Part shown: in pieces, positions 1 through 64,000 of the stretch
Position numbering within the stretch: position 1 is the stretch's first letter
How the letters are laid out: each line of letters starts with the position of its first letter
DNA from: an uncultured Candidatus Saccharibacteria bacterium
GTDB lineage: Bacteria; Patescibacteriota; Saccharimonadia; Saccharimonadales; EFPC-124
Length of the DNA: 64,000 nucleotides
Direction of reading: 5' to 3'
NCBI GenBank assembly: GCA_965225085.1
Contig: CBDDBE010000005.1
Span: 2,378 to 66,377, forward strand
Position numbers and translations under genes: made by a program
The notes under the pieces: generated by a model
Told to the model about the DNA's origin: nothing
Seen by the model: only the letters and a program-made list of their open reading frames with translations
The model's database searches: none

Positions 1-2802
1 AAGCTGTGCTCGGACTTTGCCGTTGATTTGCACGACGATGGTGATAACATCGGCTTGCAGATATTTTTCGTCCCACGTTGGCCAATGGTCAACATGAACC
101 GAGTCCTCGTGGCCGATCTCGTGCCATACTTCCTCGGCGATGTGCGGTGCGAATGGCGCGAGCAACTGCGCGAGGGTCTCGATCGCTTCCTTCCAGGCGG
201 GATTATCGGGGTGGGCTGGTAACTCGATTTTGATCTTGTATAGCTCGTTGACGTATTCCATCAGTGCCGCTACGGCAGTGTTAAAACCAAGTGTATGCAG
301 GTCCTCGGTTACTTTTCGGATGGTTCGGTGGGTCGCGATGGTCAGGCGCGTTTCGAACTCGCGGTCGATGACGGCCTGTTTGGCGCCAATGTATTCCTGC
401 GTCACATTCCACGCGCGTTGCAGGAAGCGATAGCAGCCACCCAGACCTTCGGTGCTCCAGTTGGTTTTCTGGTTCCATGGTCCGATGAAAAATTCCATCA
501 AGCGAATCGCGTCAGCGCCGTATCCGTCGGCTATCAGGTCATTGGGCGCGATGGTGTTGCCAAAGCTCTTGCTCATTTTGCGGCCATCTGGCGCCAAGAT
601 CATACCGTGGTTGCGCAGTGCCGTAAACGGTTCGTCAAAGTCAATCAGGCCAGCATCGTGCATCACCTTTGTCCAGAAACGGGCGTATAGCAGGTGCATA
701 ACAGCGTGCTCGGCGCCGCCGATATAGGTATCAACGGGCAGCCATTGGTCAACGAGCTTGCGATCAAATGCAGCGCGGTCGTTGTGAGGGTCGGCAAAAC
801 GCAGGAAATACCAACTCGAGCACGCAAACCCATCCATGGTGTCGGTCTCGCGCGTGGCCGGGCCACCACATTTTGGGCACGTTGTGCTGACCCATTCCGG
901 GACGCGCGCCAGAGGTGAGCGACCATCACCGGCAGGTTCATAACTTTTCATGATCGGTAGTTCAATCGGCAGCTGATCCGCCGGCACCGCAACGGCGCCG
1001 TCGTTAGGACAGTGGACGATTGGGATCGGCGCCCCCCAATAGCGTTGACGGCTGATCAGCCAGTCGCGGATTTTGTAGTTGATACGCTCGCGGCCCAGGC
1101 CTTTTTTGTGCAGATCGGCAACGATTTGCTCGCGCGCCTCAGAACTACTTAGACCGTCGTATTTGCCGGAATTGACTATGACGCCTTCACCAGAGAATAC
1201 TCCTGACTGAAAAAGCGACGCGCTGCTTGTTGTGTCGTAGCCAAGCTCAATAGCTCTGGCGACTGCCCTTCGTAGAAAAATTTGATAGTGGTCATAGTCA
1301 CCCTCGGCGTGGCTTTCCCAGGCTGCCAGCACATCAGCAGGATCCAGCCATTCAAGCCGAAAGTCTTTTTCGTGTTTTTCAAGCTTTGTCTGGATGGTTT
1401 TGGAGCTCTTGAGGATTACAAGTAGACAGGTTGCTTTGGCGCGACGATTGGTCTTTTTGAGCGCGTGACGATAATGCCCATAGGCCACACCGATCTCTTC
1501 CGTATGGTCAAGATCAATTAGTCCGCCTTCCTCGGCCACTTCACGCAAGATACCCGCATGCAAATCTTCGCCAGGTTCTACGCCGCCAGCAAGCAGGAAT
1601 GGCCATTTGCCGTCGCCATTTTTTAGAAAGGCATACTTTTGCGTCTTTGGGTCAAAAACTATCGCACAACCGCCTTCGGCTGCCGTTTCTTCATCTCGGT
1701 GAATTCCTGTCTCTGGTGCGACGACCTGTCGTATGGGCAATTTGAACTTCTCGGCAAAGGCAAAATCGCGCTCGTCATGGGCGGGAACGGCCATGATCGC
1801 GCCTGTTCCGTAGCCCATCAGCACGTAATCGGCAATCCAGATCGGAACGCGCTGGCCGTTGACCGGATTAATAGCGTGAGCACCGGTAAATACACCTGTT
1901 TTGTCGCGCTGGGTGTCCATGCGGTCGATATCGCTTTTGGCAATGCTGGCCGCAATGTACTCGGCGACAGTTTCCTGCTGATTATCGCTAGCGAGTTGTG
2001 AGGCTAGGGGGTGCTCCGGGGCAAGCACGACAAAGGTTGCGCCGTAAAGCGTATCGGGACGAGTAGTGAAGATGCTGAATTTGTGCTTACTGTCTGCAAC
2101 TTCGAACGTGACCTCAGCGCCCTTGCTGCGCCCAATCCAATTGCGCTGCATGGACTTGATGGCGTCCGACCAGTCGACATTATCGAGATCGTCGCTTAAG
2201 CGGTCGGCGTAGTCGGTGATTTTGAAGAACCATTGTTTGAGCGGCTTCTTGGTCACAACATTGCCGCAGCGCCAGCAGCGTCCGGCTTCGACTTGTTCGT
2301 TGGCTAGGACGGTTTTGTCGGTGTCGCACCACCACTGTAGGCTCTCCTTTTGGTAGGCTAGCCCGCGTTCGAACAGAAGCCCAAAGAGCCACTGCGTCCA
2401 CTTGTAATAGTCCGGATCACTACTGCCAAATTCGCGTGTCCAGTCGATGCCAATGCCCATTTGGATAAGTTGTTTCTTGAAATACGTGGTGTTCTTCTTG
2501 ACCGATTCCTGAGGTGCCACGCCAGTTTTGATGGCGTAATTTTCGGCCGGCAAACCAAACTCGTCCCATCCCATTGGGTGCAGAACGTTCTGTCCGCGTT
2601 GACGGGCAAACCGTGCCAGCGCGTCGGTGATGGTGTAATTGCGTACATGCCCTACGTGCATAGCGGCGCCCGATGGGTACGGAAAGAAATCGAGGATGTA
2701 ATTTTTGGGCTTGGGCGAGCTATCGCTAGCCTGGTAAATGCCAGTCTCGGCCCAGATTTTTTGCCATTTTGGTTCAATGTCGGAGGGGTTGTAGCGTTTC
2801 AT
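1..2802 (-). CDS. leuS: Leucyl-tRNA synthetase; the C-terminal ~40 aa lie beyond the left window edge; contains an in-frame Nudix-domain insertion
   Basis: Own translation: the minus frame is open from ATG 2802 to position 1 (not in the ORF track because there is no stop in the window). MKRYNPSDIEPKWQKIW..PYPSGAAMHVGHVRNY (HIGH), FTTRPDTLYGATFVVLAPEH (editing domain), AVPAHDERDFAFAEKFKLPI, RDWLISRQRYWGAPIP, DGRKMSKSFGN (KMSKS). Confidence 0.93.
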   Translation of the reverse strand, partial: MKRYNPSDIEPKWQKIWAETGIYQASDSSPKPKNYILDFFPYPSGAAMHVGHVRNYTITDALARFARQRGQNVLHPMGWDEFGLPAENYAIKTGVAPQESVKKNTTYFKKQLIQMGIGIDWTREFGSSDPDYYKWTQWLFGLLFERGLAYQKESLQWWCDTDKTVLANEQVEAGRCWRCGNVVTKKPLKQWFFKITDYADRLSDDLDNVDWSDAIKSMQRNWIGRSKGAEVTFEVADSKHKFSIFTTRPDTLYGATFVVLAPEHPLASQLASDNQQETVAEYIAASIAKSDIDRMDTQRDKTGVFTGAHAINPVNGQRVPIWIADYVLMGYGTGAIMAVPAHDERDFAFAEKFKLPIRQVVAPETGIHRDEETAAEGGCAIVFDPKTQKYAFLKNGDGKWPFLLAGGVEPGEDLHAGILREVAEEGGLIDLDHTEEIGVAYGHYRHALKKTNRRAKATCLLVILKSSKTIQTKLEKHEKDFRLEWLDPADVLAAWESHAEGDYDHYQIFLRRAVARAIELGYDTTSSASLFQSGVFSGEGVIVNSGKYDGLSSSEAREQIVADLHKKGLGRERINYKIRDWLISRQRYWGAPIPIVHCPNDGAVAVPADQLPIELPIMKSYEPAGDGRSPLARVPEWVSTTCPKCGGPATRETDTMDGFACSSWYFLRFADPHNDRAAFDRKLVDQWLPVDTYIGGAEHAVMHLLYARFWTKVMHDAGLIDFDEPFTALRNHGMILAPDGRKMSKSFGNTIAPNDLIADGYGADAIRLMEFFIGPWNQKTNWSTEGLGGCYRFLQRAWNVTQEYIGAKQAVIDREFETRLTIATHRTIRKVTEDLHTLGFNTAVAALMEYVNELYKIKIELPAHPDNPAWKEAIETLAQLLAPFAPHIAEEVWHEIGHEDSVHVDHWPTWDEKYLQADVITIVVQINGKVRAQL
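1186..1719 (-). other. ~178-aa segment inside LeuRS carrying a Nudix hydrolase domain (Nudix box at 1519-1587)
   Basis: In frame with leuS: ..EGGCAIVFDPKTQKYAFLKNGDGKWPFLLAGGVEPGEDLHAGILREVAEEGGLIDLDHTEEIG.. ; GGVEPGEDLHAGILREVAEEGGL fits GX5EX7REUXEEXGU exactly. Confidence 0.8.
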
Positions 2803-2884
2803 TAATAGCTATTATAGCGGTTCGGCCCCTGTAAGGCTAGCTTCATGGCGTGACGCGGCGTGCGTTGCTGTGTGGTCTATGTAA

Positions 2885-2910
2885 ATCCGGGCGCATCGCT
2901 GCGCCCGGAT
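2885..2910 (-). terminator. Stem-loop (10-bp arms atccgggcgc/gcgcccggat, 6-nt loop) just downstream of the 94-aa ORF
   Basis: Perfect inverted repeat read directly from the sequence; 4 nt after the stop at 2914. Confidence 0.45.
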
Positions 2911-2913
2911 GTC

Positions 2914-3198
2914 TCACTTGAGCAGGTTCTCGAGCACATTGTAGGCCCAAACGCCCGCCTCATCCTTGGTCTTTATTCCTAGACTCTCTGGCTTTCCGCC
3001 ACCGATTGTAATGGCGATCAGATTGCCATTACGATTCATCTTGATCTCCGCCGAGTACTCAAAAGCCCCTAGCCATTCAAGGCTGATTATTTTGATGACC
3101 TCGGTCTCGGTGAGGTGGATTGTCACCCGATAGCTGTGGCCGCCGTTAGGGAAGGTAGTACAGTGTACATGCTGCACATGCATGAGCTTGCCTCTCAA
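2914..3198 (-). CDS. Hypothetical protein (94 aa)
   Basis: ORF track; sits between murF and leuS on the same strand and is followed by a hairpin. No recognisable motif. Confidence 0.4.
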   Translation of the reverse strand: MRGKLMHVQHVHCTTFPNGGHSYRVTIHLTETEVIKIISLEWLGAFEYSAEIKMNRNGNLIAITIGGGKPESLGIKTKDEAGVWAYNVLENLLK

Positions 3199-3225
3199 AC
3201 ACGGGTACGTGACCGAAATAGTATA

Positions 3226-4512
3226 CTAAGATGTAGCCGAGCGATCAAACATCGCCTCTTTCTTAGCGATCCATTCAGTGCTTTGGCGAACCAGTTGACC
3301 GTCCTCTTCTGTTGCGTGCAGGAGTATTTTGACGGCTTCCTCGGCAAAGACGCCGTTTTGGGAGCCCTTGGCCAGGACGACTCCACGTCTATGTAGCACC
3401 GAATGCGCAAATGCTCCGGCATCGTATGGACTATCAAAGCTTCGAACTTGGCAGCCGCGCTTGACGGCAGCTGGCGCCAGGTACTTTTTGGCTTCGTCAC
3501 CGATCGTAATGACCCAATCTAGCTGCGCAGGGTCGCACAAAGCACCAAGCTCTTGATGGGCTTTTGCCGAGAGTTCACCCAGCTCGTTCATGCTGCCCAG
3601 GATGGCGATTTTTTGCTTGTTGGGAAATAGGTACAGCGTTTGTAGCGCGGCTGCAGCTGCGGCCGGGCTAGAATTGTACGTGTCATCGATGATGGTTGAA
3701 TCGAGCAATCCTTTTAGGATGTTCATGCGCCCCTTGACGGGTCGGAGTGCGGTTAATCCGTCGGCAATCTCCTTTTGGCTCAGGCCCATTTTGATGCCCA
3801 CCAAGCCGGCTGCCACCGCGGCCTTAACGTTATGCTCGCCGGCTAGCCTTAGTACAATTTGCTGCTCGCCGAATTCTGGCGATACGAATTTACCGGCGAA
3901 TCCGACACCAGCTTCAAAATCCTCAATCAGATAATGATACTCTGCCACGCCGCTCGTCCCGTAGGTGTCGATGTTGCCGTTGACCACATAGCGGGCAAAT
4001 GATTCGTCGATGTCGTCGCGATTAATGACCGCCAACTCGCTAAAGTTCGCGACTGCTAGCTCCTCCTGCGCAACGGCCTCGATAGTCTTGAAAAATTCCA
4101 TGTGCTCGGCCGTGACCGCTGTGACGACGGCGATGTCTGGATGCAAATAAGTACCAAACCGCATAATGTCACCCGGCTTATCCGTACCAAGCTCGAGGAT
4201 CAGCACGTCGAAGTCAAATGGCCGATGAATCTTGAGCTCCATGTACCACAGTTGCATCAGCCAGGTGAATGGATTCTTCAGCTGCGCCAGTGGCGGCATG
4301 GGCAGGTTGAAGATGGCCATCGGCACGCTGGCTTCAGTGTTGAAATTACCGTCCTGGCTCAACACTTTGTAGCGGTGGCCTAGCACCGTTGCGATGGCTA
4401 GCTTGGTGCTGGTTTTGCCCACGCTACCAGTAACCGCAACGATTTTGGGTCGATGCTGACGCAGAAAACGCCTGACCTGGAGCTCAACAAGGAATAAGAC
4501 GATGTTCTTCAT
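3226..4512 (-). CDS. murF: UDP-N-acetylmuramoyl-tripeptide--D-alanyl-D-alanine ligase (Mur ligase family, short form)
   Basis: VTGSVGKTSTK P-loop, ILELGTDKPGDI, DDTYNSSPAAAAAALQTL, ILGSMNELGE, LAKGSQNGVFAEEAV; this pattern is typical of MurF. Confidence 0.8.
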   Translation of the reverse strand: MKNIVLFLVELQVRRFLRQHRPKIVAVTGSVGKTSTKLAIATVLGHRYKVLSQDGNFNTEASVPMAIFNLPMPPLAQLKNPFTWLMQLWYMELKIHRPFDFDVLILELGTDKPGDIMRFGTYLHPDIAVVTAVTAEHMEFFKTIEAVAQEELAVANFSELAVINRDDIDESFARYVVNGNIDTYGTSGVAEYHYLIEDFEAGVGFAGKFVSPEFGEQQIVLRLAGEHNVKAAVAAGLVGIKMGLSQKEIADGLTALRPVKGRMNILKGLLDSTIIDDTYNSSPAAAAAALQTLYLFPNKQKIAILGSMNELGELSAKAHQELGALCDPAQLDWVITIGDEAKKYLAPAAVKRGCQVRSFDSPYDAGAFAHSVLHRRGVVLAKGSQNGVFAEEAVKILLHATEEDGQLVRQSTEWIAKKEAMFDRSATS

Positions 4513-4547
4513 TACTCTTATTGTAACGCAAAATGCTTGATTTGAAT

Positions 4548-4581
4548 CGCCTCGCCTGGTCCAAGTGAACCAGGCGAGGCG
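4548..4581 (-). terminator. Strong stem-loop (13-bp arms cgcctcgcctggt/accaggcgaggcg, 8-nt loop)
   Basis: Perfect inverted repeat; lies 20 nt downstream of the stop at 4601 of the frameshifted small gene. Confidence 0.5.
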
Positions 4582-4600
4582 TGTGGCGTTGACGCTGTCG

Positions 4601-4944
4601 TTACTCTTCGCCGGCTGAAGCGTGGGAGAATTCTTCGAGGTATGGCTCCTTTGCGGACAACGCGCTCCGCAGGACGTCCGGACTGTCCTTCAGGATGGCT
4701 CTGAGATAGTCGTCAAAGCGCGGCATGAGCAGTTTGTAGCCCTTTGTAGGCGCCGCATAGCGGTCGAGTATCGCCCGGTGAAGTGCGGTGACAACGCTAC
4801 GCCGTCGATGTATCTCCCGGCAAGGGATTCCACAACGAGTGGATAAAACACCTCAGCTCGTTCACGGTTTCTGCTCACCAGCAGTAGGCGGCGCGTTAGC
4901 TCGTCGGCATCCACAACAGTGGTGGACGGTCCCCGGTTGGCCAT
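4601..4944 (-). pseudogene. Small gene (~114 codons) apparently interrupted by a 1-nt frameshift; function unknown
   Basis: Frame from ATG 4944 reads MANRGPSTTVVDADELTRRLLLVSRNRERAEVFYPLVVESLAGRYIDG.. . A second frame continues ..VVTALHRAILDRYAAPTKGYKLLMPRFDDYLRAILKDSPDVLRSALSAKEPYLEEFSHASAGEE and stops at 4601, immediately before the hairpin. The track ORF 4690..4980 is the unshifted reading. Confidence 0.35.
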
Positions 4945-5093
4945 GATAGCCTTTCTGACTATTGTGATAATCCAGCTCACGCTAAGTGACTTTTCCTGGC
5001 CACGACGGCCAAGACAAATGTAATAATATCATCGCGGGACGCTCCGCATAACCCCCTACCTTGACCGACCTACGAGAATTCATAGGGCTGCCA

Positions 5094-5170
5094 TGGTGGA
5101 GATAGGGAGATTCGAACTCCCGACCTCTTGCATGCCATGCAAGCGCTCTAACCAGCTGAGCTATATCCCC
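5094..5170 (-). tRNA. tRNA-Ala (anticodon GGC), CCA encoded
   Basis: The reverse complement folds as a cloverleaf: GGGGATA-TA-GCTC-AGCTGGTTA-GAGC-G-CTTGC-ATGGCAT-GCAAG-AGGTC-GGGAG-TTCGAAT-CTCCC-TATCTCC-ACCA. The G3:U70 alanine identity pair is present. Confidence 0.95.
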
Positions 5171-5477
5171 GCGTGGGGTAATGAGGCAGATTGTACCAGA
5201 TACGCGCCCAAAAAGAAACTACCCTCGATGCCCACAAGTCAGGTAGTTTCATGTGTGCAAGCTCGCGCGCGCCCACCCGTGGCTCTTTTTGTTTGATGGT
5301 TTTTGTTTCGGATTACGCCAAGAGCCGTGGCGCACTAGCTGCATATACGCAGCATGGCACAAGCGTAGGCGGTTTGCAAGTGGGCTATACGGAATCTTGA
5401 TAGAGTATCGATTTTGTGGTAATGTTTCGAATTGTCAATGTCTTTTGCGGACAGCGTGAACATCGGTATGAAAAGAG

Positions 5478-6074
5478 GTGGGGCTTGTGGCTAATTACCA
5501 GCGAAGCTCAAAGAGTTCCAGTGGTGGCCCAACGGCTTCTATGGTAGTCTTTCTACTCGTGCTCGCTTTTATTGCTGCGGGCGTAGCAAAAAGCTTCCAT
5601 GTCGGAGGAGTGGGCTCAACCACGTCGCAGGTGCCATATAGCACCGTGAGCGGACGGCTACTAGCGGACGCGAAACAATATGACTCCGTCAGCTACGTCT
5701 GGGGCGGCGGACACGATCCGAAGAATTATCACAAGGGTGACGGGGTTGACTGTAGCGGCCTTATCGATATGGCGGTGTACGATGTAACCAAGACGGCCAA
5801 GAGTGATGTCGTGTCGGATTTCCCTCATGACTCACACTGGAAGAAGATCAACCCCAAGGACGTGCAGCCCGGTGACGTGTTGTATCTCATCCGCTCACCA
5901 ATCGATGACAGCCACATCGTTTTTGTAGATAGCTACACGAACGGTAAGCTGGTGGTCTTCGAGGCGTACGGCACGCAGGACAAAAGTGGTTCGATCCCCG
6001 CCGACAACCAGGTCCGTCAGTCGGACGGTTGGAAGCTCAGCCAGTTTACCGGAGCTTTGCGTTTTGTGGGATAG
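5478..6074 (+). CDS. Membrane-anchored NlpC/P60 (C40) cell-wall peptidase
   Basis: N-terminal TM (MVVFLLVLAFIAAGVA), YVWGGGHD..GVDCSGLIDMAVY (catalytic Cys), GDVLYL..SHIVFV (His). Confidence 0.8.
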   Translation: MGLVANYQRSSKSSSGGPTASMVVFLLVLAFIAAGVAKSFHVGGVGSTTSQVPYSTVSGRLLADAKQYDSVSYVWGGGHDPKNYHKGDGVDCSGLIDMAVYDVTKTAKSDVVSDFPHDSHWKKINPKDVQPGDVLYLIRSPIDDSHIVFVDSYTNGKLVVFEAYGTQDKSGSIPADNQVRQSDGWKLSQFTGALRFVG

Positions 6075-6133
6075 CCGTCTTGGCCGGGATAAGCATCGAG
6101 CTTGCCCGCCAGGGCGGCTCTTTGCTTTTGTAA

Positions 6134-6159
6134 AAGGGGCTCACTGCTGCGAGCCCCTT
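6134..6159. terminator. Stem-loop between convergent genes (9-bp arms aaggggctc/gagcccctt)
   Basis: Perfect inverted repeat flanked by T/A runs, between the 6074 (+) and 6167 (-) gene ends. Confidence 0.45.
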
Positions 6160-6166
6160 CTTGCGC

Positions 6167-6430
6167 CTAGGCCTTCCTCTGATTGCGCTTGGCACGTGCA
6201 AGGTCATGAAGCCGTTGACCGGTGGCCGTACCCTTGATGCCGTACAGATCGAGAAGCGCGTTCAGGCCGGTCATCGAGACCGGGACCTTTTCGTTCTCAA
6301 CCTTAAGCACTTTGTCCTTGGACCAGTCGAGCTGAGCGGCGACTTCAGCTTGGCTTAGGCCAGCATCGTGGCGAGCCTTGGATAGGAGCCGCGTAAACTC
6401 CGAAGGGTCACTCTTTTGGCGTGGACTCAC
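6167..6430 (-). CDS. XRE-family helix-turn-helix transcriptional regulator
   Basis: LLSKARHDAGLSQAEVAAQLDWSKDKVLKVENEKVPVSMTGLNALLDLYGI matches the HTH_XRE pattern. Confidence 0.75.
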   Translation of the reverse strand: MSPRQKSDPSEFTRLLSKARHDAGLSQAEVAAQLDWSKDKVLKVENEKVPVSMTGLNALLDLYGIKGTATGQRLHDLARAKRNQRKA

Positions 6431-6477
6431 CCTGCCTCCTCGTGTGGACTCCGAATGCCAGAATAGTATAACATGCC

Positions 6478-6506
6478 TTGAGTGTTGTTTGGTTTTACGC
6501 TATAAT
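6478..6506 (+). promoter_or_regulatory. Sigma70-like promoter upstream of rpmF (TTGAGT-17-TATAAT)
   Basis: Consensus-like hexamers read in the sequence; the aaaggag RBS at about 6533 precedes ATG 6550. Confidence 0.4.
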
Positions 6507-6549
6507 ATGACGCAAGTTATATCTATAAAGCTAAAGGAGTCAGTCGGAT

Positions 6550-6705
6550 ATGGGTAAACCCAAGAAACAGACAAGCCCACGCAAGACGGGCTTGCGCCGT
6601 AGCCATTTGGTTGTAAAACTTGCACGCATGGTTAACGCAACCTCACCAGTCAAGGCCTACACAACCAGGCGCGAGAGCGGCAAGAAGAAGCCTTCTAAGG
6701 TATAA
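6550..6705 (+). CDS. rpmF: 50S ribosomal protein L32
   Basis: Own translation (below the track size cutoff): MGKPKKQTSPRKTGLRRSHLVVKLARMVNATSPVKAYTTRRESGKKKPSKV. The PK.K.S..R...RRSH motif is typical of L32. Confidence 0.85.
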   Translation: MGKPKKQTSPRKTGLRRSHLVVKLARMVNATSPVKAYTTRRESGKKKPSKV

Positions 6706-6755
6706 ATAAGTTTGCATTTGTAATTTAAAATATAACGCGCAAGAATAGACGTAAT

Positions 6756-7232
6756 ATGGCATCAAACCGACATCTTGGCCGAATCATCGCCCTTCAAACA
6801 CTATATGAGTTTGATTTTCGTCAGGGTGCTGGCGACACAAGTGTTGATATCGACGAGGTATTAGGGCGTAATCTCGAGCGATACAATGACACTGTCGACG
6901 ACAAAGACTTCGTAACGACATTGGTGCACGGCACGGGTTCGCAGTTCGAGGAGCTCGATGCAACCATCCAGCCTATCGCACCGGAATGGCCGCTCGACCA
7001 AATTGCCCGTATCGACAAAACTATCTTGCGCTTGGCGCTGTACGAGCTTCTGCATTTGCAGGAACTCGTTCCGCCAAAGGTTGCCATCAACGAAGCTGTA
7101 GAATTAGCCAAGGCTTTTGGTGGTGACAATTCATCCAAGTTTGTAAACGGCGTGCTTGGTACGGCTTACCGCACGCTGATCGAAGGGAAACCTCATGCCA
7201 ACCCCCACGAATCCCAAGACGCCGAGCTTTGA
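6756..7232 (+). CDS. nusB: Transcription antitermination factor NusB
   Basis: RIIALQTLYEFDFR.., IARIDKTILRLALYELLH, AINEAVELAKAFGGDNSSKFVNGVL. Confidence 0.85.
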   Translation: MASNRHLGRIIALQTLYEFDFRQGAGDTSVDIDEVLGRNLERYNDTVDDKDFVTTLVHGTGSQFEELDATIQPIAPEWPLDQIARIDKTILRLALYELLHLQELVPPKVAINEAVELAKAFGGDNSSKFVNGVLGTAYRTLIEGKPHANPHESQDAEL

Positions 7233-7743
7233 CCCGATTGGTAAGTTTAGCGAACAGATTAATGAGCGTTTCAAGAAATATTTTATTCGCCGCAAGCCTT
7301 CTATTCAGGAAGTGGTCCGCGAGCCGACCGCTGGTGGGATAGTTTTTCGTCGCAGCGCCGACACTAATGAAGTCCAAATACTCCTCATTCAGGATGCCAA
7401 GGACCGCTGGACCATCCCCAAGGGTCACATCGAAGAAGGCGAGACCGCCAAAGAAACCGCTGGCCGTGAAATCATGGAAGAAACTGGCCTGCAGGAAATG
7501 AATGTCCTGTCATGGCTGGGCAAGATTCATTTCCGGTATCGCCGCCAACAGAGCTTGGTGCTGATGACCACGCAAATTTATCTGGTGTTTGCCAAAGGTG
7601 ACACTAACGCGCTGAAGAAGGAAGAGTGGATGAATGGCATCGGGTGGTTTAACGTGCACGAGGCATTAGATATGATTGAATATGAGGACATCGGGAAGCT
7701 AATACTGCTTGCCATGAAGAAGATACGAGATGCAGGACTATAG
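7195..7743 (+). CDS. Nudix hydrolase
   Basis: GGIVFRR..WTIPKGHIEEGETAKETAGREIMEETGL (Nudix box). Overlaps the nusB 3' end. Confidence 0.8.
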   Translation: MPTPTNPKTPSFDPIGKFSEQINERFKKYFIRRKPSIQEVVREPTAGGIVFRRSADTNEVQILLIQDAKDRWTIPKGHIEEGETAKETAGREIMEETGLQEMNVLSWLGKIHFRYRRQQSLVLMTTQIYLVFAKGDTNALKKEEWMNGIGWFNVHEALDMIEYEDIGKLILLAMKKIRDAGL

Positions 7744-8437
7744 TAAATACCAGGACTACGCACGCGAGACGTTCGGGTTTGAATTTGATAACCCCGAGCT
7801 GATTCTAACGGCATTTACGCACCGCAGCTACGTCAACGAGCACAAGAAGAGCACCCGCGAGCACAACGAGCGCCTGGAGTTCTTGGGCGACGCCGTTCTG
7901 GAATTGGTTGTCACCGAGTATTTGTTTGCTAATTATGCCGAGCCAGAAGGTATTTTGACAAATTGGCGTTCCGCCTTGGTGCGGACTGAATCTATCGGCG
8001 CTGCGTCGGCGCGACTAGGCTACGAGGCCATGCTTCGTCTGAGCCGCGGTGAAAAACAAGGCTCGGAGCGCGCTCGCCAGCAGATTCTGGCCAATACTTT
8101 CGAAGCGGTTATCGGCGCCGTATATCTGGACAAAGGCTACGAAGCAGCCAAGAAAGTCATTCATGACCACATCCTTAGCACATTCGAGGAGATCCTCGAG
8201 ACCGGTAGCTGGCGCGATCCCAAATCTCGCCTGCAGGAAGTTGCTCAGAGTATCGATGGCATGACACCGTCTTACAAGGTGTTGGCCGAAGAAGGTCCAG
8301 ACCACGACAAGATCTTTACACTTGGTGTATACGTCGGCGCTAAATTGCTCGGCAAGGGCAGCGGCAGCTCGAAGCAAAACGCACAGCAAAAAGCCGCCCA
8401 GGCCGCGCTAAAAACGTACCAAGATCATAAAGAATAA
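7730..8437 (+). CDS. rnc: Ribonuclease III
   Basis: ERLEFLGDAVLELVVTEYLF signature plus a C-terminal dsRBD (GPDHDKIFTLGVYV..GKGSGSSKQNAQQKAAQAAL). Confidence 0.92.
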   Translation: MQDYSKYQDYARETFGFEFDNPELILTAFTHRSYVNEHKKSTREHNERLEFLGDAVLELVVTEYLFANYAEPEGILTNWRSALVRTESIGAASARLGYEAMLRLSRGEKQGSERARQQILANTFEAVIGAVYLDKGYEAAKKVIHDHILSTFEEILETGSWRDPKSRLQEVAQSIDGMTPSYKVLAEEGPDHDKIFTLGVYVGAKLLGKGSGSSKQNAQQKAAQAALKTYQDHKE

Positions 8438-8531
8438 CCCGCCGAGCGAGACTCCTCGGAGCCGGTTGCGACTCCGCCGTATCAAATTGGCCAGAAGAGG
8501 ATTCAGCCAGCAAGCTGTGGTGATCTTACAT

Positions 8532-8561
8532 TTGACAACAGAGGCCGGACTGGGGTATAAT
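8532..8561 (+). promoter_or_regulatory. Sigma70-like promoter upstream of rpsP (TTGACA-18-TATAAT)
   Basis: Both hexamers match the consensus exactly in the sequence. Confidence 0.5.
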
Positions 8562-8611
8562 GACTCGTAAAGTTTGTGACTAAAACGTAACTAGAGGAAA
8601 TTATATACACT

Positions 8612-8986
8612 ATGCTTGCTATTCGTCTGCAGCGTCTGGGCCGTAAGGCATTGCCGATTTACCGCCTGGCAGTTCAAGAATCTCGCCGTCACCCTAGCAG
8701 TGGCCGCGTTGTTGCCTATGTGGGCAGCTTTAACCCCCACACCAAAGAGACGTCGATTGACGCCGAGAAGGTTGGGTTCTATCTGAAGAATGGTGCGCAG
8801 CCATCACCACGTGTTGTACGCATCCTGACCGAGCAGAAGATCGAGCTTCCATCGTGGGTCAAAGCAAGCAGCGAGAAGAGCCACAAGATACGCCACCCAG
8901 AGAAGCTCCGCAAGAATCAGCCCAAGGAAGAGGCGACCGAAGCCCCAACCGAAGAAGCTCCCGAAGCAAGCAAAGAAGAAGCGTAG
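8612..8986 (+). CDS. rpsP: 30S ribosomal protein S16 with a charged C-terminal extension
   Basis: MLAIRLQRLGRKALPIYRLAVQESRRHPSSGRVVAYVGSFNP. Confidence 0.92.
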   Translation: MLAIRLQRLGRKALPIYRLAVQESRRHPSSGRVVAYVGSFNPHTKETSIDAEKVGFYLKNGAQPSPRVVRILTEQKIELPSWVKASSEKSHKIRHPEKLRKNQPKEEATEAPTEEAPEASKEEA

Positions 8987-8994
8987 ATAGTCGA

Positions 8995-9023
8995 ATCGCC
9001 CGGTCCACCATGTGCCGGGCGAT
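8995..9023 (+). terminator. Stem-loop after rpsP (9-bp arms atcgcccgg/ccgggcgat) followed by a T-rich tract
   Basis: Perfect inverted repeat 9 nt after the stop. Confidence 0.5.
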
Positions 9024-9109
9024 TTATGTTCTTCGGAGCGAAAGCATTATGACATTGCCGGCCCGACAAGTTCTAGGTACAATAAAGATACGACTAAGGA
9101 GAGACAGAC

Positions 9110-9550
9110 ATGCCAACGATTGATCAGCAATTTGTGGAATTCATTGTGAAGTCGCTTGTCAACAATCCCGATCACGTTGTGATCGAACGCCGCATCGACG
9201 AGAAAGGTGTACTGCTGGAATTAACTGTCGATCCAGATGATCTTGGTCGCATCATAGGCAAGCGTGGTGCGACGGCCCAGAGTTTGCGTACGCTTTTGCG
9301 GGCATTGGGGACTAAGAATGACGCTCGATATAATTTGAAGATCGTAGACAACGATTTGCCAGCCGACGACTCTGTACAGCAGACAGCCACCCCTGTTCGG
9401 GCGGATGATAGTGATGATTCAGCAAGCGTTTCAGATATGGACAGTGGAAAAGTTGTGGATAGCTCAACAGATACAGCTGTGGAAGAACAGGAAACAGTAG
9501 CTAGCCGCACGCGAAAAGAGCTTGCAGAGCTCGATGACCTCGATATATAA
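9110..9550 (+). CDS. KH-domain RNA-binding protein (YlqC/UPF0109-like) with an acidic tail
   Basis: LELTVDPDDLGRIIGKRGATAQSLRTLL (KH GxxG motif); usual position after rpsP. Confidence 0.75.
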   Translation: MPTIDQQFVEFIVKSLVNNPDHVVIERRIDEKGVLLELTVDPDDLGRIIGKRGATAQSLRTLLRALGTKNDARYNLKIVDNDLPADDSVQQTATPVRADDSDDSASVSDMDSGKVVDSSTDTAVEEQETVASRTRKELAELDDLDI

Positions 9551-9823
9551 TCATAGATAAGTTCGCAGGGCATGGCCCCGAACCGTAAAACAAAAACCAA
9601 AAGCTCATGCGAGCAACCATAGTCATCGGGGTGATGTCCGAAGGCATAAAGTTGAGAGCTTTATATGTGCTAGAAATGTCCTGGTTATGCCAGGCTTTTT
9701 TAGTTCTTGTAAAAATTATCTTTTGAAGTCAGTCCTATAAATGATATATTAGAAGTTCCAAACCATGGTTTTTGGCAAGATTATTTATTAACCCACAAGA
9801 AGCGAGGTTATTTTAAAAATCAT

Positions 9824-11290
9824 ATGTCAGAGTTTACTCCTTTCGAAAATGGCGCCGAGGAATTCCATCATGCAAACGGATTTAACGGGGTCGAAAGGGT
9901 GAATCACGCCCCGGTAAAAGTCCTGGACATAAACCATGAACACCTGTATCCAACAGCCGAGATACGAAGGCACAATCCTGATCTGATCGAGCTGGTGAGC
10001 TGGAGGGTGCTAGAGCTCGAAGGGCTCGAAGAGGACATGGACGGCTACAATCCATGCGCCTGCGATGGTGTGCGATTGCATGAGGATAGTGATGAGCTGA
10101 TGGATGTTGTCTTGGTCCGAACGGAGAAAAGCGAGGGCGACTACGATGCGTATGTGCGTATTTGTCAGCTAGATGCCAACGGTAGGCTGGTAGAAATCGA
10201 TGGGGTACCACGGCTGCATGGCGAAGACCCCATGATAGTTAGTCAGCCGGACGGGTCCGTGTATATAACGGTTGTCGAGGTTGACTGGGAAGGTAGCGGC
10301 TCGAAAAGAGTTTGCAAGAGTTACCATACGGCTTTGTATTATGGGCAATCTATAGATACGCTGCGGCTTATCGCGAGGCTTCCAGGTAAGGCAAATCGCA
10401 TGGTGGTCCTTCCGGACGAGGACGCCTTGGATGGTGAGCTGGATGGCGCAGATGAAGATGACACACATAAAGTAGTCTTGTATATTCGCCCGCAGGGAAA
10501 AATTAAAGTCCTAAATGACGAAGGTGTGCTCGTCGACGAAGATAACGCCCTGGGCCGCGCCAAATACATCGTCCTCGATGCGGCAATGCGTAAGCGACTT
10601 GAAACCGAACACGAGATGCATGGTAATATTGACGGTTTTGCCATGTGGGTTATGAGAGAGGCGAAATATGTCGGTAAAAGCGGTATCTACAAGGATTGGG
10701 GGGCGCTGAATGGCGGCGAGCATGTCGGTGGCGGTTGGGTTTTGAGCGCTGACCATGCAGCATCGAGGGCGTATGCGGTTGGCGCAGACCCGTATGACAA
10801 ATTTATATACTTCGACAATGGGGATGTTGCCTTGGATATGTCGGGCTACGCCCGGGAAACCAAGCACTATCTAGGGTATATCAAGTTTCATCACCCCGAG
10901 ACAAACAGAGGGTTCATTTTGGGCGTGAATGCACGTATTGAACATTTTGAAGGCCTAGAAGGCGCTGCCAAAGCTGAAGTCCTGGAGCTATTTAGCAGTG
11001 AGGGCGGTGTTGGCGGAGTGATCTACCCTGGCAGTGTCGATCGGGTTGAGGCTCACGCCGACGGATCTGTGACCTTTCGGCAGTTGCTTGGCATAGGTGA
11101 CGTCAAGATGGTGGAGGCTTGGTTCCGTATTCCGGCTAGGGTGTTCGAATCGCTGGACCATGAGGCGGCGGATGAGATCAGACGAGCGTTGTTTGAACGG
11201 CACGAAGCATTTCTGCAGCGGCGTCGGGGTGTGCTTGCCGAACACGCCATAGGCGTCTCGATCATGGCGGAGTATAGCGAAGCAAGTTAG
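9824..11290 (+). CDS. Hypothetical acidic cytoplasmic protein (488 aa) occupying the usual rimM position
   Basis: Long ORF with no TM segment or signal peptide and no motif I recognise. Preceded by a 273-bp AT-rich gap; ends 33 nt before trmD. Confidence 0.5.
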   Translation: MSEFTPFENGAEEFHHANGFNGVERVNHAPVKVLDINHEHLYPTAEIRRHNPDLIELVSWRVLELEGLEEDMDGYNPCACDGVRLHEDSDELMDVVLVRTEKSEGDYDAYVRICQLDANGRLVEIDGVPRLHGEDPMIVSQPDGSVYITVVEVDWEGSGSKRVCKSYHTALYYGQSIDTLRLIARLPGKANRMVVLPDEDALDGELDGADEDDTHKVVLYIRPQGKIKVLNDEGVLVDEDNALGRAKYIVLDAAMRKRLETEHEMHGNIDGFAMWVMREAKYVGKSGIYKDWGALNGGEHVGGGWVLSADHAASRAYAVGADPYDKFIYFDNGDVALDMSGYARETKHYLGYIKFHHPETNRGFILGVNARIEHFEGLEGAAKAEVLELFSSEGGVGGVIYPGSVDRVEAHADGSVTFRQLLGIGDVKMVEAWFRIPARVFESLDHEAADEIRRALFERHEAFLQRRRGVLAEHAIGVSIMAEYSEAS

Positions 11291-11323
11291 AGCTATGTCC
11301 ACTATTGCGTTATAATAAATATC

Positions 11324-11995
11324 ATGACAAAACCACGCCTTGTGCAAGTTATTACTCTTTTCCCCGACATGTTTACGGGTGTGTTTGGCGCGAGTATGCT
11401 GTGGAAGGCACAGGACCAGCACATCGTGAAGCTGACGACAGTTGATCTGCGCGAATTCGGCCTTGGCCCTCGGCGGCAAGTGGACGATACGCCATATGGC
11501 GGCGGGGATGGTATGCTGCTGAAGCCCGAGCCGCTCTTTGCGGCAGTAGAGGCGGCAAAACAGAATGACACCGATGCTCAGGTCCTGCTGATGACACCGC
11601 GTGGCGAGCGCTGGCATCAGGCGCTGGCGCAGGAATTTGCTGACGATCAGCGCGGGCTGATTATTATATCCGGACGCTACGAGGGCTATGACGAGCGCAT
11701 TACGTCAATTGTCGATCGCCACATTTCAGTGGGTGATTATGTACTGACGGGCGGGGAGATTCCCGCAATGGCCGTTGTGGATAGCGTCACTCGACTTATT
11801 CCTGGCGTGCTGGGCGGCGAGCAATCGGCCGCAATCGAAAGCTTTAGCGATGGCCAGACGCTTGAATTCCCGCAATACACCCGCCCGGCAGAGTTCCGTG
11901 GCATGAAGGTTCCAGACGTTTTGCTCAGCGGCAATCACGGCCAGATTGAGGCCTGGCGCAAGGCCCACACGCAACAAAACAGTCATCTCCAATAG
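11324..11995 (+). CDS. trmD: tRNA (guanine37-N1)-methyltransferase
   Basis: VITLFPDMF, DDTPYGGGDGMLLKPEP, IISGRYEGYDERI, VGDYVLTGGEIPAMAVVDSVTRLIPGVLG. Confidence 0.92.
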   Translation: MTKPRLVQVITLFPDMFTGVFGASMLWKAQDQHIVKLTTVDLREFGLGPRRQVDDTPYGGGDGMLLKPEPLFAAVEAAKQNDTDAQVLLMTPRGERWHQALAQEFADDQRGLIIISGRYEGYDERITSIVDRHISVGDYVLTGGEIPAMAVVDSVTRLIPGVLGGEQSAAIESFSDGQTLEFPQYTRPAEFRGMKVPDVLLSGNHGQIEAWRKAHTQQNSHLQ

Positions 11996-12012
11996 GAAGC
12001 GCGTATTTTGAA

Positions 12013-12056
12013 AAGCTGCCCCGCCGCATTCGCGTGAACGAAAGGCGGGGCAGCTT
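12013..12056. terminator. Stem-loop between convergent genes (13-bp arms aagctgccccgcc/ggcggggcagctt)
   Basis: Perfect inverted repeat between the trmD stop (11995) and the stop of the 12060 minus-strand gene. Confidence 0.55.
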
Positions 12057-12059
12057 GAC

Positions 12060-12533
12060 TCAGTTGACGAGCGGGCAGAACTTCAAGTTCAGGGCTGCCT
12101 CGATCGTTTCTTGGCTCTGGCTGGAAGTCCTGAGCTCCCTGGCAAGCAGCTCAAGGTGCTCTCGGCATTCTTGAGCCTGAGCGGGCGTGAGCGTACAGAT
12201 CGCAATGGCAAGGCATGCCTCGCACGTTGCTGCCGGAGAATGATGCTTCAGCCCTGCCGGAGGCATCTTGGGGTTGAACCCCATGCTAGTCCGTATGCTT
12301 GGCATGAGCGCCATAGCTGCTACGGTTGTGCCGTAATTCTTGCAGCCTTTTTCGATAAGTGGCGCGCATGACTCCGCGAGGGTGCGCTCGCGTGCGCTCA
12401 TGTATTGCGTCAGATCGGTAGTTCCATATGGTACCGCCATGAAGCCGGTGACCGGGAGCTGGACATCTATACTCAGTCTCCTCACCACATGGGGCGTCAT
12501 CACTCTGAACAGATGAAACTCGTAATCTGGCAC
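12060..12533 (-). CDS. Hypothetical protein (157 aa), paralog of 13384-13866
   Basis: Shares YEFHLFRVM / PVTGFMAVPYGT / LKHHSPAATCEAC blocks with YELHFFLVEIM / PVCGIVAVPQAT / LRHSSPPQSCELC of the other copy. Confidence 0.5.
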   Translation of the reverse strand: MPDYEFHLFRVMTPHVVRRLSIDVQLPVTGFMAVPYGTTDLTQYMSARERTLAESCAPLIEKGCKNYGTTVAAMALMPSIRTSMGFNPKMPPAGLKHHSPAATCEACLAIAICTLTPAQAQECREHLELLARELRTSSQSQETIEAALNLKFCPLVN

Positions 12534-12740
12534 GGCTCCTCCAAGCGAGGGTGGGAAGGCGCGTCGCGTTTGCGAAACGTGATTATATTACCATAAAGAT
12601 ATCCAAATAACAAATCCTAAGGCGTAGCGTGCTAGGCCGAGGCAGAGCCCCGCAAGGATTGTTGCGAGCCAATCGATCAAATAAGGACTAGGGTTTTGAT
12701 GATCGTCCCGCCCAGTGGTGAAAGGGCGGGACGATCGTGC

Positions 12741-13214
12741 TTATCGAAGCTCCTCGACGTGGCCGTCATTGATGAGGAGGTGTGCTACGGTACCTCCGGG
12801 GCTGACGAGGCGTGCCGTTATTTCATTCGGGCGATTTGGCCCGTCAACCGGAACCAGCTCCCACCCTGGCGGAAAGTCGACCAGGATGAGATTGTTGTAA
12901 TAGTTGCCCCTTTCCTTCTGTGGGTTGGAATCGAACACGAAGCCTGCTTCCTCGAGGGTCCGCAAGAATTCGTCGAGCCCCCATGTCGGCAGCGCACACC
13001 TCCAACTGGCCAGGAGCTCCACCCAGGCTTGCCGCTCGGCAGCGATCCTCAATTGGATATCGCCCCAGTGGTCAAGCTCGGGATTCTTGCGCCAGGTCTT
13101 GAAAAGCTCTTCGGCTCGTTCTTCCCAGGCGGCTGCCTCGCTCGCCTGATCGCGTCCGAAGAAGGTCGCCCGTGTTTGGCTGGGCACTGACAGTCCCATG
13201 GCATCTCCATTCAT
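12741..13214 (-). CDS. Hypothetical protein (157 aa)
   Basis: ORF track; GC-rich; followed by a 13-bp-arm hairpin at 12701-12736. No known motif. Confidence 0.45.
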   Translation of the reverse strand: MNGDAMGLSVPSQTRATFFGRDQASEAAAWEERAEELFKTWRKNPELDHWGDIQLRIAAERQAWVELLASWRCALPTWGLDEFLRTLEEAGFVFDSNPQKERGNYYNNLILVDFPPGWELVPVDGPNRPNEITARLVSPGGTVAHLLINDGHVEELR

Positions 13215-13383
13215 CGATGCTGCAACTTATCGGCAGAGTTGCCGATAAGTGTAGGGGATAGTGTAGTAGTTGTTATCTCGCGAGTCAATGGTGTAATGAA
13301 GGGGCTCGAGGGGTGGCGTCGAAGATCAGATCAATTTTTGAGCCCGCGCCATACCGTCTCCGGAAATGGCGCGGACGTTCATG

Positions 13384-13866
13384 CTAGCCGTGATGCAGCA
13401 AGTCGATACCTCCGTGTGTGTTGAGGATCTCCTCTAGCCTAGCGCGGCTGATGGTCCCAGAAAAGCTGATAGCCACCCATCGCTGGAGCCCGAGGGCTGC
13501 CGATGCATAGTCCGCGGGACTAATCAGCGCCATGCATGATGCTTTGCAAAGCTCACACGACTGGGGCGGTGACGAGTGCCGCAAGCTCTCGTCGGGCAGC
13601 TCTACGCCGAAGTCCAGAGCCTCGGGATCGAAAACCGCCATTCGGAAAAGCTCAGCCAGGTTTAGACTCTGAGCGCGAAGCCTTGCCGCATGCGCCTGAT
13701 TGTCACGCACGAAGGCGTCGACATTGAGCGTTGCCTGTGGCACGGCGACAATCCCGCAAACAGGGACGGTGGAGCGTATTCCGTGAGCCGAATGCATGAT
13801 TTCGACCAGGAAAAAGTGCAGCTCGTAGGGTGGTGGACCCGATGCGGCGCTGTTGCTGGCGGGCAT
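13384..13866 (-). CDS. Hypothetical protein (160 aa), paralog of 12060-12533
   Basis: See the paralog blocks above. A hairpin (ccgcgccat/atggcgcgg) lies at 13344-13374 after the stop. Confidence 0.5.
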   Translation of the reverse strand: MPASNSAASGPPPYELHFFLVEIMHSAHGIRSTVPVCGIVAVPQATLNVDAFVRDNQAHAARLRAQSLNLAELFRMAVFDPEALDFGVELPDESLRHSSPPQSCELCKASCMALISPADYASAALGLQRWVAISFSGTISRARLEEILNTHGGIDLLHHG

Positions 13867-14211
13867 GGGCTATCCTTTCATGTATTCGTCGTTGACGAAA
13901 GCGGATTGAGCGGACCGTAGCCTACTATATCACGGGTTGGTTATTATGAAAAAAGAGGCATCGTTGCCCCTACATACATATACCGTTAAAGCCAGAGTAA
14001 ACATCCGTCGCTGGTGAGGGCCAGTCGAGTCAAATGTTTACTCGGCCAAAACAAGAACTGGTTGTTGTGGTGGTGGTCGAGCGAAACGTTTTCCAACCGT
14101 GTTACGTGTTGATTGGTTTTTGTTTTTAATATTCGCTTATGATTAGTCTATCGGGTGGCGCATAAAAAAGCAAGTGGTTATAATGAAATTACAGTCATAA
14201 AGGAGCCGAGC

Positions 14212-14628
14212 ATGAATTTGTTTGAACGTTTTATTAAGCCAGTGAGCGCGCATTGTGATATTCCGTGCGGCATTTACGAGACAGACACCATGACCCATGC
14301 GGCTACAACGTGTGTGCGAATGTGCGAGAAGATTGCCGCACTCGAAGGTGCCGACCAGGAGAAGTCTGATGCGCATAATAATTTCATCAGGATGGTAATG
14401 ACCAAGGAGCGCCACGCAAGTGCCTGCAAAGAGCAGCTGTATATCCTGTGGAGTGATTATTTCAAGCCTGAGCACCTCGAGAAATTCCCCAATCTGCACG
14501 ACAAATTCTGGCAAGCTGCCAAGCAATGCGGTAAGGTCAAGCAATCAATCAACAAGCAAGAAGCCGACAAGCTAGTCGAGATGGTGCACGATATTGCACA
14601 TATGTTTGCAGATTCGCAGCAGGCCTAA
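14212..14628 (+). CDS. sodN: Nickel superoxide dismutase precursor
   Basis: MNLFERFIKPVSA | HCDIPCGIY (Ni-hook H-C-x-x-P-C-G-x-Y after the pro-peptide), LWSDYFKPEHLEKFPNLH. aaaggag RBS before ATG 14212 (the track ORF starts earlier, at 14155). Confidence 0.9.
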   Translation: MNLFERFIKPVSAHCDIPCGIYETDTMTHAATTCVRMCEKIAALEGADQEKSDAHNNFIRMVMTKERHASACKEQLYILWSDYFKPEHLEKFPNLHDKFWQAAKQCGKVKQSINKQEADKLVEMVHDIAHMFADSQQA

Positions 14629-14633
14629 AAGGG

Positions 14634-14903
14634 ATGATTCGACGAGTTGAAGGGATGAGCATGATGCCAACGTATCGCCCGGGAGCGGTAGTTGTCGGCA
14701 CGCGCATGCTGAAGCCGCGCATTGGCAGCGTCGTGGTAGCTCAGCTGCGGGACCGCGAGATTTTGAAGCGTGTGGCGCACATTGGGCCCGACGGGTATTA
14801 CCTGTTAGGCGACAATCCGGCTCAAAGCTCGGATAGCCGCACGTATGGGTGGTTCGATAAAAGCCTGGTAAAAGGCGTCGTAATAGGGAGTATAGTTCGA
14901 TGA
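14634..14903 (+). CDS. sodX: NiSOD maturation protease (S26 signal-peptidase-like)
   Basis: VEGMSMMPTYRPGAVVV.., GDNPAQSSDSRTYGW; directly downstream of sodN. Confidence 0.8.
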   Translation: MIRRVEGMSMMPTYRPGAVVVGTRMLKPRIGSVVVAQLRDREILKRVAHIGPDGYYLLGDNPAQSSDSRTYGWFDKSLVKGVVIGSIVR

Positions 14904-15385
14904 TTCATTTTGCAACCGCAACTCAGCCGGCGCCAGCTCGGAACACATGGTCCGTAGCGCTGGGATACATAGTAGCATTCGGAGCCACGGGCATGGCTGT
15001 GGCGCAGATGGTAAGCTTCGAAGATTTCGTGGAAGCGCTTCGTAGCTATCATCTAACCGGAAGCCGTGGCACGTTGGCGCTGGCCATATCATTGCTGGTG
15101 ATCGAGATATTTTCGGTACCGGTGCTGTTTCGTTTGGCGTTAAGTCCGGCAGCTCGAGCTGTGGGCACTGCGTTTGTGCTTTTGGCACCACTCGTGTGGA
15201 CGGCTTTGACTGTTATGGCTCTGATGGGCGGGGCGCAGGTGGTCAACGCCGGTTATGCTGGCGGATTTGTGAAGCTAGGTGTTGGCGGATTGGTTTTGAT
15301 GCTGGATATTGTATGGGCTGCGGCTGCCAGTGTGTACGCCCGGGGGCTGATTGCCGACACACGCAAGTGGCTCAGTAATATGTAA
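14900..15385 (+). CDS. Integral membrane protein (about 4 TM), ATGA-coupled to sodX
   Basis: Hydrophobic ORF whose start overlaps the sodX stop. Function unknown (MauE/DoxX-like at best). Confidence 0.55.
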   Translation: MIHFATATQPAPARNTWSVALGYIVAFGATGMAVAQMVSFEDFVEALRSYHLTGSRGTLALAISLLVIEIFSVPVLFRLALSPAARAVGTAFVLLAPLVWTALTVMALMGGAQVVNAGYAGGFVKLGVGGLVLMLDIVWAAAASVYARGLIADTRKWLSNM

Positions 15386-15387
15386 AA

Positions 15388-15425
15388 GCCCCCGCCACGC
15401 TCCAGGGCAGGAAGCGAGCGGGGGC
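15388..15425. terminator. Stem-loop between convergent genes (8-bp GC arms gcccccgc/gcgggggc)
   Basis: Inverted repeat starting 3 nt after the stop at 15385. Confidence 0.4.
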
Positions 15426-15445
15426 GGAATAGCCGGTCGATAGAA

Positions 15446-15646
15446 CTAGCGCTTCTGGCCGAGGGCGGTCCTCATAGCCTCTGCCGCCGCCAGGTTACTC
15501 CGGAGGCCCTCGAGGAGTGTATTGTAGTCCGTCTCGGTGCCTATGAGCGAACGCACCCTCGTCAGAACTTCCTCGGGTTGGCAGCCCAGAAGCACCGTGA
15601 GGTCATGGACGATCTGGTCACTACCTTGGGCGTTTGTCGCAGCCAT
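15446..15646 (-). CDS. Hypothetical small protein (66 aa)
   Basis: ORF track only. Confidence 0.3.
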   Translation of the reverse strand: MAATNAQGSDQIVHDLTVLLGCQPEEVLTRVRSLIGTETDYNTLLEGLRSNLAAAEAMRTALGQKR

Positions 15647-15786
15647 TTTCTGTAGCTTCTTTCAGCTCAGCTGCTGCACTCCAATTTGAAGCGCAGGGTG
15701 TTGCTTTTCGCTGGTACGTTTTTACGTAGTATGGTTGATCAGACTTTATTCACTATAACATATAAAAAATTTCGAGCAAGTTTATG

Positions 15787-16809
15787 TTATGATGTAGCCC
15801 GAGATTTAGACAGTCGACGTTTGCGGTCAGATTCGTCCTCGATCTCGTGCCCGACGATCTCTTCGATGAGGTCTTCAATAGTCGCCACGCCCACGATTTT
15901 GTCCGCACGTTCGACTGGCACCAGATGCGCATCGCCCTTAATGAATTTGCGTAGCAATGTATCGAGTGCTGTCTTGCTGCCGACAACTTCGGTCGCGTGC
16001 AGTGGCAGGTCGTGGACAAACACCGGTTCTTCGTCAAAATCAAAATCGATGAGGTCTTTCATCAGCACAAGCCCGAAGCAGATAGTGCGTTGTTTGTTCA
16101 TGACGGGAATACGGCTCCTGCCCTGCGCCTTGATCTCGTCTATTTTGGCATCGTTGACGAGCTCATTTGGTAGCAAGTAGTAAACTTCCTTGATGGGCGT
16201 CATGATGTCGCTGACCTTCTTCTCGCTGAGCGTTAGCGCACCACGCATGATCTCGATCTCGTCGTTGTCGAGCTCACTATCGTCGTGGCCAACGTGCTCG
16301 CTGATCAGTAGCCCCAGTTCCTCGCGGCTTTGCAGGACGGCTGAGCTGCCGGTGCCAAAGAGGTGGTCCAGCAGTAGCTGCAACGGCTTCGAGATAATGT
16401 ACGTGACAAATATCATACCACGCAGCAGTGGCGCAAACCGCGCGCTGATACTGAGTGCTCGCTTGGCAAAGAACGCCTGGGGTAGGATCTCGCCGAAGAC
16501 CACGATGAGGAGCGTGCTGATAATACCAGCCAATACGCCGTTGATATAGTGTTCAAGTACTAGTGAAGAGGCTGAGACGGCCCCAATATTTGTCAGCAGA
16601 ATCGCGGCCAGGCTCAGATGTGTGTTCTTGCGCAGGGGCAATACCCGTTGGGCGCGCACATCACCGAGCTTTGCCTTGCGGCGGAGGTCCGACAGCTCCA
16701 GAGTCATGAGGGCAATATTAAGCCCGGAGCATGCAGCCGACAGGCCAAGCAACAGTAATAACTCACAGGGAAGCAGCAGTAAGGATGTTTCCATAAAATA
16801 ACGCCCCAT
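15787..16809 (-). CDS. CNNM/DUF21 transmembrane domain plus CBS-pair protein (hemolysin/CorB-like)
   Basis: N-terminal 4-TM region (LNIALMTLELSDLRR, GEILPQAFFAKRAL), then a CBS-pair-like region (VSDIMTPIKEV.., RSRIPVMNK.., VGVATIEDLIEEIVGHEIEDE). Confidence 0.75.
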   Translation of the reverse strand: MGRYFMETSLLLLPCELLLLLGLSAACSGLNIALMTLELSDLRRKAKLGDVRAQRVLPLRKNTHLSLAAILLTNIGAVSASSLVLEHYINGVLAGIISTLLIVVFGEILPQAFFAKRALSISARFAPLLRGMIFVTYIISKPLQLLLDHLFGTGSSAVLQSREELGLLISEHVGHDDSELDNDEIEIMRGALTLSEKKVSDIMTPIKEVYYLLPNELVNDAKIDEIKAQGRSRIPVMNKQRTICFGLVLMKDLIDFDFDEEPVFVHDLPLHATEVVGSKTALDTLLRKFIKGDAHLVPVERADKIVGVATIEDLIEEIVGHEIEDESDRKRRLSKSRATS

Positions 16810-16880
16810 TTGGGCAGATGCTATCTATTATACTTCACTCTAACCGTAAATCAAAAACATTTTGGGCGTATGAGCAGAAA

Positions 16881-17144
16881 TTATAATAAATGTTCCGATT
16901 CGCGTGCGAGTTTACGCTGGGCCATAGCCGCCAAAATTGACACGATAGCTAAATAGCTAAGCCCCGATAAACAGGCTGAGGCCAAGTGGGCGGGCTGAAT
17001 TATAACAAGTAACGTGCCGCTGGCGAATGTTGCGGCGATCAGCGCGTAGGTTGCGCGAAGTTTGGCGCTGCTTGGTTTTGCCAGCGAAAAACAGCTTGAT
17101 GCAATGCTGGTGAGCGCGATTGAAATATGAAGGAGTAAAAGCAT
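16881..17144 (-). CDS. Small membrane protein (87 aa) downstream of cyoE
   Basis: Three hydrophobic segments; 13 nt after the cyoE stop on the same strand. Confidence 0.4.
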   Translation of the reverse strand: MLLLLHISIALTSIASSCFSLAKPSSAKLRATYALIAATFASGTLLVIIQPAHLASACLSGLSYLAIVSILAAMAQRKLARESEHLL

Positions 17145-17156
17145 ATGCTTAGTATA

Positions 17157-18014
17157 CTACGGCAGCCACGGGCTGAGCGAAATGCTAGCGCAAAAAGTAA
17201 TAAGCACGATCAGCGAAAACCCAAACATACTGCGTGCCCACTGGTCATCGTCCTGCGCGCGAAAGCCCTTGAGTCCCCGCCACAACCACACTGCCCCAAC
17301 AATCATCATGATGAACAAATAGGTAACGCCCGTAACGCCGACGGCCGTAAGTGCCGCCGAGGCAATTATGAAGGCGACTATGTAGATCATAATGTACACC
17401 TTGGTCGTCTTTTTGCCGCGTACCAGAGGGAGTACTGGGATATGGGCGGCGGAGTATTCGGGCGAGCGATAGATGGATATGGCGTAGAAATGCGGCATCT
17501 GCCAAAGAGCCAGAATGACGAAGAGCAGAAGCGCGCCAATGTCTAGTTGATTAGTCACGGCCACGTATCCGACCACAAGCGGCACAGCGCCTGAAATACT
17601 CCCGACAACTGTACCGAGCGATGACCGGCGTTTCCAATAGCCGTACACCGCCACATAGAAAAACCAACCGAACAGTGCCACGCCAACGGTGAGGAGGTTG
17701 GTTTGTAGTAGGCTGACGATACCGATAATCCCCAGAGCGGTCGCATACAGCAGCGCTGCACGGGCTGATATCTCGCCGGTGACGAGCGAGCGTTTTTTGG
17801 TGCGTTTCATTTTGGCGTCGATGCCGCGGTCGATGTAATTGTTGACCACGCAGCCTGAAGCGATGACAAAGCAGATGCCGACTAACATCGCCGCAAAGAG
17901 TCTGCCGTCCAGGTGCGCTTGCGAAGCAAGGAAGAAGCCGCCAATTGCCGACAGCGCATTGCCATACACGATGCCCGGCTTGGTTAGCCGGTAGTAGGCC
18001 TGGACCGATGCCAC
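17157..18014 (-). CDS. cyoE: Protoheme IX farnesyltransferase (heme O synthase)
   Basis: YYRLTKPGIVYGNALSAIGGFFLAS, VVNNYIDRGIDAKMKRTKKR. I prefer the GTG at 18014, directly after the cyoD stop; the track ORF extends to 18095. Confidence 0.85.
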   Translation of the reverse strand: MASVQAYYRLTKPGIVYGNALSAIGGFFLASQAHLDGRLFAAMLVGICFVIASGCVVNNYIDRGIDAKMKRTKKRSLVTGEISARAALLYATALGIIGIVSLLQTNLLTVGVALFGWFFYVAVYGYWKRRSSLGTVVGSISGAVPLVVGYVAVTNQLDIGALLLFVILALWQMPHFYAISIYRSPEYSAAHIPVLPLVRGKKTTKVYIMIYIVAFIIASAALTAVGVTGVTYLFIMMIVGAVWLWRGLKGFRAQDDDQWARSMFGFSLIVLITFCASISLSPWLP

Positions 18015-18016
18015 GG

Positions 18017-18385
18017 CTACAGGCCGTCCTGGCTGCGCATGTACTGCACCATATCTTGGGGCGTCATGTTGTAGTTGAGGTTTTGCATAATCCACAGCGA
18101 CCCCGCGATAAGGATACCGAGTACGGTCAGCATAAATACGAAGACAACCAGTTTCCAGCGCGGCCGTGTCTCGCGACCCAAATGCAGGAAGAAGACCAAT
18201 TGAGCGAGAACCTGCGAGATGGCTAGTGTTACGATGGCAGTGACGAGCTGCGGGGTACCGAGCAAGTGCCTCGTCACCAACAGGTATGCCATGCCCGTCA
18301 GCATCAACGACAGCAAGAAGCCGATCATATATCTCAGAAGTGACGTTGGCTGCTCGGGATCGATTTCGAGGTTTATGCGACTCAT
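18017..18385 (-). CDS. cyoD: Cytochrome o quinol oxidase subunit IV
   Basis: MSRINLEIDPEQPTSLLRYMIGFLLSLMLTGMAYLLV..; ATGA overlap with the cyoC stop. Confidence 0.8.
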   Translation of the reverse strand: MSRINLEIDPEQPTSLLRYMIGFLLSLMLTGMAYLLVTRHLLGTPQLVTAIVTLAISQVLAQLVFFLHLGRETRPRWKLVVFVFMLTVLGILIAGSLWIMQNLNYNMTPQDMVQYMRSQDGL

Positions 18386-18975
18386 GATGTTACCCCCATC
18401 AGGTAGACGATGGTAAAGATAAATACCCATACAATGTCTAGGAAGTGCCAAAACATGCTAAACATAGTCAGGCGTCGAGCTAGGCTATCGGTCAAACCTT
18501 TGCGCCAGACCTGTACGCCCAGAACACTCAGCCAAAGCAGTCCTGTTGTGATGTGCGCCCCGTGCGTTCCGACCAGCGTGAAGAACGCCGACAGGAAGCC
18601 GCTGCGCTGCCAACTATTGCCGTCACTGGCCAGATGTGCGAATTCGGTAAGTTCCATCGTGACGAATGCTAGCCCCAGCATGAAGGTCGCGCCCAGTAGC
18701 GCCCACATCAGCCTGGTGCGATGTTGCCGCATAGCTAGCATAGCCAGTCCACAGGTGAAGCTGCTGGTTAGTAGCAGCAATGTCTCGACCAGCACGTACG
18801 GCATGTCGAAAATCTCGTGACCGGATGGTCCGCCGTACGTGTTGTTGCGAAGTACCGCATAGGTGGCAAAGAGCGTCGCAAACAGCACGCAGTCGGTCAT
18901 CAGGTATACCCAGAAGCCAAAGATCGTCCGGTCGTTACGCGTGGTTACTTCCGGGGCGAGCGCAGTATCATTCAT
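18382..18975 (-). CDS. cyoC: Cytochrome o quinol oxidase subunit III
   Basis: FGFWVYLMTDCVLFATLFATYAVL, FFTLVGTHGAHITTGLLW, FWHFLDIVWVFIFTIVYLMG. Confidence 0.9.
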   Translation of the reverse strand: MNDTALAPEVTTRNDRTIFGFWVYLMTDCVLFATLFATYAVLRNNTYGGPSGHEIFDMPYVLVETLLLLTSSFTCGLAMLAMRQHRTRLMWALLGATFMLGLAFVTMELTEFAHLASDGNSWQRSGFLSAFFTLVGTHGAHITTGLLWLSVLGVQVWRKGLTDSLARRLTMFSMFWHFLDIVWVFIFTIVYLMGVTS

Positions 18976-20942
18976 AGGTATTGCTTCCTTTGCGTTTTGG
19001 ATTCGAGGCGTTGAACTTCGGCGGCGGTTAGGGTGTACTCGGTGTCATCGTCGGATGTCCGCCAGATGAGACAGCCGATAGCAAAGACTAGCCCAGCCGC
19101 AGCCAACCACCAAATCTGCCAGATGATGCCAAAGCCCATGAGGAATGCGCCCAGGCCAATCAGCACTGCCATTGGGCTGTTTTTGGGCAGGGTAATAGGT
19201 GCGTACTTGCGTGAGCCAATTGCCTTGCCGGTTTGCTTGGCGGCCCAGAAGGGATCGCGGGTATCCGAGGTGGGGATGACGGCGTAATTGTACTCTGGCG
19301 GCGGTGAGACAGTTGACCACTCCAGCGTTCGGCCGTCCCACGGGTCGCCTTCGGTCGCGTCGCGGTACTCTTTGCGTTTCCAGATGCTATAGCCAATCTG
19401 CAGGAGCTGGAAACACACCCCCAGGCCAATTAGCAGCACCCCCATGCCCGCCACAATGAAGAGCCATTGCCAGCCTAGTGACTTGTCGTAGTGGTCAAGC
19501 CGACGGGCGGCGCCCATGAGCCCCAGGATGTATAGCGGTCCAAATGCTGCTACAAACCCAACCAGCCAGCACCAAAAAGCGCATTTGCCCAGGAATTCAT
19601 TCAGTCGAAAGCCCGTAAACTTTGGGAACCAGTAGGTAAACCCGGCAAATGCACCGAACAACACACCGCCGACAATCATGGTATGGAAGTGCGCCACCAA
19701 AAAGAGTGTATTGTGAACCTGAAAGTCGATTGCCGGGACTGACATCAGTACCCCAGCCGCGCCGCCCATTGTGAAGGTCACGATAAAGCCCATAAACCAT
19801 AGCATCGGCGTCGTGAACCGTACCCGTCCGCGGTACATAGTGAACAGCCAGTTAAAGACTTTAACCCCGGTTGGCACGGCGATAATCATCGTCGTAATGC
19901 CGAAGAACGCGTTTACGTCTGCACCGGCGCCCATAGTGAAGAAATGATGCAGCCAGACCAGGAACGATAACAGCGTGATTGCCCATATAGCCCACACCAT
20001 CGACGTGTAGCCAAAGAGTTTCTTGCCCGAGAAAGTCGCCACCACTTCAGAGAAGATACCAAATGCTGGCAGGATCAGTATGTACACCTCTGGATGCCCC
20101 CAGGCCCATATGAGGTTGACATACATCATGGGGTTGCCCCCAAAGCCAGCGGTGAAGAAATGCATGCCCATGAGCCTATCGAGCGACAGCATTGCCAGCG
20201 TGGCCGTCAGGATGGGGAAGGCAAAGACAATAAGCGTCAGGCTGCCGAGCACACTCCACACAAATAGCGGCATCTTCATCAGGCCCATGCCAGGTGCGCG
20301 CATCTTCAGGATGGTAATGAGGAAGTTGATACCCGACAGCAAACTGCCCACACCGGCAATCTGGAGCGTCCATATCCAGTAGTCCACGCCCACGCTCGGG
20401 CTAAACTGTAGCTCGCTGAGCGGGGGGTATGCGAGCCAGCCTGCGGCCTGAAATTCACCGACTCCTAGTGATACATTTACCAGTAGCATTCCAGCTACAA
20501 ATAACCAAAAGCTTACGGCGTTCAGGAACGGAAAGGCCACATCGCGCGCCCCAATCATCAGCGGCACCAGCAGATTCATAGCCGCAAATATCACACCCAT
20601 TGCCACGAAGAAAATCATAATAGTGCCATGTGCCGAGAAGATCTGCTGGAACTGATTTGACCCAATGAGGCCTTGCGAATCGCCTACCGAAGTGGCCTGC
20701 TGGACTCGAATGAGCAGCGCATCGCCCAGTCCGCGCAGCAGCATAATAGTAGCTACTATGAGGTACATCACACCGATTCTCTTCGGGTCGAGTGACGTTA
20801 ACCAGTTGTTCCAGAGCCATTTCCACTTCTTGAAATAGGTTAGGGCAATGACAATGCCGATCAGTGCCAGCACCATCGTTGCAACGCCGCCGAGGGTGAC
20901 GGGGTTGCGTGGAATTGCATCGAGGGTCAGTCGTCCGAACAT
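18972..20942 (-). CDS. cyoB: Cytochrome o quinol oxidase subunit I (heme-copper oxidase)
   Basis: FSAHGTIMIFFVAMG, WAWGHPEVYILILPAFG, FLVWLHHFFTMG, VAHFHTMIVGG. Start taken at MFGRLTLDAI (20942); the track N-terminal extension overlaps cyoA. Confidence 0.93.
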   Translation of the reverse strand: MFGRLTLDAIPRNPVTLGGVATMVLALIGIVIALTYFKKWKWLWNNWLTSLDPKRIGVMYLIVATIMLLRGLGDALLIRVQQATSVGDSQGLIGSNQFQQIFSAHGTIMIFFVAMGVIFAAMNLLVPLMIGARDVAFPFLNAVSFWLFVAGMLLVNVSLGVGEFQAAGWLAYPPLSELQFSPSVGVDYWIWTLQIAGVGSLLSGINFLITILKMRAPGMGLMKMPLFVWSVLGSLTLIVFAFPILTATLAMLSLDRLMGMHFFTAGFGGNPMMYVNLIWAWGHPEVYILILPAFGIFSEVVATFSGKKLFGYTSMVWAIWAITLLSFLVWLHHFFTMGAGADVNAFFGITTMIIAVPTGVKVFNWLFTMYRGRVRFTTPMLWFMGFIVTFTMGGAAGVLMSVPAIDFQVHNTLFLVAHFHTMIVGGVLFGAFAGFTYWFPKFTGFRLNEFLGKCAFWCWLVGFVAAFGPLYILGLMGAARRLDHYDKSLGWQWLFIVAGMGVLLIGLGVCFQLLQIGYSIWKRKEYRDATEGDPWDGRTLEWSTVSPPPEYNYAVIPTSDTRDPFWAAKQTGKAIGSRKYAPITLPKNSPMAVLIGLGAFLMGFGIIWQIWWLAAAGLVFAIGCLIWRTSDDDTEYTLTAAEVQRLESKTQRKQYL

Positions 20943-20950
20943 AAGTAGGC

Positions 20951-21838
20951 CTACTTCTGGGCGCTGGGCGCCATGTATTTCATTATGGTTGTAGTATACA
21001 GCCCGGCAGAGCTGGCGGGAAATGCGTAGAACGCTGGTGGTACGTTTTTGGTTGGTTTGGCAAGGTCGTTGTAGCCGGCAAGCGTTAGGTGCGAGGGCGA
21101 TTTCTGGGTGGAGGCTACCCATGTATCGAAGTCGGCTTGGGTGCTAGCCCGGGCGGTAAAGACCATTCCGGCATAGCCATCACCACTGATATTTGCCGTA
21201 GAGCCACGATAGTCGCCAGCTTCGCCCGCCATCAGATGTAGCTGCGTTGACATGCCGGGCATGGCATATATCTGGCCGGCGAGTTGGGGAATCCACAATG
21301 AGTTCATAGGCGCATCGGCAGTGATGTCGAAGTCGACTGGCGTGTTGACAGGGAACTGTACAAAGTTGACCGTCGCAATATGCTGCTCGGGATATATAAA
21401 TAGCCATTTCCAATCTAGCGCGATGACCTGAATATGGACGGGCTGGGCCTTGCTGGCAAGAGGCTTGAATGGGTCGAGATCGTGGCTGCTTTGCCAGGTT
21501 ATGACCGCCAGCGCGCAAATAATCGCAATCGGCACCAGCCACCATACAGTCTCGGCCCATCGATTGCCTGCCAGATCAGGAGAGTACTTGGCCTTGGTGT
21601 TGCCCGCCCGATATCGCCAGGCTATGCCAAAGGCTAACGCAAAGACTGGCACGACCACGACCGCCATAAGTAGGACGGCAGTTGTCATGAGCTGACGCTG
21701 TTGGTCGGCGATCGTACCCTTTGGATTTAGGACAGCGATATTATGTGCGCCAAGGTATAATGTCGCGATCGTCCCGACTCCTGCCACGCCCAGAAATGCT
21801 ACCGCTAGAATAATTCGCTTATACTTTTTGTTCATCAC
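20951..21838 (-). CDS. cyoA: Cytochrome o quinol oxidase subunit II (no CuA site)
   Basis: Close to E. coli CyoA as I recall it: WRYRAGNTKAKYSPD, VIALDWKWLFIYPEQHIATVN, MNSLWIPQLAGQIYAMPGMSTQLHL. Confidence 0.9.
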   Translation of the reverse strand: MMNKKYKRIILAVAFLGVAGVGTIATLYLGAHNIAVLNPKGTIADQQRQLMTTAVLLMAVVVVPVFALAFGIAWRYRAGNTKAKYSPDLAGNRWAETVWWLVPIAIICALAVITWQSSHDLDPFKPLASKAQPVHIQVIALDWKWLFIYPEQHIATVNFVQFPVNTPVDFDITADAPMNSLWIPQLAGQIYAMPGMSTQLHLMAGEAGDYRGSTANISGDGYAGMVFTARASTQADFDTWVASTQKSPSHLTLAGYNDLAKPTKNVPPAFYAFPASSAGLYTTTIMKYMAPSAQK

Positions 21839-21868
21839 TTGCCTGCATCATACCACATGCTGGCATGC

Positions 21869-22273
21869 CTATTGAACCACCGTGAATACGCCGATCAGCT
21901 CGTCGTGCAAATGGTCGTGGAACGTAAATGTTCCGGTCTGATTTAAAGCCACGGTCAGGCTCTGCCCTTTTGTGAGTGTCTGCTGCGCGATGCCATCGTA
22001 GGCCTGGTGGTCATCGTGGGGGCCAAAGGCCATAAGGCGTAACTGGTCGTCACCATTAGTAATGGTTAGCGTATCGCACTGGCGGGCGGTAATCGCGTCT
22101 GAGCTTAAATGGTCATGATCGATCAGAACCGTCCAGTGATGAGGCCCGCGCGTGCAAGCCGTCGGCTTGTTGGTGTTGTTACTTGATAGGTAGCTCAGTG
22201 AGGCGAAGATGGTGCCGGCAATGACAGTAGTAATAGCGACGACCATCGCTGCTACGAAGAGTAGCCGTTTCAT
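21869..22273 (-). CDS. Membrane-anchored cupredoxin-like protein (no Cys ligand; His-rich FHDHLHDE)
   Basis: MKRLLFVAAMVVAITTVIAG anchor; C-terminal ..GQSLTVALNQTGTFTFHDHLHDELIGVFTVVQ resembles a cupredoxin beta-sandwich. ATGA overlap with the upstream gene; ends 31 nt before cyoA. Confidence 0.4.
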   Translation of the reverse strand: MKRLLFVAAMVVAITTVIAGTIFASLSYLSSNNTNKPTACTRGPHHWTVLIDHDHLSSDAITARQCDTLTITNGDDQLRLMAFGPHDDHQAYDGIAQQTLTKGQSLTVALNQTGTFTFHDHLHDELIGVFTVVQ

Positions 22274-22914
22274 TCCTGTTGTCTCGTGTATGCGCGGTAT
22301 GCCGCCCCCATGCCGCATAGCGCAAAGACGCACATACTGCCTACTAGCACACCGCCCACATTTAGCAGGAAGATAACAAGCGCGCCTTGCTCTGTGGCGA
22401 TATCGCCCGCGGCAAAATTGATACCCGTAGCCACCAATGGCGGCACCAGTGATACGGCAATAGCCACGCCTGTTATGGCCGAAGATACCTTGGGTCGGAT
22501 CAGCCCGTAGGCCGCAATTGCTCCAGATACCAGCGCCACGACGACCGCGATAGCTCTGTCGCTATTGAACATAATATAGTGCGGGACCACCCGGCCGTCG
22601 CCGAACATCAGCGTGGCGCAACCAGCGATAGCCAGCCCAATGCCAATCGATAACAGTAGCAGCGCCAATCCTCGGCCAATCAGCCGCGGGTTGCCAGCGA
22701 CCAATCCGAGACCCAATGCCAAAATTGGATACGCCAGCGGCGCAACAATCATACTCCCGATCAGCACAGCCAGGCTGTCGGTAAAGATGGCGCATGCCGC
22801 CAGGGCGATTGCGCCCAGCAGCAGGACGTAGTAGTCGCCGTCATGGTTGGATTTGTCCAGAAGCTCAGCAATAGCCTGATGTTTGCTTTCGGCCTCGGAT
22901 GCGGTAGCGCCCAT
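22270..22914 (-). CDS. DUF389-like integral membrane protein
   Basis: LLGAIALAACAIFTDSLAVLIGSMIVAPLAYPILALGLGL pattern, several TM segments. Confidence 0.5.
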   Translation of the reverse strand: MGATASEAESKHQAIAELLDKSNHDGDYYVLLLGAIALAACAIFTDSLAVLIGSMIVAPLAYPILALGLGLVAGNPRLIGRGLALLLLSIGIGLAIAGCATLMFGDGRVVPHYIMFNSDRAIAVVVALVSGAIAAYGLIRPKVSSAITGVAIAVSLVPPLVATGINFAAGDIATEQGALVIFLLNVGGVLVGSMCVFALCGMGAAYRAYTRQQE

Positions 22915-22920
22915 GGCAGA

Positions 22921-23301
22921 TTATTTGTCTTGCAACACTGCCAAAATATTACCAGCAGGATCTTTGAACCAAGCTATGTCAGGGCCACGGTGTGCAGACA
23001 GCCCGCGCGCGATGCCTTGGTCGTCGGTCATGCCTTCGTAATGTTCAAGTTCAATGCCGGCGGCCTTTAGTTCGCCCACGGCTTTGTCGATATCATCGAC
23101 CGGGAAGTTTAAAATCGTAAACGAAGCTGGCTCGTGGTTGTCCTTTTGGTAGACAAAGACCGGGTTACTGCCCTTGACCTGCAGGTGCAAGCCCATTTCG
23201 TCCTCTTTTACCTCTAGCCCTAGCTTGCCGCTGTAAAATTCTTTCGCCGCCGCAAAGTCATTCACCGAAAACCCACTAAATGCGTATGAATCCTTGAACA
23301 T
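22921..23301 (-). CDS. VOC/glyoxalase-family protein
   Basis: [21 protein letters not shown].., [13 protein letters not shown]. Confidence 0.7.
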
Positions 23302-23401
23302 ATGTCGTTGCCCCTTATGGTTACTTGATTAGTATAGCGTATGGGGGTGGGGGAGGGCCAGCGATCCCAGCAAGACCGAAACCTGACGTTTTGCGCATGT
23401 T

Positions 23402-23981
23402 CTACTTATCAAGCTGGACGCTTTTAAATGCTTCAAAGAAAGAAGTTCGTTGTTGTGACGCCAGGGATTCGATATCTACACTTGCCGAGCAGGCGGACTG
23501 CGGTGTGGCGATACTCGCATAGATATTGCCTAGCTTGAAGATCGTAGTTCCGTTGGCCGTGTACGTCCTTCCAATACCGTCAACGGTTTTGGTGGTTGTT
23601 CTGATAGTGCCAAGCGGACCGACGCCGAGTGTTGGCTTACAAGCCCCCCGATCTATCAATAAGGCTCTGTGTAGAGATGGTTACTTGAGGATAGTCAGGA
23701 TACTGAGCATTATAATTTACATCATAATAATACACCGCATCCTTTATATCCTCACTCAACTTCACCTTCACTCCCAACTCCTTGATATCAAGATACGTTG
23801 CACTTGGTTGTGGCGTTGGTTGAGTGCCACCATTGCTTTCTTGCTGGTTTGTCGTTGTATTCGATGACTCCTTGGTTCTGTTAGCATCCCACACCCTCCA
23901 TCCAACAAGTCCCACAATAACAAGGCCTACAGCAATAACTATGATTCCGACAATCCCGAAACCTTCTATCTTTCTATTCAT
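23402..23981 (-). pseudogene. Membrane-anchored secreted protein split by a frameshift at a C6/G6 run (track ORFs 23637..23981 and 23402..23659)
   Basis: The upstream ORF ends ..QSLIDRSGGL*. Shifting one nt in the run at 23644-23649 continues ..QSLIDRGACKPTLGVGPLGTI.. to 23402, giving about 190 aa, similar to the 215-aa paralog. Confidence 0.5.
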
Positions 23982-24041
23982 ATATTTCCATCTCCGTTTA
24001 CTAAAGTATTAATGCTATCTTGCTGGAGAGCATAGCAATAG
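23885..24041 (-). repeat. 157-bp direct repeat, copy 1 (61 nt upstream region plus the first 32 codons)
   Basis: Compared base by base with 24661-24817: identical. Confidence 0.95.
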
Positions 24042-24109
24042 GCAAATAGGGATGACCCAGATCGGCTGGAGGACGTGTAGTTCGGCCTGAACGCAGCGTT
24101 GTATTTTAT

Positions 24110-24757
24110 CTAGTATGCAAGTGACTTGTATATTTGTATACTCGTCTTGACGCTTGAACTACCAGTAAATTGTTCTAGGGTTTCTTGAGTCTGTTTTTCC
24201 TCGGTCCATCCCTGGAAATTGCCGGTGACCGTGGTCGTGGCATTCGACTTTGTGGGCGACACAATTGATAGCGACCCTGATGGGGCAAGAAGATTAAGTG
24301 CATAAATGCTGCCGTTGCCTGCACCTTGCTTGTCGGCGCTGATCTTTAGGCTGCCATATTTTGGGGCAGTGAAGTTTGTCAGCGTGTTGGTCGCGAGACA
24401 GGTTGATCCACATACGTCCGCGGAGGAGTCGGTTGTTTCGTTGCTACTATCTAACCGAATCTCAAATTTGTCTGGGCTCACAATGAAAAGTGTCTCAAGA
24501 CCGTTATTGCCTGTAGTGATCCTAGCAGTCCAATCCGATGGGTACTTAATGCTATATCCGGCCAAGCTTGAAGTATATGTCTTCCACCCCACGTAAGGAT
24601 CAGCTACTTCCGTATTAGCCCCGACACTTGTCTGATTGCTACTATCTTTACTCTTCATCCCATCCCACACCCTCCATCCAACAAGTCCCACAATAACAAG
24701 GCCTACAGCAATAACTATGATTCCGACAATCCCGAAACCTTCTATCTTTCTATTCAT
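24110..24757 (-). CDS. Membrane-anchored secreted protein (215 aa), paralog of 23402-23981
   Basis: Identical N-terminus MNRKIEGFGIVGIIVIAVGLVIVGLVGWRVWD, then a divergent Ser/Thr-rich ectodomain. Confidence 0.6.
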   Translation of the reverse strand: MNRKIEGFGIVGIIVIAVGLVIVGLVGWRVWDGMKSKDSSNQTSVGANTEVADPYVGWKTYTSSLAGYSIKYPSDWTARITTGNNGLETLFIVSPDKFEIRLDSSNETTDSSADVCGSTCLATNTLTNFTAPKYGSLKISADKQGAGNGSIYALNLLAPSGSLSIVSPTKSNATTTVTGNFQGWTEEKQTQETLEQFTGSSSVKTSIQIYKSLAY

Positions 24758-24817
24758 ATATTTCCATCTCCGTTTACTAAAGTATTAATGCTATCTTGCT
24801 GGAGAGCATAGCAATAG
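24661..24817 (-). repeat. 157-bp direct repeat, copy 2
   Basis: Identical to 23885-24041; offset 776 bp. Confidence 0.95.
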
Positions 24818-24969
24818 TTGCCTCCAGTCGCAATAGGTAATTCTCTAAGTTATTTTTCAAAAAAACTATTGGCAACCAGACCCAACTCGTGATATTTTCC
24901 TGTCACGCCCATAACCAGCAGAGGTTATAGGGCAGCACTTCACAGAACAAGAGAGAAGGTTGAAGCACG

Positions 24970-26643
24970 ATGAACGTCATAAGGCGCTGCCGTAGAGGGT
25001 TGATACTCTTTGTGGCGATGCTCATGGGTACGGTCGGGCTGATGGTTTTCGGGCCGGTAGGCTCGGTGTCAGCAGGCGTTAGCACTCCGTCATGGTGGAA
25101 CGGAGCCTGCGATGTGAATAACAACGCGGGCTCATATGCACTCGGTGCGTCCTACGACGGGGTACAGGCTTGTGGGCCGGGTTCGTACAATCAGGGTGGC
25201 ACCGATAAGGTCGTGTACTTCTACACTAAGCCCACTAAAGCTTGGGGCGAATATGAGTGGGAGTGCACTGAGCTGGTCATGAGGTACATGTATCTCATGT
25301 ACGGCGTTGTGCCTTATGCGGCTGTAGGGTCGACTGTTGTCGGCAACTATAGCGGCTCGGTGCTGGCCTCTGTTTCTAATGACGGCACCAGCCTGCCGTC
25401 GCCTGGCGACATCATCAGTTTTGCCGGAGTAAAAGCTAACCCTAACGGTCATACGGCAGTTGTAACTGCGGTTAACGTTACTGATGGCTCTGGCAAGGTG
25501 ACGATTATGGAGCAGAACGCAACCTCTGATGGCTGGGGGACGCTCATGGTTTCAGGCGGCAAGATAACGACGACAGTTCTCGGTGGCGCAGCGACTGGAT
25601 GGTTGCACAGTTCAAGCACATCAAGTGGCGGCGGTTCGCCGCCATCCTCCACTCCCCAAATCCTCTCCCTCAAACGCACTACCGACCCAAACGGTGTTCG
25701 GCAGGTGTACGCAGCCACCAACACAGCTGTGACCGAGGGCTGGTGGATTCCGGGTGGGGATGGGGTGCACACGCACACCATCGTCACCATCGCTCAGCAC
25801 GACGTCGTGGGTTTCGACAAGGTGAACTTGCCGGGCGGAACCCAAGCGGTCTACACCGCCGAACCAGATGGCGTGTGGGAATCCTGGTGGAAGCCAGATG
25901 GCACCAACGGGTCGAGCAAGATCGTCCAAGGGCTCTCCGGCGTCAAGGGCGTCATCGCCTACAACGACACGGAGAGTGGCGTGTTCGTCCACCACCTCTA
26001 CATCCTGGCCGGAGACGGCCCGCATGAAGCATGGTGGAAGGACGGCGGTGACGGTGTGCATGTCAGCTTGCTGACGAGCATCGCCGGACCGGTGACGTTC
26101 ACGATGTTGTTGCCCAGTGATGGCACCATGCACCTGTACGTGGCTGTGCCTACCTGGGTTTACGATGTCTGGTGGCATCCTGGTCTGAACGATATTCAGG
26201 TCAGGGCCATCATCAACATTGGCCAGGGAGACATCCGGGCGGTTACCGCCGACACGTTCCAGGCAACAGGGCTGCTCCTCTATACCATGACGTCCACAAG
26301 CGTCTGGCAGAGCTACTGGACACCCGGTTCTAGCATCGAGACGCATGCAGCGGTGACCGGCCAGGTCAACACGGTGGGGGTCAAGAAGACGAACTACGGT
26401 GACTCGCACCAGCTGTACTTGGCCACTCGTGACCACGTGCAGGAGTACTGGTGGAAGGACAACGGAGCCAGTGGCGGTGGGGAGCTGATCCGCGTTGCTC
26501 AGAACAACATCGGCGCGATCGACAAGGTGGCCGATGGCTCGTACCAAGACCTCTACACCGGTGCTGGCAACTGGGTCTACGAGACCTACTGGGGCAACGG
26601 TGTGAGCCCGACGACGAGTGGGTTGTTCTCGGTTGCGAACTAG
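24970..26643 (+). CDS. Secreted CHAP-domain amidase/peptidase fused to a 7-bladed WW beta-propeller (lectin-like)
   Basis: Signal peptide (..FGPVGSVSAGV). CHAP motifs EYEWECTELVMRYM (Cys) and NGHTAVVTAVNV (His). SSSTSSGGGSPPSSTP linker. Seven repeats ending EGWWIPGG, ESWWKPDG, EAWWKDGG, DVWWHPGL, QSYWTPGS, EYWWKDNG, ETYWGNGV. Confidence 0.75.
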   Translation: MNVIRRCRRGLILFVAMLMGTVGLMVFGPVGSVSAGVSTPSWWNGACDVNNNAGSYALGASYDGVQACGPGSYNQGGTDKVVYFYTKPTKAWGEYEWECTELVMRYMYLMYGVVPYAAVGSTVVGNYSGSVLASVSNDGTSLPSPGDIISFAGVKANPNGHTAVVTAVNVTDGSGKVTIMEQNATSDGWGTLMVSGGKITTTVLGGAATGWLHSSSTSSGGGSPPSSTPQILSLKRTTDPNGVRQVYAATNTAVTEGWWIPGGDGVHTHTIVTIAQHDVVGFDKVNLPGGTQAVYTAEPDGVWESWWKPDGTNGSSKIVQGLSGVKGVIAYNDTESGVFVHHLYILAGDGPHEAWWKDGGDGVHVSLLTSIAGPVTFTMLLPSDGTMHLYVAVPTWVYDVWWHPGLNDIQVRAIINIGQGDIRAVTADTFQATGLLLYTMTSTSVWQSYWTPGSSIETHAAVTGQVNTVGVKKTNYGDSHQLYLATRDHVQEYWWKDNGASGGGELIRVAQNNIGAIDKVADGSYQDLYTGAGNWVYETYWGNGVSPTTSGLFSVAN

Positions 26644-26852
26644 GTCATGTCGCGACGTCGCAATCTCCCTGAGGAACGCGCACCTAGACTGGCCAGGTGG
26701 CGTCGCTGAGTAGGGCGACATCTGGCCAGCGCGTGCCCATCTCTGCTTTTGTTCTGCGTGCATATGGCGACTTGCCCTTTTACCAGGGCTTGTAGCTGCA
26801 GCCTGCTCGGCGGGGAGCAGGATATTCCATATAGTTGAGTTTATCCTGGTAG

Positions 26853-29531
26853 CTAGTGGTGAGCGGCGTGATCTGCGGCTGATATGGCGCGCAGCACTTT
26901 TACGAGGTTAATGCCTTTGCCCATGACTGGCTTCCATAGGTCGCCGGTGCGCTGGAGCCGGGCGGGGGTGTTCTGGATGGTGAAGTCGCTCGGCTTTAGG
27001 CCCTTCTTTACTTCGCTCCAATCAAGGGGCATAGATACGCTGGCATCTGGCGTGGGGCGAACGGAATACGGCGCGGCCAGGGTTTGGCCTTCGCGGTTTT
27101 GCAAGTAGTCGAGGTAGATTCTGTGACGGCGCCTTTCGGGGTTACGCTCGACACTGGTGAGTTTGGGCTGGCGTTTGTTGACCTCTAGCACGATGAGATG
27201 GGCGAGATTCTTGGCCTGCTCGTAAGTGTACACAGCCTGCATAGGGATATATATATGAATGCCGGTTTTGCCCGAGGTTTTAGGTACAGTCGGGATGTGC
27301 CACTCCTCGCAGACATCATGGACGGTTTGCGCTACCTCAATTACCTTTTCGAAGCTTATGCCTTCAGGGTCGAGGTCGATGACGATCCAATCTGGTTTGT
27401 CCAGATGACCGACGCGCGAGTTCCATGGGTTAATCTCGATAGAGCCAAGTTGCACTATATAGAGGAGCGTGTCGAGGTCGCCACCGACGATCCAGCGCAG
27501 GTTGGCGTTGTTGCTGTCGCTGAAGATATCGGCGTGGGGAACCCAGTCGGGTAGGTGTTCGTTGTTTTTCTGGAAGAAGCTATCGCCGGTGATGCCGTTG
27601 GGCATGCGGTTGAGCGAAAGAGGGCGGTCCTGCAGGTAGGGCAGGATGTAGTCGGCGACGCTTTGGTAGTAGACGAAGAGGTCGCCTTTGGTGTATTTGT
27701 GTTTGGGGAAGAAGGTTTTGTCGAGGTGGGTTGGCTCGAAAGGGAGGCTAAGGGACTGGGGTTCTACCAGCCCGTCCGCCCCTTCTTTTTGTCCTCGCTG
27801 AGTACCGCTGCGGGAAAAAGCGGAGCCGCCCCGCGAGCTGTCACCCCTAGTATCTTTTTTAGCCTTTGATGCAGAAGTTGGAGCAGGGCTGGCGGTGTGT
27901 TTTGCCTTCTCTTTGTGCACGTCTGTTGGTTTCTTATCGGGTCGTAACCCTTTAAATTCTGGATGTCGCATAGATCCCTCGCTGGTCCATTCGCTAAATT
28001 CCATTTCGCATACCAGCTCTAGCCGCACCCAGTGGACCGGGGCGTTGGGCTTTGGCTCGGTGCTGAAGGGTGAGCTTTTGCGCTCTAGTCGCGCGAGCTT
28101 TTTGGCGAGTTGCTCGCGCTGGTCGTCGGGAATACCGCCGCCGGAGTGGCCTCGGTACACGAACTCGCCCTTTTCGTAGGTGCCGACCAGGAGTGAACCC
28201 AGATATTTGCGCCCACCGCGTGGTTCGGTGTAGCCGCCTATGACGACTTCTTGGCGGAGGTGTGTTTTTACCTTTAGCCAGTCGCCGCCGCGGTTATCTT
28301 CGCGGTATTGGCTGGAGCCATTCTTGGCAACCATGCCCTCCAGGCCTCGGCGCTGCATTTCGTGGAAGAGAGCGAGACCTTTGGATTCGACGTCGTCGCT
28401 ATAGCGGATGATGCCTTTGGTCGGCAGGACGCTTTTTAGGAGGGCTTTGCGTTGACGAAGCGGCATGGTGCGAACATCTCGGCCGTCGCACCATAGAATG
28501 TCAAAGACATGATATTCGAGCGTGCCATGCGGTTCGCGACGCCAGTTTTGCAGCCACTCGAAGTGAGCGTGTCCATCATCGTCCACTACCACAACTTCGC
28601 CGTCCAAGATAACATCATGCTCGAGCTGCCGGATAGCTTCGACCACCGGCGGGAAGGCATCGATGAAGGAATTTTGGTTGCGAGAGTATAATTCGACTTC
28701 TTGGTGTCGACCGCCCTCGCCTCTACGAACAACATCTGCGTTTCCCGCAGACTGAGCCGCTGTTTGCGGCGAGGGCCGTTGTGAAGAGAGGCGAGGGCGG
28801 TCGGCGTGGTTCTTGCTCGCAATCGCCCGGTACCCATCCCACTTAATCTCGAACAACCAGTCGTCACGGTCGAATGGTTCGCTCACGAGTGTGCAAAGCA
28901 TGGGTTTGACTTTCCACGGTGCCGCAACCTCGGGGTAGGCGCTAAGGTCGGGTAATTTGCCATGCGCGCCGAGGTCATCGACGTGGCGATGGGTCTTGAT
29001 AGATTCGCTTTGCTGGGTGATGTCTGCTGTAGTAGCATATTCGTCAGTCTTTTTGATAAGTAGCCAGGCGTCGTCTTCCTGAGCGTCAGGCATGCGGATG
29101 AGGGCAAACTCGCCCTTTAGTTTCTGCCCGTGCAGGATGAACGTGATGTGGCCTTTCTTGAGGTCGGCGAGTAGCGTCTTCTGGCTGCCGTCCTCGGCCC
29201 TCGGTTCGTACCAGCCTTCGTCCCAAATGATGACGTTCCCGGCGCCGTAGTTGCCCTCTGGGATGACGCCTTCGAAATTGCGGTAATCGTAGGGATGGTC
29301 TTCGGTGTGGATGGCCAAGTGATGATCGTGCGGGTTCATGCTGGGGCCTTTGGGCACGGCCCAGCTTTTTAGTACGCCGTCCATTTCCAGGCGGAAGTCA
29401 TAGTGCAGTGCTGTGGCGTGATGTTCCTGTACGACGAACTTGAGCCTATGTGGTCCGCTCGGTGCTTTAGCATTTTTGGGTTCAGGGGTGGCACGGAAGT
29501 TGCGTTTTTGGAAGTATTTTTTGAGGTTCAC
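26853..29531 (-). CDS. ligD: Multidomain ATP-dependent DNA ligase LigD (phosphoesterase-ligase-polymerase order)
   Basis: PE domain FVVQEHHATALHYDFRLE..SWAVPKGP. Ligase motif I EIKWDGYRA. Polymerase domain LDKTFFPKHKYTKGDLFVYYQSVADYILPYLQDRPLSLNRMPNGI..FFQKN. Confidence 0.9.
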   Translation of the reverse strand: MNLKKYFQKRNFRATPEPKNAKAPSGPHRLKFVVQEHHATALHYDFRLEMDGVLKSWAVPKGPSMNPHDHHLAIHTEDHPYDYRNFEGVIPEGNYGAGNVIIWDEGWYEPRAEDGSQKTLLADLKKGHITFILHGQKLKGEFALIRMPDAQEDDAWLLIKKTDEYATTADITQQSESIKTHRHVDDLGAHGKLPDLSAYPEVAAPWKVKPMLCTLVSEPFDRDDWLFEIKWDGYRAIASKNHADRPRLSSQRPSPQTAAQSAGNADVVRRGEGGRHQEVELYSRNQNSFIDAFPPVVEAIRQLEHDVILDGEVVVVDDDGHAHFEWLQNWRREPHGTLEYHVFDILWCDGRDVRTMPLRQRKALLKSVLPTKGIIRYSDDVESKGLALFHEMQRRGLEGMVAKNGSSQYREDNRGGDWLKVKTHLRQEVVIGGYTEPRGGRKYLGSLLVGTYEKGEFVYRGHSGGGIPDDQREQLAKKLARLERKSSPFSTEPKPNAPVHWVRLELVCEMEFSEWTSEGSMRHPEFKGLRPDKKPTDVHKEKAKHTASPAPTSASKAKKDTRGDSSRGGSAFSRSGTQRGQKEGADGLVEPQSLSLPFEPTHLDKTFFPKHKYTKGDLFVYYQSVADYILPYLQDRPLSLNRMPNGITGDSFFQKNNEHLPDWVPHADIFSDSNNANLRWIVGGDLDTLLYIVQLGSIEINPWNSRVGHLDKPDWIVIDLDPEGISFEKVIEVAQTVHDVCEEWHIPTVPKTSGKTGIHIYIPMQAVYTYEQAKNLAHLIVLEVNKRQPKLTSVERNPERRRHRIYLDYLQNREGQTLAAPYSVRPTPDASVSMPLDWSEVKKGLKPSDFTIQNTPARLQRTGDLWKPVMGKGINLVKVLRAISAADHAAHH

Positions 29532-29535
29532 GCCG

Positions 29536-30174
29536 TTAGTCCTTTACCACGATACCCAGCGCGTTGGCGAGCTCTGGCGCCAGAGCGGTCAGCTGAATAG
29601 AATCAATAGTGAGCCCGCCCAGCGACTGCCAGCCCCGTACGCCGAACAGATCCGAGCCGCGCGCATCGACGTTTTTGAGCTTGGCATGCGTGAAGTCCGC
29701 TTCACTCAGCTGGCATCCTTGCAGCTCGACATCGTGTAAGGTTGCGCCTTGGAAGTCCACCTCGCTGAGCATGCAGTCGATAAACTGAACGCGCGTCAGC
29801 TTGGCTGTGCGGAAGTTGCTCATGTCTAGCTTGCATCCGTCGAATATCACATCGCTGAGGGTAGACTGACTGAGATCGAGGCCGGTTAGTCGTCCGCCTT
29901 TGAACCGCACTCGAGTCCATGATGAGCGCGAGCAATCAGCGGTAGGCAGATCACACTGCTGGAGCGTCGAATCCAGCAGGTTCAGCCGGTCAAGCCGCGC
30001 GCCGTCGAAGCTCACCTTGGTGAAGTCAACTTGATCAAACCGCACATTGCTGGCGATGACGCTCAGATAGCTGGCGTCGCTGACTGCAACCGATTCTATA
30101 TATATGTCATCATGGAGCCGTGGAGCCTCGGTCGGCGGTAGCCTGGCGGGTAGTCTGGGCGATTGCACCTTCAT
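29536..30174 (-). CDS. Pentapeptide-repeat protein
   Basis: About 30 consecutive A(D/N)LxF-type pentapeptides (e.g. VDFTKVSFDGARLDRLNLLDSTLQQCDL..ADFTHAKLKNVDARGSDL). Confidence 0.85.
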   Translation of the reverse strand: MKVQSPRLPARLPPTEAPRLHDDIYIESVAVSDASYLSVIASNVRFDQVDFTKVSFDGARLDRLNLLDSTLQQCDLPTADCSRSSWTRVRFKGGRLTGLDLSQSTLSDVIFDGCKLDMSNFRTAKLTRVQFIDCMLSEVDFQGATLHDVELQGCQLSEADFTHAKLKNVDARGSDLFGVRGWQSLGGLTIDSIQLTALAPELANALGIVVKD

Positions 30175-30177
30175 TGA

Positions 30178-30948
30178 CTATTCCTTCAGGCTGGCTTTGA
30201 GCGCACCCATCAGGTCTTTGGCGGATGTTTTGCTGTCGTCATCTTTGGTAGTGGGCTTGATAGGCTTGTGGCCTTTAGCTTTTTGCTTGATGAGCTGCTC
30301 GAGCTCGTCGGTAAATACATCGGGCAAATCCTCGGGGATAAACGGCTTGGTCTCTTGGCGGACGAGCTTTAGGGCCATGTCGACTTCCTTGTCGGTGAGT
30401 TCGCTGTCACTGGGTAAGTGCAGTTCGCCTGGTTCGCGCAGGTCACTCGGGTAGCGCATTTGGTTGAGTACCAATGCCCGGCCGACTGGCTTGATGACGG
30501 CCAGGTGCTCGTGCTCGTGCATCACAAATTTGGCAAGGGCCAGCTTGTTAGATTTTTTCAGCGCGGCACGCAGCAAGGCATAGGCTTTATCCCCACCCTT
30601 GGAGGACTCGAGGTAGTAGGGCTTTTCGAAATAGCGAATGTCGATATCAGGCTCGTCTACAAACTGAATAATGTCGATAGTTTGGGTCTTCTTGGCGTCC
30701 AGTTCGTCCAGTTCCTGTTGCGTCAGGACGATGTAATCGCCCTCCTGGTATTCATAACCCTTCACGATGTCGTCCCACGCCACTTCCTCGCCGTCCTTTT
30801 TGCACATGCGCACATAACGAATTGGGGCGTGGTCGGCCTTGTGCAGCATGTCTAGCTCTAGGCCCTGGCGCGGATTGCTGCCGCTGAATAGTCGCACGGG
30901 GATACTAACAAGTCCAAAACTGATTGATCCGTTCCATAGTGGTCTCAT
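30178..30948 (-). CDS. ku: Ku DNA end-binding protein (NHEJ)
   Basis: MRPLWNGSISFGLVSIPVRLFS.., EKPYYLESSKGGDKAYALL, basic C-terminal tail. Confidence 0.92.
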   Translation of the reverse strand: MRPLWNGSISFGLVSIPVRLFSGSNPRQGLELDMLHKADHAPIRYVRMCKKDGEEVAWDDIVKGYEYQEGDYIVLTQQELDELDAKKTQTIDIIQFVDEPDIDIRYFEKPYYLESSKGGDKAYALLRAALKKSNKLALAKFVMHEHEHLAVIKPVGRALVLNQMRYPSDLREPGELHLPSDSELTDKEVDMALKLVRQETKPFIPEDLPDVFTDELEQLIKQKAKGHKPIKPTTKDDDSKTSAKDLMGALKASLKE

Positions 30949-30988
30949 ATACTTATGGTACTACAAAAGTCGGAGGTATGATAAAACC

Positions 30989-31531
30989 ATGAGCTCATAT
31001 AATGATATTCGCCAGAAGTACCAGCCTGACCACATCAAATTCCTACTGATCGCCGAATCACCTCCACCTGCGCCCGATGTGCAGAGCAGTCGGCAGTTTT
31101 ATTACGCAGACCGGATTCGTCGGGACGATCGGCTGTTCACTAACACTATTCGCGCGCTGTATCCGGAGGTGGCCGACGCAACCGAGCCGGAGCTGGAAGC
31201 TGCCAAGGAACAGTGGTTACGCCGGTTCCAGGCCGATGGCTGGTACATGATCGAGGCGCTCGAGGATTCACAGGAACACAAGGTCACGAAGAAACAACGC
31301 CAAGAGCATATTCACGATGCTCTGCCACGACTGCTCGAGCGAGTTCAAAAGCTGGCCAAACCAGATACTAAGATAATCTTGATAAAATCAAATGTGTTTG
31401 AGGTGGCTGCCGACCCACTCCGCCAAGCGGGCTTTACCGTTTTAAATCACGAATTGGTCGATTATCCCGGCCGCTACAATCAGCAAGCTTATCGGAACAA
31501 GTTAGCGGCGCTGGCTCGGAAATTCGTTTAA
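30989..31531 (+). CDS. Hypothetical protein (180 aa)
   Basis: Start taken at MSSYNDIRQKY (the track ORF begins at 30839 inside ku). No confident motif. Confidence 0.45.
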   Translation: MSSYNDIRQKYQPDHIKFLLIAESPPPAPDVQSSRQFYYADRIRRDDRLFTNTIRALYPEVADATEPELEAAKEQWLRRFQADGWYMIEALEDSQEHKVTKKQRQEHIHDALPRLLERVQKLAKPDTKIILIKSNVFEVAADPLRQAGFTVLNHELVDYPGRYNQQAYRNKLAALARKFV

Positions 31532-31542
31532 TTGACTATTCG

Positions 31543-31577
31543 GGTATAGGGCGGATTTTGTCTGTCCGCCCTATACC
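31543..31577 (+). terminator. Stem-loop (13-bp arms ggtatagggcgga/tccgccctatacc)
   Basis: Perfect inverted repeat 12 nt after the stop at 31531. Confidence 0.55.
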
Positions 31578-31648
31578 ATTCTGCCCGAAATCGGTCCTGT
31601 GTTCGCAGGCCCGGGGCCCCTCGTCAGCTCCTTGAGCGGACCGCTTCG

Positions 31649-32014
31649 CTAGTCCGCAGCCTGCTGGAGGAGCTTATCGAGCATGTCGAGCGTGTGCTCA
31701 TTGGGCACCTCGCAAATGTAGAAGTTGCGTCTCATCACGGCCCCGGACTGAAGGCCACCGAGCTCCGTGAAACGATCATGATGCGCTACGCCCAGAACTC
31801 TGAATGATCTTTCGCCGTATACTTCGAACGTCCATTTGCTGGCGCTGTCGGCTGAAAGAAGGTAGGTTCTTCCTTCTTCGTCGGGCAAGCCGACAGAGCA
31901 CGGAAGCTTCCCAGGTGGTAGAGTACCAAGCCTTGCATCGATCTCTCCGGTTATCGCCCGAAGGAGCGCTCGTCGGGTACGTCTGTACTCAGCCCAACTC
32001 ATTTTCTCAGGCAT
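31649..32014 (-). CDS. Hypothetical protein (121 aa)
   Basis: ORF track only; GC-rich. Confidence 0.4.
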   Translation of the reverse strand: MPEKMSWAEYRRTRRALLRAITGEIDARLGTLPPGKLPCSVGLPDEEGRTYLLSADSASKWTFEVYGERSFRVLGVAHHDRFTELGGLQSGAVMRRNFYICEVPNEHTLDMLDKLLQQAAD

Positions 32015-32190
32015 AGCTGCCTTCTTCTAGTGATCCAACAGGATTTTAACATTATGCAGTATTATTAGGTATAGTGCAAATATAACCGGGGAAGCTAGTG
32101 GCGCTGGTGGCAGTAAATGATGAGATTTTAAACGCCCGCCCCGCCATTCCTGTCAAGGAGATGGTAGGGCGGGCTTTGCAGGCCCAGTCT

Positions 32191-32481
32191 CTAGAAGACC
32201 GGGCCAAGCTCGCGTGGCACGCCGTTGGCCAGAGCCGTAGTTATCGCAGTCTTGGCCTTCCCGACGTCGGAGTTTCGGTCCAACCTGACCAGGAAGCCGT
32301 TCACCGCGAACCCGATGGTCGGATTAACGATGCCCTTCAGGGCAGCACTGAGCTCCGGGTGGTCGTTCGCGCCCCGAAGAATCTCGCCGAGCATGTCCAG
32401 TAGGTCGTAGTGCGGCACTCCATGTGGGACGTCGATCATGACGAATCCCAGAGTGGGCTTCAGCGTGGGCTTGTTTGCCAT
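32191..32481 (-). CDS. Hypothetical protein (96 aa from MANKPTLKP..)
   Basis: Track ORF 32191..32577. The internal ATG at 32481 is preferred because the first 32 codons lie in AT-rich promoter-like sequence. Confidence 0.4.
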   Translation of the reverse strand: MANKPTLKPTLGFVMIDVPHGVPHYDLLDMLGEILRGANDHPELSAALKGIVNPTIGFAVNGFLVRLDRNSDVGKAKTAITTALANGVPRELGPVF

Positions 32482-32636
32482 TTTTGTAACCCAATCGTAG
32501 AGCGTGGTGGTGACGTCGAGCGTGAGTAGTTCGAGGACTGGTATATTATAAAATGTGTATTGTATAAAGTCAATCATTTGCGAAATACAACTTATGCCTT
32601 TACATTTTCGGTGGCCCTTCGTACCATAAGAGTAAT

Positions 32637-34373
32637 ATGTCTCGACTTCCTGTTTCTGGCAGCGATAATGGCGTTTGGGGGGATGTCCTCAACGACTTCT
32701 TGCTTGTCGAACACAATAGCGACGGCACGCTGAAGTCAGCTGGCACCTTGGCGTCAAAAGCTAATGACAGCGCCGTTGTTCACAACACAGGCAACGAGAC
32801 GATAGCCGGGATCAAGACGTTTTCGTCTGCACCAGTTGTTCCAAGCGGTGCATTTCCTGAAAGTGCTATCGCAAACTTGGCAACCGACCTGTCGGCTCGG
32901 CTCAAATACCGAGGCGCTTGGGCTGCCTCGACTGCTTATGCCGTTAATGATCTGATTACTTTCTCTGGTACTTGTTACGTTGTCACGAATGCCTTCACTA
33001 GCGGTACGGGTTTTAATTTGACCAACCTAAACGCCCTCGTTAATCAGCCGGGTAGATTTAATGTTCAGGCTTACGGAGCAAAAGGCGATGGTACAACAGA
33101 CGATACGACCGCCATCAACAATGCGGTTAGTGCCGCCTTTGCAGCAGGCGTTGCAAACGGCACCTATTATGCTGAGATATATTTTCCACCAGCAGTCTAT
33201 CTGATAGCGGGTAACCCAACAACAGGTGGTACTACATATGGTAGCGCCCAGATTCCATTGCCAATCATCGAAGCAAACGACTTTGGCTCTCCGGCGGTAG
33301 CACAGCAGAAATTCACATTAGTATTTAAAGGGACTATCGACGCGACCGCCCTCTACCACTGGAACCAATCAGTACCTCAGCAATCAGGCGCCGTCCTGCG
33401 TACCACCTACGATGCCGGCGCGACGCAGCCCGCTACTGGTGCAGTTTCGGTACTTGGTGGGCCTAACCCGCAGGGCGGTGGTGTCTCGGGCCATCAATAT
33501 GGTGCAGGTACAAATCGATGGAACAATATGCTGGTTGTCGTCGATGGCATAACTATCGAAGTCCCTCAAAACGGCAATATTTCCGGCTTCGACTTCCAAG
33601 GGGTGGCTGAAGCAAACGTTATTAGTGCTTCGGTTCTCGCACGCTCAACGGGTGTCGGTGCCCCAGCAAAACCAGCTCCAAACTGGTCGTTTGGGCTATA
33701 TATGCCGCAAACGAATAATAACGATATCTGTAATATCGACCATTATTCATGTGAGGGGTTAGTCTACGGGCTTATCATCCAAGAGCACGCGCAGGTTAAC
33801 TCCATACAACTAATCAACTGTTTCGATGGCCTTGTGGTTTGGCCGTCATCTGGCTTCCCCCATCGCAATGTTATTCAATACGCATCTATTGAAAACTGCG
33901 CCAAGTGTGTCGTATTTGCATCGACAACTATTACTAAAATCGATATTATGTCACTTGATATCGAATGGCTAACGGGGCAGGTATCAGGCATTACATGCCT
34001 CATCATCGATGATACAAATAATGCAGCAGCCGGTACGATAAATGTAGGCAGTAATGGCAGCGACGGCATAAGTCTTTATCAAGCACTCAGTGGAGGTAAC
34101 GGTGTTAGCGGAGGAGCGCATGTTAAGATAGTCAACGTCGACCAAGGCGTAGGTGCCGTAACAGCTCCATCTATCCCTTCATCAACGACTTCCTTCCAAA
34201 ATCCCTTTTGGCGTGATGCGGCCGTAACTATCACTGGCGGAACTGTTACTAATATTACGGTAGACGGCGTCACGCAATTCACAGCTACTCCCGCTACGGT
34301 GTATGTTCCAAGCGGTAGGTCTATAAGGCTAACGTATTCCGTAGCCCCAACGTGGCAGTGGACACTTTTGTAG
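32637..34373 (+). CDS. Tail-fibre/tailspike-like protein A: shared N-terminal module, W..Y carbohydrate-binding-like motif and pectate-lyase-type beta-helix
   Basis: MSRLPVSGSDNGVWGDVLNDFLLVEHNSDGTLKS (shared with 44737 and 52781). ETIAGIKTFSSAPVVP. YRGAWAASTAYAVNDLITFSGTCYV. FNVQAYGAKGDGTTDDTTAINNAVSAA (Pectate_lyase_3-type start). No signal peptide. Confidence 0.7.
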   Translation: MSRLPVSGSDNGVWGDVLNDFLLVEHNSDGTLKSAGTLASKANDSAVVHNTGNETIAGIKTFSSAPVVPSGAFPESAIANLATDLSARLKYRGAWAASTAYAVNDLITFSGTCYVVTNAFTSGTGFNLTNLNALVNQPGRFNVQAYGAKGDGTTDDTTAINNAVSAAFAAGVANGTYYAEIYFPPAVYLIAGNPTTGGTTYGSAQIPLPIIEANDFGSPAVAQQKFTLVFKGTIDATALYHWNQSVPQQSGAVLRTTYDAGATQPATGAVSVLGGPNPQGGGVSGHQYGAGTNRWNNMLVVVDGITIEVPQNGNISGFDFQGVAEANVISASVLARSTGVGAPAKPAPNWSFGLYMPQTNNNDICNIDHYSCEGLVYGLIIQEHAQVNSIQLINCFDGLVVWPSSGFPHRNVIQYASIENCAKCVVFASTTITKIDIMSLDIEWLTGQVSGITCLIIDDTNNAAAGTINVGSNGSDGISLYQALSGGNGVSGGAHVKIVNVDQGVGAVTAPSIPSSTTSFQNPFWRDAAVTITGGTVTNITVDGVTQFTATPATVYVPSGRSIRLTYSVAPTWQWTLL

Positions 34374-34437
34374 TATTATTGTAATCTTATAGTAGTCGCC
34401 AGCACAAAACGTTGGCATCGAACCTAAGGAGCCTCAC

Positions 34438-35250
34438 GTGTCCGGTTCAGGTATGACTGAGTCGTACGAGCGGCTGTGCAAACTGGGCGATTCCATCGAC
34501 CCGGCCGATCGTGTGCTTGTTCATCTGGAGGAAGGGCGGTTTTTCCGATTCGATCGAAGGGCCATGTGCGCTGGTGCGCGTATCTACGCCGATGAGGCAC
34601 TGCGCGAAGGCCTCAGGGCCGGCGGTGTTCGGTCGTGGCCCAGCGGTCACGTTGCCCAGTTGCTCGAAGACAAACTTCCAAACGGATTGATCTGGGGATT
34701 CTCGACGTATGCGGGAATTATCACAGGCGCCGGTTATGCGGTAGAGGGTGCGGTCATAGGGTGTCTGTTCGACGCTTTGGCTGCCGCACCTTCGATGGTC
34801 GTTCATGATGGTGTCAGCTACGGCGTGTCGAGCCTGGCAAACCTGCTGGCCCGAGATCGATGCATACCCACCCTGGGCATTGTCTCTTTGCTAGGGATGG
34901 CACAAGTCGGGCTACACGATTTCACCCTCGTGACGCAGAATTCCACGCAACTGGTGCATGCGGCATCAGATGTATGGGTTGGCGTGGGCGGTGACCAGGG
35001 TACACTTCAAGGGTGCGAGTCCGCACTTAGGTGCGGTGCAACGGTGATCCTGATGCTGCCGCGCGGGGACTACCCCCGTGACGCGTGGGCTAGCCACGCC
35101 GGACTGGTCAAGGCAGTCAACGACGGACGGATGTTCGTCTGCGCCAAGAAGGGCGACATCCAGGCAGCGGCTGCTGCGGCTAGTCGCCGAGCGACTAGGG
35201 TGAGTTCGGCTGACCGTCGAGCTCGGATTCTGCCCTTCACACGGCTCTAA
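34438..35250 (+). CDS. LOG/SLOG (DprA-like Rossmannoid) family-like protein with an N-terminal extension
   Basis: IITGAGYAVEGAVIG (compare GGGxxGxMG) and VWVGVGGDQGTLQGCESAL (compare PGGxGTxxE). GC-rich: 65% in the 60-nt line at 34981. Confidence 0.4.
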   Translation: MSGSGMTESYERLCKLGDSIDPADRVLVHLEEGRFFRFDRRAMCAGARIYADEALREGLRAGGVRSWPSGHVAQLLEDKLPNGLIWGFSTYAGIITGAGYAVEGAVIGCLFDALAAAPSMVVHDGVSYGVSSLANLLARDRCIPTLGIVSLLGMAQVGLHDFTLVTQNSTQLVHAASDVWVGVGGDQGTLQGCESALRCGATVILMLPRGDYPRDAWASHAGLVKAVNDGRMFVCAKKGDIQAAAAAASRRATRVSSADRRARILPFTRL

Positions 35251-35316
35251 GGAGCTGCCGCCAGATTGTGTACCGATATGGTACCGATCTGGCGGCCTTT
35301 TGATTTGGAGCCATCG

Positions 35317-36369
35317 TTAGCCAACGATGCCGTGGGCGGTACTCTCTAGTTGGCCACTCTGCGAGACCTGCATGAAGAGTGCGCGGTCGTGAAATTCTGG
35401 GATGGTAAACGCGCCGCTGTAGCTCATGGCCGATCGAAGGCCCATGGCGTATGTTTGGACGACTGATTCCAAACTGCCAGCATAAGGGATGAGTCCGGCT
35501 GCGCCTTCGACGTACTCGTAGGTTTTGCCTGAATAATTCGGGTCGTTTTTGGCGCGGTCAGCCTTGGCATGTGCGGATGCTTCGCCCATGTAGAGCTTGT
35601 AGCGCTCGCCGTCTTTTTCGATCAATCGCGATGGTGCTTCGTCGGTTCCGGCAAAGATTTTGCCAGCCATGATAGCATGTGCGCCTGCGCCGATAGCCTT
35701 AGAAAAGTCAGCGGCAATCTTGATGCCCCCATCAGCGATGAGCGTGACGCCACTATCCTTCAGACCTTCGACCCCTTCCATAATTGCGCTGAACTGTGGC
35801 ACGCCAACACCAGCGCTCATGCGCGTGGTGCACGCAGCCCCTGCGCCGACGCCAAATTTGATAGCGTTAGCACCTGCCTTTATTAAGTCCTCGACACCTT
35901 CCCGTGTCGCCACGGTTCCAACAATGAGCGGGGCGCGAGGGAATAACCTCCTGAGTTCCTTGGTCGCATCGATAGCGTAGATGCTGTGAGCATGCGGTGT
36001 ATCGATGGATAGCGCGTCCGCGCCAGCCTCTACAAGCGCCTTTGCTCGCACGGCAAAGTCCTTTGTCGCGCCAACTACGCCGATGACTTTTGCGCCACGG
36101 TCTTTAATCTCGCGGATCATCTCGGCTTCTTTTTCGATAGTTTGGAACTGGTGAACCTGAGCGATGCCACCCAGTTCCCAGAGTCTGACAGCCAGGTCAA
36201 CTGAAATAACGGTATGCATACTTGAGGCTACCAGAGGTACTCGCAGTGTGATACCGTCCACAATCTGAACCGACGTGTCGACGTCGTTGCGTGAACGCAC
36301 ATCGGAATACTGTGGGCGCAGTATTACGTCATTGTATGTCAAGCCAAGCTGGCTCATAATTTTTGCCAT
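35317..36369 (-). CDS. IMP dehydrogenase/GMP reductase family protein (no CBS subdomain)
   Basis: LTYNDVILRPQYSDV, GVGAGAACTTRMSAGVGVPQFSAI (catalytic Cys loop), IADGGIKIAADFSKAIGAGAHAIMAG. Confidence 0.8.
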   Translation of the reverse strand: MAKIMSQLGLTYNDVILRPQYSDVRSRNDVDTSVQIVDGITLRVPLVASSMHTVISVDLAVRLWELGGIAQVHQFQTIEKEAEMIREIKDRGAKVIGVVGATKDFAVRAKALVEAGADALSIDTPHAHSIYAIDATKELRRLFPRAPLIVGTVATREGVEDLIKAGANAIKFGVGAGAACTTRMSAGVGVPQFSAIMEGVEGLKDSGVTLIADGGIKIAADFSKAIGAGAHAIMAGKIFAGTDEAPSRLIEKDGERYKLYMGEASAHAKADRAKNDPNYSGKTYEYVEGAAGLIPYAGSLESVVQTYAMGLRSAMSYSGAFTIPEFHDRALFMQVSQSGQLESTAHGIVG

Positions 36370-36493
36370 ATTAATCCATCCTCGTTACATATTCGACACC
36401 CAAATATCGACTGTAGCACCGAGGTGTTATAGATGCAAATTATTTAATTGTCAAAATTGGGCGAGCATGGTAAATGGACACACGACTCCGGGG

Positions 36494-36877
36494 CTACTCT
36501 ACGCCGTATTTGGCAAGTATGGTGCGAATGTATTCGGGGTCGAGCTGAAGGCCGGCGAGCAGGGCTGCATCTGGCCGAAAACGATAACGCTGCATGTCGA
36601 GCTCGAAGTTTTGGCCGACCTCGATGCCTTCAGCTTCGAGTAGGTCCTTTTGAAGCGTGGCGGTCGCGAATTGGTTGCCTTTGATCGTGATCCGCCCGGC
36701 ATTGTTAAGCACTCGCCACCAAGGAAAGTCAGCATCTTCCAGGCTGCGCATCGCCCAGCCAACCTGCCGAGCCGCGCGCGGAATGCCGACATAAGCGGCT
36801 ATTTGGCCGTAGCTGGCGACACGACCCTCGGGGATCAGGCGAACGGCGCGCAGGATAGCTTCTTGAAACTTGGTCAT
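36494..36877 (-). CDS. MGMT-family DNA-binding protein lacking the acceptor Cys (alkyltransferase-like, YbaZ-type)
   Basis: IPEGRVASYGQIAAYVGIPRAARQVGWAM..PWWRVL. Start at MTKFQEAIL (36877); the track ORF extension to 37183 overlaps the next gene. Confidence 0.75.
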   Translation of the reverse strand: MTKFQEAILRAVRLIPEGRVASYGQIAAYVGIPRAARQVGWAMRSLEDADFPWWRVLNNAGRITIKGNQFATATLQKDLLEAEGIEVGQNFELDMQRYRFRPDAALLAGLQLDPEYIRTILAKYGVE

Positions 36878-36966
36878 ATCTAGATGATAACAGATCCACG
36901 TCGCTTGATCCCACGCCAAAAGACGCCCGGCTTGAGCGTCCTTTAGGCGTGATAAACCGGAGCGTG

Positions 36967-37389
36967 TTACTTGCTCTCGATGTACTTGCGAAGGCTGCCG
37001 TCGATGTAGTAGTGCCATGCGTCGGTGCAGCTGTTGTAGCATTCGCGCTGCGGCTTGAGGCCAACGTGCGTAAATGTAACCTCTGTTTTGCCGTCCTTTT
37101 CTGCGATGTCGAAGACGATGTCGGTGCCGTCCCATTCGTTTTTGGCTTCGGTAAAGCTCAAATCGCTGTCCGATACGTGCCATACAATCTTCTTGTTCGG
37201 CACTAGCTCGGTAATCGTCTGTGTCGAGCGGTGAATGGCCTTGACCTTGTAGGTAAATGCGTCGTCGAGTTTGTCTGTGCCGCCTTCGATATCACCTTGC
37301 CACCAGTCGCGTACGTTGTTGATGGCGTTATAGACGACCTCGGGTGATTGGTCGACGGTAAAGCTTGTTGTGTAGTTTTCGTTATTCAT
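36967..37389 (-). CDS. SRPBCC/AHSA1-like protein
   Basis: YTTSFTVDQSPEVVYNAINNVRDWW.., paralogous to the next gene. Confidence 0.65.
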   Translation of the reverse strand: MNNENYTTSFTVDQSPEVVYNAINNVRDWWQGDIEGGTDKLDDAFTYKVKAIHRSTQTITELVPNKKIVWHVSDSDLSFTEAKNEWDGTDIVFDIAEKDGKTEVTFTHVGLKPQRECYNSCTDAWHYYIDGSLRKYIESK

Positions 37390-37405
37390 AGTGGTTGCTG
37401 TCCGT

Positions 37406-37891
37406 TTAGAGGTTTTTGCCCATTTCTTCTGCGGTAGCGACGATGTCTTCGATGGGGTTTGGTTTGCCCTCGCCCTTGACGATCAAATCGCGGAGACTGC
37501 TACCGATGTATGAACCCCACGAGTCTGAGCATACGCCGTAGCATTCGTATGAAGGCACAAGGCCGACCTGTGTGAAGTGTAACTCCGTTTTGCCGTCCTT
37601 TTCCGAGATCTCAAAGACCATCTCGTTGCCGTTCCATTCTTCTTTGTCCTTAACAAAGTTGAAGTCATTGTGCAGGACGTGCCACACGACCTTCTTGTTT
37701 GGTTCGAACTCGGTGATTTTGAGCACGCAGCGGTGCAGATCTTTGTAATGGTAGTACCAGACGGCGCCGAGTCTGTCGGTCTCGCCTTCGATTGCCTTGG
37801 ACCACCAATCGCGTGGATTGGTAACACCCCTGAAAACTTCCTCCGGGGAGTTATCGACTGTAAAGCTTGTTGTATAGTTTTGTTCGGACAT
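37406..37891 (-). CDS. SRPBCC/AHSA1-like protein
   Basis: MSEQNYTTSFTVDNSPEEVFRGVTNPRDWW.. (start at 37891). Confidence 0.65.
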   Translation of the reverse strand: MSEQNYTTSFTVDNSPEEVFRGVTNPRDWWSKAIEGETDRLGAVWYYHYKDLHRCVLKITEFEPNKKVVWHVLHNDFNFVKDKEEWNGNEMVFEISEKDGKTELHFTQVGLVPSYECYGVCSDSWGSYIGSSLRDLIVKGEGKPNPIEDIVATAEEMGKNL

Positions 37892-37984
37892 ATTCCTCGT
37901 TCCTTTTATGCTTATGATTCCTGGCTGCATTTAGGCACGTTTGGCCTGTTAATGCAATCAACGAGCAGGTTTACAGTAGAATAA

Positions 37985-38009
37985 TACACAGATCTGTTTA
38001 CTTTTGCAA
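37985..38009 (-). promoter_or_regulatory. Promoter-operator cassette, copy 1: TTGCAA -35 plus the palindrome ACAGATCTGT (37988-37997) in the spacer
   Basis: The 25-nt string tacacagatctgtttacttttgcaa is identical at 57100-57124. On the minus strand it reads TTGCAA-17-TATTAT, driving the SRPBCC genes. It overlaps the likely tetR -35. Confidence 0.55.
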
Positions 38010-38031
38010 GAGATTTGTTATAATATCTTTT

Positions 38032-38592
38032 ATGAATGAAGTAAAGAGCAACAAACCTCGTGAGCGGATCATTGATACATCGGCTAATCTTTTCTATGGC
38101 GAGGATTCGCACGCGGTTGGCGTCGATCGGATTTGCGAAGTAGCGGGCGTCTCGAAGCGCACACTGTATAAATATTTTCCAACCAAGGAGATCTTGATTG
38201 CGACGACAATTCAACAGCTGGGCGATATGTGGTTCGACGAATGCACGCATGCCGATTCCGACGATCCGACTGAGCGCATACTGCATGTCTTCCGTATGCT
38301 AGAAGAAAATGCTACGCGCGAGAGCTTTTTCGGGTGTGTTCTGATGAATACGAGTATCGAGCAGCGCGGCGCCAAAGCTCCGGTTACAGATGTGGCTAGG
38401 GAGTTTAAGGACAAGCTCCATGAGTATTTCGTTCAGCAAGCTCGGGTGTTGGGTGTGAAAGCCTCGGGGGCGTTAGCGGAGCAACTTGTGATGTTATTCG
38501 ACGGCTGCAGCGCGTGGATTGTTATGAGGCATGAGTTCCCTATGTCGACATTTGGCGCTATTCGGACACTTATCAACGACGCCGCAAAGTAG
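38032..38592 (+). CDS. TetR-family transcriptional regulator
   Basis: RERIIDTSANLFYGEDSHAVGVDRICEVAGVSKRTLYKYFPTKEILI (TetR_N HTH). TATAAT at 38019-38024 lies only 7 nt before the ATG, so the mRNA may be leaderless. Confidence 0.85.
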   Translation: MNEVKSNKPRERIIDTSANLFYGEDSHAVGVDRICEVAGVSKRTLYKYFPTKEILIATTIQQLGDMWFDECTHADSDDPTERILHVFRMLEENATRESFFGCVLMNTSIEQRGAKAPVTDVAREFKDKLHEYFVQQARVLGVKASGALAEQLVMLFDGCSAWIVMRHEFPMSTFGAIRTLINDAAK

Positions 38593-38706
38593 GCAGCTGT
38601 CTGCACGTCGCAATTTCTTCTTGTTGTGACATGATTATGGTATTATGCAAACGCTAGATCAGTGATAGCCCCGTTGACCTCGGGGCTCGAACATTAACGT
38701 ATAGGA

Positions 38707-39156
38707 GTGGTGATAGTGAAGCGGATAACCTGCTTCATGCTGGCCGTAACGGTCGCGTTTTCGATCGCGGGCTGTAGCGGTAGCAAGGGTCGGCAGCCTC
38801 AGCCGTCGCTGTCGCCGCCATCGTCATCGGTCCAACTGGCGACGAACGCGCCGAGCTATTGTGCGCAGCTGATGGCTTTGCCGGATGGTTTACTGTCGGC
38901 TGCTAGTAACGCCGCTTCTGGTCATGCCACAAGCGCAGACGACACAATGCTCGCTAGCGCGGCGATTCAGTTGCGCACTATCGCGAAGGGCGGAGCCGTT
39001 CCGATCGACCTGAAGTCCACGCTGAACAGCGCGGCCGACATACTGGACAAATTGTCCAGGAGTGCCGCATTGACCGACATCGAAGCGACGAATTCCCTCA
39101 AAACCTTTGAGGCTCTCGGAAAGGAGGCCAACGCGACATGCGTAGCTGGCGACTGA
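38707..39156 (+). CDS. Putative lipoprotein (149 aa)
   Basis: Lipobox LAVTVAFSIAGCSG; GC-rich. Confidence 0.55.
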   Translation: MVIVKRITCFMLAVTVAFSIAGCSGSKGRQPQPSLSPPSSSVQLATNAPSYCAQLMALPDGLLSAASNAASGHATSADDTMLASAAIQLRTIAKGGAVPIDLKSTLNSAADILDKLSRSAALTDIEATNSLKTFEALGKEANATCVAGD

Positions 39157-40397
39157 GGCGTATGTTGACCTGGGGCTTGGCGTCACTGATGGCACTGTGC
39201 GCCGTCACTGCGCCGGCGCAGGCTAGCGAAGACGCGGGGATGTGCAAGGCTGATCGTAGTCGGGTGCAGATTCCCGGCAACTTCCCGATCAAGGCGTGCT
39301 TCGACGGTAAGTCTCTGTACTTGCTGAACGACGCGCAGTTCCCGCTGACGCTTACCATCACCGGCGACAACGTCGGCAAGGTGGTGTTGTCCTCACGAGG
39401 ACAAGCTGGCGCATCGACGCTGATGGCAGCCCTTCACCCCAGCGACTTCAGCCTGACGCCGGTCATCAACGGGCCGGATGTTCACGCGGGTATCGTGCCC
39501 CCGGATTATCACGCCAAGATCGACGTCGGTAACAGCCCGGTAACGGTCAACGTCGGCTTGGCGGATGCAGGTCAGCAGAAGCTCTACTTCATGTCCGAAG
39601 CGACCTGGCGGTATCTGCCGCTGGCGCCCGGCATCGAGCAGGGGAAGGCGATTGCTGAGTTCCTAATGGAACTCGCAAAGGTCGGCGACGAGTATGTCGC
39701 TTGCCGGCACCGCAATCACGGATGGGGCAGCGTAGGCTGCTCGCTGTTGCTGGGGCGAAACGTCTCCTTTGCAGTCGGGCGGTTTGCCGTCAACAGTTTC
39801 GGCGGCGAAATGGTCAAGGCTGTAGTCTCTGTCTTCGAGACTGAGAACTGGGCCAGGGGTGCCGCTGGCGACCTGTCATCGTTCCATGCGGGTACGCCTA
39901 GCTTCACGATTGCGGCCCATAATCCGCCGGTTTCCAAACCGACGATCGTGGGTCCGCCTCCGGTGCAAAGCTCAAGCAGCAGCACCGGTGGCACGAGTGG
40001 GGGCCAGCCGCCACCACAACCGACGACCACGTCGGTTTCAGCCTCGCCGCAGGACGTACTCGCGACGGTGCAGAACAAGCACCTTGAGGGGGCGACCGGC
40101 CTCGTCGAAGACTCGACGCCGTCGTATCTGTCGTCGGCCATGCAGCCATATTGCGCCAGCAACGGGTGCGAGGTTGGCGGCACTGACATGTGGTCCGGCG
40201 ACACGTTCATCGCCAATTGCTGGGACGATGGTGCGTTCATGACGAATCAGAATCTCAGCATCCCGGACGACGATAACAACCCCAATCGCTACGACACCAC
40301 CCGGTGGTTGAAGGGCCAGAGCAACGGTCAGGTTGGTTATATCAGCTTCGTTTACCTGGCTCCTAACTCACGGGCGTTGAACATTCCGCACTGCTAG
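39138..40397 (+). CDS. Secreted hypothetical protein (419 aa) with a Pro/Ser/Thr linker
   Basis: Signal peptide ..LMALCAVTAPAQA; PPVSKPTIVGPPPVQSSSSSTGGTSGGQPPPQPTTT linker. Overlaps the upstream lipoprotein gene by 19 nt. 68% GC in the 60-nt line at 39961. Confidence 0.55.
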   Translation: MRSWRLRRMLTWGLASLMALCAVTAPAQASEDAGMCKADRSRVQIPGNFPIKACFDGKSLYLLNDAQFPLTLTITGDNVGKVVLSSRGQAGASTLMAALHPSDFSLTPVINGPDVHAGIVPPDYHAKIDVGNSPVTVNVGLADAGQQKLYFMSEATWRYLPLAPGIEQGKAIAEFLMELAKVGDEYVACRHRNHGWGSVGCSLLLGRNVSFAVGRFAVNSFGGEMVKAVVSVFETENWARGAAGDLSSFHAGTPSFTIAAHNPPVSKPTIVGPPPVQSSSSSTGGTSGGQPPPQPTTTSVSASPQDVLATVQNKHLEGATGLVEDSTPSYLSSAMQPYCASNGCEVGGTDMWSGDTFIANCWDDGAFMTNQNLSIPDDDNNPNRYDTTRWLKGQSNGQVGYISFVYLAPNSRALNIPHC

Positions 40398-40500
40398 CAC
40401 GTGCGTGGCGTGGGCTTTTCTACGGAGAGCCCACGCCCCACGACACATGAACTTATTTTTTGGGCGGCAAGGTGTGTGCGTAGTCAACAGCGAGCTGCAC

Positions 40501-40788
40501 TCATCGTGCAAGTTCCTCATCGGATGTTGAGGCATCAACGGCTACGCGTAGCCATCCTGCCATTTGGCGACCACGCATTTCCATATACTGCGCATCGGTT
40601 TGTGCAACAACCTGCGCCGATTGCGTTGGGCTGACATGCACCAGTATACCGCCTTTGCCGCTTGCCGCAACGGACATATTGCCGTGCACTAGCCAGGCGA
40701 GGCCTCCGAACATGGCCTTTTCGGCTACGCCTGATTGGTGGCCAATTATAGTTCGGATGCGGTCTGCAAGATGAGTGTTGTATGCCAT
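40501..40788 (-). CDS. TfoX N-terminal domain protein
   Basis: MAYNTHLADRIR..GVAEKAMFGGLAWLVHGNMSVAAS.. (start at 40788). Confidence 0.6.
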   Translation of the reverse strand: MAYNTHLADRIRTIIGHQSGVAEKAMFGGLAWLVHGNMSVAASGKGGILVHVSPTQSAQVVAQTDAQYMEMRGRQMAGWLRVAVDASTSDEELAR

Positions 40789-40864
40789 AGGCTTACTATA
40801 GCAAGCATTGCTACGGCGTGGGATATAATGGCGGTGTACACATCGACCACAAAAGGAGATAAGA

Positions 40865-41284
40865 ATGGAAAGTCCTATGCAGCGTATGAGCTGGCAGCTT
40901 GACACATCGGCGCGGGCTCATGCTCCGTGGCATATTGATGTCGAAGAGTCGAGGCCGCCTCTAGAATTTGACATCGCGTCTGTTGTGATCGTGGGGTTTT
41001 CGCCCGAGGATTGGGCGGCAAATCATCGCCATGCTCACCGGGAAGCCCTCAGCTGTATTGCTGGCGAGCTTGTTCTGAGCTGGCGCGATGCCGACGGCGT
41101 GCGGCACGAAGAGCTGATGACGCCGGCTACAAATGAGGGAATGTCTATCTTCGCCATTGCTGACAATGTGCCGCACCTTATCCGGAATCGCTCGAGCGAA
41201 CCTGCCGTTATGTGCGTATGGCCAGAGCGCGTGGAAGACTATGTGGACATCGACCTGGAAGGCACGGAGAGTTTTCGCGGGTAG
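40865..41284 (+). CDS. Cupin-domain protein
   Basis: HRHAHRE (HxHx3E) and VPHLIRN (Hx3N) cupin motifs. Confidence 0.6.
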   Translation: MESPMQRMSWQLDTSARAHAPWHIDVEESRPPLEFDIASVVIVGFSPEDWAANHRHAHREALSCIAGELVLSWRDADGVRHEELMTPATNEGMSIFAIADNVPHLIRNRSSEPAVMCVWPERVEDYVDIDLEGTESFRG

Positions 41285-41317
41285 GCGGATTTGCCGAGGC
41301 CTGCGACGTGGTGGCTA

Positions 41318-42490
41318 CTATTGATCAAACAGCCAAAAGGCAATGTGCTGCTGGTTCAGTTCAGCTATGAAGCTGGTAAGTACTGGCGTGCTGAGCGAAC
41401 TGAACGGTGCGTTCGCGCTCCAGTATGACCAGTTGGTCTCTTCTGAGGCTTTGCTTTTATCTTCGGCAAACATGTTGATTGCGACGGTGTAGCCTTGCTT
41501 CTGCAGAGTCAGGGCTTGCTGGTTGATTGTCGTTAGGATGGCTTGGCGCTGTTGGGCCGAGACGTAGGCAATCTGTGCTGGGTCAAGCGCGTATTTTTCC
41601 GAGAATGTACCGGTATTGAGCCATATATTTTTGGTGCCGAGGTAATTTGCAGCCTCGCTGATAATCGACGGATTCAGGAACTCGGCAGCATTCAGAATTG
41701 GACCGGAGCCGCCCTGAGGTGGGACCCACGGGAAGCCTTCGAGGCCAGCATAATCGATGGTGTGTGGCGTGATACCTTTGACGTATGGCAACAGCGTTGT
41801 GTAGTTACCGTTCTGCCAGTTGAAGTCGGTTGGCTCGTAGGTAGCGGTGTTGAGCATGATGCTGGTTTGAGCGCCTGGGAAATGCTTTTTCAGCGTCGTG
41901 ATGTAGAGATTTACATCAGGCGCAAAATACTGAGCAAGGTTGTTCTTCCAGTATGGCAGGTTGGCTTCTGGGAATGGATTCCAGATTCCCATTTGGCTAT
42001 CGGTGATGCCTTGATCGTGCATGGCGGTGAGCATGGTCTCGAGGTAGCCGATGTACGTCCCTTGCGCGAATTCGCCCATGTCGACATTGTTATTGGTGGT
42101 GTAGTCCGTTGGTTCGGCCATAACCAGCGGGCGTATGTGGTATTTTGCGAATGTCTTGAGTGTGTCGGCAACCTGTTTCGCCTCGGTCTGGGCGTCTTGC
42201 TCGGAAAGCGGCATGCCTACAAATATCATAATCGTATCGGTTGCGAACGAATGACAGGCTTGCTGATAGACGGCCAGCTTCTTCAGCTGTGGGTTCTGCG
42301 CGTCGGTGAGGGTGAGCGGTTTTTCCGATGAACAAGCCGTCGTGGTGACGGATATCGCCTTTTGCGGGCTAAGGTTGCGCAGCAAATCAAGCGGCTTGTT
42401 GCCGGTCATGAATTGGTAGACCGTGCCAGCAGAGAACAGCGTTAGCCCAACAAAAATCAGATTGATAAATACAATGTGGCGTTTTTTCAT
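41318..42490 (-). CDS. Membrane-anchored protein, possibly a clan GH-A-like glycoside hydrolase
   Basis: N-terminal TM. NPFPEANL and AGLEGFPW resemble the acid/base and nucleophile Glu strands of (beta/alpha)8 hydrolases. ATGA overlap with the GT2 gene. Confidence 0.4.
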   Translation of the reverse strand: MKKRHIVFINLIFVGLTLFSAGTVYQFMTGNKPLDLLRNLSPQKAISVTTTACSSEKPLTLTDAQNPQLKKLAVYQQACHSFATDTIMIFVGMPLSEQDAQTEAKQVADTLKTFAKYHIRPLVMAEPTDYTTNNNVDMGEFAQGTYIGYLETMLTAMHDQGITDSQMGIWNPFPEANLPYWKNNLAQYFAPDVNLYITTLKKHFPGAQTSIMLNTATYEPTDFNWQNGNYTTLLPYVKGITPHTIDYAGLEGFPWVPPQGGSGPILNAAEFLNPSIISEAANYLGTKNIWLNTGTFSEKYALDPAQIAYVSAQQRQAILTTINQQALTLQKQGYTVAINMFAEDKSKASEETNWSYWSANAPFSSLSTPVLTSFIAELNQQHIAFWLFDQ

Positions 42491-43776
42491 GAATCAGACA
42501 CTCCTTCGCGTTGCCAGCGTTGCCATTCCAGGCTATCGCCGCGTACTACCATGTGTAGGCTACGTACGAGTGCGTTAAACTCAACCCACACCAGTAGGTA
42601 GAACAGCGGCCATGTAACTGGCCACAGCGCAATGAGCCCTAGGCGCTGCCGCCAGGTCATAGAGCTGTTGAATGTAGCGACGATAACATACGAGATACCA
42701 ACGAACAGCATGCTCAGTGCCAGGGAGACGAACTCGCCCGAGATGATACTGTACGTGATGAGTAACGTGGCGCCAATTGGCTCTAGCATCAGCTGGATTT
42801 CGGAAAACATAGAGTACGGCAGGATAAACCAGCTGAGCGGTTTGTTGTGCCGTCGTTCCCACGAGAAGAACATGCGGCGATAGGTGATGAAGGTATCGAA
42901 TCGGCCCTTTTTCCAGCGGAGCCGTTGGTTGACGAGCCCAAGGTATGTGCTGGCGCCCTCGGTATAGCACAGGACATCTTCGGCGTAGAAGGATTTCAGG
43001 CCGTGGAATTTGGTGCGCATCGACATTTCAATATCCTCGGTCTTGTTCAATTCGTCGAAGTGCCCAAAGTAGTCGAATGTGGCGCTCTTGCGAAATGCTG
43101 CACACGCCCCACCGTAGATGTATTCAGCGCCCATGACGCAGTGTGCTCGTTTGAAGTAGAACCCGAATAGGTACTCGAGCTGTTGCATGCGCCCGATGAT
43201 GCGTCCGTTGGTGTTGCCCACGCGTACCTGGCCAACGACCGCTGATATTTGATCGTCGTGGAAGTACTTGACTAGATTTGTGATGGCATCCGGGGCTAGG
43301 ACCGAATCGGCGTCGATAGTCAGGACGATTTCGCCGCGCGCTTTCTGAATGCCGTAGTTTAGAGCTTTGCCCTTGCCGCCGTGTTCTATGTAGAATTGTC
43401 GGACAGGGTGGCGTACGGCTGATTTTTTGGCATGTGATTGGCGAAATTTGTGTTCGTCGATGTAGGCGTCGACGACTTGTTGGGTTAGGTCGGTTGACCC
43501 ATCATTCACCACAATAACCTCGAACAGAGGATAGTCATTGGCCAGGACGGAGCGCATGGTTTTTACGGTCCCAACCTCTTCGTTCCAAGCTGGGACGATT
43601 ACAGATACCCTCGGTTGGTACTCGGTGATCTTGCCGGTGCGTTTGAACTCGCGTTTCAGAAGCTTAAGCCGTCGTCGCTGGACGCGGTAAGGGAAATAGG
43701 CAGCCATGGTTAGGAAGGCAAAGTATTTGACCAGCATGATAGTTGCCAGGAAAATCGTAATATTACGAAATAGCAT
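42487..43776 (-). CDS. Processive family-2 glycosyltransferase (PgaC/cellulose/chitin-synthase-like)
   Basis: VSVIVPAWNEE.., VVNDGSTD, TIDADS, QRLRWKKG (QxxRW), N- and C-terminal TM segments. Start at MLFRNITIFL (43776). Confidence 0.85.
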   Translation of the reverse strand: MLFRNITIFLATIMLVKYFAFLTMAAYFPYRVQRRRLKLLKREFKRTGKITEYQPRVSVIVPAWNEEVGTVKTMRSVLANDYPLFEVIVVNDGSTDLTQQVVDAYIDEHKFRQSHAKKSAVRHPVRQFYIEHGGKGKALNYGIQKARGEIVLTIDADSVLAPDAITNLVKYFHDDQISAVVGQVRVGNTNGRIIGRMQQLEYLFGFYFKRAHCVMGAEYIYGGACAAFRKSATFDYFGHFDELNKTEDIEMSMRTKFHGLKSFYAEDVLCYTEGASTYLGLVNQRLRWKKGRFDTFITYRRMFFSWERRHNKPLSWFILPYSMFSEIQLMLEPIGATLLITYSIISGEFVSLALSMLFVGISYVIVATFNSSMTWRQRLGLIALWPVTWPLFYLLVWVEFNALVRSLHMVVRGDSLEWQRWQREGVSDS

Positions 43777-43793
43777 AAAGATTTCTGTATTGG

Positions 43794-44435
43794 TCACTGT
43801 TCTGCTCCCATAACCGAGAGCAAGTTTGCCTCGATGATAATGTTTATCCCCGAGCCGTCGTCGTAACAGTTGACGATGAGCTTGCCCGTCGCCCCATCGT
43901 CGCTGGGCACGTACGGTGCAATGCCGCTGAAGGCATGTGTCGAGGTTACTTTGTATACGTAGCGCCATTTTTGGTCGGTGTCGATGAAGATGTTCTGGCC
44001 TGCGCCTGGCATATTCTGAGTGTTTATAGTGCGGAAGCTGCTTCGACAGTACAGAAACGCTATGCCGATGTTGCCGCTGCGTGGTGGGCTGGGAATTACG
44101 AGTTGCAGCGTGCTGGGGCGCGCCAGCCATGTGGAGTTGTCCTTGATGGCGCTTACGATGTTGAGGCGGACCGAGTTGGTGGGCAGCTTGAGTGTGGAAG
44201 GCTTGCCAAAGTTGCCGTAGTAGGCGTTTTTGGGCGTGGGCGCAAGCGTGCCAAGATGGTACACGTCCGTAAATGCGCCTAGGCTGATCGGCGCAATGGT
44301 GTGCACGAACGGTAACGGTCGGTTGTAGACTGATTCATACCCAGAGGCCAAAAGGTATGCGCTCATCAGCCCGCATATGGTGAAGACACTCACGCGCGCA
44401 AATAACAGGGCAATACGCTTGCTGACTTTGGTCAT
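43794..44435 (-). CDS. Membrane-anchored hypothetical protein (213 aa)
   Basis: N-terminal TM; beta-rich ectodomain. Ends 18 nt upstream of the GT2 start. Confidence 0.45.
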   Translation of the reverse strand: MTKVSKRIALLFARVSVFTICGLMSAYLLASGYESVYNRPLPFVHTIAPISLGAFTDVYHLGTLAPTPKNAYYGNFGKPSTLKLPTNSVRLNIVSAIKDNSTWLARPSTLQLVIPSPPRSGNIGIAFLYCRSSFRTINTQNMPGAGQNIFIDTDQKWRYVYKVTSTHAFSGIAPYVPSDDGATGKLIVNCYDDGSGINIIIEANLLSVMGAEQ

Positions 44436-44439
44436 GTGG

Positions 44440-44601
44440 TCAGGCCTTACGATGTTTCGTTATTAAGCGAGTCATGCGCCAGACGGTAAAACGAGCCAAA
44501 AGTGAGAAAAAAAGATGAAGTATAAAAACGACTGCAAAAAACGCTATGAATAAGTACCATAGCACCAGAAATGGGCTAGAATTCAAATCTAATATACTCA
44601 T
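44440..44601 (-). CDS. Small single-TM protein (53 aa), first gene of the putative polysaccharide operon
   Basis: Own translation: MSILDLNSSPFLVLWYLFIAFFAVVFILHLFFSLLARFTVWRMTRLITKHRKA. Its stop lies 5 nt before the next start. Confidence 0.35.
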   Translation of the reverse strand: MSILDLNSSPFLVLWYLFIAFFAVVFILHLFFSLLARFTVWRMTRLITKHRKA

Positions 44602-44626
44602 ATAATCCCGTGGAATACTGATTTGG

Positions 44627-44655
44627 ACTATAACCTAATCAGGCAGGATTGACAA
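44627..44655 (-). promoter_or_regulatory. Sigma70-like promoter (TTGTCA-17-TATAGT) for the 44601 operon
   Basis: Hexamers read on the minus strand. Confidence 0.4.
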
Positions 44656-44736
44656 CATCATTTTTTCGCATACGTTTATGGAACGGGCGTAGATTATGAA
44701 CTATGGTTCATGTCGGGGCGGGTGTGTTTCCCTTTA

Positions 44737-46761
44737 TTATACCGAGGCAATCCTTGTCCAGTAGGCCGAAACCCCGGTCTGGCTGAGGCTGATAGATGAA
44801 ACAAGCATGTTCTCGGCAAACCCGCCAGTGCCTCCGCCAAATACAAAGTAGCTAGAGGTAATGGTTGTTGACACGCCAGTCTGTGTCAGTATTAGGTTGC
44901 CGTCGGCATAGACCGTCGCCGTGATGGTTGATCCGTTGGCGGCAAATACCACCCGCCAGGTGTGCGAGCCCGAGGGGTTAAAACCTACTGATGAATAGTT
45001 GGTCGAGACCCCGGAAGTGTTCGTTGATACTACTTGCACAAAATTATTAGACCAGGTTAGAAAGCGCACGATCAATGAGGGGCGAGCTAAGATACCTACG
45101 CTTCCTCCTGTACCACCGATTGCCGTTGTCGAGTTGGCTGTTGCGTCCAATACACCAAATCCAAATCCGTCAGCCGGTGTGCCACTTGCGGTAATGTTGG
45201 TGCTGAAGGTCGCATCGATGTAAGGGCTCGATATGGTACTTTTGTATACGATGTTGCCGACGCTGCCAGTTTGCGATGAGGTGGTGAGCGTCGCGGTTGT
45301 GCCATCGTTGGTAGCCACGCCGTTTGCTTGCCAGTTGCTGGTACTGAGTGAATTGGTGACTAGCTGCGTGCCGAGGGGGTCTTGGTTGGTGTTGGCCGAG
45401 GTGCATACATATAAACCGCTGCCGGATTTTGTGACCACTGCGCCGACAGCGTAACTGGTCGCGGAGCTCCATTCACCGCGGAATATCATGGCGCCACTAC
45501 TGCCGCTGACCTGGGTGTCGACGTAGCCCTTTGTGGCGGCGTCGGTTGTGAGCGTGGGGGTGGCGAGGTTGGTTATCTTTTGGGAGTTCAAGCTCACTGC
45601 GGCAGTGGGCGCGTTTGCTTGGTCTAGTCGTGGCATTGTATGGATATGTCCAGCATCGGCCGCTTTGCCGATCGCGCCTGCAGCCTGCGTTCCAAGCGGC
45701 GCAATATCGCTGGCCGTAGCATCTAGCTGCACGCCGGCTGCTGGCGTGGACCAAGTGGTTGCTGTGCTGCTGGTAGCGGTCAGGACTTGATTGGCTATTG
45801 GCGCGGAACCCGGCAGCGTAATGCCCGAGAGCTTAGCAACGGTTGGAGACGCTGCGGTGCCGCTCAGGTCGCCTGCAAGCTGTACCTTGCCTTTTGTGCT
45901 GGCCGTCGCGTCGGGCGTAGCGTTGCTATCTACGTAATTTTTCGTTGCGGCGTCGGCAGCGTTTGTCGGTGTTGGGACGATGACCTCGCCAGTGAATGTC
46001 TTGGTCCCACCGATACTCTGAGTAGTGGTGAGGTCGGCAAAGTTTTGCGTTGCTGATCCGGTACCACCCTGCGCAATAGGGAGGGGCGCTGCTAGGTGTG
46101 TGGCCACGACGGTAGGGTTAGGATAGCTTCCGCCCAAATCGCCAGTAGCTGTGCCATTTGGCGGTAGTGCGGTTGGGATTTGCCCAAAAGTTGCCGCATC
46201 CGTGGCTAGCGTGCCGTTGGCTAGGCTGGCTATCTTGCGCGAGTTCATGCTTACCGTGGCGGTCGGTGCTGCAACTTGGTCCAGACGCGGCATGGCGTGG
46301 ACATGGCCGGCATCGGCCGCCTTGCCAATCGATCCAGCAGCTTGCACGCCAAGCGGCGCAATGTCAGAAGCTGTTGCGTCCAGCTGGACCCCTGCGGCTG
46401 GTGTGGCCCATGTCGTTGTGCTGCTACTAGTGGCTGTCAGTACTTGATTGGCGCTCGGGGCTGAACCTGGCAGGCTGATGCCAGAAATTTTGGCAACGGT
46501 CGGATTGGGGAGTGTCCCTGATAGGTCGTTGCCTACGCTTGATCCTGGTTGCAGCGCACTGTCGGCGCTACCAAGGGACGTCTGGACCGGAGTGCTTAGG
46601 TCGCTTTTGGGGACCCCGCTTGAGGGTTTAATGTAGCCGCCCGCCGCTGATATTGCGCTGGTCTGGAGTGAGCCGTCGGAATTGTGGGAAACCTCAAGAA
46701 AGGTGTTAAGAACATCGCCCCAAACGCCGTTATCCGATCCCGGATTTGGAAGTCGCGCCAT
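44737..46761 (-). CDS. Tail-fibre-like protein B: shared N-terminal module, two ~115-aa repeat modules and a C-terminal ConA/LamG-like domain
   Basis: MARLPNPGSDNGVWGDVLNTFLEVSHNSDGSLQTS. Duplicated GKAADAGH(V/I)H(A/T)MPRLDQ modules. QSIGGTKTFTGEVIVP. FRGEWSSATSYAVGAVVTKSGSGLYV. No signal peptide. Confidence 0.7.
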   Translation of the reverse strand: MARLPNPGSDNGVWGDVLNTFLEVSHNSDGSLQTSAISAAGGYIKPSSGVPKSDLSTPVQTSLGSADSALQPGSSVGNDLSGTLPNPTVAKISGISLPGSAPSANQVLTATSSSTTTWATPAAGVQLDATASDIAPLGVQAAGSIGKAADAGHVHAMPRLDQVAAPTATVSMNSRKIASLANGTLATDAATFGQIPTALPPNGTATGDLGGSYPNPTVVATHLAAPLPIAQGGTGSATQNFADLTTTQSIGGTKTFTGEVIVPTPTNAADAATKNYVDSNATPDATASTKGKVQLAGDLSGTAASPTVAKLSGITLPGSAPIANQVLTATSSTATTWSTPAAGVQLDATASDIAPLGTQAAGAIGKAADAGHIHTMPRLDQANAPTAAVSLNSQKITNLATPTLTTDAATKGYVDTQVSGSSGAMIFRGEWSSATSYAVGAVVTKSGSGLYVCTSANTNQDPLGTQLVTNSLSTSNWQANGVATNDGTTATLTTSSQTGSVGNIVYKSTISSPYIDATFSTNITASGTPADGFGFGVLDATANSTTAIGGTGGSVGILARPSLIVRFLTWSNNFVQVVSTNTSGVSTNYSSVGFNPSGSHTWRVVFAANGSTITATVYADGNLILTQTGVSTTITSSYFVFGGGTGGFAENMLVSSISLSQTGVSAYWTRIASV
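45526..45870 (-). repeat. Intragenic repeat module 2 of protein B (residues ~298-412)
   Basis: DLSGTAASPTVAKLSGITLPGSAPIANQVLTATSS..GKAADAGHIHTMPRLDQ..DAATKGYVD, about 80% identical in protein to module 1. Confidence 0.7.
46183..46527 (-). repeat. Intragenic repeat module 1 of protein B (residues ~79-193)
   Basis: DLSGTLPNPTVAKISGISLPGSAPSANQVLTATSS..GKAADAGHVHAMPRLDQ..DAATFGQI. Confidence 0.7.
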
Positions 46762-46915
46762 ACAGTATCAAACCGCTCCTGCTAAATGTAATAGCTTTAG
46801 TATATATATTGGAAGGCGCTACTGCAATTTTTGAAATGTAGGCGTGTTATAAGTTAAAAATTGTGGTATAATATATTTGTCTAGAAATCCTAGGCAATGC
46901 TTCGAGGGGTAGAGT

Positions 46916-47386
46916 ATGTCTAGCCAGAAATACAGCTGCGAAGAGGTCCTGACTATCACCGTGAGCGGCCTCATGGGCACGGTCACAGTGAGCCATGTCG
47001 ACGGCATGGAAGGCATGAATGCCGACATTGGGGGCGACTTCGTGGCGGAAAAGATCGAAGCCTTCAAAGTGAGCATTCACCCCGCAGGCCAGCAGCCTCA
47101 ACGGCGGGCCAACAGTCTAGTCGTTCGCGGAGATGTGAGCGTCATGGCCGTAGGTTCGGGTTCGATCGCAGCCTTGAGCATCGATGGTCCAGTCACCATC
47201 GGTGGCGGCCGAGTGGTCGTTGGCGAGCCGACTCCGCAGCCTCCGCGGCGCATGGTCGAGGGCTCGATCAGCATCACCTGCGGCCCGGACTGCAGGGTTC
47301 GTCTGCTGGGATGCTTGGGAGACTACACTGGCCCGAACGGCCAGTCTGGTCGCATGTCGCCCGAGGACAACGTCCGTATCGACTGA
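46916..47386 (+). CDS. Hypothetical protein (156 aa)
   Basis: ORF track; TGgTATAAT-like extended -10 at about 46862; followed by a terminator. Confidence 0.4.
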   Translation: MSSQKYSCEEVLTITVSGLMGTVTVSHVDGMEGMNADIGGDFVAEKIEAFKVSIHPAGQQPQRRANSLVVRGDVSVMAVGSGSIAALSIDGPVTIGGGRVVVGEPTPQPPRRMVEGSISITCGPDCRVRLLGCLGDYTGPNGQSGRMSPEDNVRID

Positions 47387-47401
47387 GCCTTCGGGCTCGG
47401 T

Positions 47402-47424
47402 GGCCTCGCCCTAGCGGCGAGGCC
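47402..47424 (+). terminator. Rho-independent terminator (ggcctcgcc/ggcgaggcc followed by a T-run)
   Basis: Perfect 9-bp arms, 5-nt loop, then ttttcattttt. Confidence 0.55.
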
Positions 47425-47427
47425 TTT

Positions 47428-48258
47428 TCATTTTTGCGACTGGGGCACGAGGCTGCGTCGGTAATTGACGGGAGTGGCCCCGAGGACTTTTTTGAAGTCA
47501 GTAATAAAGTGTTGTTGGCTACTGTAACCGGCGTCGTAGGCGATGGCCGTCCAGTCAGGCCTGACCGTCGCGCGGATACTCTCGGCGGCTGCCAGGAGTT
47601 TTTGGCGCTGGAGTAACCATTTCAGGCCCACACCAATATAATCTTGAAAAAGCTGTTGTAGCCATCGCTCGCTCTTGCCATATGCATGGGCGACAGCTGC
47701 GACAGTTTGCAGATTTGGGTCGCTCTCTGTCGCGGCGATAATCTGGTTGATAAGCACAACATTGGTGTCCGACCGCGGCAACCTGGCGCGGAGTATCGGC
47801 AATAGCTGCTGAATTGCGGCTTGATCGCTTTTGTCCAGCAGCTCGGCCTGGAATGCGGCGTCTATCTCGGGAAAGACTTTAGTTAGGCCAATGACGGCAT
47901 CCTCGAGCTCGGCCATATTCCCGGGCCAAAAGCCATGAAAGGCCCCGGGCAGGAACCGCACGCCGATAATTCTGCCTCGCCCAGCTGCGGTATACGTTCG
48001 TTTGCCCCGGAACGTGCCTTGAATGCCCGACCAACCATCTGAAATAAACAGGTCGACATAGGGGCGATGCATGACTTGCATGGATTTATACGCTGGCCCT
48101 GATTCATTCCAGCTGAGTGTCCAAAAGTGCTCGAGCACAGCTGCTAGATCATCGGGCGGCAGATAGGTGTGAAACTCGACATGTTGGTCAAAGCCAGCCG
48201 GATCCAGATGACCGCGGGGATTTTTGCTTTCTGCGGATTTTTGTAATACATCACTCAT
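47428..48258 (-). CDS. AraC-family transcriptional regulator
   Basis: C-terminal HTH_AraC: ..VAHAYGKSERWLQQLFQDYIG.., IAYDAGYSSQQHFITDFKKVLGATPVNYRR. Confidence 0.8.
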   Translation of the reverse strand: MSDVLQKSAESKNPRGHLDPAGFDQHVEFHTYLPPDDLAAVLEHFWTLSWNESGPAYKSMQVMHRPYVDLFISDGWSGIQGTFRGKRTYTAAGRGRIIGVRFLPGAFHGFWPGNMAELEDAVIGLTKVFPEIDAAFQAELLDKSDQAAIQQLLPILRARLPRSDTNVVLINQIIAATESDPNLQTVAAVAHAYGKSERWLQQLFQDYIGVGLKWLLQRQKLLAAAESIRATVRPDWTAIAYDAGYSSQQHFITDFKKVLGATPVNYRRSLVPQSQK

Positions 48259-48308
48259 GCTTCTTTGTAGTATAAGCGAGTCAACAATCAACAGAAAGGA
48301 TTAACAAC

Positions 48309-48707
48309 ATGACACATCTATCACTTAAGGGCGTTGCGACTATCAGCATTTGGGCGGACAAGCATACGGAAGCGGTTGCATGGTATACCAAGCTGCTGGG
48401 TACTAAGCCATATTTTGAACGACCAGGCTACGTCGAATTTCGGCTGGGCGACAAGCAGACCGAGCTGGGGATTATCGACCGGGCCTACGCACCGCACATG
48501 ACGTTTCCAGATGGGCCATCCGGTGTCGTGCTATACTGGCACGTCGATGATATCAAGGGTGCATATGAGCTGGCCTTGAAACAAGGTGCCACTGAATTGC
48601 AGGCCCCTGAGGACCGCGGTCATGATTTTGTGACGGCGACGGTGGTTGACCCATTTGGCAATATTTTGGGCCTGATGCACAATCCACACTATCTCGAGAT
48701 GCGCTAG
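48309..48707 (+). CDS. VOC/glyoxalase-family protein
   Basis: ISIWADKHTEAVAWYTKLLG.., VVDPFGNILGLMHNP. Confidence 0.75.
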   Translation: MTHLSLKGVATISIWADKHTEAVAWYTKLLGTKPYFERPGYVEFRLGDKQTELGIIDRAYAPHMTFPDGPSGVVLYWHVDDIKGAYELALKQGATELQAPEDRGHDFVTATVVDPFGNILGLMHNPHYLEMR

Positions 48708-48715
48708 GCGACGGC

Positions 48716-49096
48716 ATGAGCAAATTGAATGAATTGCCAGTCGTACCTTTTGCGATAGCGCGCGACTTCGAGGCGTGGCTTGGGCGACATCACGCCTCGG
48801 AAGATGGCATATGGATAAAGATGGCCAAAAAAACGTCTGGCATTCCTTCGATTACGCACGATCAGGCATTGGACGTGGCGCTGTGCTATGGCTGGATCGA
48901 TAGCCAGCGCCTCGGTCGCGATGAGGTGTATTTTCTCCAAAAGTTCACCCCGCGCCGATCCCGCAGCCAATGGTCGGTGCGCAATGCCGGTAAGGTTGAG
49001 CAGCTCATCGCCACAGGGAAGATGCAGCAATCTGGACGTGCAGAAATCGAAGCGGCTATCCGTGACGGCCGATTGCATCTCGAACTTGACGGGTAG
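48716..49096 (+). CDS. YdeI/OmpD-associated family protein, apparently C-terminally truncated
   Basis: FEAWLGRHHASEDGIWIKMAKKTSGIPSITHDQALDVALCYGWIDSQR..FTPRRSRSQWS.. ends at ..AAIRDGRLHLELDG*. Family members, as I recall them, continue DGRW..AY plus about 60 aa more. Confidence 0.55.
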   Translation: MSKLNELPVVPFAIARDFEAWLGRHHASEDGIWIKMAKKTSGIPSITHDQALDVALCYGWIDSQRLGRDEVYFLQKFTPRRSRSQWSVRNAGKVEQLIATGKMQQSGRAEIEAAIRDGRLHLELDG

Positions 49097-49162
49097 GCCG
49101 AGGAAACGTTGCTTTCGTGGTATAGCATAAGGATTTATGTACTGGTACAATATCCAGTATAT

Positions 49163-50260
49163 ATGTCATTACTTTTTATCGACGGATTTGACGCCAAAGA
49201 TACCCTTACGAAATGGCAGCACTATTTCCCTAGTGGGCCGGGGGGTCTTTCGTATGGGGCGACGACGCGTTTTGGAACTGGTTATGCTGTCTCGACGGCT
49301 CCTACTGATTCGGGTGGGTATGGCGTTATTCGTACCTTTACGGCATCGTCGCAGGTGTTTGTCGGCGCAGCCGTGCAGAGCGGCTACGGAGGGTTCAATT
49401 ACGGTCCGCCGTTTCATATCTTGGCCGGGGATCAGTCGGCTACCTTCCATCTGTACCTTATGACTAACAATCTGGGTGCTGTGCAGCTGTGGCGTGGTGA
49501 TGGCCATTCGGGTAGTATTAGCTATCCGCAGTGGGTTCCAAACGGCACCATGCTGGCTACCAGCTCGAATGGCGTGTTGAATCCTAGCATTTGGCGATAT
49601 GTCGAGATGAGCGCAACAATTGATAGTTCGGTCGGCACTGTCCAGGTGCGGGTCGATGGTACGCAGGTTATTAACTTTACCGGCAATACCCGCAACGGCG
49701 GCACCTCTGCGACCATCGATACATTTATGATCAACTCACTGTCGTTGTACTACACGACGTTTAATATCTTTTATCCTGGCTCACCAGTTTATGATGACCT
49801 TTATGTGTGCAATAGCCTCGGATCTACCAACAACACCTTTCTGGGTGATGTCCGTGTGCAGACTTTGATGCCAAATGCGGCAGGTAGCAGTACTCAGTTG
49901 ACACCAACTGGTTCCGCCAACAATTATGCTAACGTATCAGAGGTGCCGGATAATATCGCTACCTATAATGCCTCGTCGACAATTGGCCAGCGTGATACGT
50001 ACGCGTTACCGGATCTGCTGGCTACTACAGGCTCGGTCTTTGGCGTGCAACAGATCATGACCGCCATGCGGGCAGACGCAGGTAGCGGCAGTATCAAGAC
50101 GGCCCAGAAATCTGGCGCGACTATTTCGTACGGCCCAGTACGTTCACTCGGCGCCGCACCCAACACATACGTTGAAATGTACGAGCAAAACCCCGCAACG
50201 TCGTCCGCGTATACGGTTTCGCAAGTCAATGGTTTGGAAGCTGGAGCCGAAATCGCGTGA
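49163..50260 (+). CDS. Jelly-roll (ConA-like) two-domain protein P1, paralog of P2
   Basis: MSLLFIDGFDAKDTLTKW.., WRYVEMSATIDSSVGTVQVRVDGTQVINFTGNT, GDVRVQTLMPNAAGSSTQLTPTGS, YNASSTIGQRDTY. No signal peptide. Confidence 0.65.
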   Translation: MSLLFIDGFDAKDTLTKWQHYFPSGPGGLSYGATTRFGTGYAVSTAPTDSGGYGVIRTFTASSQVFVGAAVQSGYGGFNYGPPFHILAGDQSATFHLYLMTNNLGAVQLWRGDGHSGSISYPQWVPNGTMLATSSNGVLNPSIWRYVEMSATIDSSVGTVQVRVDGTQVINFTGNTRNGGTSATIDTFMINSLSLYYTTFNIFYPGSPVYDDLYVCNSLGSTNNTFLGDVRVQTLMPNAAGSSTQLTPTGSANNYANVSEVPDNIATYNASSTIGQRDTYALPDLLATTGSVFGVQQIMTAMRADAGSGSIKTAQKSGATISYGPVRSLGAAPNTYVEMYEQNPATSSAYTVSQVNGLEAGAEIA

Positions 50261-50322
50261 GCAATCTAGATCTGCGAATGAGTTATTCTGTATCAGGTGG
50301 CGCCGCCAGGGAGCAAGGATAA

Positions 50323-51423
50323 ATGTCGCTATTATTCGTAGATGGTTTCGACACCAAAGACACGCCGACTAAGTGGCTGATAACGGGCACAGGTAATACG
50401 GGGTCGCTGAGTTTTTCTACGACGACACGGTTTGGGGCTGGCTCGGCTGTGTCTATGCCTTTTAGTAATAGCAATAGCCAAATCTACACCATCATGAAGT
50501 CATTTACGGCTTCATCGCAGATATTTATTGGTGCCGCAATTCAGCATGGCCGACTATCTAATTTGACGTATAGCCCGCCGTATCATGTACTATTGGGCGA
50601 CGGTGGCCAAACGGCACACTTATATTTGCTGACTACGAATTCTGGCAGTATCCAGCTGTATAGGGGCAGCGGAGTGCGCGCATCGGCAAACGGCGGTCAG
50701 TGGATTCCGAACGGCACCATGATCGCATCGAGCGCGGGCGGGGTAATGGATTCGGGCTGGCACTACGTGGAAATGTCGGCAACCATCCATCCGTCAGCGG
50801 GCAGCGTCGTAGTAAAAATCGATAACACGCAGGTTCTTACCTTCGCTGGCAATACCCAGAATGGTGGGACTAACCTTACGATCGATTCTGTGGCATACTC
50901 CGGCATGTCCGCAACTGACTTTATTGTGAGTTTACCAATTGGGTCTCCGGTCGTTGACGATTTGTATATCTGCAATAGCCTGGGCACGGTTAACAATACA
51001 TTTATAGGTGACGTCCGCGTGCAGACACTTTTGCCAACTGGCGCCGGCGCCTCTACCCAACTAACGCCGACGGGTAGCGTGAACAACTGGGCAAATGCCG
51101 CGGATGTGCCGGACGACACCACGACGTATAACGCTTCATCGACAATCGGGCAGCGCGATACGTACGTTATGTCTGACCTTGCGGCCACCACCGGGCAGAT
51201 TTTTGGAGTCCAGAGTAATCTGCACGCTTCGAAGCCCGATGCTGGAGCGGCAAACATCAAAGCCGCGTACAAGTCTGGGGCGACTGTCTACTATGACGCC
51301 TCCCGGACAATCGGAACAACAAATGAAGCGTACCAGGCTGTTCGCGAAACGGATCCGCTTACCTCGTCGGCCTGGACCACGTCGACTGTTAACGGCTTGG
51401 AATTTGGAGCTGAGGTTGCATGA
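50323..51423 (+). CDS. Jelly-roll (ConA-like) two-domain protein P2, paralog of P1
   Basis: MSLLFVDGFDTKDTPTKW.., WHYVEMSATIHPSAGSVVVKIDNTQVLTFAGNT, GDVRVQTLLPTGAGASTQLTPTGS, YNASSTIGQRDTY. Confidence 0.65.
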   Translation: MSLLFVDGFDTKDTPTKWLITGTGNTGSLSFSTTTRFGAGSAVSMPFSNSNSQIYTIMKSFTASSQIFIGAAIQHGRLSNLTYSPPYHVLLGDGGQTAHLYLLTTNSGSIQLYRGSGVRASANGGQWIPNGTMIASSAGGVMDSGWHYVEMSATIHPSAGSVVVKIDNTQVLTFAGNTQNGGTNLTIDSVAYSGMSATDFIVSLPIGSPVVDDLYICNSLGTVNNTFIGDVRVQTLLPTGAGASTQLTPTGSVNNWANAADVPDDTTTYNASSTIGQRDTYVMSDLAATTGQIFGVQSNLHASKPDAGAANIKAAYKSGATVYYDASRTIGTTNEAYQAVRETDPLTSSAWTTSTVNGLEFGAEVA

Positions 51424-52724
51424 GTTATCTTTCGGAGCAGAATACTGACACTCCCATTGACCGGTGGAAGTTTGAGGAGACTTCCGGCACGACTATTGCC
51501 GATGATATTGCCTCCACTCACAATGGCACTACCAACGGCACGGTTACTCTCAATCAGCTGCCGCAGTTCGTCGGTAGCAATCTCGGCGCCAATTTCGACG
51601 GAACGAGCGCCTATGTGAGCTTTACTAATGCCTCGGGCTTACTCGGTATAGGTACGATCGAAGCCGTAGTTCAATTCACAGCCGTTGCATCAACTGCTGA
51701 TATAATATTTACGCATGCTTTCACCGGAGGGATACTGCCTTTAGTGCTGGGGACCAATCTTGATGGAGGCCACTCGGGTTTGCTGCAGATTGGTTACTAT
51801 ACGGGCAGCGTTTGGCAGACTTCGACCTGGTCGACTGCCCCGTCTTTGAACACGCCTTATCATTTGGTGGGCACGTACAATGGCACAGCGCTAACGCTGT
51901 ATGTAAACGGTAGCCAAGTTGCCACTTCCAACCCGGCAACGGCTCGGCCAGGCTCAGGAACCATTGATAATACGGGCTATATAGGGCGCCGATGGGATCT
52001 TACCCAATACCATAATGGGCTTATTTGGGACGTGGCACTTTACAGTGGTGCGCTTTCTAGCGGAAGGGTCACGGCGCATTATAACGCCCTCGCCAATGTT
52101 TTTGCTGACAACTTTGCGAATGCCGGGGACCTCGGGGTCGGCGGCAATATAACCGGAGTCAATACTACCGGTTGGACCACCGAAGGCAGCGAGCCTGGTA
52201 GCATGTCGCACACTGGGTGGGCAACATTTACACCGACGTCAACGCGGCAATACCGAGTATCGACCGTTGGCTCAAATTTTGACACGCTGCTTGCGATATA
52301 TACAGGCACGGCACTCAACAACCTTGTACTGGTCGCATCGGATGATAATTCCGGTGGCTCAAATACGTCATTGATCGAGGCGACGCTGACTTCCGGCACA
52401 ACGTATTATGTGCAGGTCGGCGCACAGCCGGCCGGTTCGGGTGGAACGCTTAGTTTTAGCCTGGCTCAGGCGGCGACCTCAGCGGTAACGGCCGCATATA
52501 TAGAGGCCACGAGCACTCCGAGCACCACCGCACGACAACTGTCGGCTGCGTATGTGGACGCGGCAACTATTCCAACGTTAACGTCCAGACAACTGTCCGC
52601 AGCCTATATCGAGGGCACAACCATTCCGGCGCTTTCCGTCCGCCAAGTTACAGCAGCCTATATCGAGGTATTGACGCCTAGTGTTTACAGCAGGCCCTTT
52701 GTCGGATGGGGTGTACCGCTGTAG
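51420..52724 (+). CDS. LamG (Laminin_G_3) domain, PPC-like domain and C-terminal AAYIE repeats
   Basis: WKFEETSGTTIADDIASTHNGTTNG.., YHLVGTYNGTALTLYVNGSQV.., IWDVALYSGALSSGRVTAHY. Then WATFTP..FDTLLAIYTGT..ASDDNSGG..TYYVQVG. ATGA overlap with P2. Confidence 0.7.
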   Translation: MSYLSEQNTDTPIDRWKFEETSGTTIADDIASTHNGTTNGTVTLNQLPQFVGSNLGANFDGTSAYVSFTNASGLLGIGTIEAVVQFTAVASTADIIFTHAFTGGILPLVLGTNLDGGHSGLLQIGYYTGSVWQTSTWSTAPSLNTPYHLVGTYNGTALTLYVNGSQVATSNPATARPGSGTIDNTGYIGRRWDLTQYHNGLIWDVALYSGALSSGRVTAHYNALANVFADNFANAGDLGVGGNITGVNTTGWTTEGSEPGSMSHTGWATFTPTSTRQYRVSTVGSNFDTLLAIYTGTALNNLVLVASDDNSGGSNTSLIEATLTSGTTYYVQVGAQPAGSGGTLSFSLAQAATSAVTAAYIEATSTPSTTARQLSAAYVDAATIPTLTSRQLSAAYIEGTTIPALSVRQVTAAYIEVLTPSVYSRPFVGWGVPL

Positions 52725-52737
52725 CACCAAATAATAC

Positions 52738-52756
52738 AGGCGGCACCGTGCCGCCT
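52738..52756. terminator. Stem-loop between convergent genes (aggcggca/tgccgcct)
   Basis: 8-bp arms, 3-nt loop, A-run before and T-rich sequence after. Confidence 0.45.
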
Positions 52757-52780
52757 ATATTTCCTCGTAAAAGCTATTCC

Positions 52781-54349
52781 TTAAGCTATCTCTACCTGAA
52801 CGCACAGGTCCGCGCCAGCAACGCTCGAGCCAACCTGGGCAATGTCGACGGTTAGATAGCTGCCGTCGGGCACGGCTGTAACGTCCATATTTGTTACCTT
52901 GCCAGAAGTGAACGCGCTAGCGGCAATCGCTGGACGGTTGGCCTGGGTGGTGAAGATAGTTGTGCCGCTTAGCTTGACGTCAACGATAATGGAGCTGCCT
53001 GTGGGCGCCGTGCCAACGCTAGAACGGACACCTTTGATGGTCCAGGTGGCGCCGGTGTCGTTGTACAGGCGGTGCACGCCAGCCTGTACGGCAAGCGTTC
53101 CAGTGCTGGAGAAACTTTGGATTTGGTTGACGGTAACACCGCCCCATGTAGCCGCTGAGCTACTAGTTGCGGTCAGCACCTGTCCACTCGCTGGCGTTCC
53201 ACTGACGGCTACGCCATTAACTTTGGCCACAGTTGGTCCGGGATAGGTTCCGCTTAGATCATTAGAGGCTGCGCCGGATGGCGGCAGGCTGGACGCTGGC
53301 GTTGCCCACCTCACGCCTGTAGCCTGCGTGGAATCGGCGGTGAGCACTTGGGCATCACTTCCTACTCCAACACGGGTAATCGTGCTGGCGGCCGTGGCGG
53401 CGAGCAGGTCGCCTTTGGTTGTGGCAGTGCTGGACTGTATGGCCCCTGTAATACGGGCATCATTACCAATAGCAACAGTACTGCTCGTCGTCCCGGTTGG
53501 AAGATTCGCAATAGGCACCTTGCTGCTACCATCAAGCGGCGCATAGCCGCTTGCTGCGCCTTTGTTGGTGGTCTGCTCAGCTCCCGTAATACGGGCATCA
53601 TTACCCTGCGCAACGGTACCGGCAATCACGCCAAAGCTAGCAGAGATGGTGCGGTTAGCGCTTAGGTCCCCACCGCCAGTGAGACCTGAGCCTGCGGTGA
53701 TGGTGGTGGAAGTGTTGGCTTTGGTGGCAAGGCCAGGAACAGTTGGCAACGCGGCCGTTCCGGCCAGATCACCCGCTAGCTGAACCTTACCCTTTAGCAG
53801 TGTCGTTGCGTCAGGCGTCGCGTTGGTCGTTATCTGGGTGTCGACGTAATTTTTGGTAGCAGCGTCCTGGGCAAGGGTCGGGTTGGCGACGTTAGTAGCT
53901 TTTTGGCTGTTGAGGCTGACACTGGCGGTCGGGGCGGCAACTTGGTCCAGACGGGGCATGGTGTGCACGTGGCCGGAGTCGGCAGCCTTGCCGATGCCGC
54001 CTGCCGCCTGAGTGCCAAGTGGTTGAATGTTGCCGGCGGCGCCATCTAGCACGACGCCGGAAGCGGGCGTGGTCCATGTAGTTGTCGATGCGCTAGAAGC
54101 AGTCAGCACTTGGTTTGCGACCGGGGACGAAGACGGAAGCGAGAGTCCGTTTAGCTTTATAACAGATGGTGCGTCAGCCGTGCCAGACAGGTCACCGGCC
54201 AACTGAACTTTGCCTTTTGATGTAGTCGTAGCATCGGCAACAGCACTCGATTTAAGCGTTCCGTCGGGGTTGTGGATGGTACTCAGGAAGTCATTTAATA
54301 CATCGCCCCAGATACCATCGTCACTATCGGGAATTGGTAGACGGGGCAC
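52781..54349 (-). CDS. Tail-fibre-like protein C: shared N-terminal module, one repeat module and a C-terminal beta-sandwich-like domain
   Basis: MPRLPIPDSDDGIWGDVLNDFLSTIHNPDGTLKSS. GKAADSGHVHTMPRLDQ module (53840-54193). KGKVQLAGDL(S/A)GTA occurs twice. No signal peptide. Confidence 0.7.
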   Translation of the reverse strand: MPRLPIPDSDDGIWGDVLNDFLSTIHNPDGTLKSSAVADATTTSKGKVQLAGDLSGTADAPSVIKLNGLSLPSSSPVANQVLTASSASTTTWTTPASGVVLDGAAGNIQPLGTQAAGGIGKAADSGHVHTMPRLDQVAAPTASVSLNSQKATNVANPTLAQDAATKNYVDTQITTNATPDATTLLKGKVQLAGDLAGTAALPTVPGLATKANTSTTITAGSGLTGGGDLSANRTISASFGVIAGTVAQGNDARITGAEQTTNKGAASGYAPLDGSSKVPIANLPTGTTSSTVAIGNDARITGAIQSSTATTKGDLLAATAASTITRVGVGSDAQVLTADSTQATGVRWATPASSLPPSGAASNDLSGTYPGPTVAKVNGVAVSGTPASGQVLTATSSSAATWGGVTVNQIQSFSSTGTLAVQAGVHRLYNDTGATWTIKGVRSSVGTAPTGSSIIVDVKLSGTTIFTTQANRPAIAASAFTSGKVTNMDVTAVPDGSYLTVDIAQVGSSVAGADLCVQVEIA

Positions 54350-54462
54350 TAGCGATTACCTCGGCATTGTTGTTGTGAGGCACCTAAGGACTGTGTGGTT
54401 GCACCAGAGCTCATACTTCTCCTATAACTATTGATTATTATCATAAAGCTTGAGGCTATTCA

Positions 54463-56298
54463 TTACAATATAATCTTTGCAGTTGTGCCGTGGTTTACCT
54501 GAGAGCTCACCGAGATATCGCCGCCCAGGTAAGTCATGATCAGCTTCGAAAGGTATAGCCCAAGCCCGATGCCGTCATGCCCCATCAGCATTGGGTCGTC
54601 GGCTTTGACAAATGGCTGGAAGAGCAACGGCTGCTTGTCTGTCGGGATGCCTGCGCCTTGATCGGCTATGGTCATGCTGCACGCGCCTTGACCGTCATTG
54701 GCGGCTGTTATGGTTACTTGTGCGCCTTCGGGGCTGTAGGCGACGGCGTTATCGAGCAACGACGTCACGACGTATGCTAGCAAGCTCGGCCCGCGACCAA
54801 CCAGCTCGACTTCGGGAGGATAGTTGAGCGATACGTGTTTTGCCTGCATATTTTGCGCTATGGGCTGTATGGCGCGGTCGATGATGGATTTTGCGGTGAA
54901 CGCTTCGAACAGTGATTGGTCCTTACCGATAGCTAATTGCTGGGCGACGCCAAATTTGTCGATCAGCGCCCGTAGTCGATGATAGCCGTCGCGGAACAGC
55001 GTAGCGGGCTGGCCGTCGCCTAGGCTGCTTAGCTGCATGCCGAGCGGCTGCAAAACTGGTTGCAAGCTAGCAAGGCTTTGGCGGATGAGTTCGTTGCGAT
55101 GCTGGTCGATGTCGGCCTGCTCTCGTCGGCCTTGCTCGAGGCGTTGTCGCTCACGGCTGCGCAGTGTGCGTTCGCGAAGGAGCATATACAGGAGCACGGA
55201 CAGAATGACAAAGATGATAACCTGGGCAATTACGTTTATTGCCGTAACGCTGAGTGTACCCGCCAACGCCACCATGAGGTCAAAGCCAAAGGCAACGAGC
55301 CCCAGGACAAGCACTGTGCCAATAAATCCGGGTCGCAACCACATAGCACGCGATTTGCCCGTAGGCGTGTTGGCTCCGGTAACGGCGGAGGGTGCGCCCG
55401 TTACTCGTTGCAGGACTTGTTCGATCGCCTGATGTACCGCAGCGACAGGGTCCTTTAGGGCCAGCCAGGCTGGTGAGGGCGTTTGTATGATAGCCAGCCC
55501 CAGCGCGCCGTCCATGACGCTCGATGGTGTGCGCAAATAGTGGGAAGCTGTATCTATGAACGTTTGTTTCTGCTCGGCCAAAGCCTTGTCACGTTCAAGC
55601 GCTCTGCGCAGTGCTGCCAGCTCGGCTGCTTCGCGCCATGTTTGGATCAAGAGCAGCAACAGCACAATGGCCAGCAGCGCAAACAAGAAGTAGGGGAAGA
55701 TGTAAGCAATCGGTGCCGGAATAGTTCCAATAAAGCGTAACAGGGCGCTAACGGCTGCCTGCCAAAAGCCTTCTGGCTCGATCGATTGAAGCGGCAGCGG
55801 TGTTGGCTGCGGTGGAGTGGCGGTCGTATGCTGGACGGCTAGGGTAAACGTGCGCGTGATAGGATTGCCACTGACGGGGTAAATGATTACCTCTACCTTC
55901 GTGCCTGGTTGGGTTTCGGGGTTCCACTGCCAGCTGTACGTATCGCTGGTGTCGTGCTGGCTGGTTTGTACAAGTGCACCATCCAGGTAAAATTCTACCT
56001 TCGATACGTTTTGGCCGGTATCGTGCAGAATTGTCACGATGACCGTTGTGCCGTTGGCGGGTATGGTCTGACCATCCGTCAGGTTAATGGCATAGTCGAC
56101 CGTGGGGGTGCTAACAATGGTCTGTGGCTGGGTGGCGGCAGGTGGACAACCAGTCTGGTAGACACATGAATTGTATGTGCCCTGGCCGTAGCCGAGCGCT
56201 TCGGCGCGCAAGGGAATGCTCATGACACTCAAGGCACCAACCAAGAGCACGAGCATTCCCAATCCCCTAGCAACTAGTGTGTGACTGCGCAGTCGCAT
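54463..56298 (-). CDS. Sensor histidine kinase with an extracellular Ig-like domain (no adjacent response regulator)
   Basis: H-box FIDTASHYLRTPSS. HATPase LLDNAVAYSP..DQGAGIP..GIGLGLYLSKLIM. Start taken at MRLRSHTLVA (56298). Confidence 0.8.
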   Translation of the reverse strand: MRLRSHTLVARGLGMLVLLVGALSVMSIPLRAEALGYGQGTYNSCVYQTGCPPAATQPQTIVSTPTVDYAINLTDGQTIPANGTTVIVTILHDTGQNVSKVEFYLDGALVQTSQHDTSDTYSWQWNPETQPGTKVEVIIYPVSGNPITRTFTLAVQHTTATPPQPTPLPLQSIEPEGFWQAAVSALLRFIGTIPAPIAYIFPYFLFALLAIVLLLLLIQTWREAAELAALRRALERDKALAEQKQTFIDTASHYLRTPSSVMDGALGLAIIQTPSPAWLALKDPVAAVHQAIEQVLQRVTGAPSAVTGANTPTGKSRAMWLRPGFIGTVLVLGLVAFGFDLMVALAGTLSVTAINVIAQVIIFVILSVLLYMLLRERTLRSRERQRLEQGRREQADIDQHRNELIRQSLASLQPVLQPLGMQLSSLGDGQPATLFRDGYHRLRALIDKFGVAQQLAIGKDQSLFEAFTAKSIIDRAIQPIAQNMQAKHVSLNYPPEVELVGRGPSLLAYVVTSLLDNAVAYSPEGAQVTITAANDGQGACSMTIADQGAGIPTDKQPLLFQPFVKADDPMLMGHDGIGLGLYLSKLIMTYLGGDISVSSQVNHGTTAKIIL

Positions 56299-56368
56299 AT
56301 ATGTAAGCAGTATAGCAATATATAAGCACGAGCAATACCACAAAATGCCGTTTAGCGCCGTGCCCGAC

Positions 56369-57061
56369 TTATAGCGTAAAGGCTAATTTTTCAACTGGAC
56401 CGGAAAGCGATTGCTTCGTTGCTTGACTGAAGTCGTCAAAGACAACTTCGCTTTGGCCAGATTCCAATCCATTTAGTGCTGCCTTGGCTACGTCGCGTGG
56501 GTCGTGCTTGGGCATGTCGAGTTCGCGAACCATGTCAGTGTCGATTGGCCCGACATGTAGGCCTAACACATGCGTATTCTGGCCCTTTAGCTCTTGGCGA
56601 AGAGAGTTCGTGACCGACCACAGGGCTGCCTTGGTCGCGCCATAGGTTCCAAATGGCAGCCATGATGCGACCGACAATACTTCGATGATCGCACCGCCAC
56701 CGTTGTTCTTGAGGATGCGCGCCATCACCTGTGCTACTTCAATCGGGCCCAGGACGTTTGTCTCGAACTCGTCACGCGTTTTCTCAATGTCGGTACCCAG
56801 GATGCTTGTTTGCAGGAAGACGCCAGCGTTGCTAATCAGGATATCGACATCGGGAACGAGCTCGTTTAGTCTTTTGATTGAGGCAGCGTCTTTGACGTCC
56901 AGGATGATATTTACGACACGCCCGTCGCCAAAGTCATGTGGCTGGCGCGATGTGGCGTAGACCTTTATTGCGCCTTTATCGAGCAACTCTTGCACAAAGG
57001 CCAGTCCTAGGCCCCGGTTTGCGCCTGTTACCAGCGCGATTTTGTTTTGTATTTGTATCAT
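56369..57061 (-). CDS. Short-chain dehydrogenase/reductase (SDR)
   Basis: KIALVTGANRGLGLAF (TGxxxGxG), NAGV, YGATKAAL (YxxxK). Confidence 0.85.
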   Translation of the reverse strand: MIQIQNKIALVTGANRGLGLAFVQELLDKGAIKVYATSRQPHDFGDGRVVNIILDVKDAASIKRLNELVPDVDILISNAGVFLQTSILGTDIEKTRDEFETNVLGPIEVAQVMARILKNNGGGAIIEVLSVASWLPFGTYGATKAALWSVTNSLRQELKGQNTHVLGLHVGPIDTDMVRELDMPKHDPRDVAKAALNGLESGQSEVVFDDFSQATKQSLSGPVEKLAFTL

Positions 57062-57099
57062 GTACGTTACCCCTTAGTTATGTGCTGCATGTACAAGAG

Positions 57100-57124
57100 T
57101 ACACAGATCTGTTTACTTTTGCAA
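57100..57124 (-). promoter_or_regulatory. Promoter-operator cassette, copy 2 (identical 25-mer with the ACAGATCTGT palindrome) upstream of the SDR gene
   Basis: tacacagatctgtttacttttgcaa is identical to 37985-38009. On the minus strand it reads TTGCAA-17-TACTCT, 39 nt upstream of the SDR start. Confidence 0.55.
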
Positions 57125-57300
57125 ATAATTTGAGCTATCTATATCGGAGTACGCTTTGAAGGTGCACGGAAGCTATTTAGCGACCTAAGGGTTTGGCAGA
57201 GGAACTTCAGAAGTTGTTTTAAAGCGCTGATATCTCGTTGGTGAGTCTGACTGGGCTAGCTTTTTCGAACAGAAGTAGGACGAGCCTGTATAATAAAGCC

Positions 57301-57837
57301 ATGCAATATGCGATGTTCTTGCGAGGTATAAATGTCGGCGGAATCCGTGTGCCGATGAACGATTTAAAAGCGTTCTTGAGCCAACTAGGGCTTGAGAATA
57401 TTACGACGTATTTACAAACAGGTAATGTGGGTTTTGAATCACCCAAGCCGATTACTGAACTGAAGCCGATGATCGAGGCGGCATTGACCGAACAGTTTCA
57501 TTACGATGCGCATGTATTGATCTTCCCGGCTGTCGCAGTGAGCGATGTCGTTCGGGGCTATCCCTTTGCGGCAGATGATATTCATCACCGCTATGCGATA
57601 TTTTGTTCTTCGCAAGCGGTTAGTGATGAGCTAATGGCTCACAAGCCCGAGCTCGATGCGGCTGTCGAGGATATCGCAGCCGGCGTTCACGTGTTGTATT
57701 GGCGAGTACTCAAAGGCAGCACAACAGAGTCGGCCTTTGGCAAGATATTGGCCAGGCCCAGATACAAGGCAACCACCACGAACCGCAACATAAATACTCT
57801 AGAAAAGTTTGTTGCAAATTTGGTGCGGTTAGCCTAA
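57301..57837 (+). CDS. DUF1697 family protein
   Basis: MQYAMFLRGINVGGIRVPMNDLKAFLSQLGLENITTYLQTGNVGFES. Confidence 0.75.
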   Translation: MQYAMFLRGINVGGIRVPMNDLKAFLSQLGLENITTYLQTGNVGFESPKPITELKPMIEAALTEQFHYDAHVLIFPAVAVSDVVRGYPFAADDIHHRYAIFCSSQAVSDELMAHKPELDAAVEDIAAGVHVLYWRVLKGSTTESAFGKILARPRYKATTTNRNINTLEKFVANLVRLA

Positions 57838-57858
57838 AGCTGACGACGCTCGCGGCTG

Positions 57859-59232
57859 CTAATGTGTTGCGGTATTCGATACCGGAACGCTTGCGCCTTC
57901 GCCTCGGTCGTAGTTCAGCGCCTTGTCACTAAAGCCCGAAACCTGCGCGGCAGTTTTGCCAGGGAAAACCTCGACGCGCAGCTTGCTGTCGCTGACAAGT
58001 TGGAGTAGGATAACGCCCTTGACTGAGGTATTGTTGACTACTTTGATGTCTTTTTGGAATGCGCCTTGCCAGAGCGTGCCATCAGGGTTTTGAAGCTCTT
58101 GCTGGACCAGCTCGTATTTGACGGGGCCGGAAGCTTGCGTAATGGTGGAGGGGTCAGGCGCGTAGCCTCTGATGCCGAATTGTTCGGCGTCACCCCTGGA
58201 CGCAAAGCTGCCAATGGACACGACGTATATCTTGGGGTCAATATAGTTCGGCGCGATGGCCAAGTGCCCCGCCCAGTAATTTTGCACGCCCTTGTTTTTG
58301 CCGCCTTCGTAGCCATTTGTGTCCGTCTGGAACCAGCTGCCGACCAGCTTTCCTGCTTGGTCGTAGTCGATTTTGCCGTCGATGGGCTCGGCTGTGCGGA
58401 TATATTTAGCCAGGACTTGTTGTTTGATGCTGCTGGCAAAGAATTTCGATGGCGGCGCGGTAAAGACTTTCCACGGTTCGGCGCTGTCGTATGCCGGGCG
58501 AAGTAGTAGCCCAGGAAGGGGCTTCTGCGTCAGATCCCAAACAGCGAAGTCCAGTGTTTGGCCGCCGATATGGCCGATGACGTCGCCTTGTTTTACCGGA
58601 ATGTTCAGGCCGCTGTTGCCCAGGGTTTGCGGCGTCCAGCCAACTGGCAGTTTGGCCTTAAGTGAATCATCGAGGCTAGTCACCAGGTCGACGTACGTCA
58701 TGAAGCTGCAGCTATGCGCAATAACAATCCGGTATTCGTCGCTTGATGGTACGTCGACCGAATGAAGCGGCGTATTGACCTGGCTGCCGCGGTGTTCGAT
58801 GCTGACAATTCGCCCATCAATCGGCACCACGACGTCATACGTGTCGCGCAGTGCCTTTGGGTCGGTGCCGATGTAGTACTGATGGTCAACAGGGGTAACG
58901 TGGCCGCCAACCATCAGGCCGTAGGGCTGGATCGAATTGATTTGGTCGAGCTTCATCGGCGGAATAATTGTGCCGGAACCACTGCCTGCGCAGTTGCCGT
59001 GGGAAAGATTTTGCGCTGCTTGCTGATCGTAACTGGAGGTTGCTGGGGCGGGCTGTTGCGACGCTTGCTGCTTTGGTGCGGTTTGACGGGTGATCATGGT
59101 CATAACCACACCAGCCGCAACAATCACGACAAGCCCCGCAAGGCCAAGGATGAGCAGCTTCTTACGACGTTTCGAATTAGGAGGGGTTGATATTATCGGC
59201 GACTCGTTCTTAGGCGATTCAATATCGTTCAT
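57859..59232 (-). CDS. Membrane-anchored secreted protein with a weak LytM/M23-like signature
   Basis: TM LLILGLAGLVVIVAAGVVMTMI; GGHVTPVDHQYY (HxxxD-like) and GDVIGHIGGQTLDFAVWD. No HxH motif seen. Confidence 0.45.
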   Translation of the reverse strand: MNDIESPKNESPIISTPPNSKRRKKLLILGLAGLVVIVAAGVVMTMITRQTAPKQQASQQPAPATSSYDQQAAQNLSHGNCAGSGSGTIIPPMKLDQINSIQPYGLMVGGHVTPVDHQYYIGTDPKALRDTYDVVVPIDGRIVSIEHRGSQVNTPLHSVDVPSSDEYRIVIAHSCSFMTYVDLVTSLDDSLKAKLPVGWTPQTLGNSGLNIPVKQGDVIGHIGGQTLDFAVWDLTQKPLPGLLLRPAYDSAEPWKVFTAPPSKFFASSIKQQVLAKYIRTAEPIDGKIDYDQAGKLVGSWFQTDTNGYEGGKNKGVQNYWAGHLAIAPNYIDPKIYVVSIGSFASRGDAEQFGIRGYAPDPSTITQASGPVKYELVQQELQNPDGTLWQGAFQKDIKVVNNTSVKGVILLQLVSDSKLRVEVFPGKTAAQVSGFSDKALNYDRGEGASVPVSNTATH

Positions 59233-59278
59233 ATAGCATTAGCATAGCCCAGCTAGCCGACGATTACCATAGGCTGGT

Positions 59279-59482
59279 CTATATATGGAGAGCCGTAAAT
59301 CCGTGGTAAATCAAGAACGCTGGCCATACGATTGCCTTGATGAGCGCCCAGATGAATCCCCAGAAATGTGGTTGCTGGCTGTAGAAGTAGACCACTGCGC
59401 CGACGTACGCCATAAAAAATGCGAAACTACTCGGCCCGTGCTCGTTTGTCACTTTGATAAATGCGTTTTCACTCTTTGCCAT
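59279..59482 (-). CDS. Small membrane protein (67 aa)
   Basis: Two hydrophobic segments; ORF track. Confidence 0.4.
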   Translation of the reverse strand: MAKSENAFIKVTNEHGPSSFAFFMAYVGAVVYFYSQQPHFWGFIWALIKAIVWPAFLIYHGFTALHI

Positions 59483-59519
59483 TAGTGCCTCCTACCACAA
59501 TAGTAGCACGGCGTAAGTA

Positions 59520-60542
59520 TTAGGCATTAACCGCTTGCGTCCGGGGTTTTGGCAAGGGTTTCCTGGCAACCACGCCAACAAAATGCGGGTCTACGACGCG
59601 AGGATAGCTGGCGAGGTCAACGCCGTCATCGAATAACCACTTGTCGTTCTGTGGCACCCATGACGGTTCAATGGTGAGGATGTCGAAGCCTAGCCGTTCA
59701 AGCTCGTCGCGTAAGAGCTTCTGCAGATCGTTAGCTCTGGCCTGTTTGTACGCCGCCTCCTCTGGTTCGCCATCCTTGGCGTCATACCCGATAGGCTTTT
59801 CGTATAGTAACAGATGCCCACCGGGTTCGAGCACTCGGTGTATGTTCGCGAGGAGCGGTGAAATTGGGGTGTCATCGGCCGGCCAGTGCTCGTCCCAACG
59901 CCCACTGCGACCTATCCAGTCGAAGAGCATGCTGGTCTGCACGAACGACATACTGTCGCTGGCGATCGGCATGTGCAGCCCATCGCCGCGCACAAATACA
60001 CCATGGCGGGCTTTGTCCGCTCCACCAATCGGGTCGATGATAAAGGCGTTTTCTGCACCGTATAGACGGCGACTCATTTGCTCGAATGTTCGGGCCGAGA
60101 GTGCATGGTGAACACCGATGAGTAGCGAGTTCTTTGGATGATCCCTCGCAGGTTCGTCCTCGATGGCCTCTTTGATGTAGCTCTCGTACAGATACTGATA
60201 AAACGGCCAACTTCGCAGCAGGTTATAGTGTTTCATACCCTCGCCCTCAAAGATTTGCTCCAGCGCCATCAGGCTGACCTTTCGGCCATGGTCGTTCGCT
60301 GGGATAAGAGGATAGAGCTCGTACTGGTCGCGTGCCATGTGTGCTGCTAGCTCTTCGGTTAGGCTTTCGTATGTTCGATCTTCGCCGGTTAGTGTTTTGT
60401 GTGCGGTGACGATGGCCGTCTGTGGATCACCTGGATCGAGCACTTCGAGCACCAGGCGGCCTATTGTGCGGCTGCGTTCCCTGGAAAGGGTAGGCTCGTG
60501 TTCGGCAAGTGGTGCTGTTGGGAATTCGGGTGAATGGGTCAT
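59520..60542 (-). CDS. Putative class I SAM-dependent methyltransferase-like protein
   Basis: FIIDPIGGAD.., DGLHMPIASDSMSFVQTSMLFDWI, VLEPGGHLLLYE; weak motif-level match. Confidence 0.45.
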   Translation of the reverse strand: MTHSPEFPTAPLAEHEPTLSRERSRTIGRLVLEVLDPGDPQTAIVTAHKTLTGEDRTYESLTEELAAHMARDQYELYPLIPANDHGRKVSLMALEQIFEGEGMKHYNLLRSWPFYQYLYESYIKEAIEDEPARDHPKNSLLIGVHHALSARTFEQMSRRLYGAENAFIIDPIGGADKARHGVFVRGDGLHMPIASDSMSFVQTSMLFDWIGRSGRWDEHWPADDTPISPLLANIHRVLEPGGHLLLYEKPIGYDAKDGEPEEAAYKQARANDLQKLLRDELERLGFDILTIEPSWVPQNDKWLFDDGVDLASYPRVVDPHFVGVVARKPLPKPRTQAVNA

Positions 60543-60663
60543 AAGGAATTGAAGGCAGTCAGTTTAATTAATTGGCAAACCTCAGTATTTTATCACGTAG
60601 AAGGTGGCAATGTTGACAAAATGTGTAGATTTTGATAATATGTGCATATACACCTATTTTGTT

Positions 60664-61068
60664 ATGACACAGTCAACCTTTACTAAACAAGACATTCTGG
60701 ATATGCACAGCGCCTGTGCCTGTTTGCAATCGCGTCGCAAAGCGCGGTCGCTGACACAGGAGTACGATCGAATTTTGGCTCCGTCGGGACTCAAGCTGAC
60801 GCAGTTTAGTCTGGTATCGATCTTGCTGGCTGGGCCGTTGACGATTGGTGAGCTTGCGGAGGCGGTCGAGATTGATCGAACCACGCTTACGCGCGGGCTT
60901 ATGCCGCTGGAGCGTGATGGTTATATCACGCTGGAGGACGGCCCCCAGGACGCTCGCCAGCGTATCGCGACGTTAACGACAAAGGGTGTGCATCTGACGA
61001 GGCAGGCGCTTGAACTCTGGAAGAAAGCTCAAGGGCTTTACGCTCCCGAAAGAAAAGCAGTAATATGA
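60664..61068 (+). CDS. MarR-family transcriptional regulator
   Basis: LTQFSLVSILLAGPLTIGELAEAVEIDRTTLTRGLMPLERDGYITLEDGPQDARQRIATLTTKG. Confidence 0.8.
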   Translation: MTQSTFTKQDILDMHSACACLQSRRKARSLTQEYDRILAPSGLKLTQFSLVSILLAGPLTIGELAEAVEIDRTTLTRGLMPLERDGYITLEDGPQDARQRIATLTTKGVHLTRQALELWKKAQGLYAPERKAVI

Positions 61069-61086
61069 ACGTAAGGAGATAAAATT

Positions 61087-61569
61087 ATGGAAGCAATATA
61101 TTTTGGCACAAGCGCCGCATTTGGACTCGTTGCCTGGTTTACAATTTTTGCCACGTATGTGTGGCCAACAATGCAGAAGCGACCCTCAGTGGAGCGGCTC
61201 AAGATACTCACGACAGTTCACTTTTTCCGCTACTTTGGCCTGTCATTCCTAATAACTGGGCTGGTTGTGCATAAGCTGCCTGCTACGTTTGCTATTCCGG
61301 CCGCATTTGGTGATTTGACTGTTGCTGTGTTGGCATACATCACATTTGTCGGGTTGCAGCGCTCGCAGAAGCCCAGCATGGCCATGGCCTGGATTCTTAA
61401 TATTCTCGGGACGGTCGATCTGCTATATGGAGCCATCGTAGGCCCAACTGTCATCAAGGACATCGGCGATTTTGGCCTAACGTATATTATCCCGACGGTG
61501 TATGTGCCGCTGCTGTTTGCTGCGCATTTCTACGCCTTCAAGACGCTGCTGCAGCGCACTAGCAAATAG
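61087..61569 (+). CDS. Integral membrane protein (160 aa, about 4 TM)
   Basis: Hydrophobic ORF 19 nt after marR. Confidence 0.5.
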   Translation: MEAIYFGTSAAFGLVAWFTIFATYVWPTMQKRPSVERLKILTTVHFFRYFGLSFLITGLVVHKLPATFAIPAAFGDLTVAVLAYITFVGLQRSQKPSMAMAWILNILGTVDLLYGAIVGPTVIKDIGDFGLTYIIPTVYVPLLFAAHFYAFKTLLQRTSK

Positions 61570-61645
61570 AGTCAAAGCTATATTAGAATAGAGTCTAGGG
61601 CGTATGCCATGAGGGCAAGCGCCGGTCGAGAGAAGGCAGTCTGGG

Positions 61646-61876
61646 ATGGCGATCACTGAAGTCATGCCGCACATTGACATGTCGGGCGGCACTGCTCAGC
61701 AGGCGGGTGGGGACAAGAGCCCTGTGATGGCCTACGGGCCGTGCAGGCTCAAGTCTCTGTGCGGTTGCACCTATTTTCATGCTGAAGGGGTTATGTACCC
61801 CGAGCCGACCACTAGGTGCGAGACGGCAGGGTGCAGGCACACCTTCGAACAGCATGCCTCGGCGAGTGAGCTCTGA
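61646..61876 (+). CDS. Cys/His-rich small hypothetical protein (76 aa)
   Basis: ORF track only; CRLKSLCGC..CETAGCRH. Confidence 0.3.
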   Translation: MAITEVMPHIDMSGGTAQQAGGDKSPVMAYGPCRLKSLCGCTYFHAEGVMYPEPTTRCETAGCRHTFEQHASASEL

Positions 61877-61958
61877 GTCGCGCTCCCGGCGTAGCTAGGC
61901 ACGCCGATGGCCTCGTTCCAACTGATTTGTCGTTGGGGCGAGGCCGCCTACATATCGA

Positions 61959-63107
61959 TTATCCGGCTAGATCGGCGATAAACTTGTTAATTTTGGTTTC
62001 TGTCATGCCAGGCATACAGATGACGTGGCTCCATCCGTCGTGCGTTGCTAGTTGCCATTTGACGATGAGGTCCTGGGGTGGTGAGGCTAGCATGACGGTT
62101 AATGCGTGCGGGTTACGCCAGGTTTTCCAGCCGATGTGCTGGAGTCGTTGGTGCGTGTAGTGGGCGAGTTCGAGGCTGTGGCGTGCCCGTTCGGCTAGCC
62201 CCTCGAGGCCCCATCGTTGGATGGCGTACCATAGGACGAGCGGCGTGTGCCCGTTGCGCGACCCAGAGATGGTCGTATCGACCGATCCGGTATAATTTGC
62301 CTGCCCGTCCAGCAGGTCGCGGTCGGCCTTATGCACCAATATAACGCCGCACGGCATGGGTGAGCCGATGAACTTGTGCCCACTGATGCTGACGCTGTCG
62401 GCGCCATCCTCGAAGTCAAAAGGGTGGCGCGGTTCCAGCAGCGCAGCATATGGCCCGGCCAACGCTGCGTCGCAGTGGATGAAATTATTCTGAACGCCGG
62501 CACTCTGCAGCGCCTGTCGTATGCGGTGGATGTCGTCTCGCGCCTCGGTCATGGTGGTGCCGATGGTAGCAATGATGATGGCAGGATTGCCAGCGTTTTT
62601 GCTCAGCTGACGCTGCAGGTCCTGGTAATCCATCTCGCCGTTTGGCGTGGTCTGTATGGGCACGCCTCTTTGCCCGAGGATATGAACGTTTTTTGCGATG
62701 CCGTAATGCGCCGCAGTCGAATAGTATACGAGGGCGTCAGGGAACTTTTGCCGGGCTACGTACAAGGCGTACAGGTTGCACTCGGTGCTCCCGTTGGTGA
62801 CGTATCCCCACCACGAACCATCTTTGGCGCGGAAGAGCTTGGCAAAAAAGGCGAGCACCTCTTGCTCCATAGCTTTGGTGTTCAGGCCGTGGAATGTAGA
62901 AACAGTCGGGTCGCCGGCGTTGTTGAGTAGGTGCTGTTGTATGGCGGCCAGTTCCTGGTAGTCAAAATCGAGTGCCCCCGGAAATCCAATGAAGTGGTCG
63001 TAATCATCATGAGTTCGGTCAAGCAGCTGTTCTAGACGTTTTCTGGCCGCATCACTAATAAAACTTTTTGGCACGTGCCCCCCTTTTTTTTGTACAAAAT
63101 AAAACAC
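61959..63107 (-). CDS. hdc: PLP-dependent histidine decarboxylase (group II decarboxylase)
   Basis: WGYVTNGSTECNLYALYVAR, SISGHKFIGSPMPCGVIL (PLP Lys), ISGSRNGHTPLVLWYAI; close to Gram-negative HDC as I recall it. Start ambiguous: GTG 63107 or GTG 63074. Confidence 0.8.
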   Translation of the reverse strand: MFYFVQKKGGHVPKSFISDAARKRLEQLLDRTHDDYDHFIGFPGALDFDYQELAAIQQHLLNNAGDPTVSTFHGLNTKAMEQEVLAFFAKLFRAKDGSWWGYVTNGSTECNLYALYVARQKFPDALVYYSTAAHYGIAKNVHILGQRGVPIQTTPNGEMDYQDLQRQLSKNAGNPAIIIATIGTTMTEARDDIHRIRQALQSAGVQNNFIHCDAALAGPYAALLEPRHPFDFEDGADSVSISGHKFIGSPMPCGVILVHKADRDLLDGQANYTGSVDTTISGSRNGHTPLVLWYAIQRWGLEGLAERARHSLELAHYTHQRLQHIGWKTWRNPHALTVMLASPPQDLIVKWQLATHDGWSHVICMPGMTETKINKFIADLAG

Positions 63108-63205
63108 GCCATGGCGGCGCGTGTCACAACATGTATCGTATCACGATTATGGCTTTGTCTGCACGGAAAAACAGGCCGCTTGTGTTATGATCGCTGACGC
63201 ATCAG

Positions 63206-63233
63206 TTGTATTTTTGGGACAGCGTTGTATAAT
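63206..63233 (+). promoter_or_regulatory. Sigma70-like promoter (TTGTAT-16-TATAAT) for the leader of the 63382 gene
   Basis: Hexamers read in the sequence. Confidence 0.4.
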
Positions 63234-63335
63234 CGACCTTATGGTATATCTACCACAAGTCATGAACATGATGATGCCCCTCCACGCCACGCGGAGTCAT
63301 TTTTGCATGTCATAGACGAGAATTAATAGACAAGC

Positions 63336-63361
63336 AACCTCCGCTACATGCGGAGGTTTTT
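63336..63361 (+). terminator. Rho-independent terminator/attenuator 21 nt upstream of a start codon (aacctccgc-tacat-gcggaggtt, T5 overlapping the last 2 nt of the right arm)
   Basis: Perfect 9-bp stem and T-run, located inside a 5' leader rather than after a gene. Confidence 0.6.
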
Positions 63362-63381
63362 AATTTCTGAAAGGGAAATAC

Positions 63382-64000
63382 ATGTCACAAATAATTGGAT
63401 CAATCATAACAGACTGCGCGGATAGTAATGCTCGTGCCCGGCAGGAGCTACGTTTTACGAGCCTATTTGGCGCAAAGCCAACGTTTCTAGGCGTTGGTGC
63501 GAAGGCGCCTGACATTGAGGCGGCTGGTAATTTGCTCGATCAACTGGACGCTTTGAGCGGCCCGTCGGCTTCACGCAATGAAGGAACGCGGGCTGTTATC
63601 CTCATCAACGTAGCGCCCCGTGGCGAGCGTATAAAGCAAAAGTGGCATAACGGCACGCCCTTTTGTTACGTACGCGTTGGCAATGTTCTCGTTGTGGGCA
63701 CATATGCCGGCCGCGCGTTGGGCTTACTTCGCGAGTGCGGGCTGGCTGATTCGGTAGAGGTGCTTGATGTGCCCACGGTTACCGCCGCTGCCGTAGAATG
63801 GGGCGAGCTGACCCGAACGCAAGCTGAACACATCAATCGTACGCAATTTAGAAGTTTTGAGTTTTTGCCACGGGTTGCCTACTGGCTTACCCAAAATAAG
63901 CCCGTGCCATCTGTGGCGCAGCCAATCGAAGCGGGGCATGATATCAACGGTAAAGTTTGGTGTATAGATAGCTTTGGCAATGCCAAGACAACTTTACTGC
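63382..64000 (+). CDS. Possible SAM hydroxide adenosyltransferase (DUF62)-like protein; 3' end beyond the window
   Basis: Own translation: MSQIIGSIITDCADSNARARQ..VILINVAPRGE..GKVWCIDSFGNAKTTLL. The D.FGN motif and overall layout resemble DUF62, but the N-terminal motif is divergent. Confidence 0.35.
   Translation, partial: MSQIIGSIITDCADSNARARQELRFTSLFGAKPTFLGVGAKAPDIEAAGNLLDQLDALSGPSASRNEGTRAVILINVAPRGERIKQKWHNGTPFCYVRVGNVLVVGTYAGRALGLLRECGLADSVEVLDVPTVTAAAVEWGELTRTQAEHINRTQFRSFEFLPRVAYWLTQNKPVPSVAQPIEAGHDINGKVWCIDSFGNAKTTLL

Follow-up and report, generated by a model that had tools for sequence, protein, structure and literature searches.

A shared N-terminal module heads phage-type fibre genes of a Saccharibacterium and is linked to tat operons in related genomes

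Cultivated Saccharibacteria are epibionts growing on Actinobacteria, and their published means of host attachment are type IV pili and unnamed adhesins. A 64,000-nucleotide stretch of DNA from an uncultured member of this group (hereafter the window) carries three large genes, g578 at 32637-34373 (+), g674 at 44737-46761 (-) and g522 at 52781-54349 (-), whose products resemble phage receptor-binding proteins. The question raised by this locus is whether such genes are leftovers of a phage or serve the bacterium itself and, in the latter case, how proteins devoid of export signals could reach the cell surface. The initial annotation of the window, which had placed the three open reading frames correctly, left both possibilities standing.

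The common N-terminus reported for the three genes is real and about 35 residues long, as judged by alignment and profile search. In a 40-residue protein alignment, the three N-termini share 20 invariant columns with a pairwise identity of 60-65%; the paralogous modules themselves are 60-71% identical in protein and 57-64% in DNA, with different codons at most of the conserved residues. The module covers 35 codons in g578 (32637-32741, +; MSRLPVSGSDNGVWGDVLNDFLLVEHNSDGTLKSA; hmmsearch E=2e-25) and is found at 46657-46761 (-) in g674 (E=4e-26) and at 54245-54349 (-) in g522 (E=3e-25), and the DNA pattern for WGDVLN occurs at three sites in the window, solely those in these three genes. With a profile built from the 40 N-terminal residues and clusters formed at 50% identity, a cutoff of E<=1e-3 retrieved 6,192 representatives and the stricter cutoff of E<=1e-10 still 2,861. 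Since the profile finds thousands of representatives and nearly all matches start at residue 1, the idea of a low-information motif was rejected and the N-module is a genuine domain. The 35-residue module has no sequence match in Pfam, NCBIfam or PDB, and no mention of the family was found in the literature searched. The AF2 monomer of g578 places a short helix at residues 13-22 of the module, but confidence in this region is low.

Behind the N-module, the window genes carry a BppL_N motif, DUF5907 repeats, a tailspike-like beta-helix or beta-sandwich tips, the tips of g674 and g522 being assigned without a model. The 578-residue product of g578 contains a BppL_N-like motif (residues 46-66; Pfam BppL_N, 30.1 bits), a CBM5/12-like stretch (94-125) and a glycanase/tailspike-like right-handed beta-helix (about 130-578; Pect-lyase_RHGA_epim, 39 bits), and matches tail spike/fiber families in PHROGs. 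Its AF2 model (pLDDT 84.6) is confident for residues 90-578, and Foldseek relates it to tailspikes and glycan epimerases/hydrolases (tailspikes 8iq5 and 4ojl, AlgE epimerases, WceF 6tgf), in line with the distal beta-helix of the initial annotation. We found 27 orthologues of g578 (65-84% identity), some of them on contigs of about 1 Mb. The g674 product (674 residues) has two DUF5907 units (35.7 bits versus a cutoff of 27; phrog_2647, E=1e-15), a BppL_N-like 'TQSIGGTKTF' and an S/T-rich C-terminal beta domain whose fold does not come from a model; an identical protein is encoded on Logan contig SRR9179560_559612. The g522 gene, which starts with GTG, a correction to the initial annotation, encodes 522 residues with a DUF5907 unit (45.1 bits), repeats of the actinophage minor-tail type at about 150-300 (phrog_8780, minor tail, E=3e-14) and a C-terminal phrog_27064 domain (E=1e-21). 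A tblastn search matched it to 62 phage records, most of them annotated as minor tail proteins; all come from phages of Mycobacterium, Gordonia or Streptomyces. A further correction is that g674 and g522 resemble each other beyond the N-terminus, through a 143-residue DUF5907 unit of 69% identity.

Between g674 and g522 lies the predicted cassette (49163-52724), which indeed encodes two ConA-like proteins and a LamG protein, all on the + strand. The first gene (49163-50260, 365 residues) encodes a ConA-like jelly-roll (phrog_2448, E=3e-37) and most likely starts at ATG 49163, the longest open reading frame running from TTG 49109. Its paralogue (50323-51423, 56% identical) combines a ConA-like lectin/glycanase N-domain with a second beta domain (phrog_2448, E=5e-35), and has full-length homologues within the tail-tip modules of Caulobacter, Brevundimonas and Sphingomonas phages. 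Its AF2 model (pLDDT 93.8) adopts a ConA-like fold, and Foldseek returned PL7/PL14 alginate lyases, GH16 and L-type lectins from the PDB, and phage proteins from BFVD (TM 0.79), one of them a 'virion structural protein'. The third gene (51420-52724) encodes a LamG/ConA-like lectin (Laminin_G_3, E=4e-16) with a PPC-like domain and a conserved C-terminus, ...GWGVPL, which reads ...GWGLPL in its counterpart at the Saccharimonadia locus L169. The jelly-roll-then-lectin gene order is also found in Brevundimonas phage Fanboy and at Saccharimonadia loci L168 and L169. As proposed, the six proteins are rich in Ser, Thr, Gly and Ala (40-51% of residues) and lack signal peptides and transmembrane segments, as judged by the absence of a hydrophobic N-terminus and by a maximal 19-residue Kyte-Doolittle hydropathy of at most 1.44.

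The surroundings of these genes are cellular. Pfam and PHROGs scans of about 66 ORFs, some ORFs below 150 residues being left out, detected neither phage morphogenesis genes nor an integrase in the 64 kb, in agreement with the initial annotation, and the interspersed regulators and enzymes it had described were recovered as well: LigD, Ku, GMP reductase/IMPDH, MGMT, TetR, GT2, AraC, a histidine kinase, Mur ligase, TrmD, RNase III, NusB and cytochrome oxidase, the only exception being one weak endolysin-like match. The GC content is flat across the region, and the single tRNA gene is about 27 kb from the nearest fibre or cassette gene. Upstream of g522, on the same strand and after a 113 bp gap, a membrane histidine kinase (54463-56256, -) comprises a signal/TM segment, YGQGTYN, a Big_7 Ig domain, TM segments and HATPase_c. 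Its YGQGTYN (56170-56190) is the sole match to YGxGxY(G/N) in a six-frame translation of the window, and homologous Big_7/YG-motif proteins adjoin tat and N-module genes at three related loci (L020, L068, L169); the kinase is thus a recurrent neighbour and possibly a partner or sensor. Downstream of g674, three genes (41318-44435, -) encode a 213-residue ORF, a chitin/cellulose-synthase-like GT2 and a 390-residue membrane protein. GT2 is the second commonest nearest neighbour of N-module genes (5/145 ORFs), and it is uncertain whether these three genes belong to the system.

We then considered the family as a whole. A domain survey of 82 representatives bears out the conserved attachment end with exchangeable distal ends: the N-module is followed by DUF5907 (25), BppL_N (23), pectate-lyase-like (14) or Beta_helix (7) domains, and more rarely by collagen (4), GDSL esterase (3), K1-lyase_C, Mtd_N and others. 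The closest homologues carry the label Candidatus Saccharimonadia or Saccharibacteria, several of them on 0.9-1.2-Mb contigs, and the 74 genome loci with the module come mostly from Saccharibacteria MAGs, a single MAG contributing as many as 4. One orthologue, 75% identical, lies on a 1.2-Mb contig amid tRNA-synthetase and two-component genes. Among the 145 ORFs closest to the 74 loci, a Pfam census put TatC, GT2 and sortase on top, and none of the 25 families listed was a phage structural one; no structural gene was seen within 6-10 kb on either side of these loci. The search of phage and virome collections against cellular genomes showed the family to be far commoner in the latter: few phages have the module (6 of 50,697 GenBank records and 6 IMG/VR contigs), although proteins of several Streptomyces phages, among them BRock and GiJojo, begin with it, as do proteins on genuine phage contigs bearing terminase, portal and capsid genes. 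The orthologues are intact, with dN of 0.15-0.25 and saturated dS. The family, its modularity, its cellular context and the conservation of its proteins over saturated synonymous divergence are direct observations. We read the fibre genes as vertically maintained, ordinary chromosomal genes of a Saccharibacterium.

The neighbourhoods of the relatives point to a specific partner. TatC was the largest neighbour family, whether neighbours were grouped by all-vs-all clustering (8 of 74 loci) or by Pfam family in the census (7/145 ORFs); E-values of 1e-45 and 1e-10 confirmed the neighbouring TatC and TatA, respectively. In a reverse test starting from 80 metagenomic TatC loci, the 50 closest contained 26 module genes within 1.5 kb of tatC, a density of 0.25/kb versus 0.028/kb farther away and 0.014/kb in the background. 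In 23 loci, the gene of a small protein with [ST]R[RK]EFL and a TM segment ends -8 to +24 bp from the start of the module gene, with an overlap in 11 of them. This twin-arginine (RR) membrane protein of 65-80 residues is 'signal-only', with a short YGxGxYGG tail. At L169, a fibre with a g522-type tip, the jelly-roll/LamG cassette and the Big_7 kinase adjoin tatA, tatC and the small RR protein; L020 shows the same neighbourhood without the cassette. The family is therefore tightly gene-linked to the tat operon in relatives. Such linkage is not proof of export, for which there are no localisation data. Neither tatA nor tatC nor the gene of a small RR protein lies in the window, and this escort gene precedes none of g578, g674 and g522, so that the three fibres would have to rely on a tat locus in another part of the genome. 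In addition, the small RR protein is constant in these tat operons, including a lineage of about 30 loci without an adjacent module gene, and may therefore have a general Tat role unconnected with fibres. Likewise, since phages use the N-module with no Tat genes nearby, its primary function may be docking rather than export.

Taken together, the proteins are best explained as fibres and glycan-cleaving spikes of phage origin that form a polymorphic set. We consider it somewhat more likely than not that they are surface fibres and depolymerases directed against the host envelope and exported folded by Tat hitchhiking, a route proposed because the fibres lack signal peptides. The N-module of about 35 residues would be a common handle, followed by phage-type shaft repeats and an exchangeable distal lectin or enzyme domain. 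The fibres would fold, and probably trimerise, in the cytoplasm; the module would then bind the 65-80-residue twin-arginine signal-anchor protein, a complex for which there is no model, and the latter would target the fibre complex to TatC and then remain in the membrane as the anchor. Once displayed on the cell, the fibres would bind or cut host envelope polysaccharides with their distal ends, much as phage receptor-binding proteins do, with the ConA-like/LamG cassette as a putative accessory part of the apparatus. Four elements of this account are inferred: the surface location, host binding, trimerisation and the Tat/hitchhiker step. The domesticated attachment system envisaged by the initial annotation is thus the best-supported reading, its adhesin function and export route remaining inferences, and a candidate for the unrecognised route can now be named, the Tat operon with its small twin-arginine escort protein. 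The adjacency of N-module and Tat genes in relatives suggests how a tiny parasitic bacterium could display host-binding fibres.

Other explanations were weighed against the same data. Phage homologues exist for all parts, and true phage contigs as well as Streptomyces phages carry the N-module, as expected if these were scattered prophage remains, the leftover tail-fibre genes of a decayed phage without present function. However, the window has no integrase or other phage gene and its sole tRNA is distant, GC is flat and all six ORFs are intact, the 65-84% identical orthologues occur in many genomes and varied cellular contexts with dN far below saturated dS, and the family is much commoner in cellular genomes than in phage collections; this reading is largely refuted and we give it very little credence. 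The module could also mount spare receptor-binding parts on a virion, tailocin or GTA-like particle encoded outside the window and released by lysis, in which case no export signal would be needed; virion parts normally have no signal peptide. Phages do encode module-bearing proteins within structural gene clusters, since a module gene lies between head genes and further virion-structural genes on phage contigs L006 and L008, and two module genes adjoin a terminase-like gene at L011. Yet structural genes are missing from the 64 kb and from the vicinity of the 74 loci, genomes of about 1 Mb leave little room for a particle locus, and the strongest linkage is to tatC/tatA, sortase and polysaccharide synthase rather than to lysis or particle genes, which makes spare parts quite improbable.

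Unlikely, but not to be dismissed, is the possibility that glycan-degrading enzymes and lectins are secreted or released here to feed the cell or to remodel the producer's own exopolysaccharide, not to attach to a host, with the N-module as an export or anchoring tag only. The glycanase-like beta-helix of g578, the resemblance of the cassette proteins to polysaccharide lyases and lectins, the GT2 polysaccharide synthase operon after g674 and GT2 as a recurrent neighbour would all fit, as does the precedent of WceF, a Tat-exported, tailspike-like protein that modifies its producer's own exopolysaccharide. On the other hand, extreme distal diversity on a constant handle, with several copies per small genome, is the pattern of a receptor-binding arsenal and not that of housekeeping enzymes, and the shaft repeats are shared specifically with phages infecting Actinobacteria, the bacteria on which cultivated Saccharibacteria are known to live. 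Finally, proteins without signal peptide or TM segment, in a window without tat genes, might never leave the cytoplasm and act there, for example as decoys or sensors against phages with the same module. Such a role is barely credible given that the polymers on which lectin, depolymerase, esterase and collagen-like domains act are extracellular, that the genes linked to the family include Tat, sortase and envelope genes, and that no padloc-type defence context was seen, albeit without a padloc search.

The favoured reading, surface fibres exported by Tat hitchhiking, finds its parts in several known systems. Actinophage minor tail proteins and BppL of lactococcal phage TP901-1 have the same plan, in which a repetitive shaft joins a short, conserved N-terminal end for attachment to an exchangeable binding or enzymatic tip; a window protein reaches the Pfam threshold for BppL_N, and minor tail proteins of Mycobacterium and Gordonia phages are 36-58% identical to the g522 repeats. 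Unlike phage receptor-binding proteins, the window genes stand singly among cellular genes of a genome of about 1 Mb, with no baseplate. The module itself is carried, at 65-71% identity and with a fibrous region behind it, by gp186 of Streptomyces phage BRock, a 'collagen triple helix repeat-containing protein', and by its relatives in GiJojo, Alone3, LuckySocke and pSt2308; these genes are phage-encoded, in the tRNA island of 112-116-kb genomes and outside the tail module. The tail-tip modules of Fanboy, Sphingomonas phage Kimi and phiCbK-like phages contain the same phrog_2448 and lectin families in the same order as the cassette (25-31% identity, BFVD TM-score up to 0.79), whereas the window cassette is chromosomal, its counterparts at L168 and L169 adjoin cellular genes, and that of L169 adjoins a tat operon. 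CBA120 TSP1, the Klebsiella K2-2 TSP and Pantoea stewartii WceF have a right-handed parallel beta-helix like g578, with TM-scores of only 0.2-0.37. The last of these is encoded by a cell and forms a tailspike-like beta-helical trimer bearing a Tat signal (PMC7949094). Its export parallels the route proposed for the Saccharibacterium fibres, but WceF has its own cleavable signal, whereas the window fibres have none and would need a partner. Such partners exist in E. coli, where hydrogenase-2 (HybO/HybC) and DMSO reductase (DmsA/DmsB) use Tat hitchhiking, a signal-less folded protein being likewise carried by a twin-arginine partner. In contrast to these systems, the putative carrier, whose interaction with the fibres is unproven, consists of 65-80 residues with a signal anchor and the YGxGxYGG tail and has no mature domain, an arrangement for which we know of no precedent in Tat hitchhiking. 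As in the hitchhiker systems, however, the gene of the putative partner in the relatives is adjacent to, and translationally coupled with, the module gene.

The three large genes that the initial annotation described as opening with one common N-terminal module were all recovered by ORF listing and translation: g578 (578 aa, 32637-34373, + strand), g674 (674 aa, 44737-46761, - strand) and g522 (522 aa, 52781-54349, - strand, GTG start). The module, of about 35 residues and called here the N-module or handle, follows the consensus M-x-R-L-P-x-x-(G/D)-S-D-(N/D)-G-(V/I)-W-G-D-V-L-N-x-F-L-x-x-x-H-N-x-D-G-(T/S)-L in these fibre-like proteins, and the back-translated WGDVLN pattern has three matches in the 64 kb, only at these genes. 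Between g674 and g522 lies a cassette encoding two paralogous ConA-like jelly-roll proteins with 56% identity (365 aa, 49163-50260; 366 aa, 50323-51423) and a 434-aa Laminin_G_3 protein (51420-52724). No hydrophobic N-terminus or membrane segment was found in the three fibres and the three cassette proteins (maximum 19-residue hydropathy ≤1.44), and Ser, Thr, Gly and Ala make up 40-51% of their residues, in agreement with the earlier description of six proteins rich in these residues and devoid of signal peptides and TM segments.

The N-modules of the window share 60-71% identity at the protein level vs only 57-64% at the DNA level, and most of the conserved residues differ in codon. For this reason the three genes are best read as old paralogues maintained by selection and not as recent copies; the possibility that their 5' ends act as recombination cassettes for exchanging distal ends was rejected on the same figures. 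No convincing common element was found upstream of the three fibre genes, and promoter and terminator scans over about 44-57 kb gave nothing above shuffled expectation. The N-module has no model in Pfam or NCBIfam, and a sequence search of the PDB returned chance matches only, to cyanovirin (E about 0.08). Its second half (...HNxDGTL...) occurs as an internal repeat, 30 and 14 times respectively, in two proteins of 6084 aa (P0128) and 2227 aa (P0162), so that part of the handle may stem from a repeat unit or may have been reused as one.

We then compared the parts of these proteins with phage proteins. g578 has Pfam hits to Pect-lyase_RHGA_epim and BppL_N, each above threshold, and also matches tail spike/fiber PHROGs. 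Its AlphaFold2 model, built with 48 homologues, is a right-handed beta-helix that is confident over residues 90-578 (mean pLDDT 84.6), and Foldseek related it to the phage tailspikes K2-2 TSP and CBA120 TSP1, alginate epimerases, GH55 glucanases and Pantoea WceF, with modest TM scores of 0.2-0.37. Residues 1-88 were modelled, as a monomer only, with low confidence and with a single short helix spanning WGDVLNDFL; in a prediction of this kind, the low pLDDT is compatible with a region needing partners. g674 and g522 have a 143-aa unit in common (69% identity) and score 35.7 and 45.1 bits, respectively, for DUF5907 (PF19264, gathering threshold 27 bits). Matches to the repeats of g522 come from 62 phage records; every one is a Mycobacterium, Gordonia or Streptomyces phage, with minor tail protein as the usual annotation. 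The 366-aa cassette protein is a member of phrog_2448 (E=5e-35), with full-length homologues in Caulobacter, Brevundimonas and Sphingomonas phages encoded directly after tape-measure/tip-attachment genes. Its AlphaFold2 model (pLDDT 93.8) gives the N-domain a ConA-like lectin/lyase fold, and as a whole it reaches a TM of 0.79 to phage proteins, one of which carries the annotation virion structural protein. Phage Fanboy has three phrog_2448 copies in tandem ahead of a lectin-domain protein, which is the gene order of the window cassette. Judged by these domain, PHROG, minor-tail and structure matches of the fibres and the cassette, all the parts are phage-tail-distal by ancestry.

An exhaustive search with a 40-aa profile of the N-module retrieved the representatives of 6,192 clusters (50% identity) at E≤1e-3, of which 2,861 pass E≤1e-10. 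In almost all of the 6,192 the module lies at residue 1 while the sequences past it diverge completely, which excludes the generic low-information motif that had been named as a possible refutation. The domains found downstream in 82 representatives were DUF5907 (25), BppL_N (23), pectate-lyase-like (14), Beta_helix (7), collagen (4) and GDSL esterase (3), along with K1-lyase_C, Mtd_N, phage tail repeat and others; a residue-1 module followed by such diverse domains bears out the tail-fibre architecture, with a constant attachment end and swappable distal ends, inferred from the three window genes alone.

Homologues were sought in phage and virome databases versus cellular genomes, as had been suggested, and proved to be mostly from Saccharibacteria. 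The nearest homologues of g578 and of the cassette are labelled Candidatus Saccharimonadia/Saccharibacteria, several of them on contigs of 0.9-1.2 Mb, which is whole-genome scale in this group. A one-genome-per-species scan, for which a narrow pattern was used, gave 74 N-module loci, mostly in Saccharibacteria MAGs (up to four loci per MAG) and including the complete genomes CP023991.1 and OZ246413.1; a few came from other Patescibacteria or from possibly mis-binned contigs. On the phage side, the N-module was found in 6 of 50,697 GenBank phage records, all of them 112-116-kb Streptomyces phages with the gene in a tRNA island, and on 6 IMG/VR contigs that are genuine phages. The gene lies between head genes and further virion-structural genes on two of these contigs (L006 and L008), and two tandem N-module genes adjoin a terminase-like gene on a third (L011). 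In Streptomyces phage BRock (NC_048650.1, L086 8791-9738), gp186 is annotated from a start that overlaps a tRNA-Lys gene, and the N-module lies 210 nt downstream of that start, at locus position 9001; the deposited start codon is therefore probably too far upstream.

The initial annotation had left open whether the window genes are the scattered remains of a prophage, a reading for which their phage-like parts speak, or a domesticated system. Its statement that no phage morphogenesis genes lie within 64 kb was borne out by Pfam and PHROGs searches with about 66 ORFs from all parts of the window, which returned cellular functions only (LigD, Ku, GMP reductase/IMPDH, MGMT, TetR, GT2, AraC, glyoxalase, histidine kinase, Mur ligase, TrmD, RNase III, NusB, heme O synthase and cytochrome oxidase, for example), save for one weak endolysin-like match. 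The 64 kb contain one tRNA, and no integrase, att/tRNA junction or compositional island was detected in them. Sheath, tube, baseplate and spike genes, as expected for a tailocin, an eCIS or a T6SS, are likewise absent from the window, which covers only part of the genome. The fibre ORFs are intact, with no sign of gene decay. Orthologues of g578 with 65-84% identity occur in many genomes with a dN of 0.15-0.25 and saturated synonymous sites; the dN/dS ratio is not computable with saturated dS, and selection can be inferred only qualitatively. One orthologue (75% identity), on a 1.2-Mb contig, lies between radical-SAM, MarR, two-component and alanyl-tRNA-synthetase genes, without synteny with the window. 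When all ORFs of the 74 loci were clustered, phage genes were absent and the only shared partners were those described below, the remaining recurrent neighbours being housekeeping genes (SSB, EF-P, TypA, FtsK, RarA) that reflect local synteny. The absence of phage genes and integrase, the intact ORFs, the cellular contexts of the orthologues and a dN far below the saturated dS all speak against prophage remains, and we conclude with high confidence that the family is cellular and maintained rather than the debris of a prophage. Together, these data demonstrate that the family is phage-derived, modular and hypervariable with a constant N-terminal handle, and that it is cellular and multi-copy, its protein being conserved over saturated synonymous divergence.

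Several other features of the window were recorded. g674 is followed on the same strand by genes for a 213-aa protein, a GT2 chitin/cellulose-synthase-like glycosyltransferase and a 390-aa membrane protein (41318-44435, -), and this, with the recurrence of GT2 near N-module genes (5 of 145 neighbouring ORFs), hints at a link to the cell's own exopolysaccharide. A full LigD (phosphoesterase, ligase, primase-polymerase) and Ku end-joining pair, with a pentapeptide-repeat protein between them, is encoded at 26853-30948 (-) in this reduced Patescibacteria genome. Genes for a heme O synthase of the UbiA family, cytochrome oxidase subunits III and I and a subunit-II-like ORF lie at 17157-22200 (-); such an aerobic terminal oxidase cluster in a Saccharibacterium is consistent with soil lineages. 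The endolysin-like PHROG match (E=2e-4) belongs to a 557-aa protein (24970-26643, +) with a clear signal peptide and no Pfam match, which may be a secreted cell-wall hydrolase.

In a Pfam census of the two nearest ORFs of each of the 74 loci (145 ORFs), TatC came first (7), GT2 second and sortase among the next (3). TatC is the largest neighbour family of these loci (Pfam E=1e-45 to 1e-49), with TatA close by. Beside TatC is encoded a membrane protein of 65-80 aa, hereafter the RR protein, with the pattern ...L-L-x-x-x-[MLV]-[ST]-R-[RK]-E-F-L-x-Y followed by about 20 hydrophobic residues and about 25 residues ending in G-Y-G-x-G-x-Y-G-G (examples, from the range L088-L167 and L169: L131 6784-6990; L145 7662-7854; L169 13348-13554). 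It matches weakly the Rieske Tat-signal model and consists of a textbook twin-arginine motif and a signal anchor with almost no mature part; its part in Tat may be that of substrate, escort or component. As a reverse test, metagenome contigs were scanned with a Saccharibacteria-type TatC (6-sequence alignment), which gave 80 loci; the RR protein was present in 57 and an N-module gene in 33. At the 50 loci with the closest TatC, 26 N-module genes start ≤1.5 kb from tatC, and their density near tatC is 0.25/kb vs 0.028/kb in the outer flanks and 0.014/kb around unrelated module genes, a 9- to 18-fold enrichment. The gap from the stop codon of the RR protein gene to the start of the N-module gene is -8 to +24 bp in 23 loci, about 20 of which are non-redundant, and the two genes overlap in 11 of the 23, a hallmark of translational coupling between partners. 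About 30 loci form a second lineage, with the gene order tatC, RR protein, tatA and no adjoining N-module gene; because of these loci, the RR protein is seen as a near-constant member of the tat operon (57/80) and the fibre gene as a frequent but not universal addition. Thus, genetic coupling of the family to the Tat operon is demonstrated in relatives. In the complete genome CP023991.1 (L052), the gene for an N-module fibre is followed, within 5989-10137, by those for a sortase and a small YG-motif protein and then by tatC and the RR protein gene. Many of the family members that adjoin tat genes are very short, about 100-160 aa, and are made essentially of the N-module and a short tail such as ...HNxDGTQKTLPxxKGGTG (L074 3550-3942; L029 6001-6471; L100 about 5286, - strand; L108 about 4731; L111 about 5558); these may be a base or adaptor form and not a full fibre.

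The fibres themselves bear no twin-arginine signal, since M-x-R-L-P-x-P-G-S-D, their N-terminus, offers only one Arg and lacks a hydrophobic core, and neither a Sec signal nor an LPXTG motif was found (C-termini ...TWQWTLL, ...WTRIASV and ...CVQVEIA), although sortase genes recur as their neighbours. On this evidence they are neither direct Tat substrates nor Sec/LPXTG adhesins. Passage through Tat of signal-less cargo carried by a partner, known as hitchhiker export, is an established precedent, and Pantoea has WceF, a trimeric tailspike-like protein that is cellular and carries a Tat signal of its own (PMC7949094). We propose that the fibres would, like those of phages, fold in the cytoplasm and probably form trimers there, that the handle would bind the RR protein as an escort, that the complex would cross folded via Tat and remain membrane-anchored, and that the distal lectin, depolymerase and esterase ends would engage envelope glycans of the host. 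All these steps are inferred. In the absence of localisation evidence, a surface role in host interaction is about evenly balanced, and the hitchhiker route, in which export itself is inferred, remains tentative and is rated somewhat below that role. Against this route stand the absence of tatA, tatC and RR protein genes from the 64-kb window, where no RR gene precedes any of the three fibres, the occurrence of the RR protein without fibres, the use of the handle by phages without Tat, and the lack of localisation data.

Two related loci bring genes like those of the window together with tat. At L169, an N-module fibre with a g522-homologous tip, a jelly-roll protein, a 288-aa protein and an F5/8C+LamG protein are followed, convergently, by the RR protein, tatC and tatA and then by a Big_7 histidine kinase like that of the window (54463-56256); the F5/8C+LamG protein ends in ...GWGLPL and the LamG protein of the window in ...GWGVPL. 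At L020, a g522-like fibre and a Big_7-like secreted protein accompany tatA, tatC and the RR protein. The simplest reading, inferred without sight of the remaining genome, places most fibre genes away from a single tat locus that the fibres use in trans.

The YGxGxYGG that forms the C-terminal tail of RR proteins preceding N-module genes recurs in other neighbours of the family. Small secreted proteins whose genes diverge from tatC carry a YGxGxY motif at their mature N-terminus. On phage contig L011, a 184-aa protein ending in ...GKYGTGVYGA is encoded four bases before an N-module gene, and the small proteins encoded beside N-module genes on phage contigs begin with ...YYGVGVYGGATYGG (L006/L007) and ...YGKGVYGEYLYGG (L008). 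The motif was noted in L029 5768-6004, L048 5785-5982, L050 4406-4648, L074 3302-3550, L011 2573-3127, L006 12009-12320 and L008 9719-10024. In the six-frame translation of the window, YGxGxY(G/N) has one match (56170-56190, -), located after the signal/TM of the Big_7 histidine kinase, the gene just upstream of g522, whose N-terminal peptide reads ...LGYGQGTYNSCVYQTG.... No YG-motif neighbour was found by the N-module gene of the Streptomyces phages. From sequence alone, and with small counts and no binding data, the motif may be a docking partner of the N-module. That the two form a portable plug-and-socket pair common to phages and Saccharibacteria is a speculation we consider unlikely as matters stand. 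In such a pair, the socket may be, in the cell, the tail of the RR protein, carrying folded trimeric fibres through Tat and then serving as membrane anchor; on the outer N-terminus of the Big_7 kinase, it may let a docked fibre report host contact; and in phages, small virion-associated proteins with genes next to that of the fibre may bear it. Were this true, Saccharibacteria would retain Tat largely for the display of a phage-derived host-recognition arsenal.

How ultrasmall epibiotic Patescibacteria/CPR recognise and hold specific hosts is an open question. The attachment literature on Saccharibacteria and Patescibacteria, as far as it could be searched, deals with type IV pili, a type IV secretion system and unnamed adhesins, and neither the N-module family nor its Tat link is described there; tatBC was reported in only one Saccharibacteria genome among those analysed (PMC6031116). 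Because the family is very large, hypervariable, phage-fibre-like and present in several copies per ~1-Mb genome, with shaft repeats common to Actinobacteria phages, it is an obvious candidate for a host-range determinant, and it points to a single pool of receptor-binding modules on which both epibionts and phages draw. The 35-residue handle is a simple sequence tag with which every member can be found in any genome. The Tat linkage gives a concrete, testable answer to how signal-less folded fibres could arrive at the surface and may explain the retention of Tat in reduced genomes; if confirmed, the export and anchoring hypothesis would be new in kind.

Compared with cargo of Tat hitchhiker export, the family has an adjoining RR partner in relatives (23 loci) but not at the three window genes. 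The closest likeness is to phage receptor-binding proteins, which combine a constant N-terminal attachment end with exchangeable binding or enzymatic distal domains. The window family has both, and its parts are also homologous to known domains of such proteins (BppL_N, DUF5907 and tail spike PHROGs, the minor tail repeats of actinophages, and a beta-helix like that of tailspikes). However, phage receptor-binding proteins sit in a phage or prophage structural module, whereas the family does not, in the 64 kb as in the 74 related loci. For this reason, we do not class these genes with those of phages, prophage remnants or tailocins; we regard them as domesticated phage receptor-binding modules, like phage receptor-binding proteins in domains and, by inference, in working, yet maintained outside any phage structural module.
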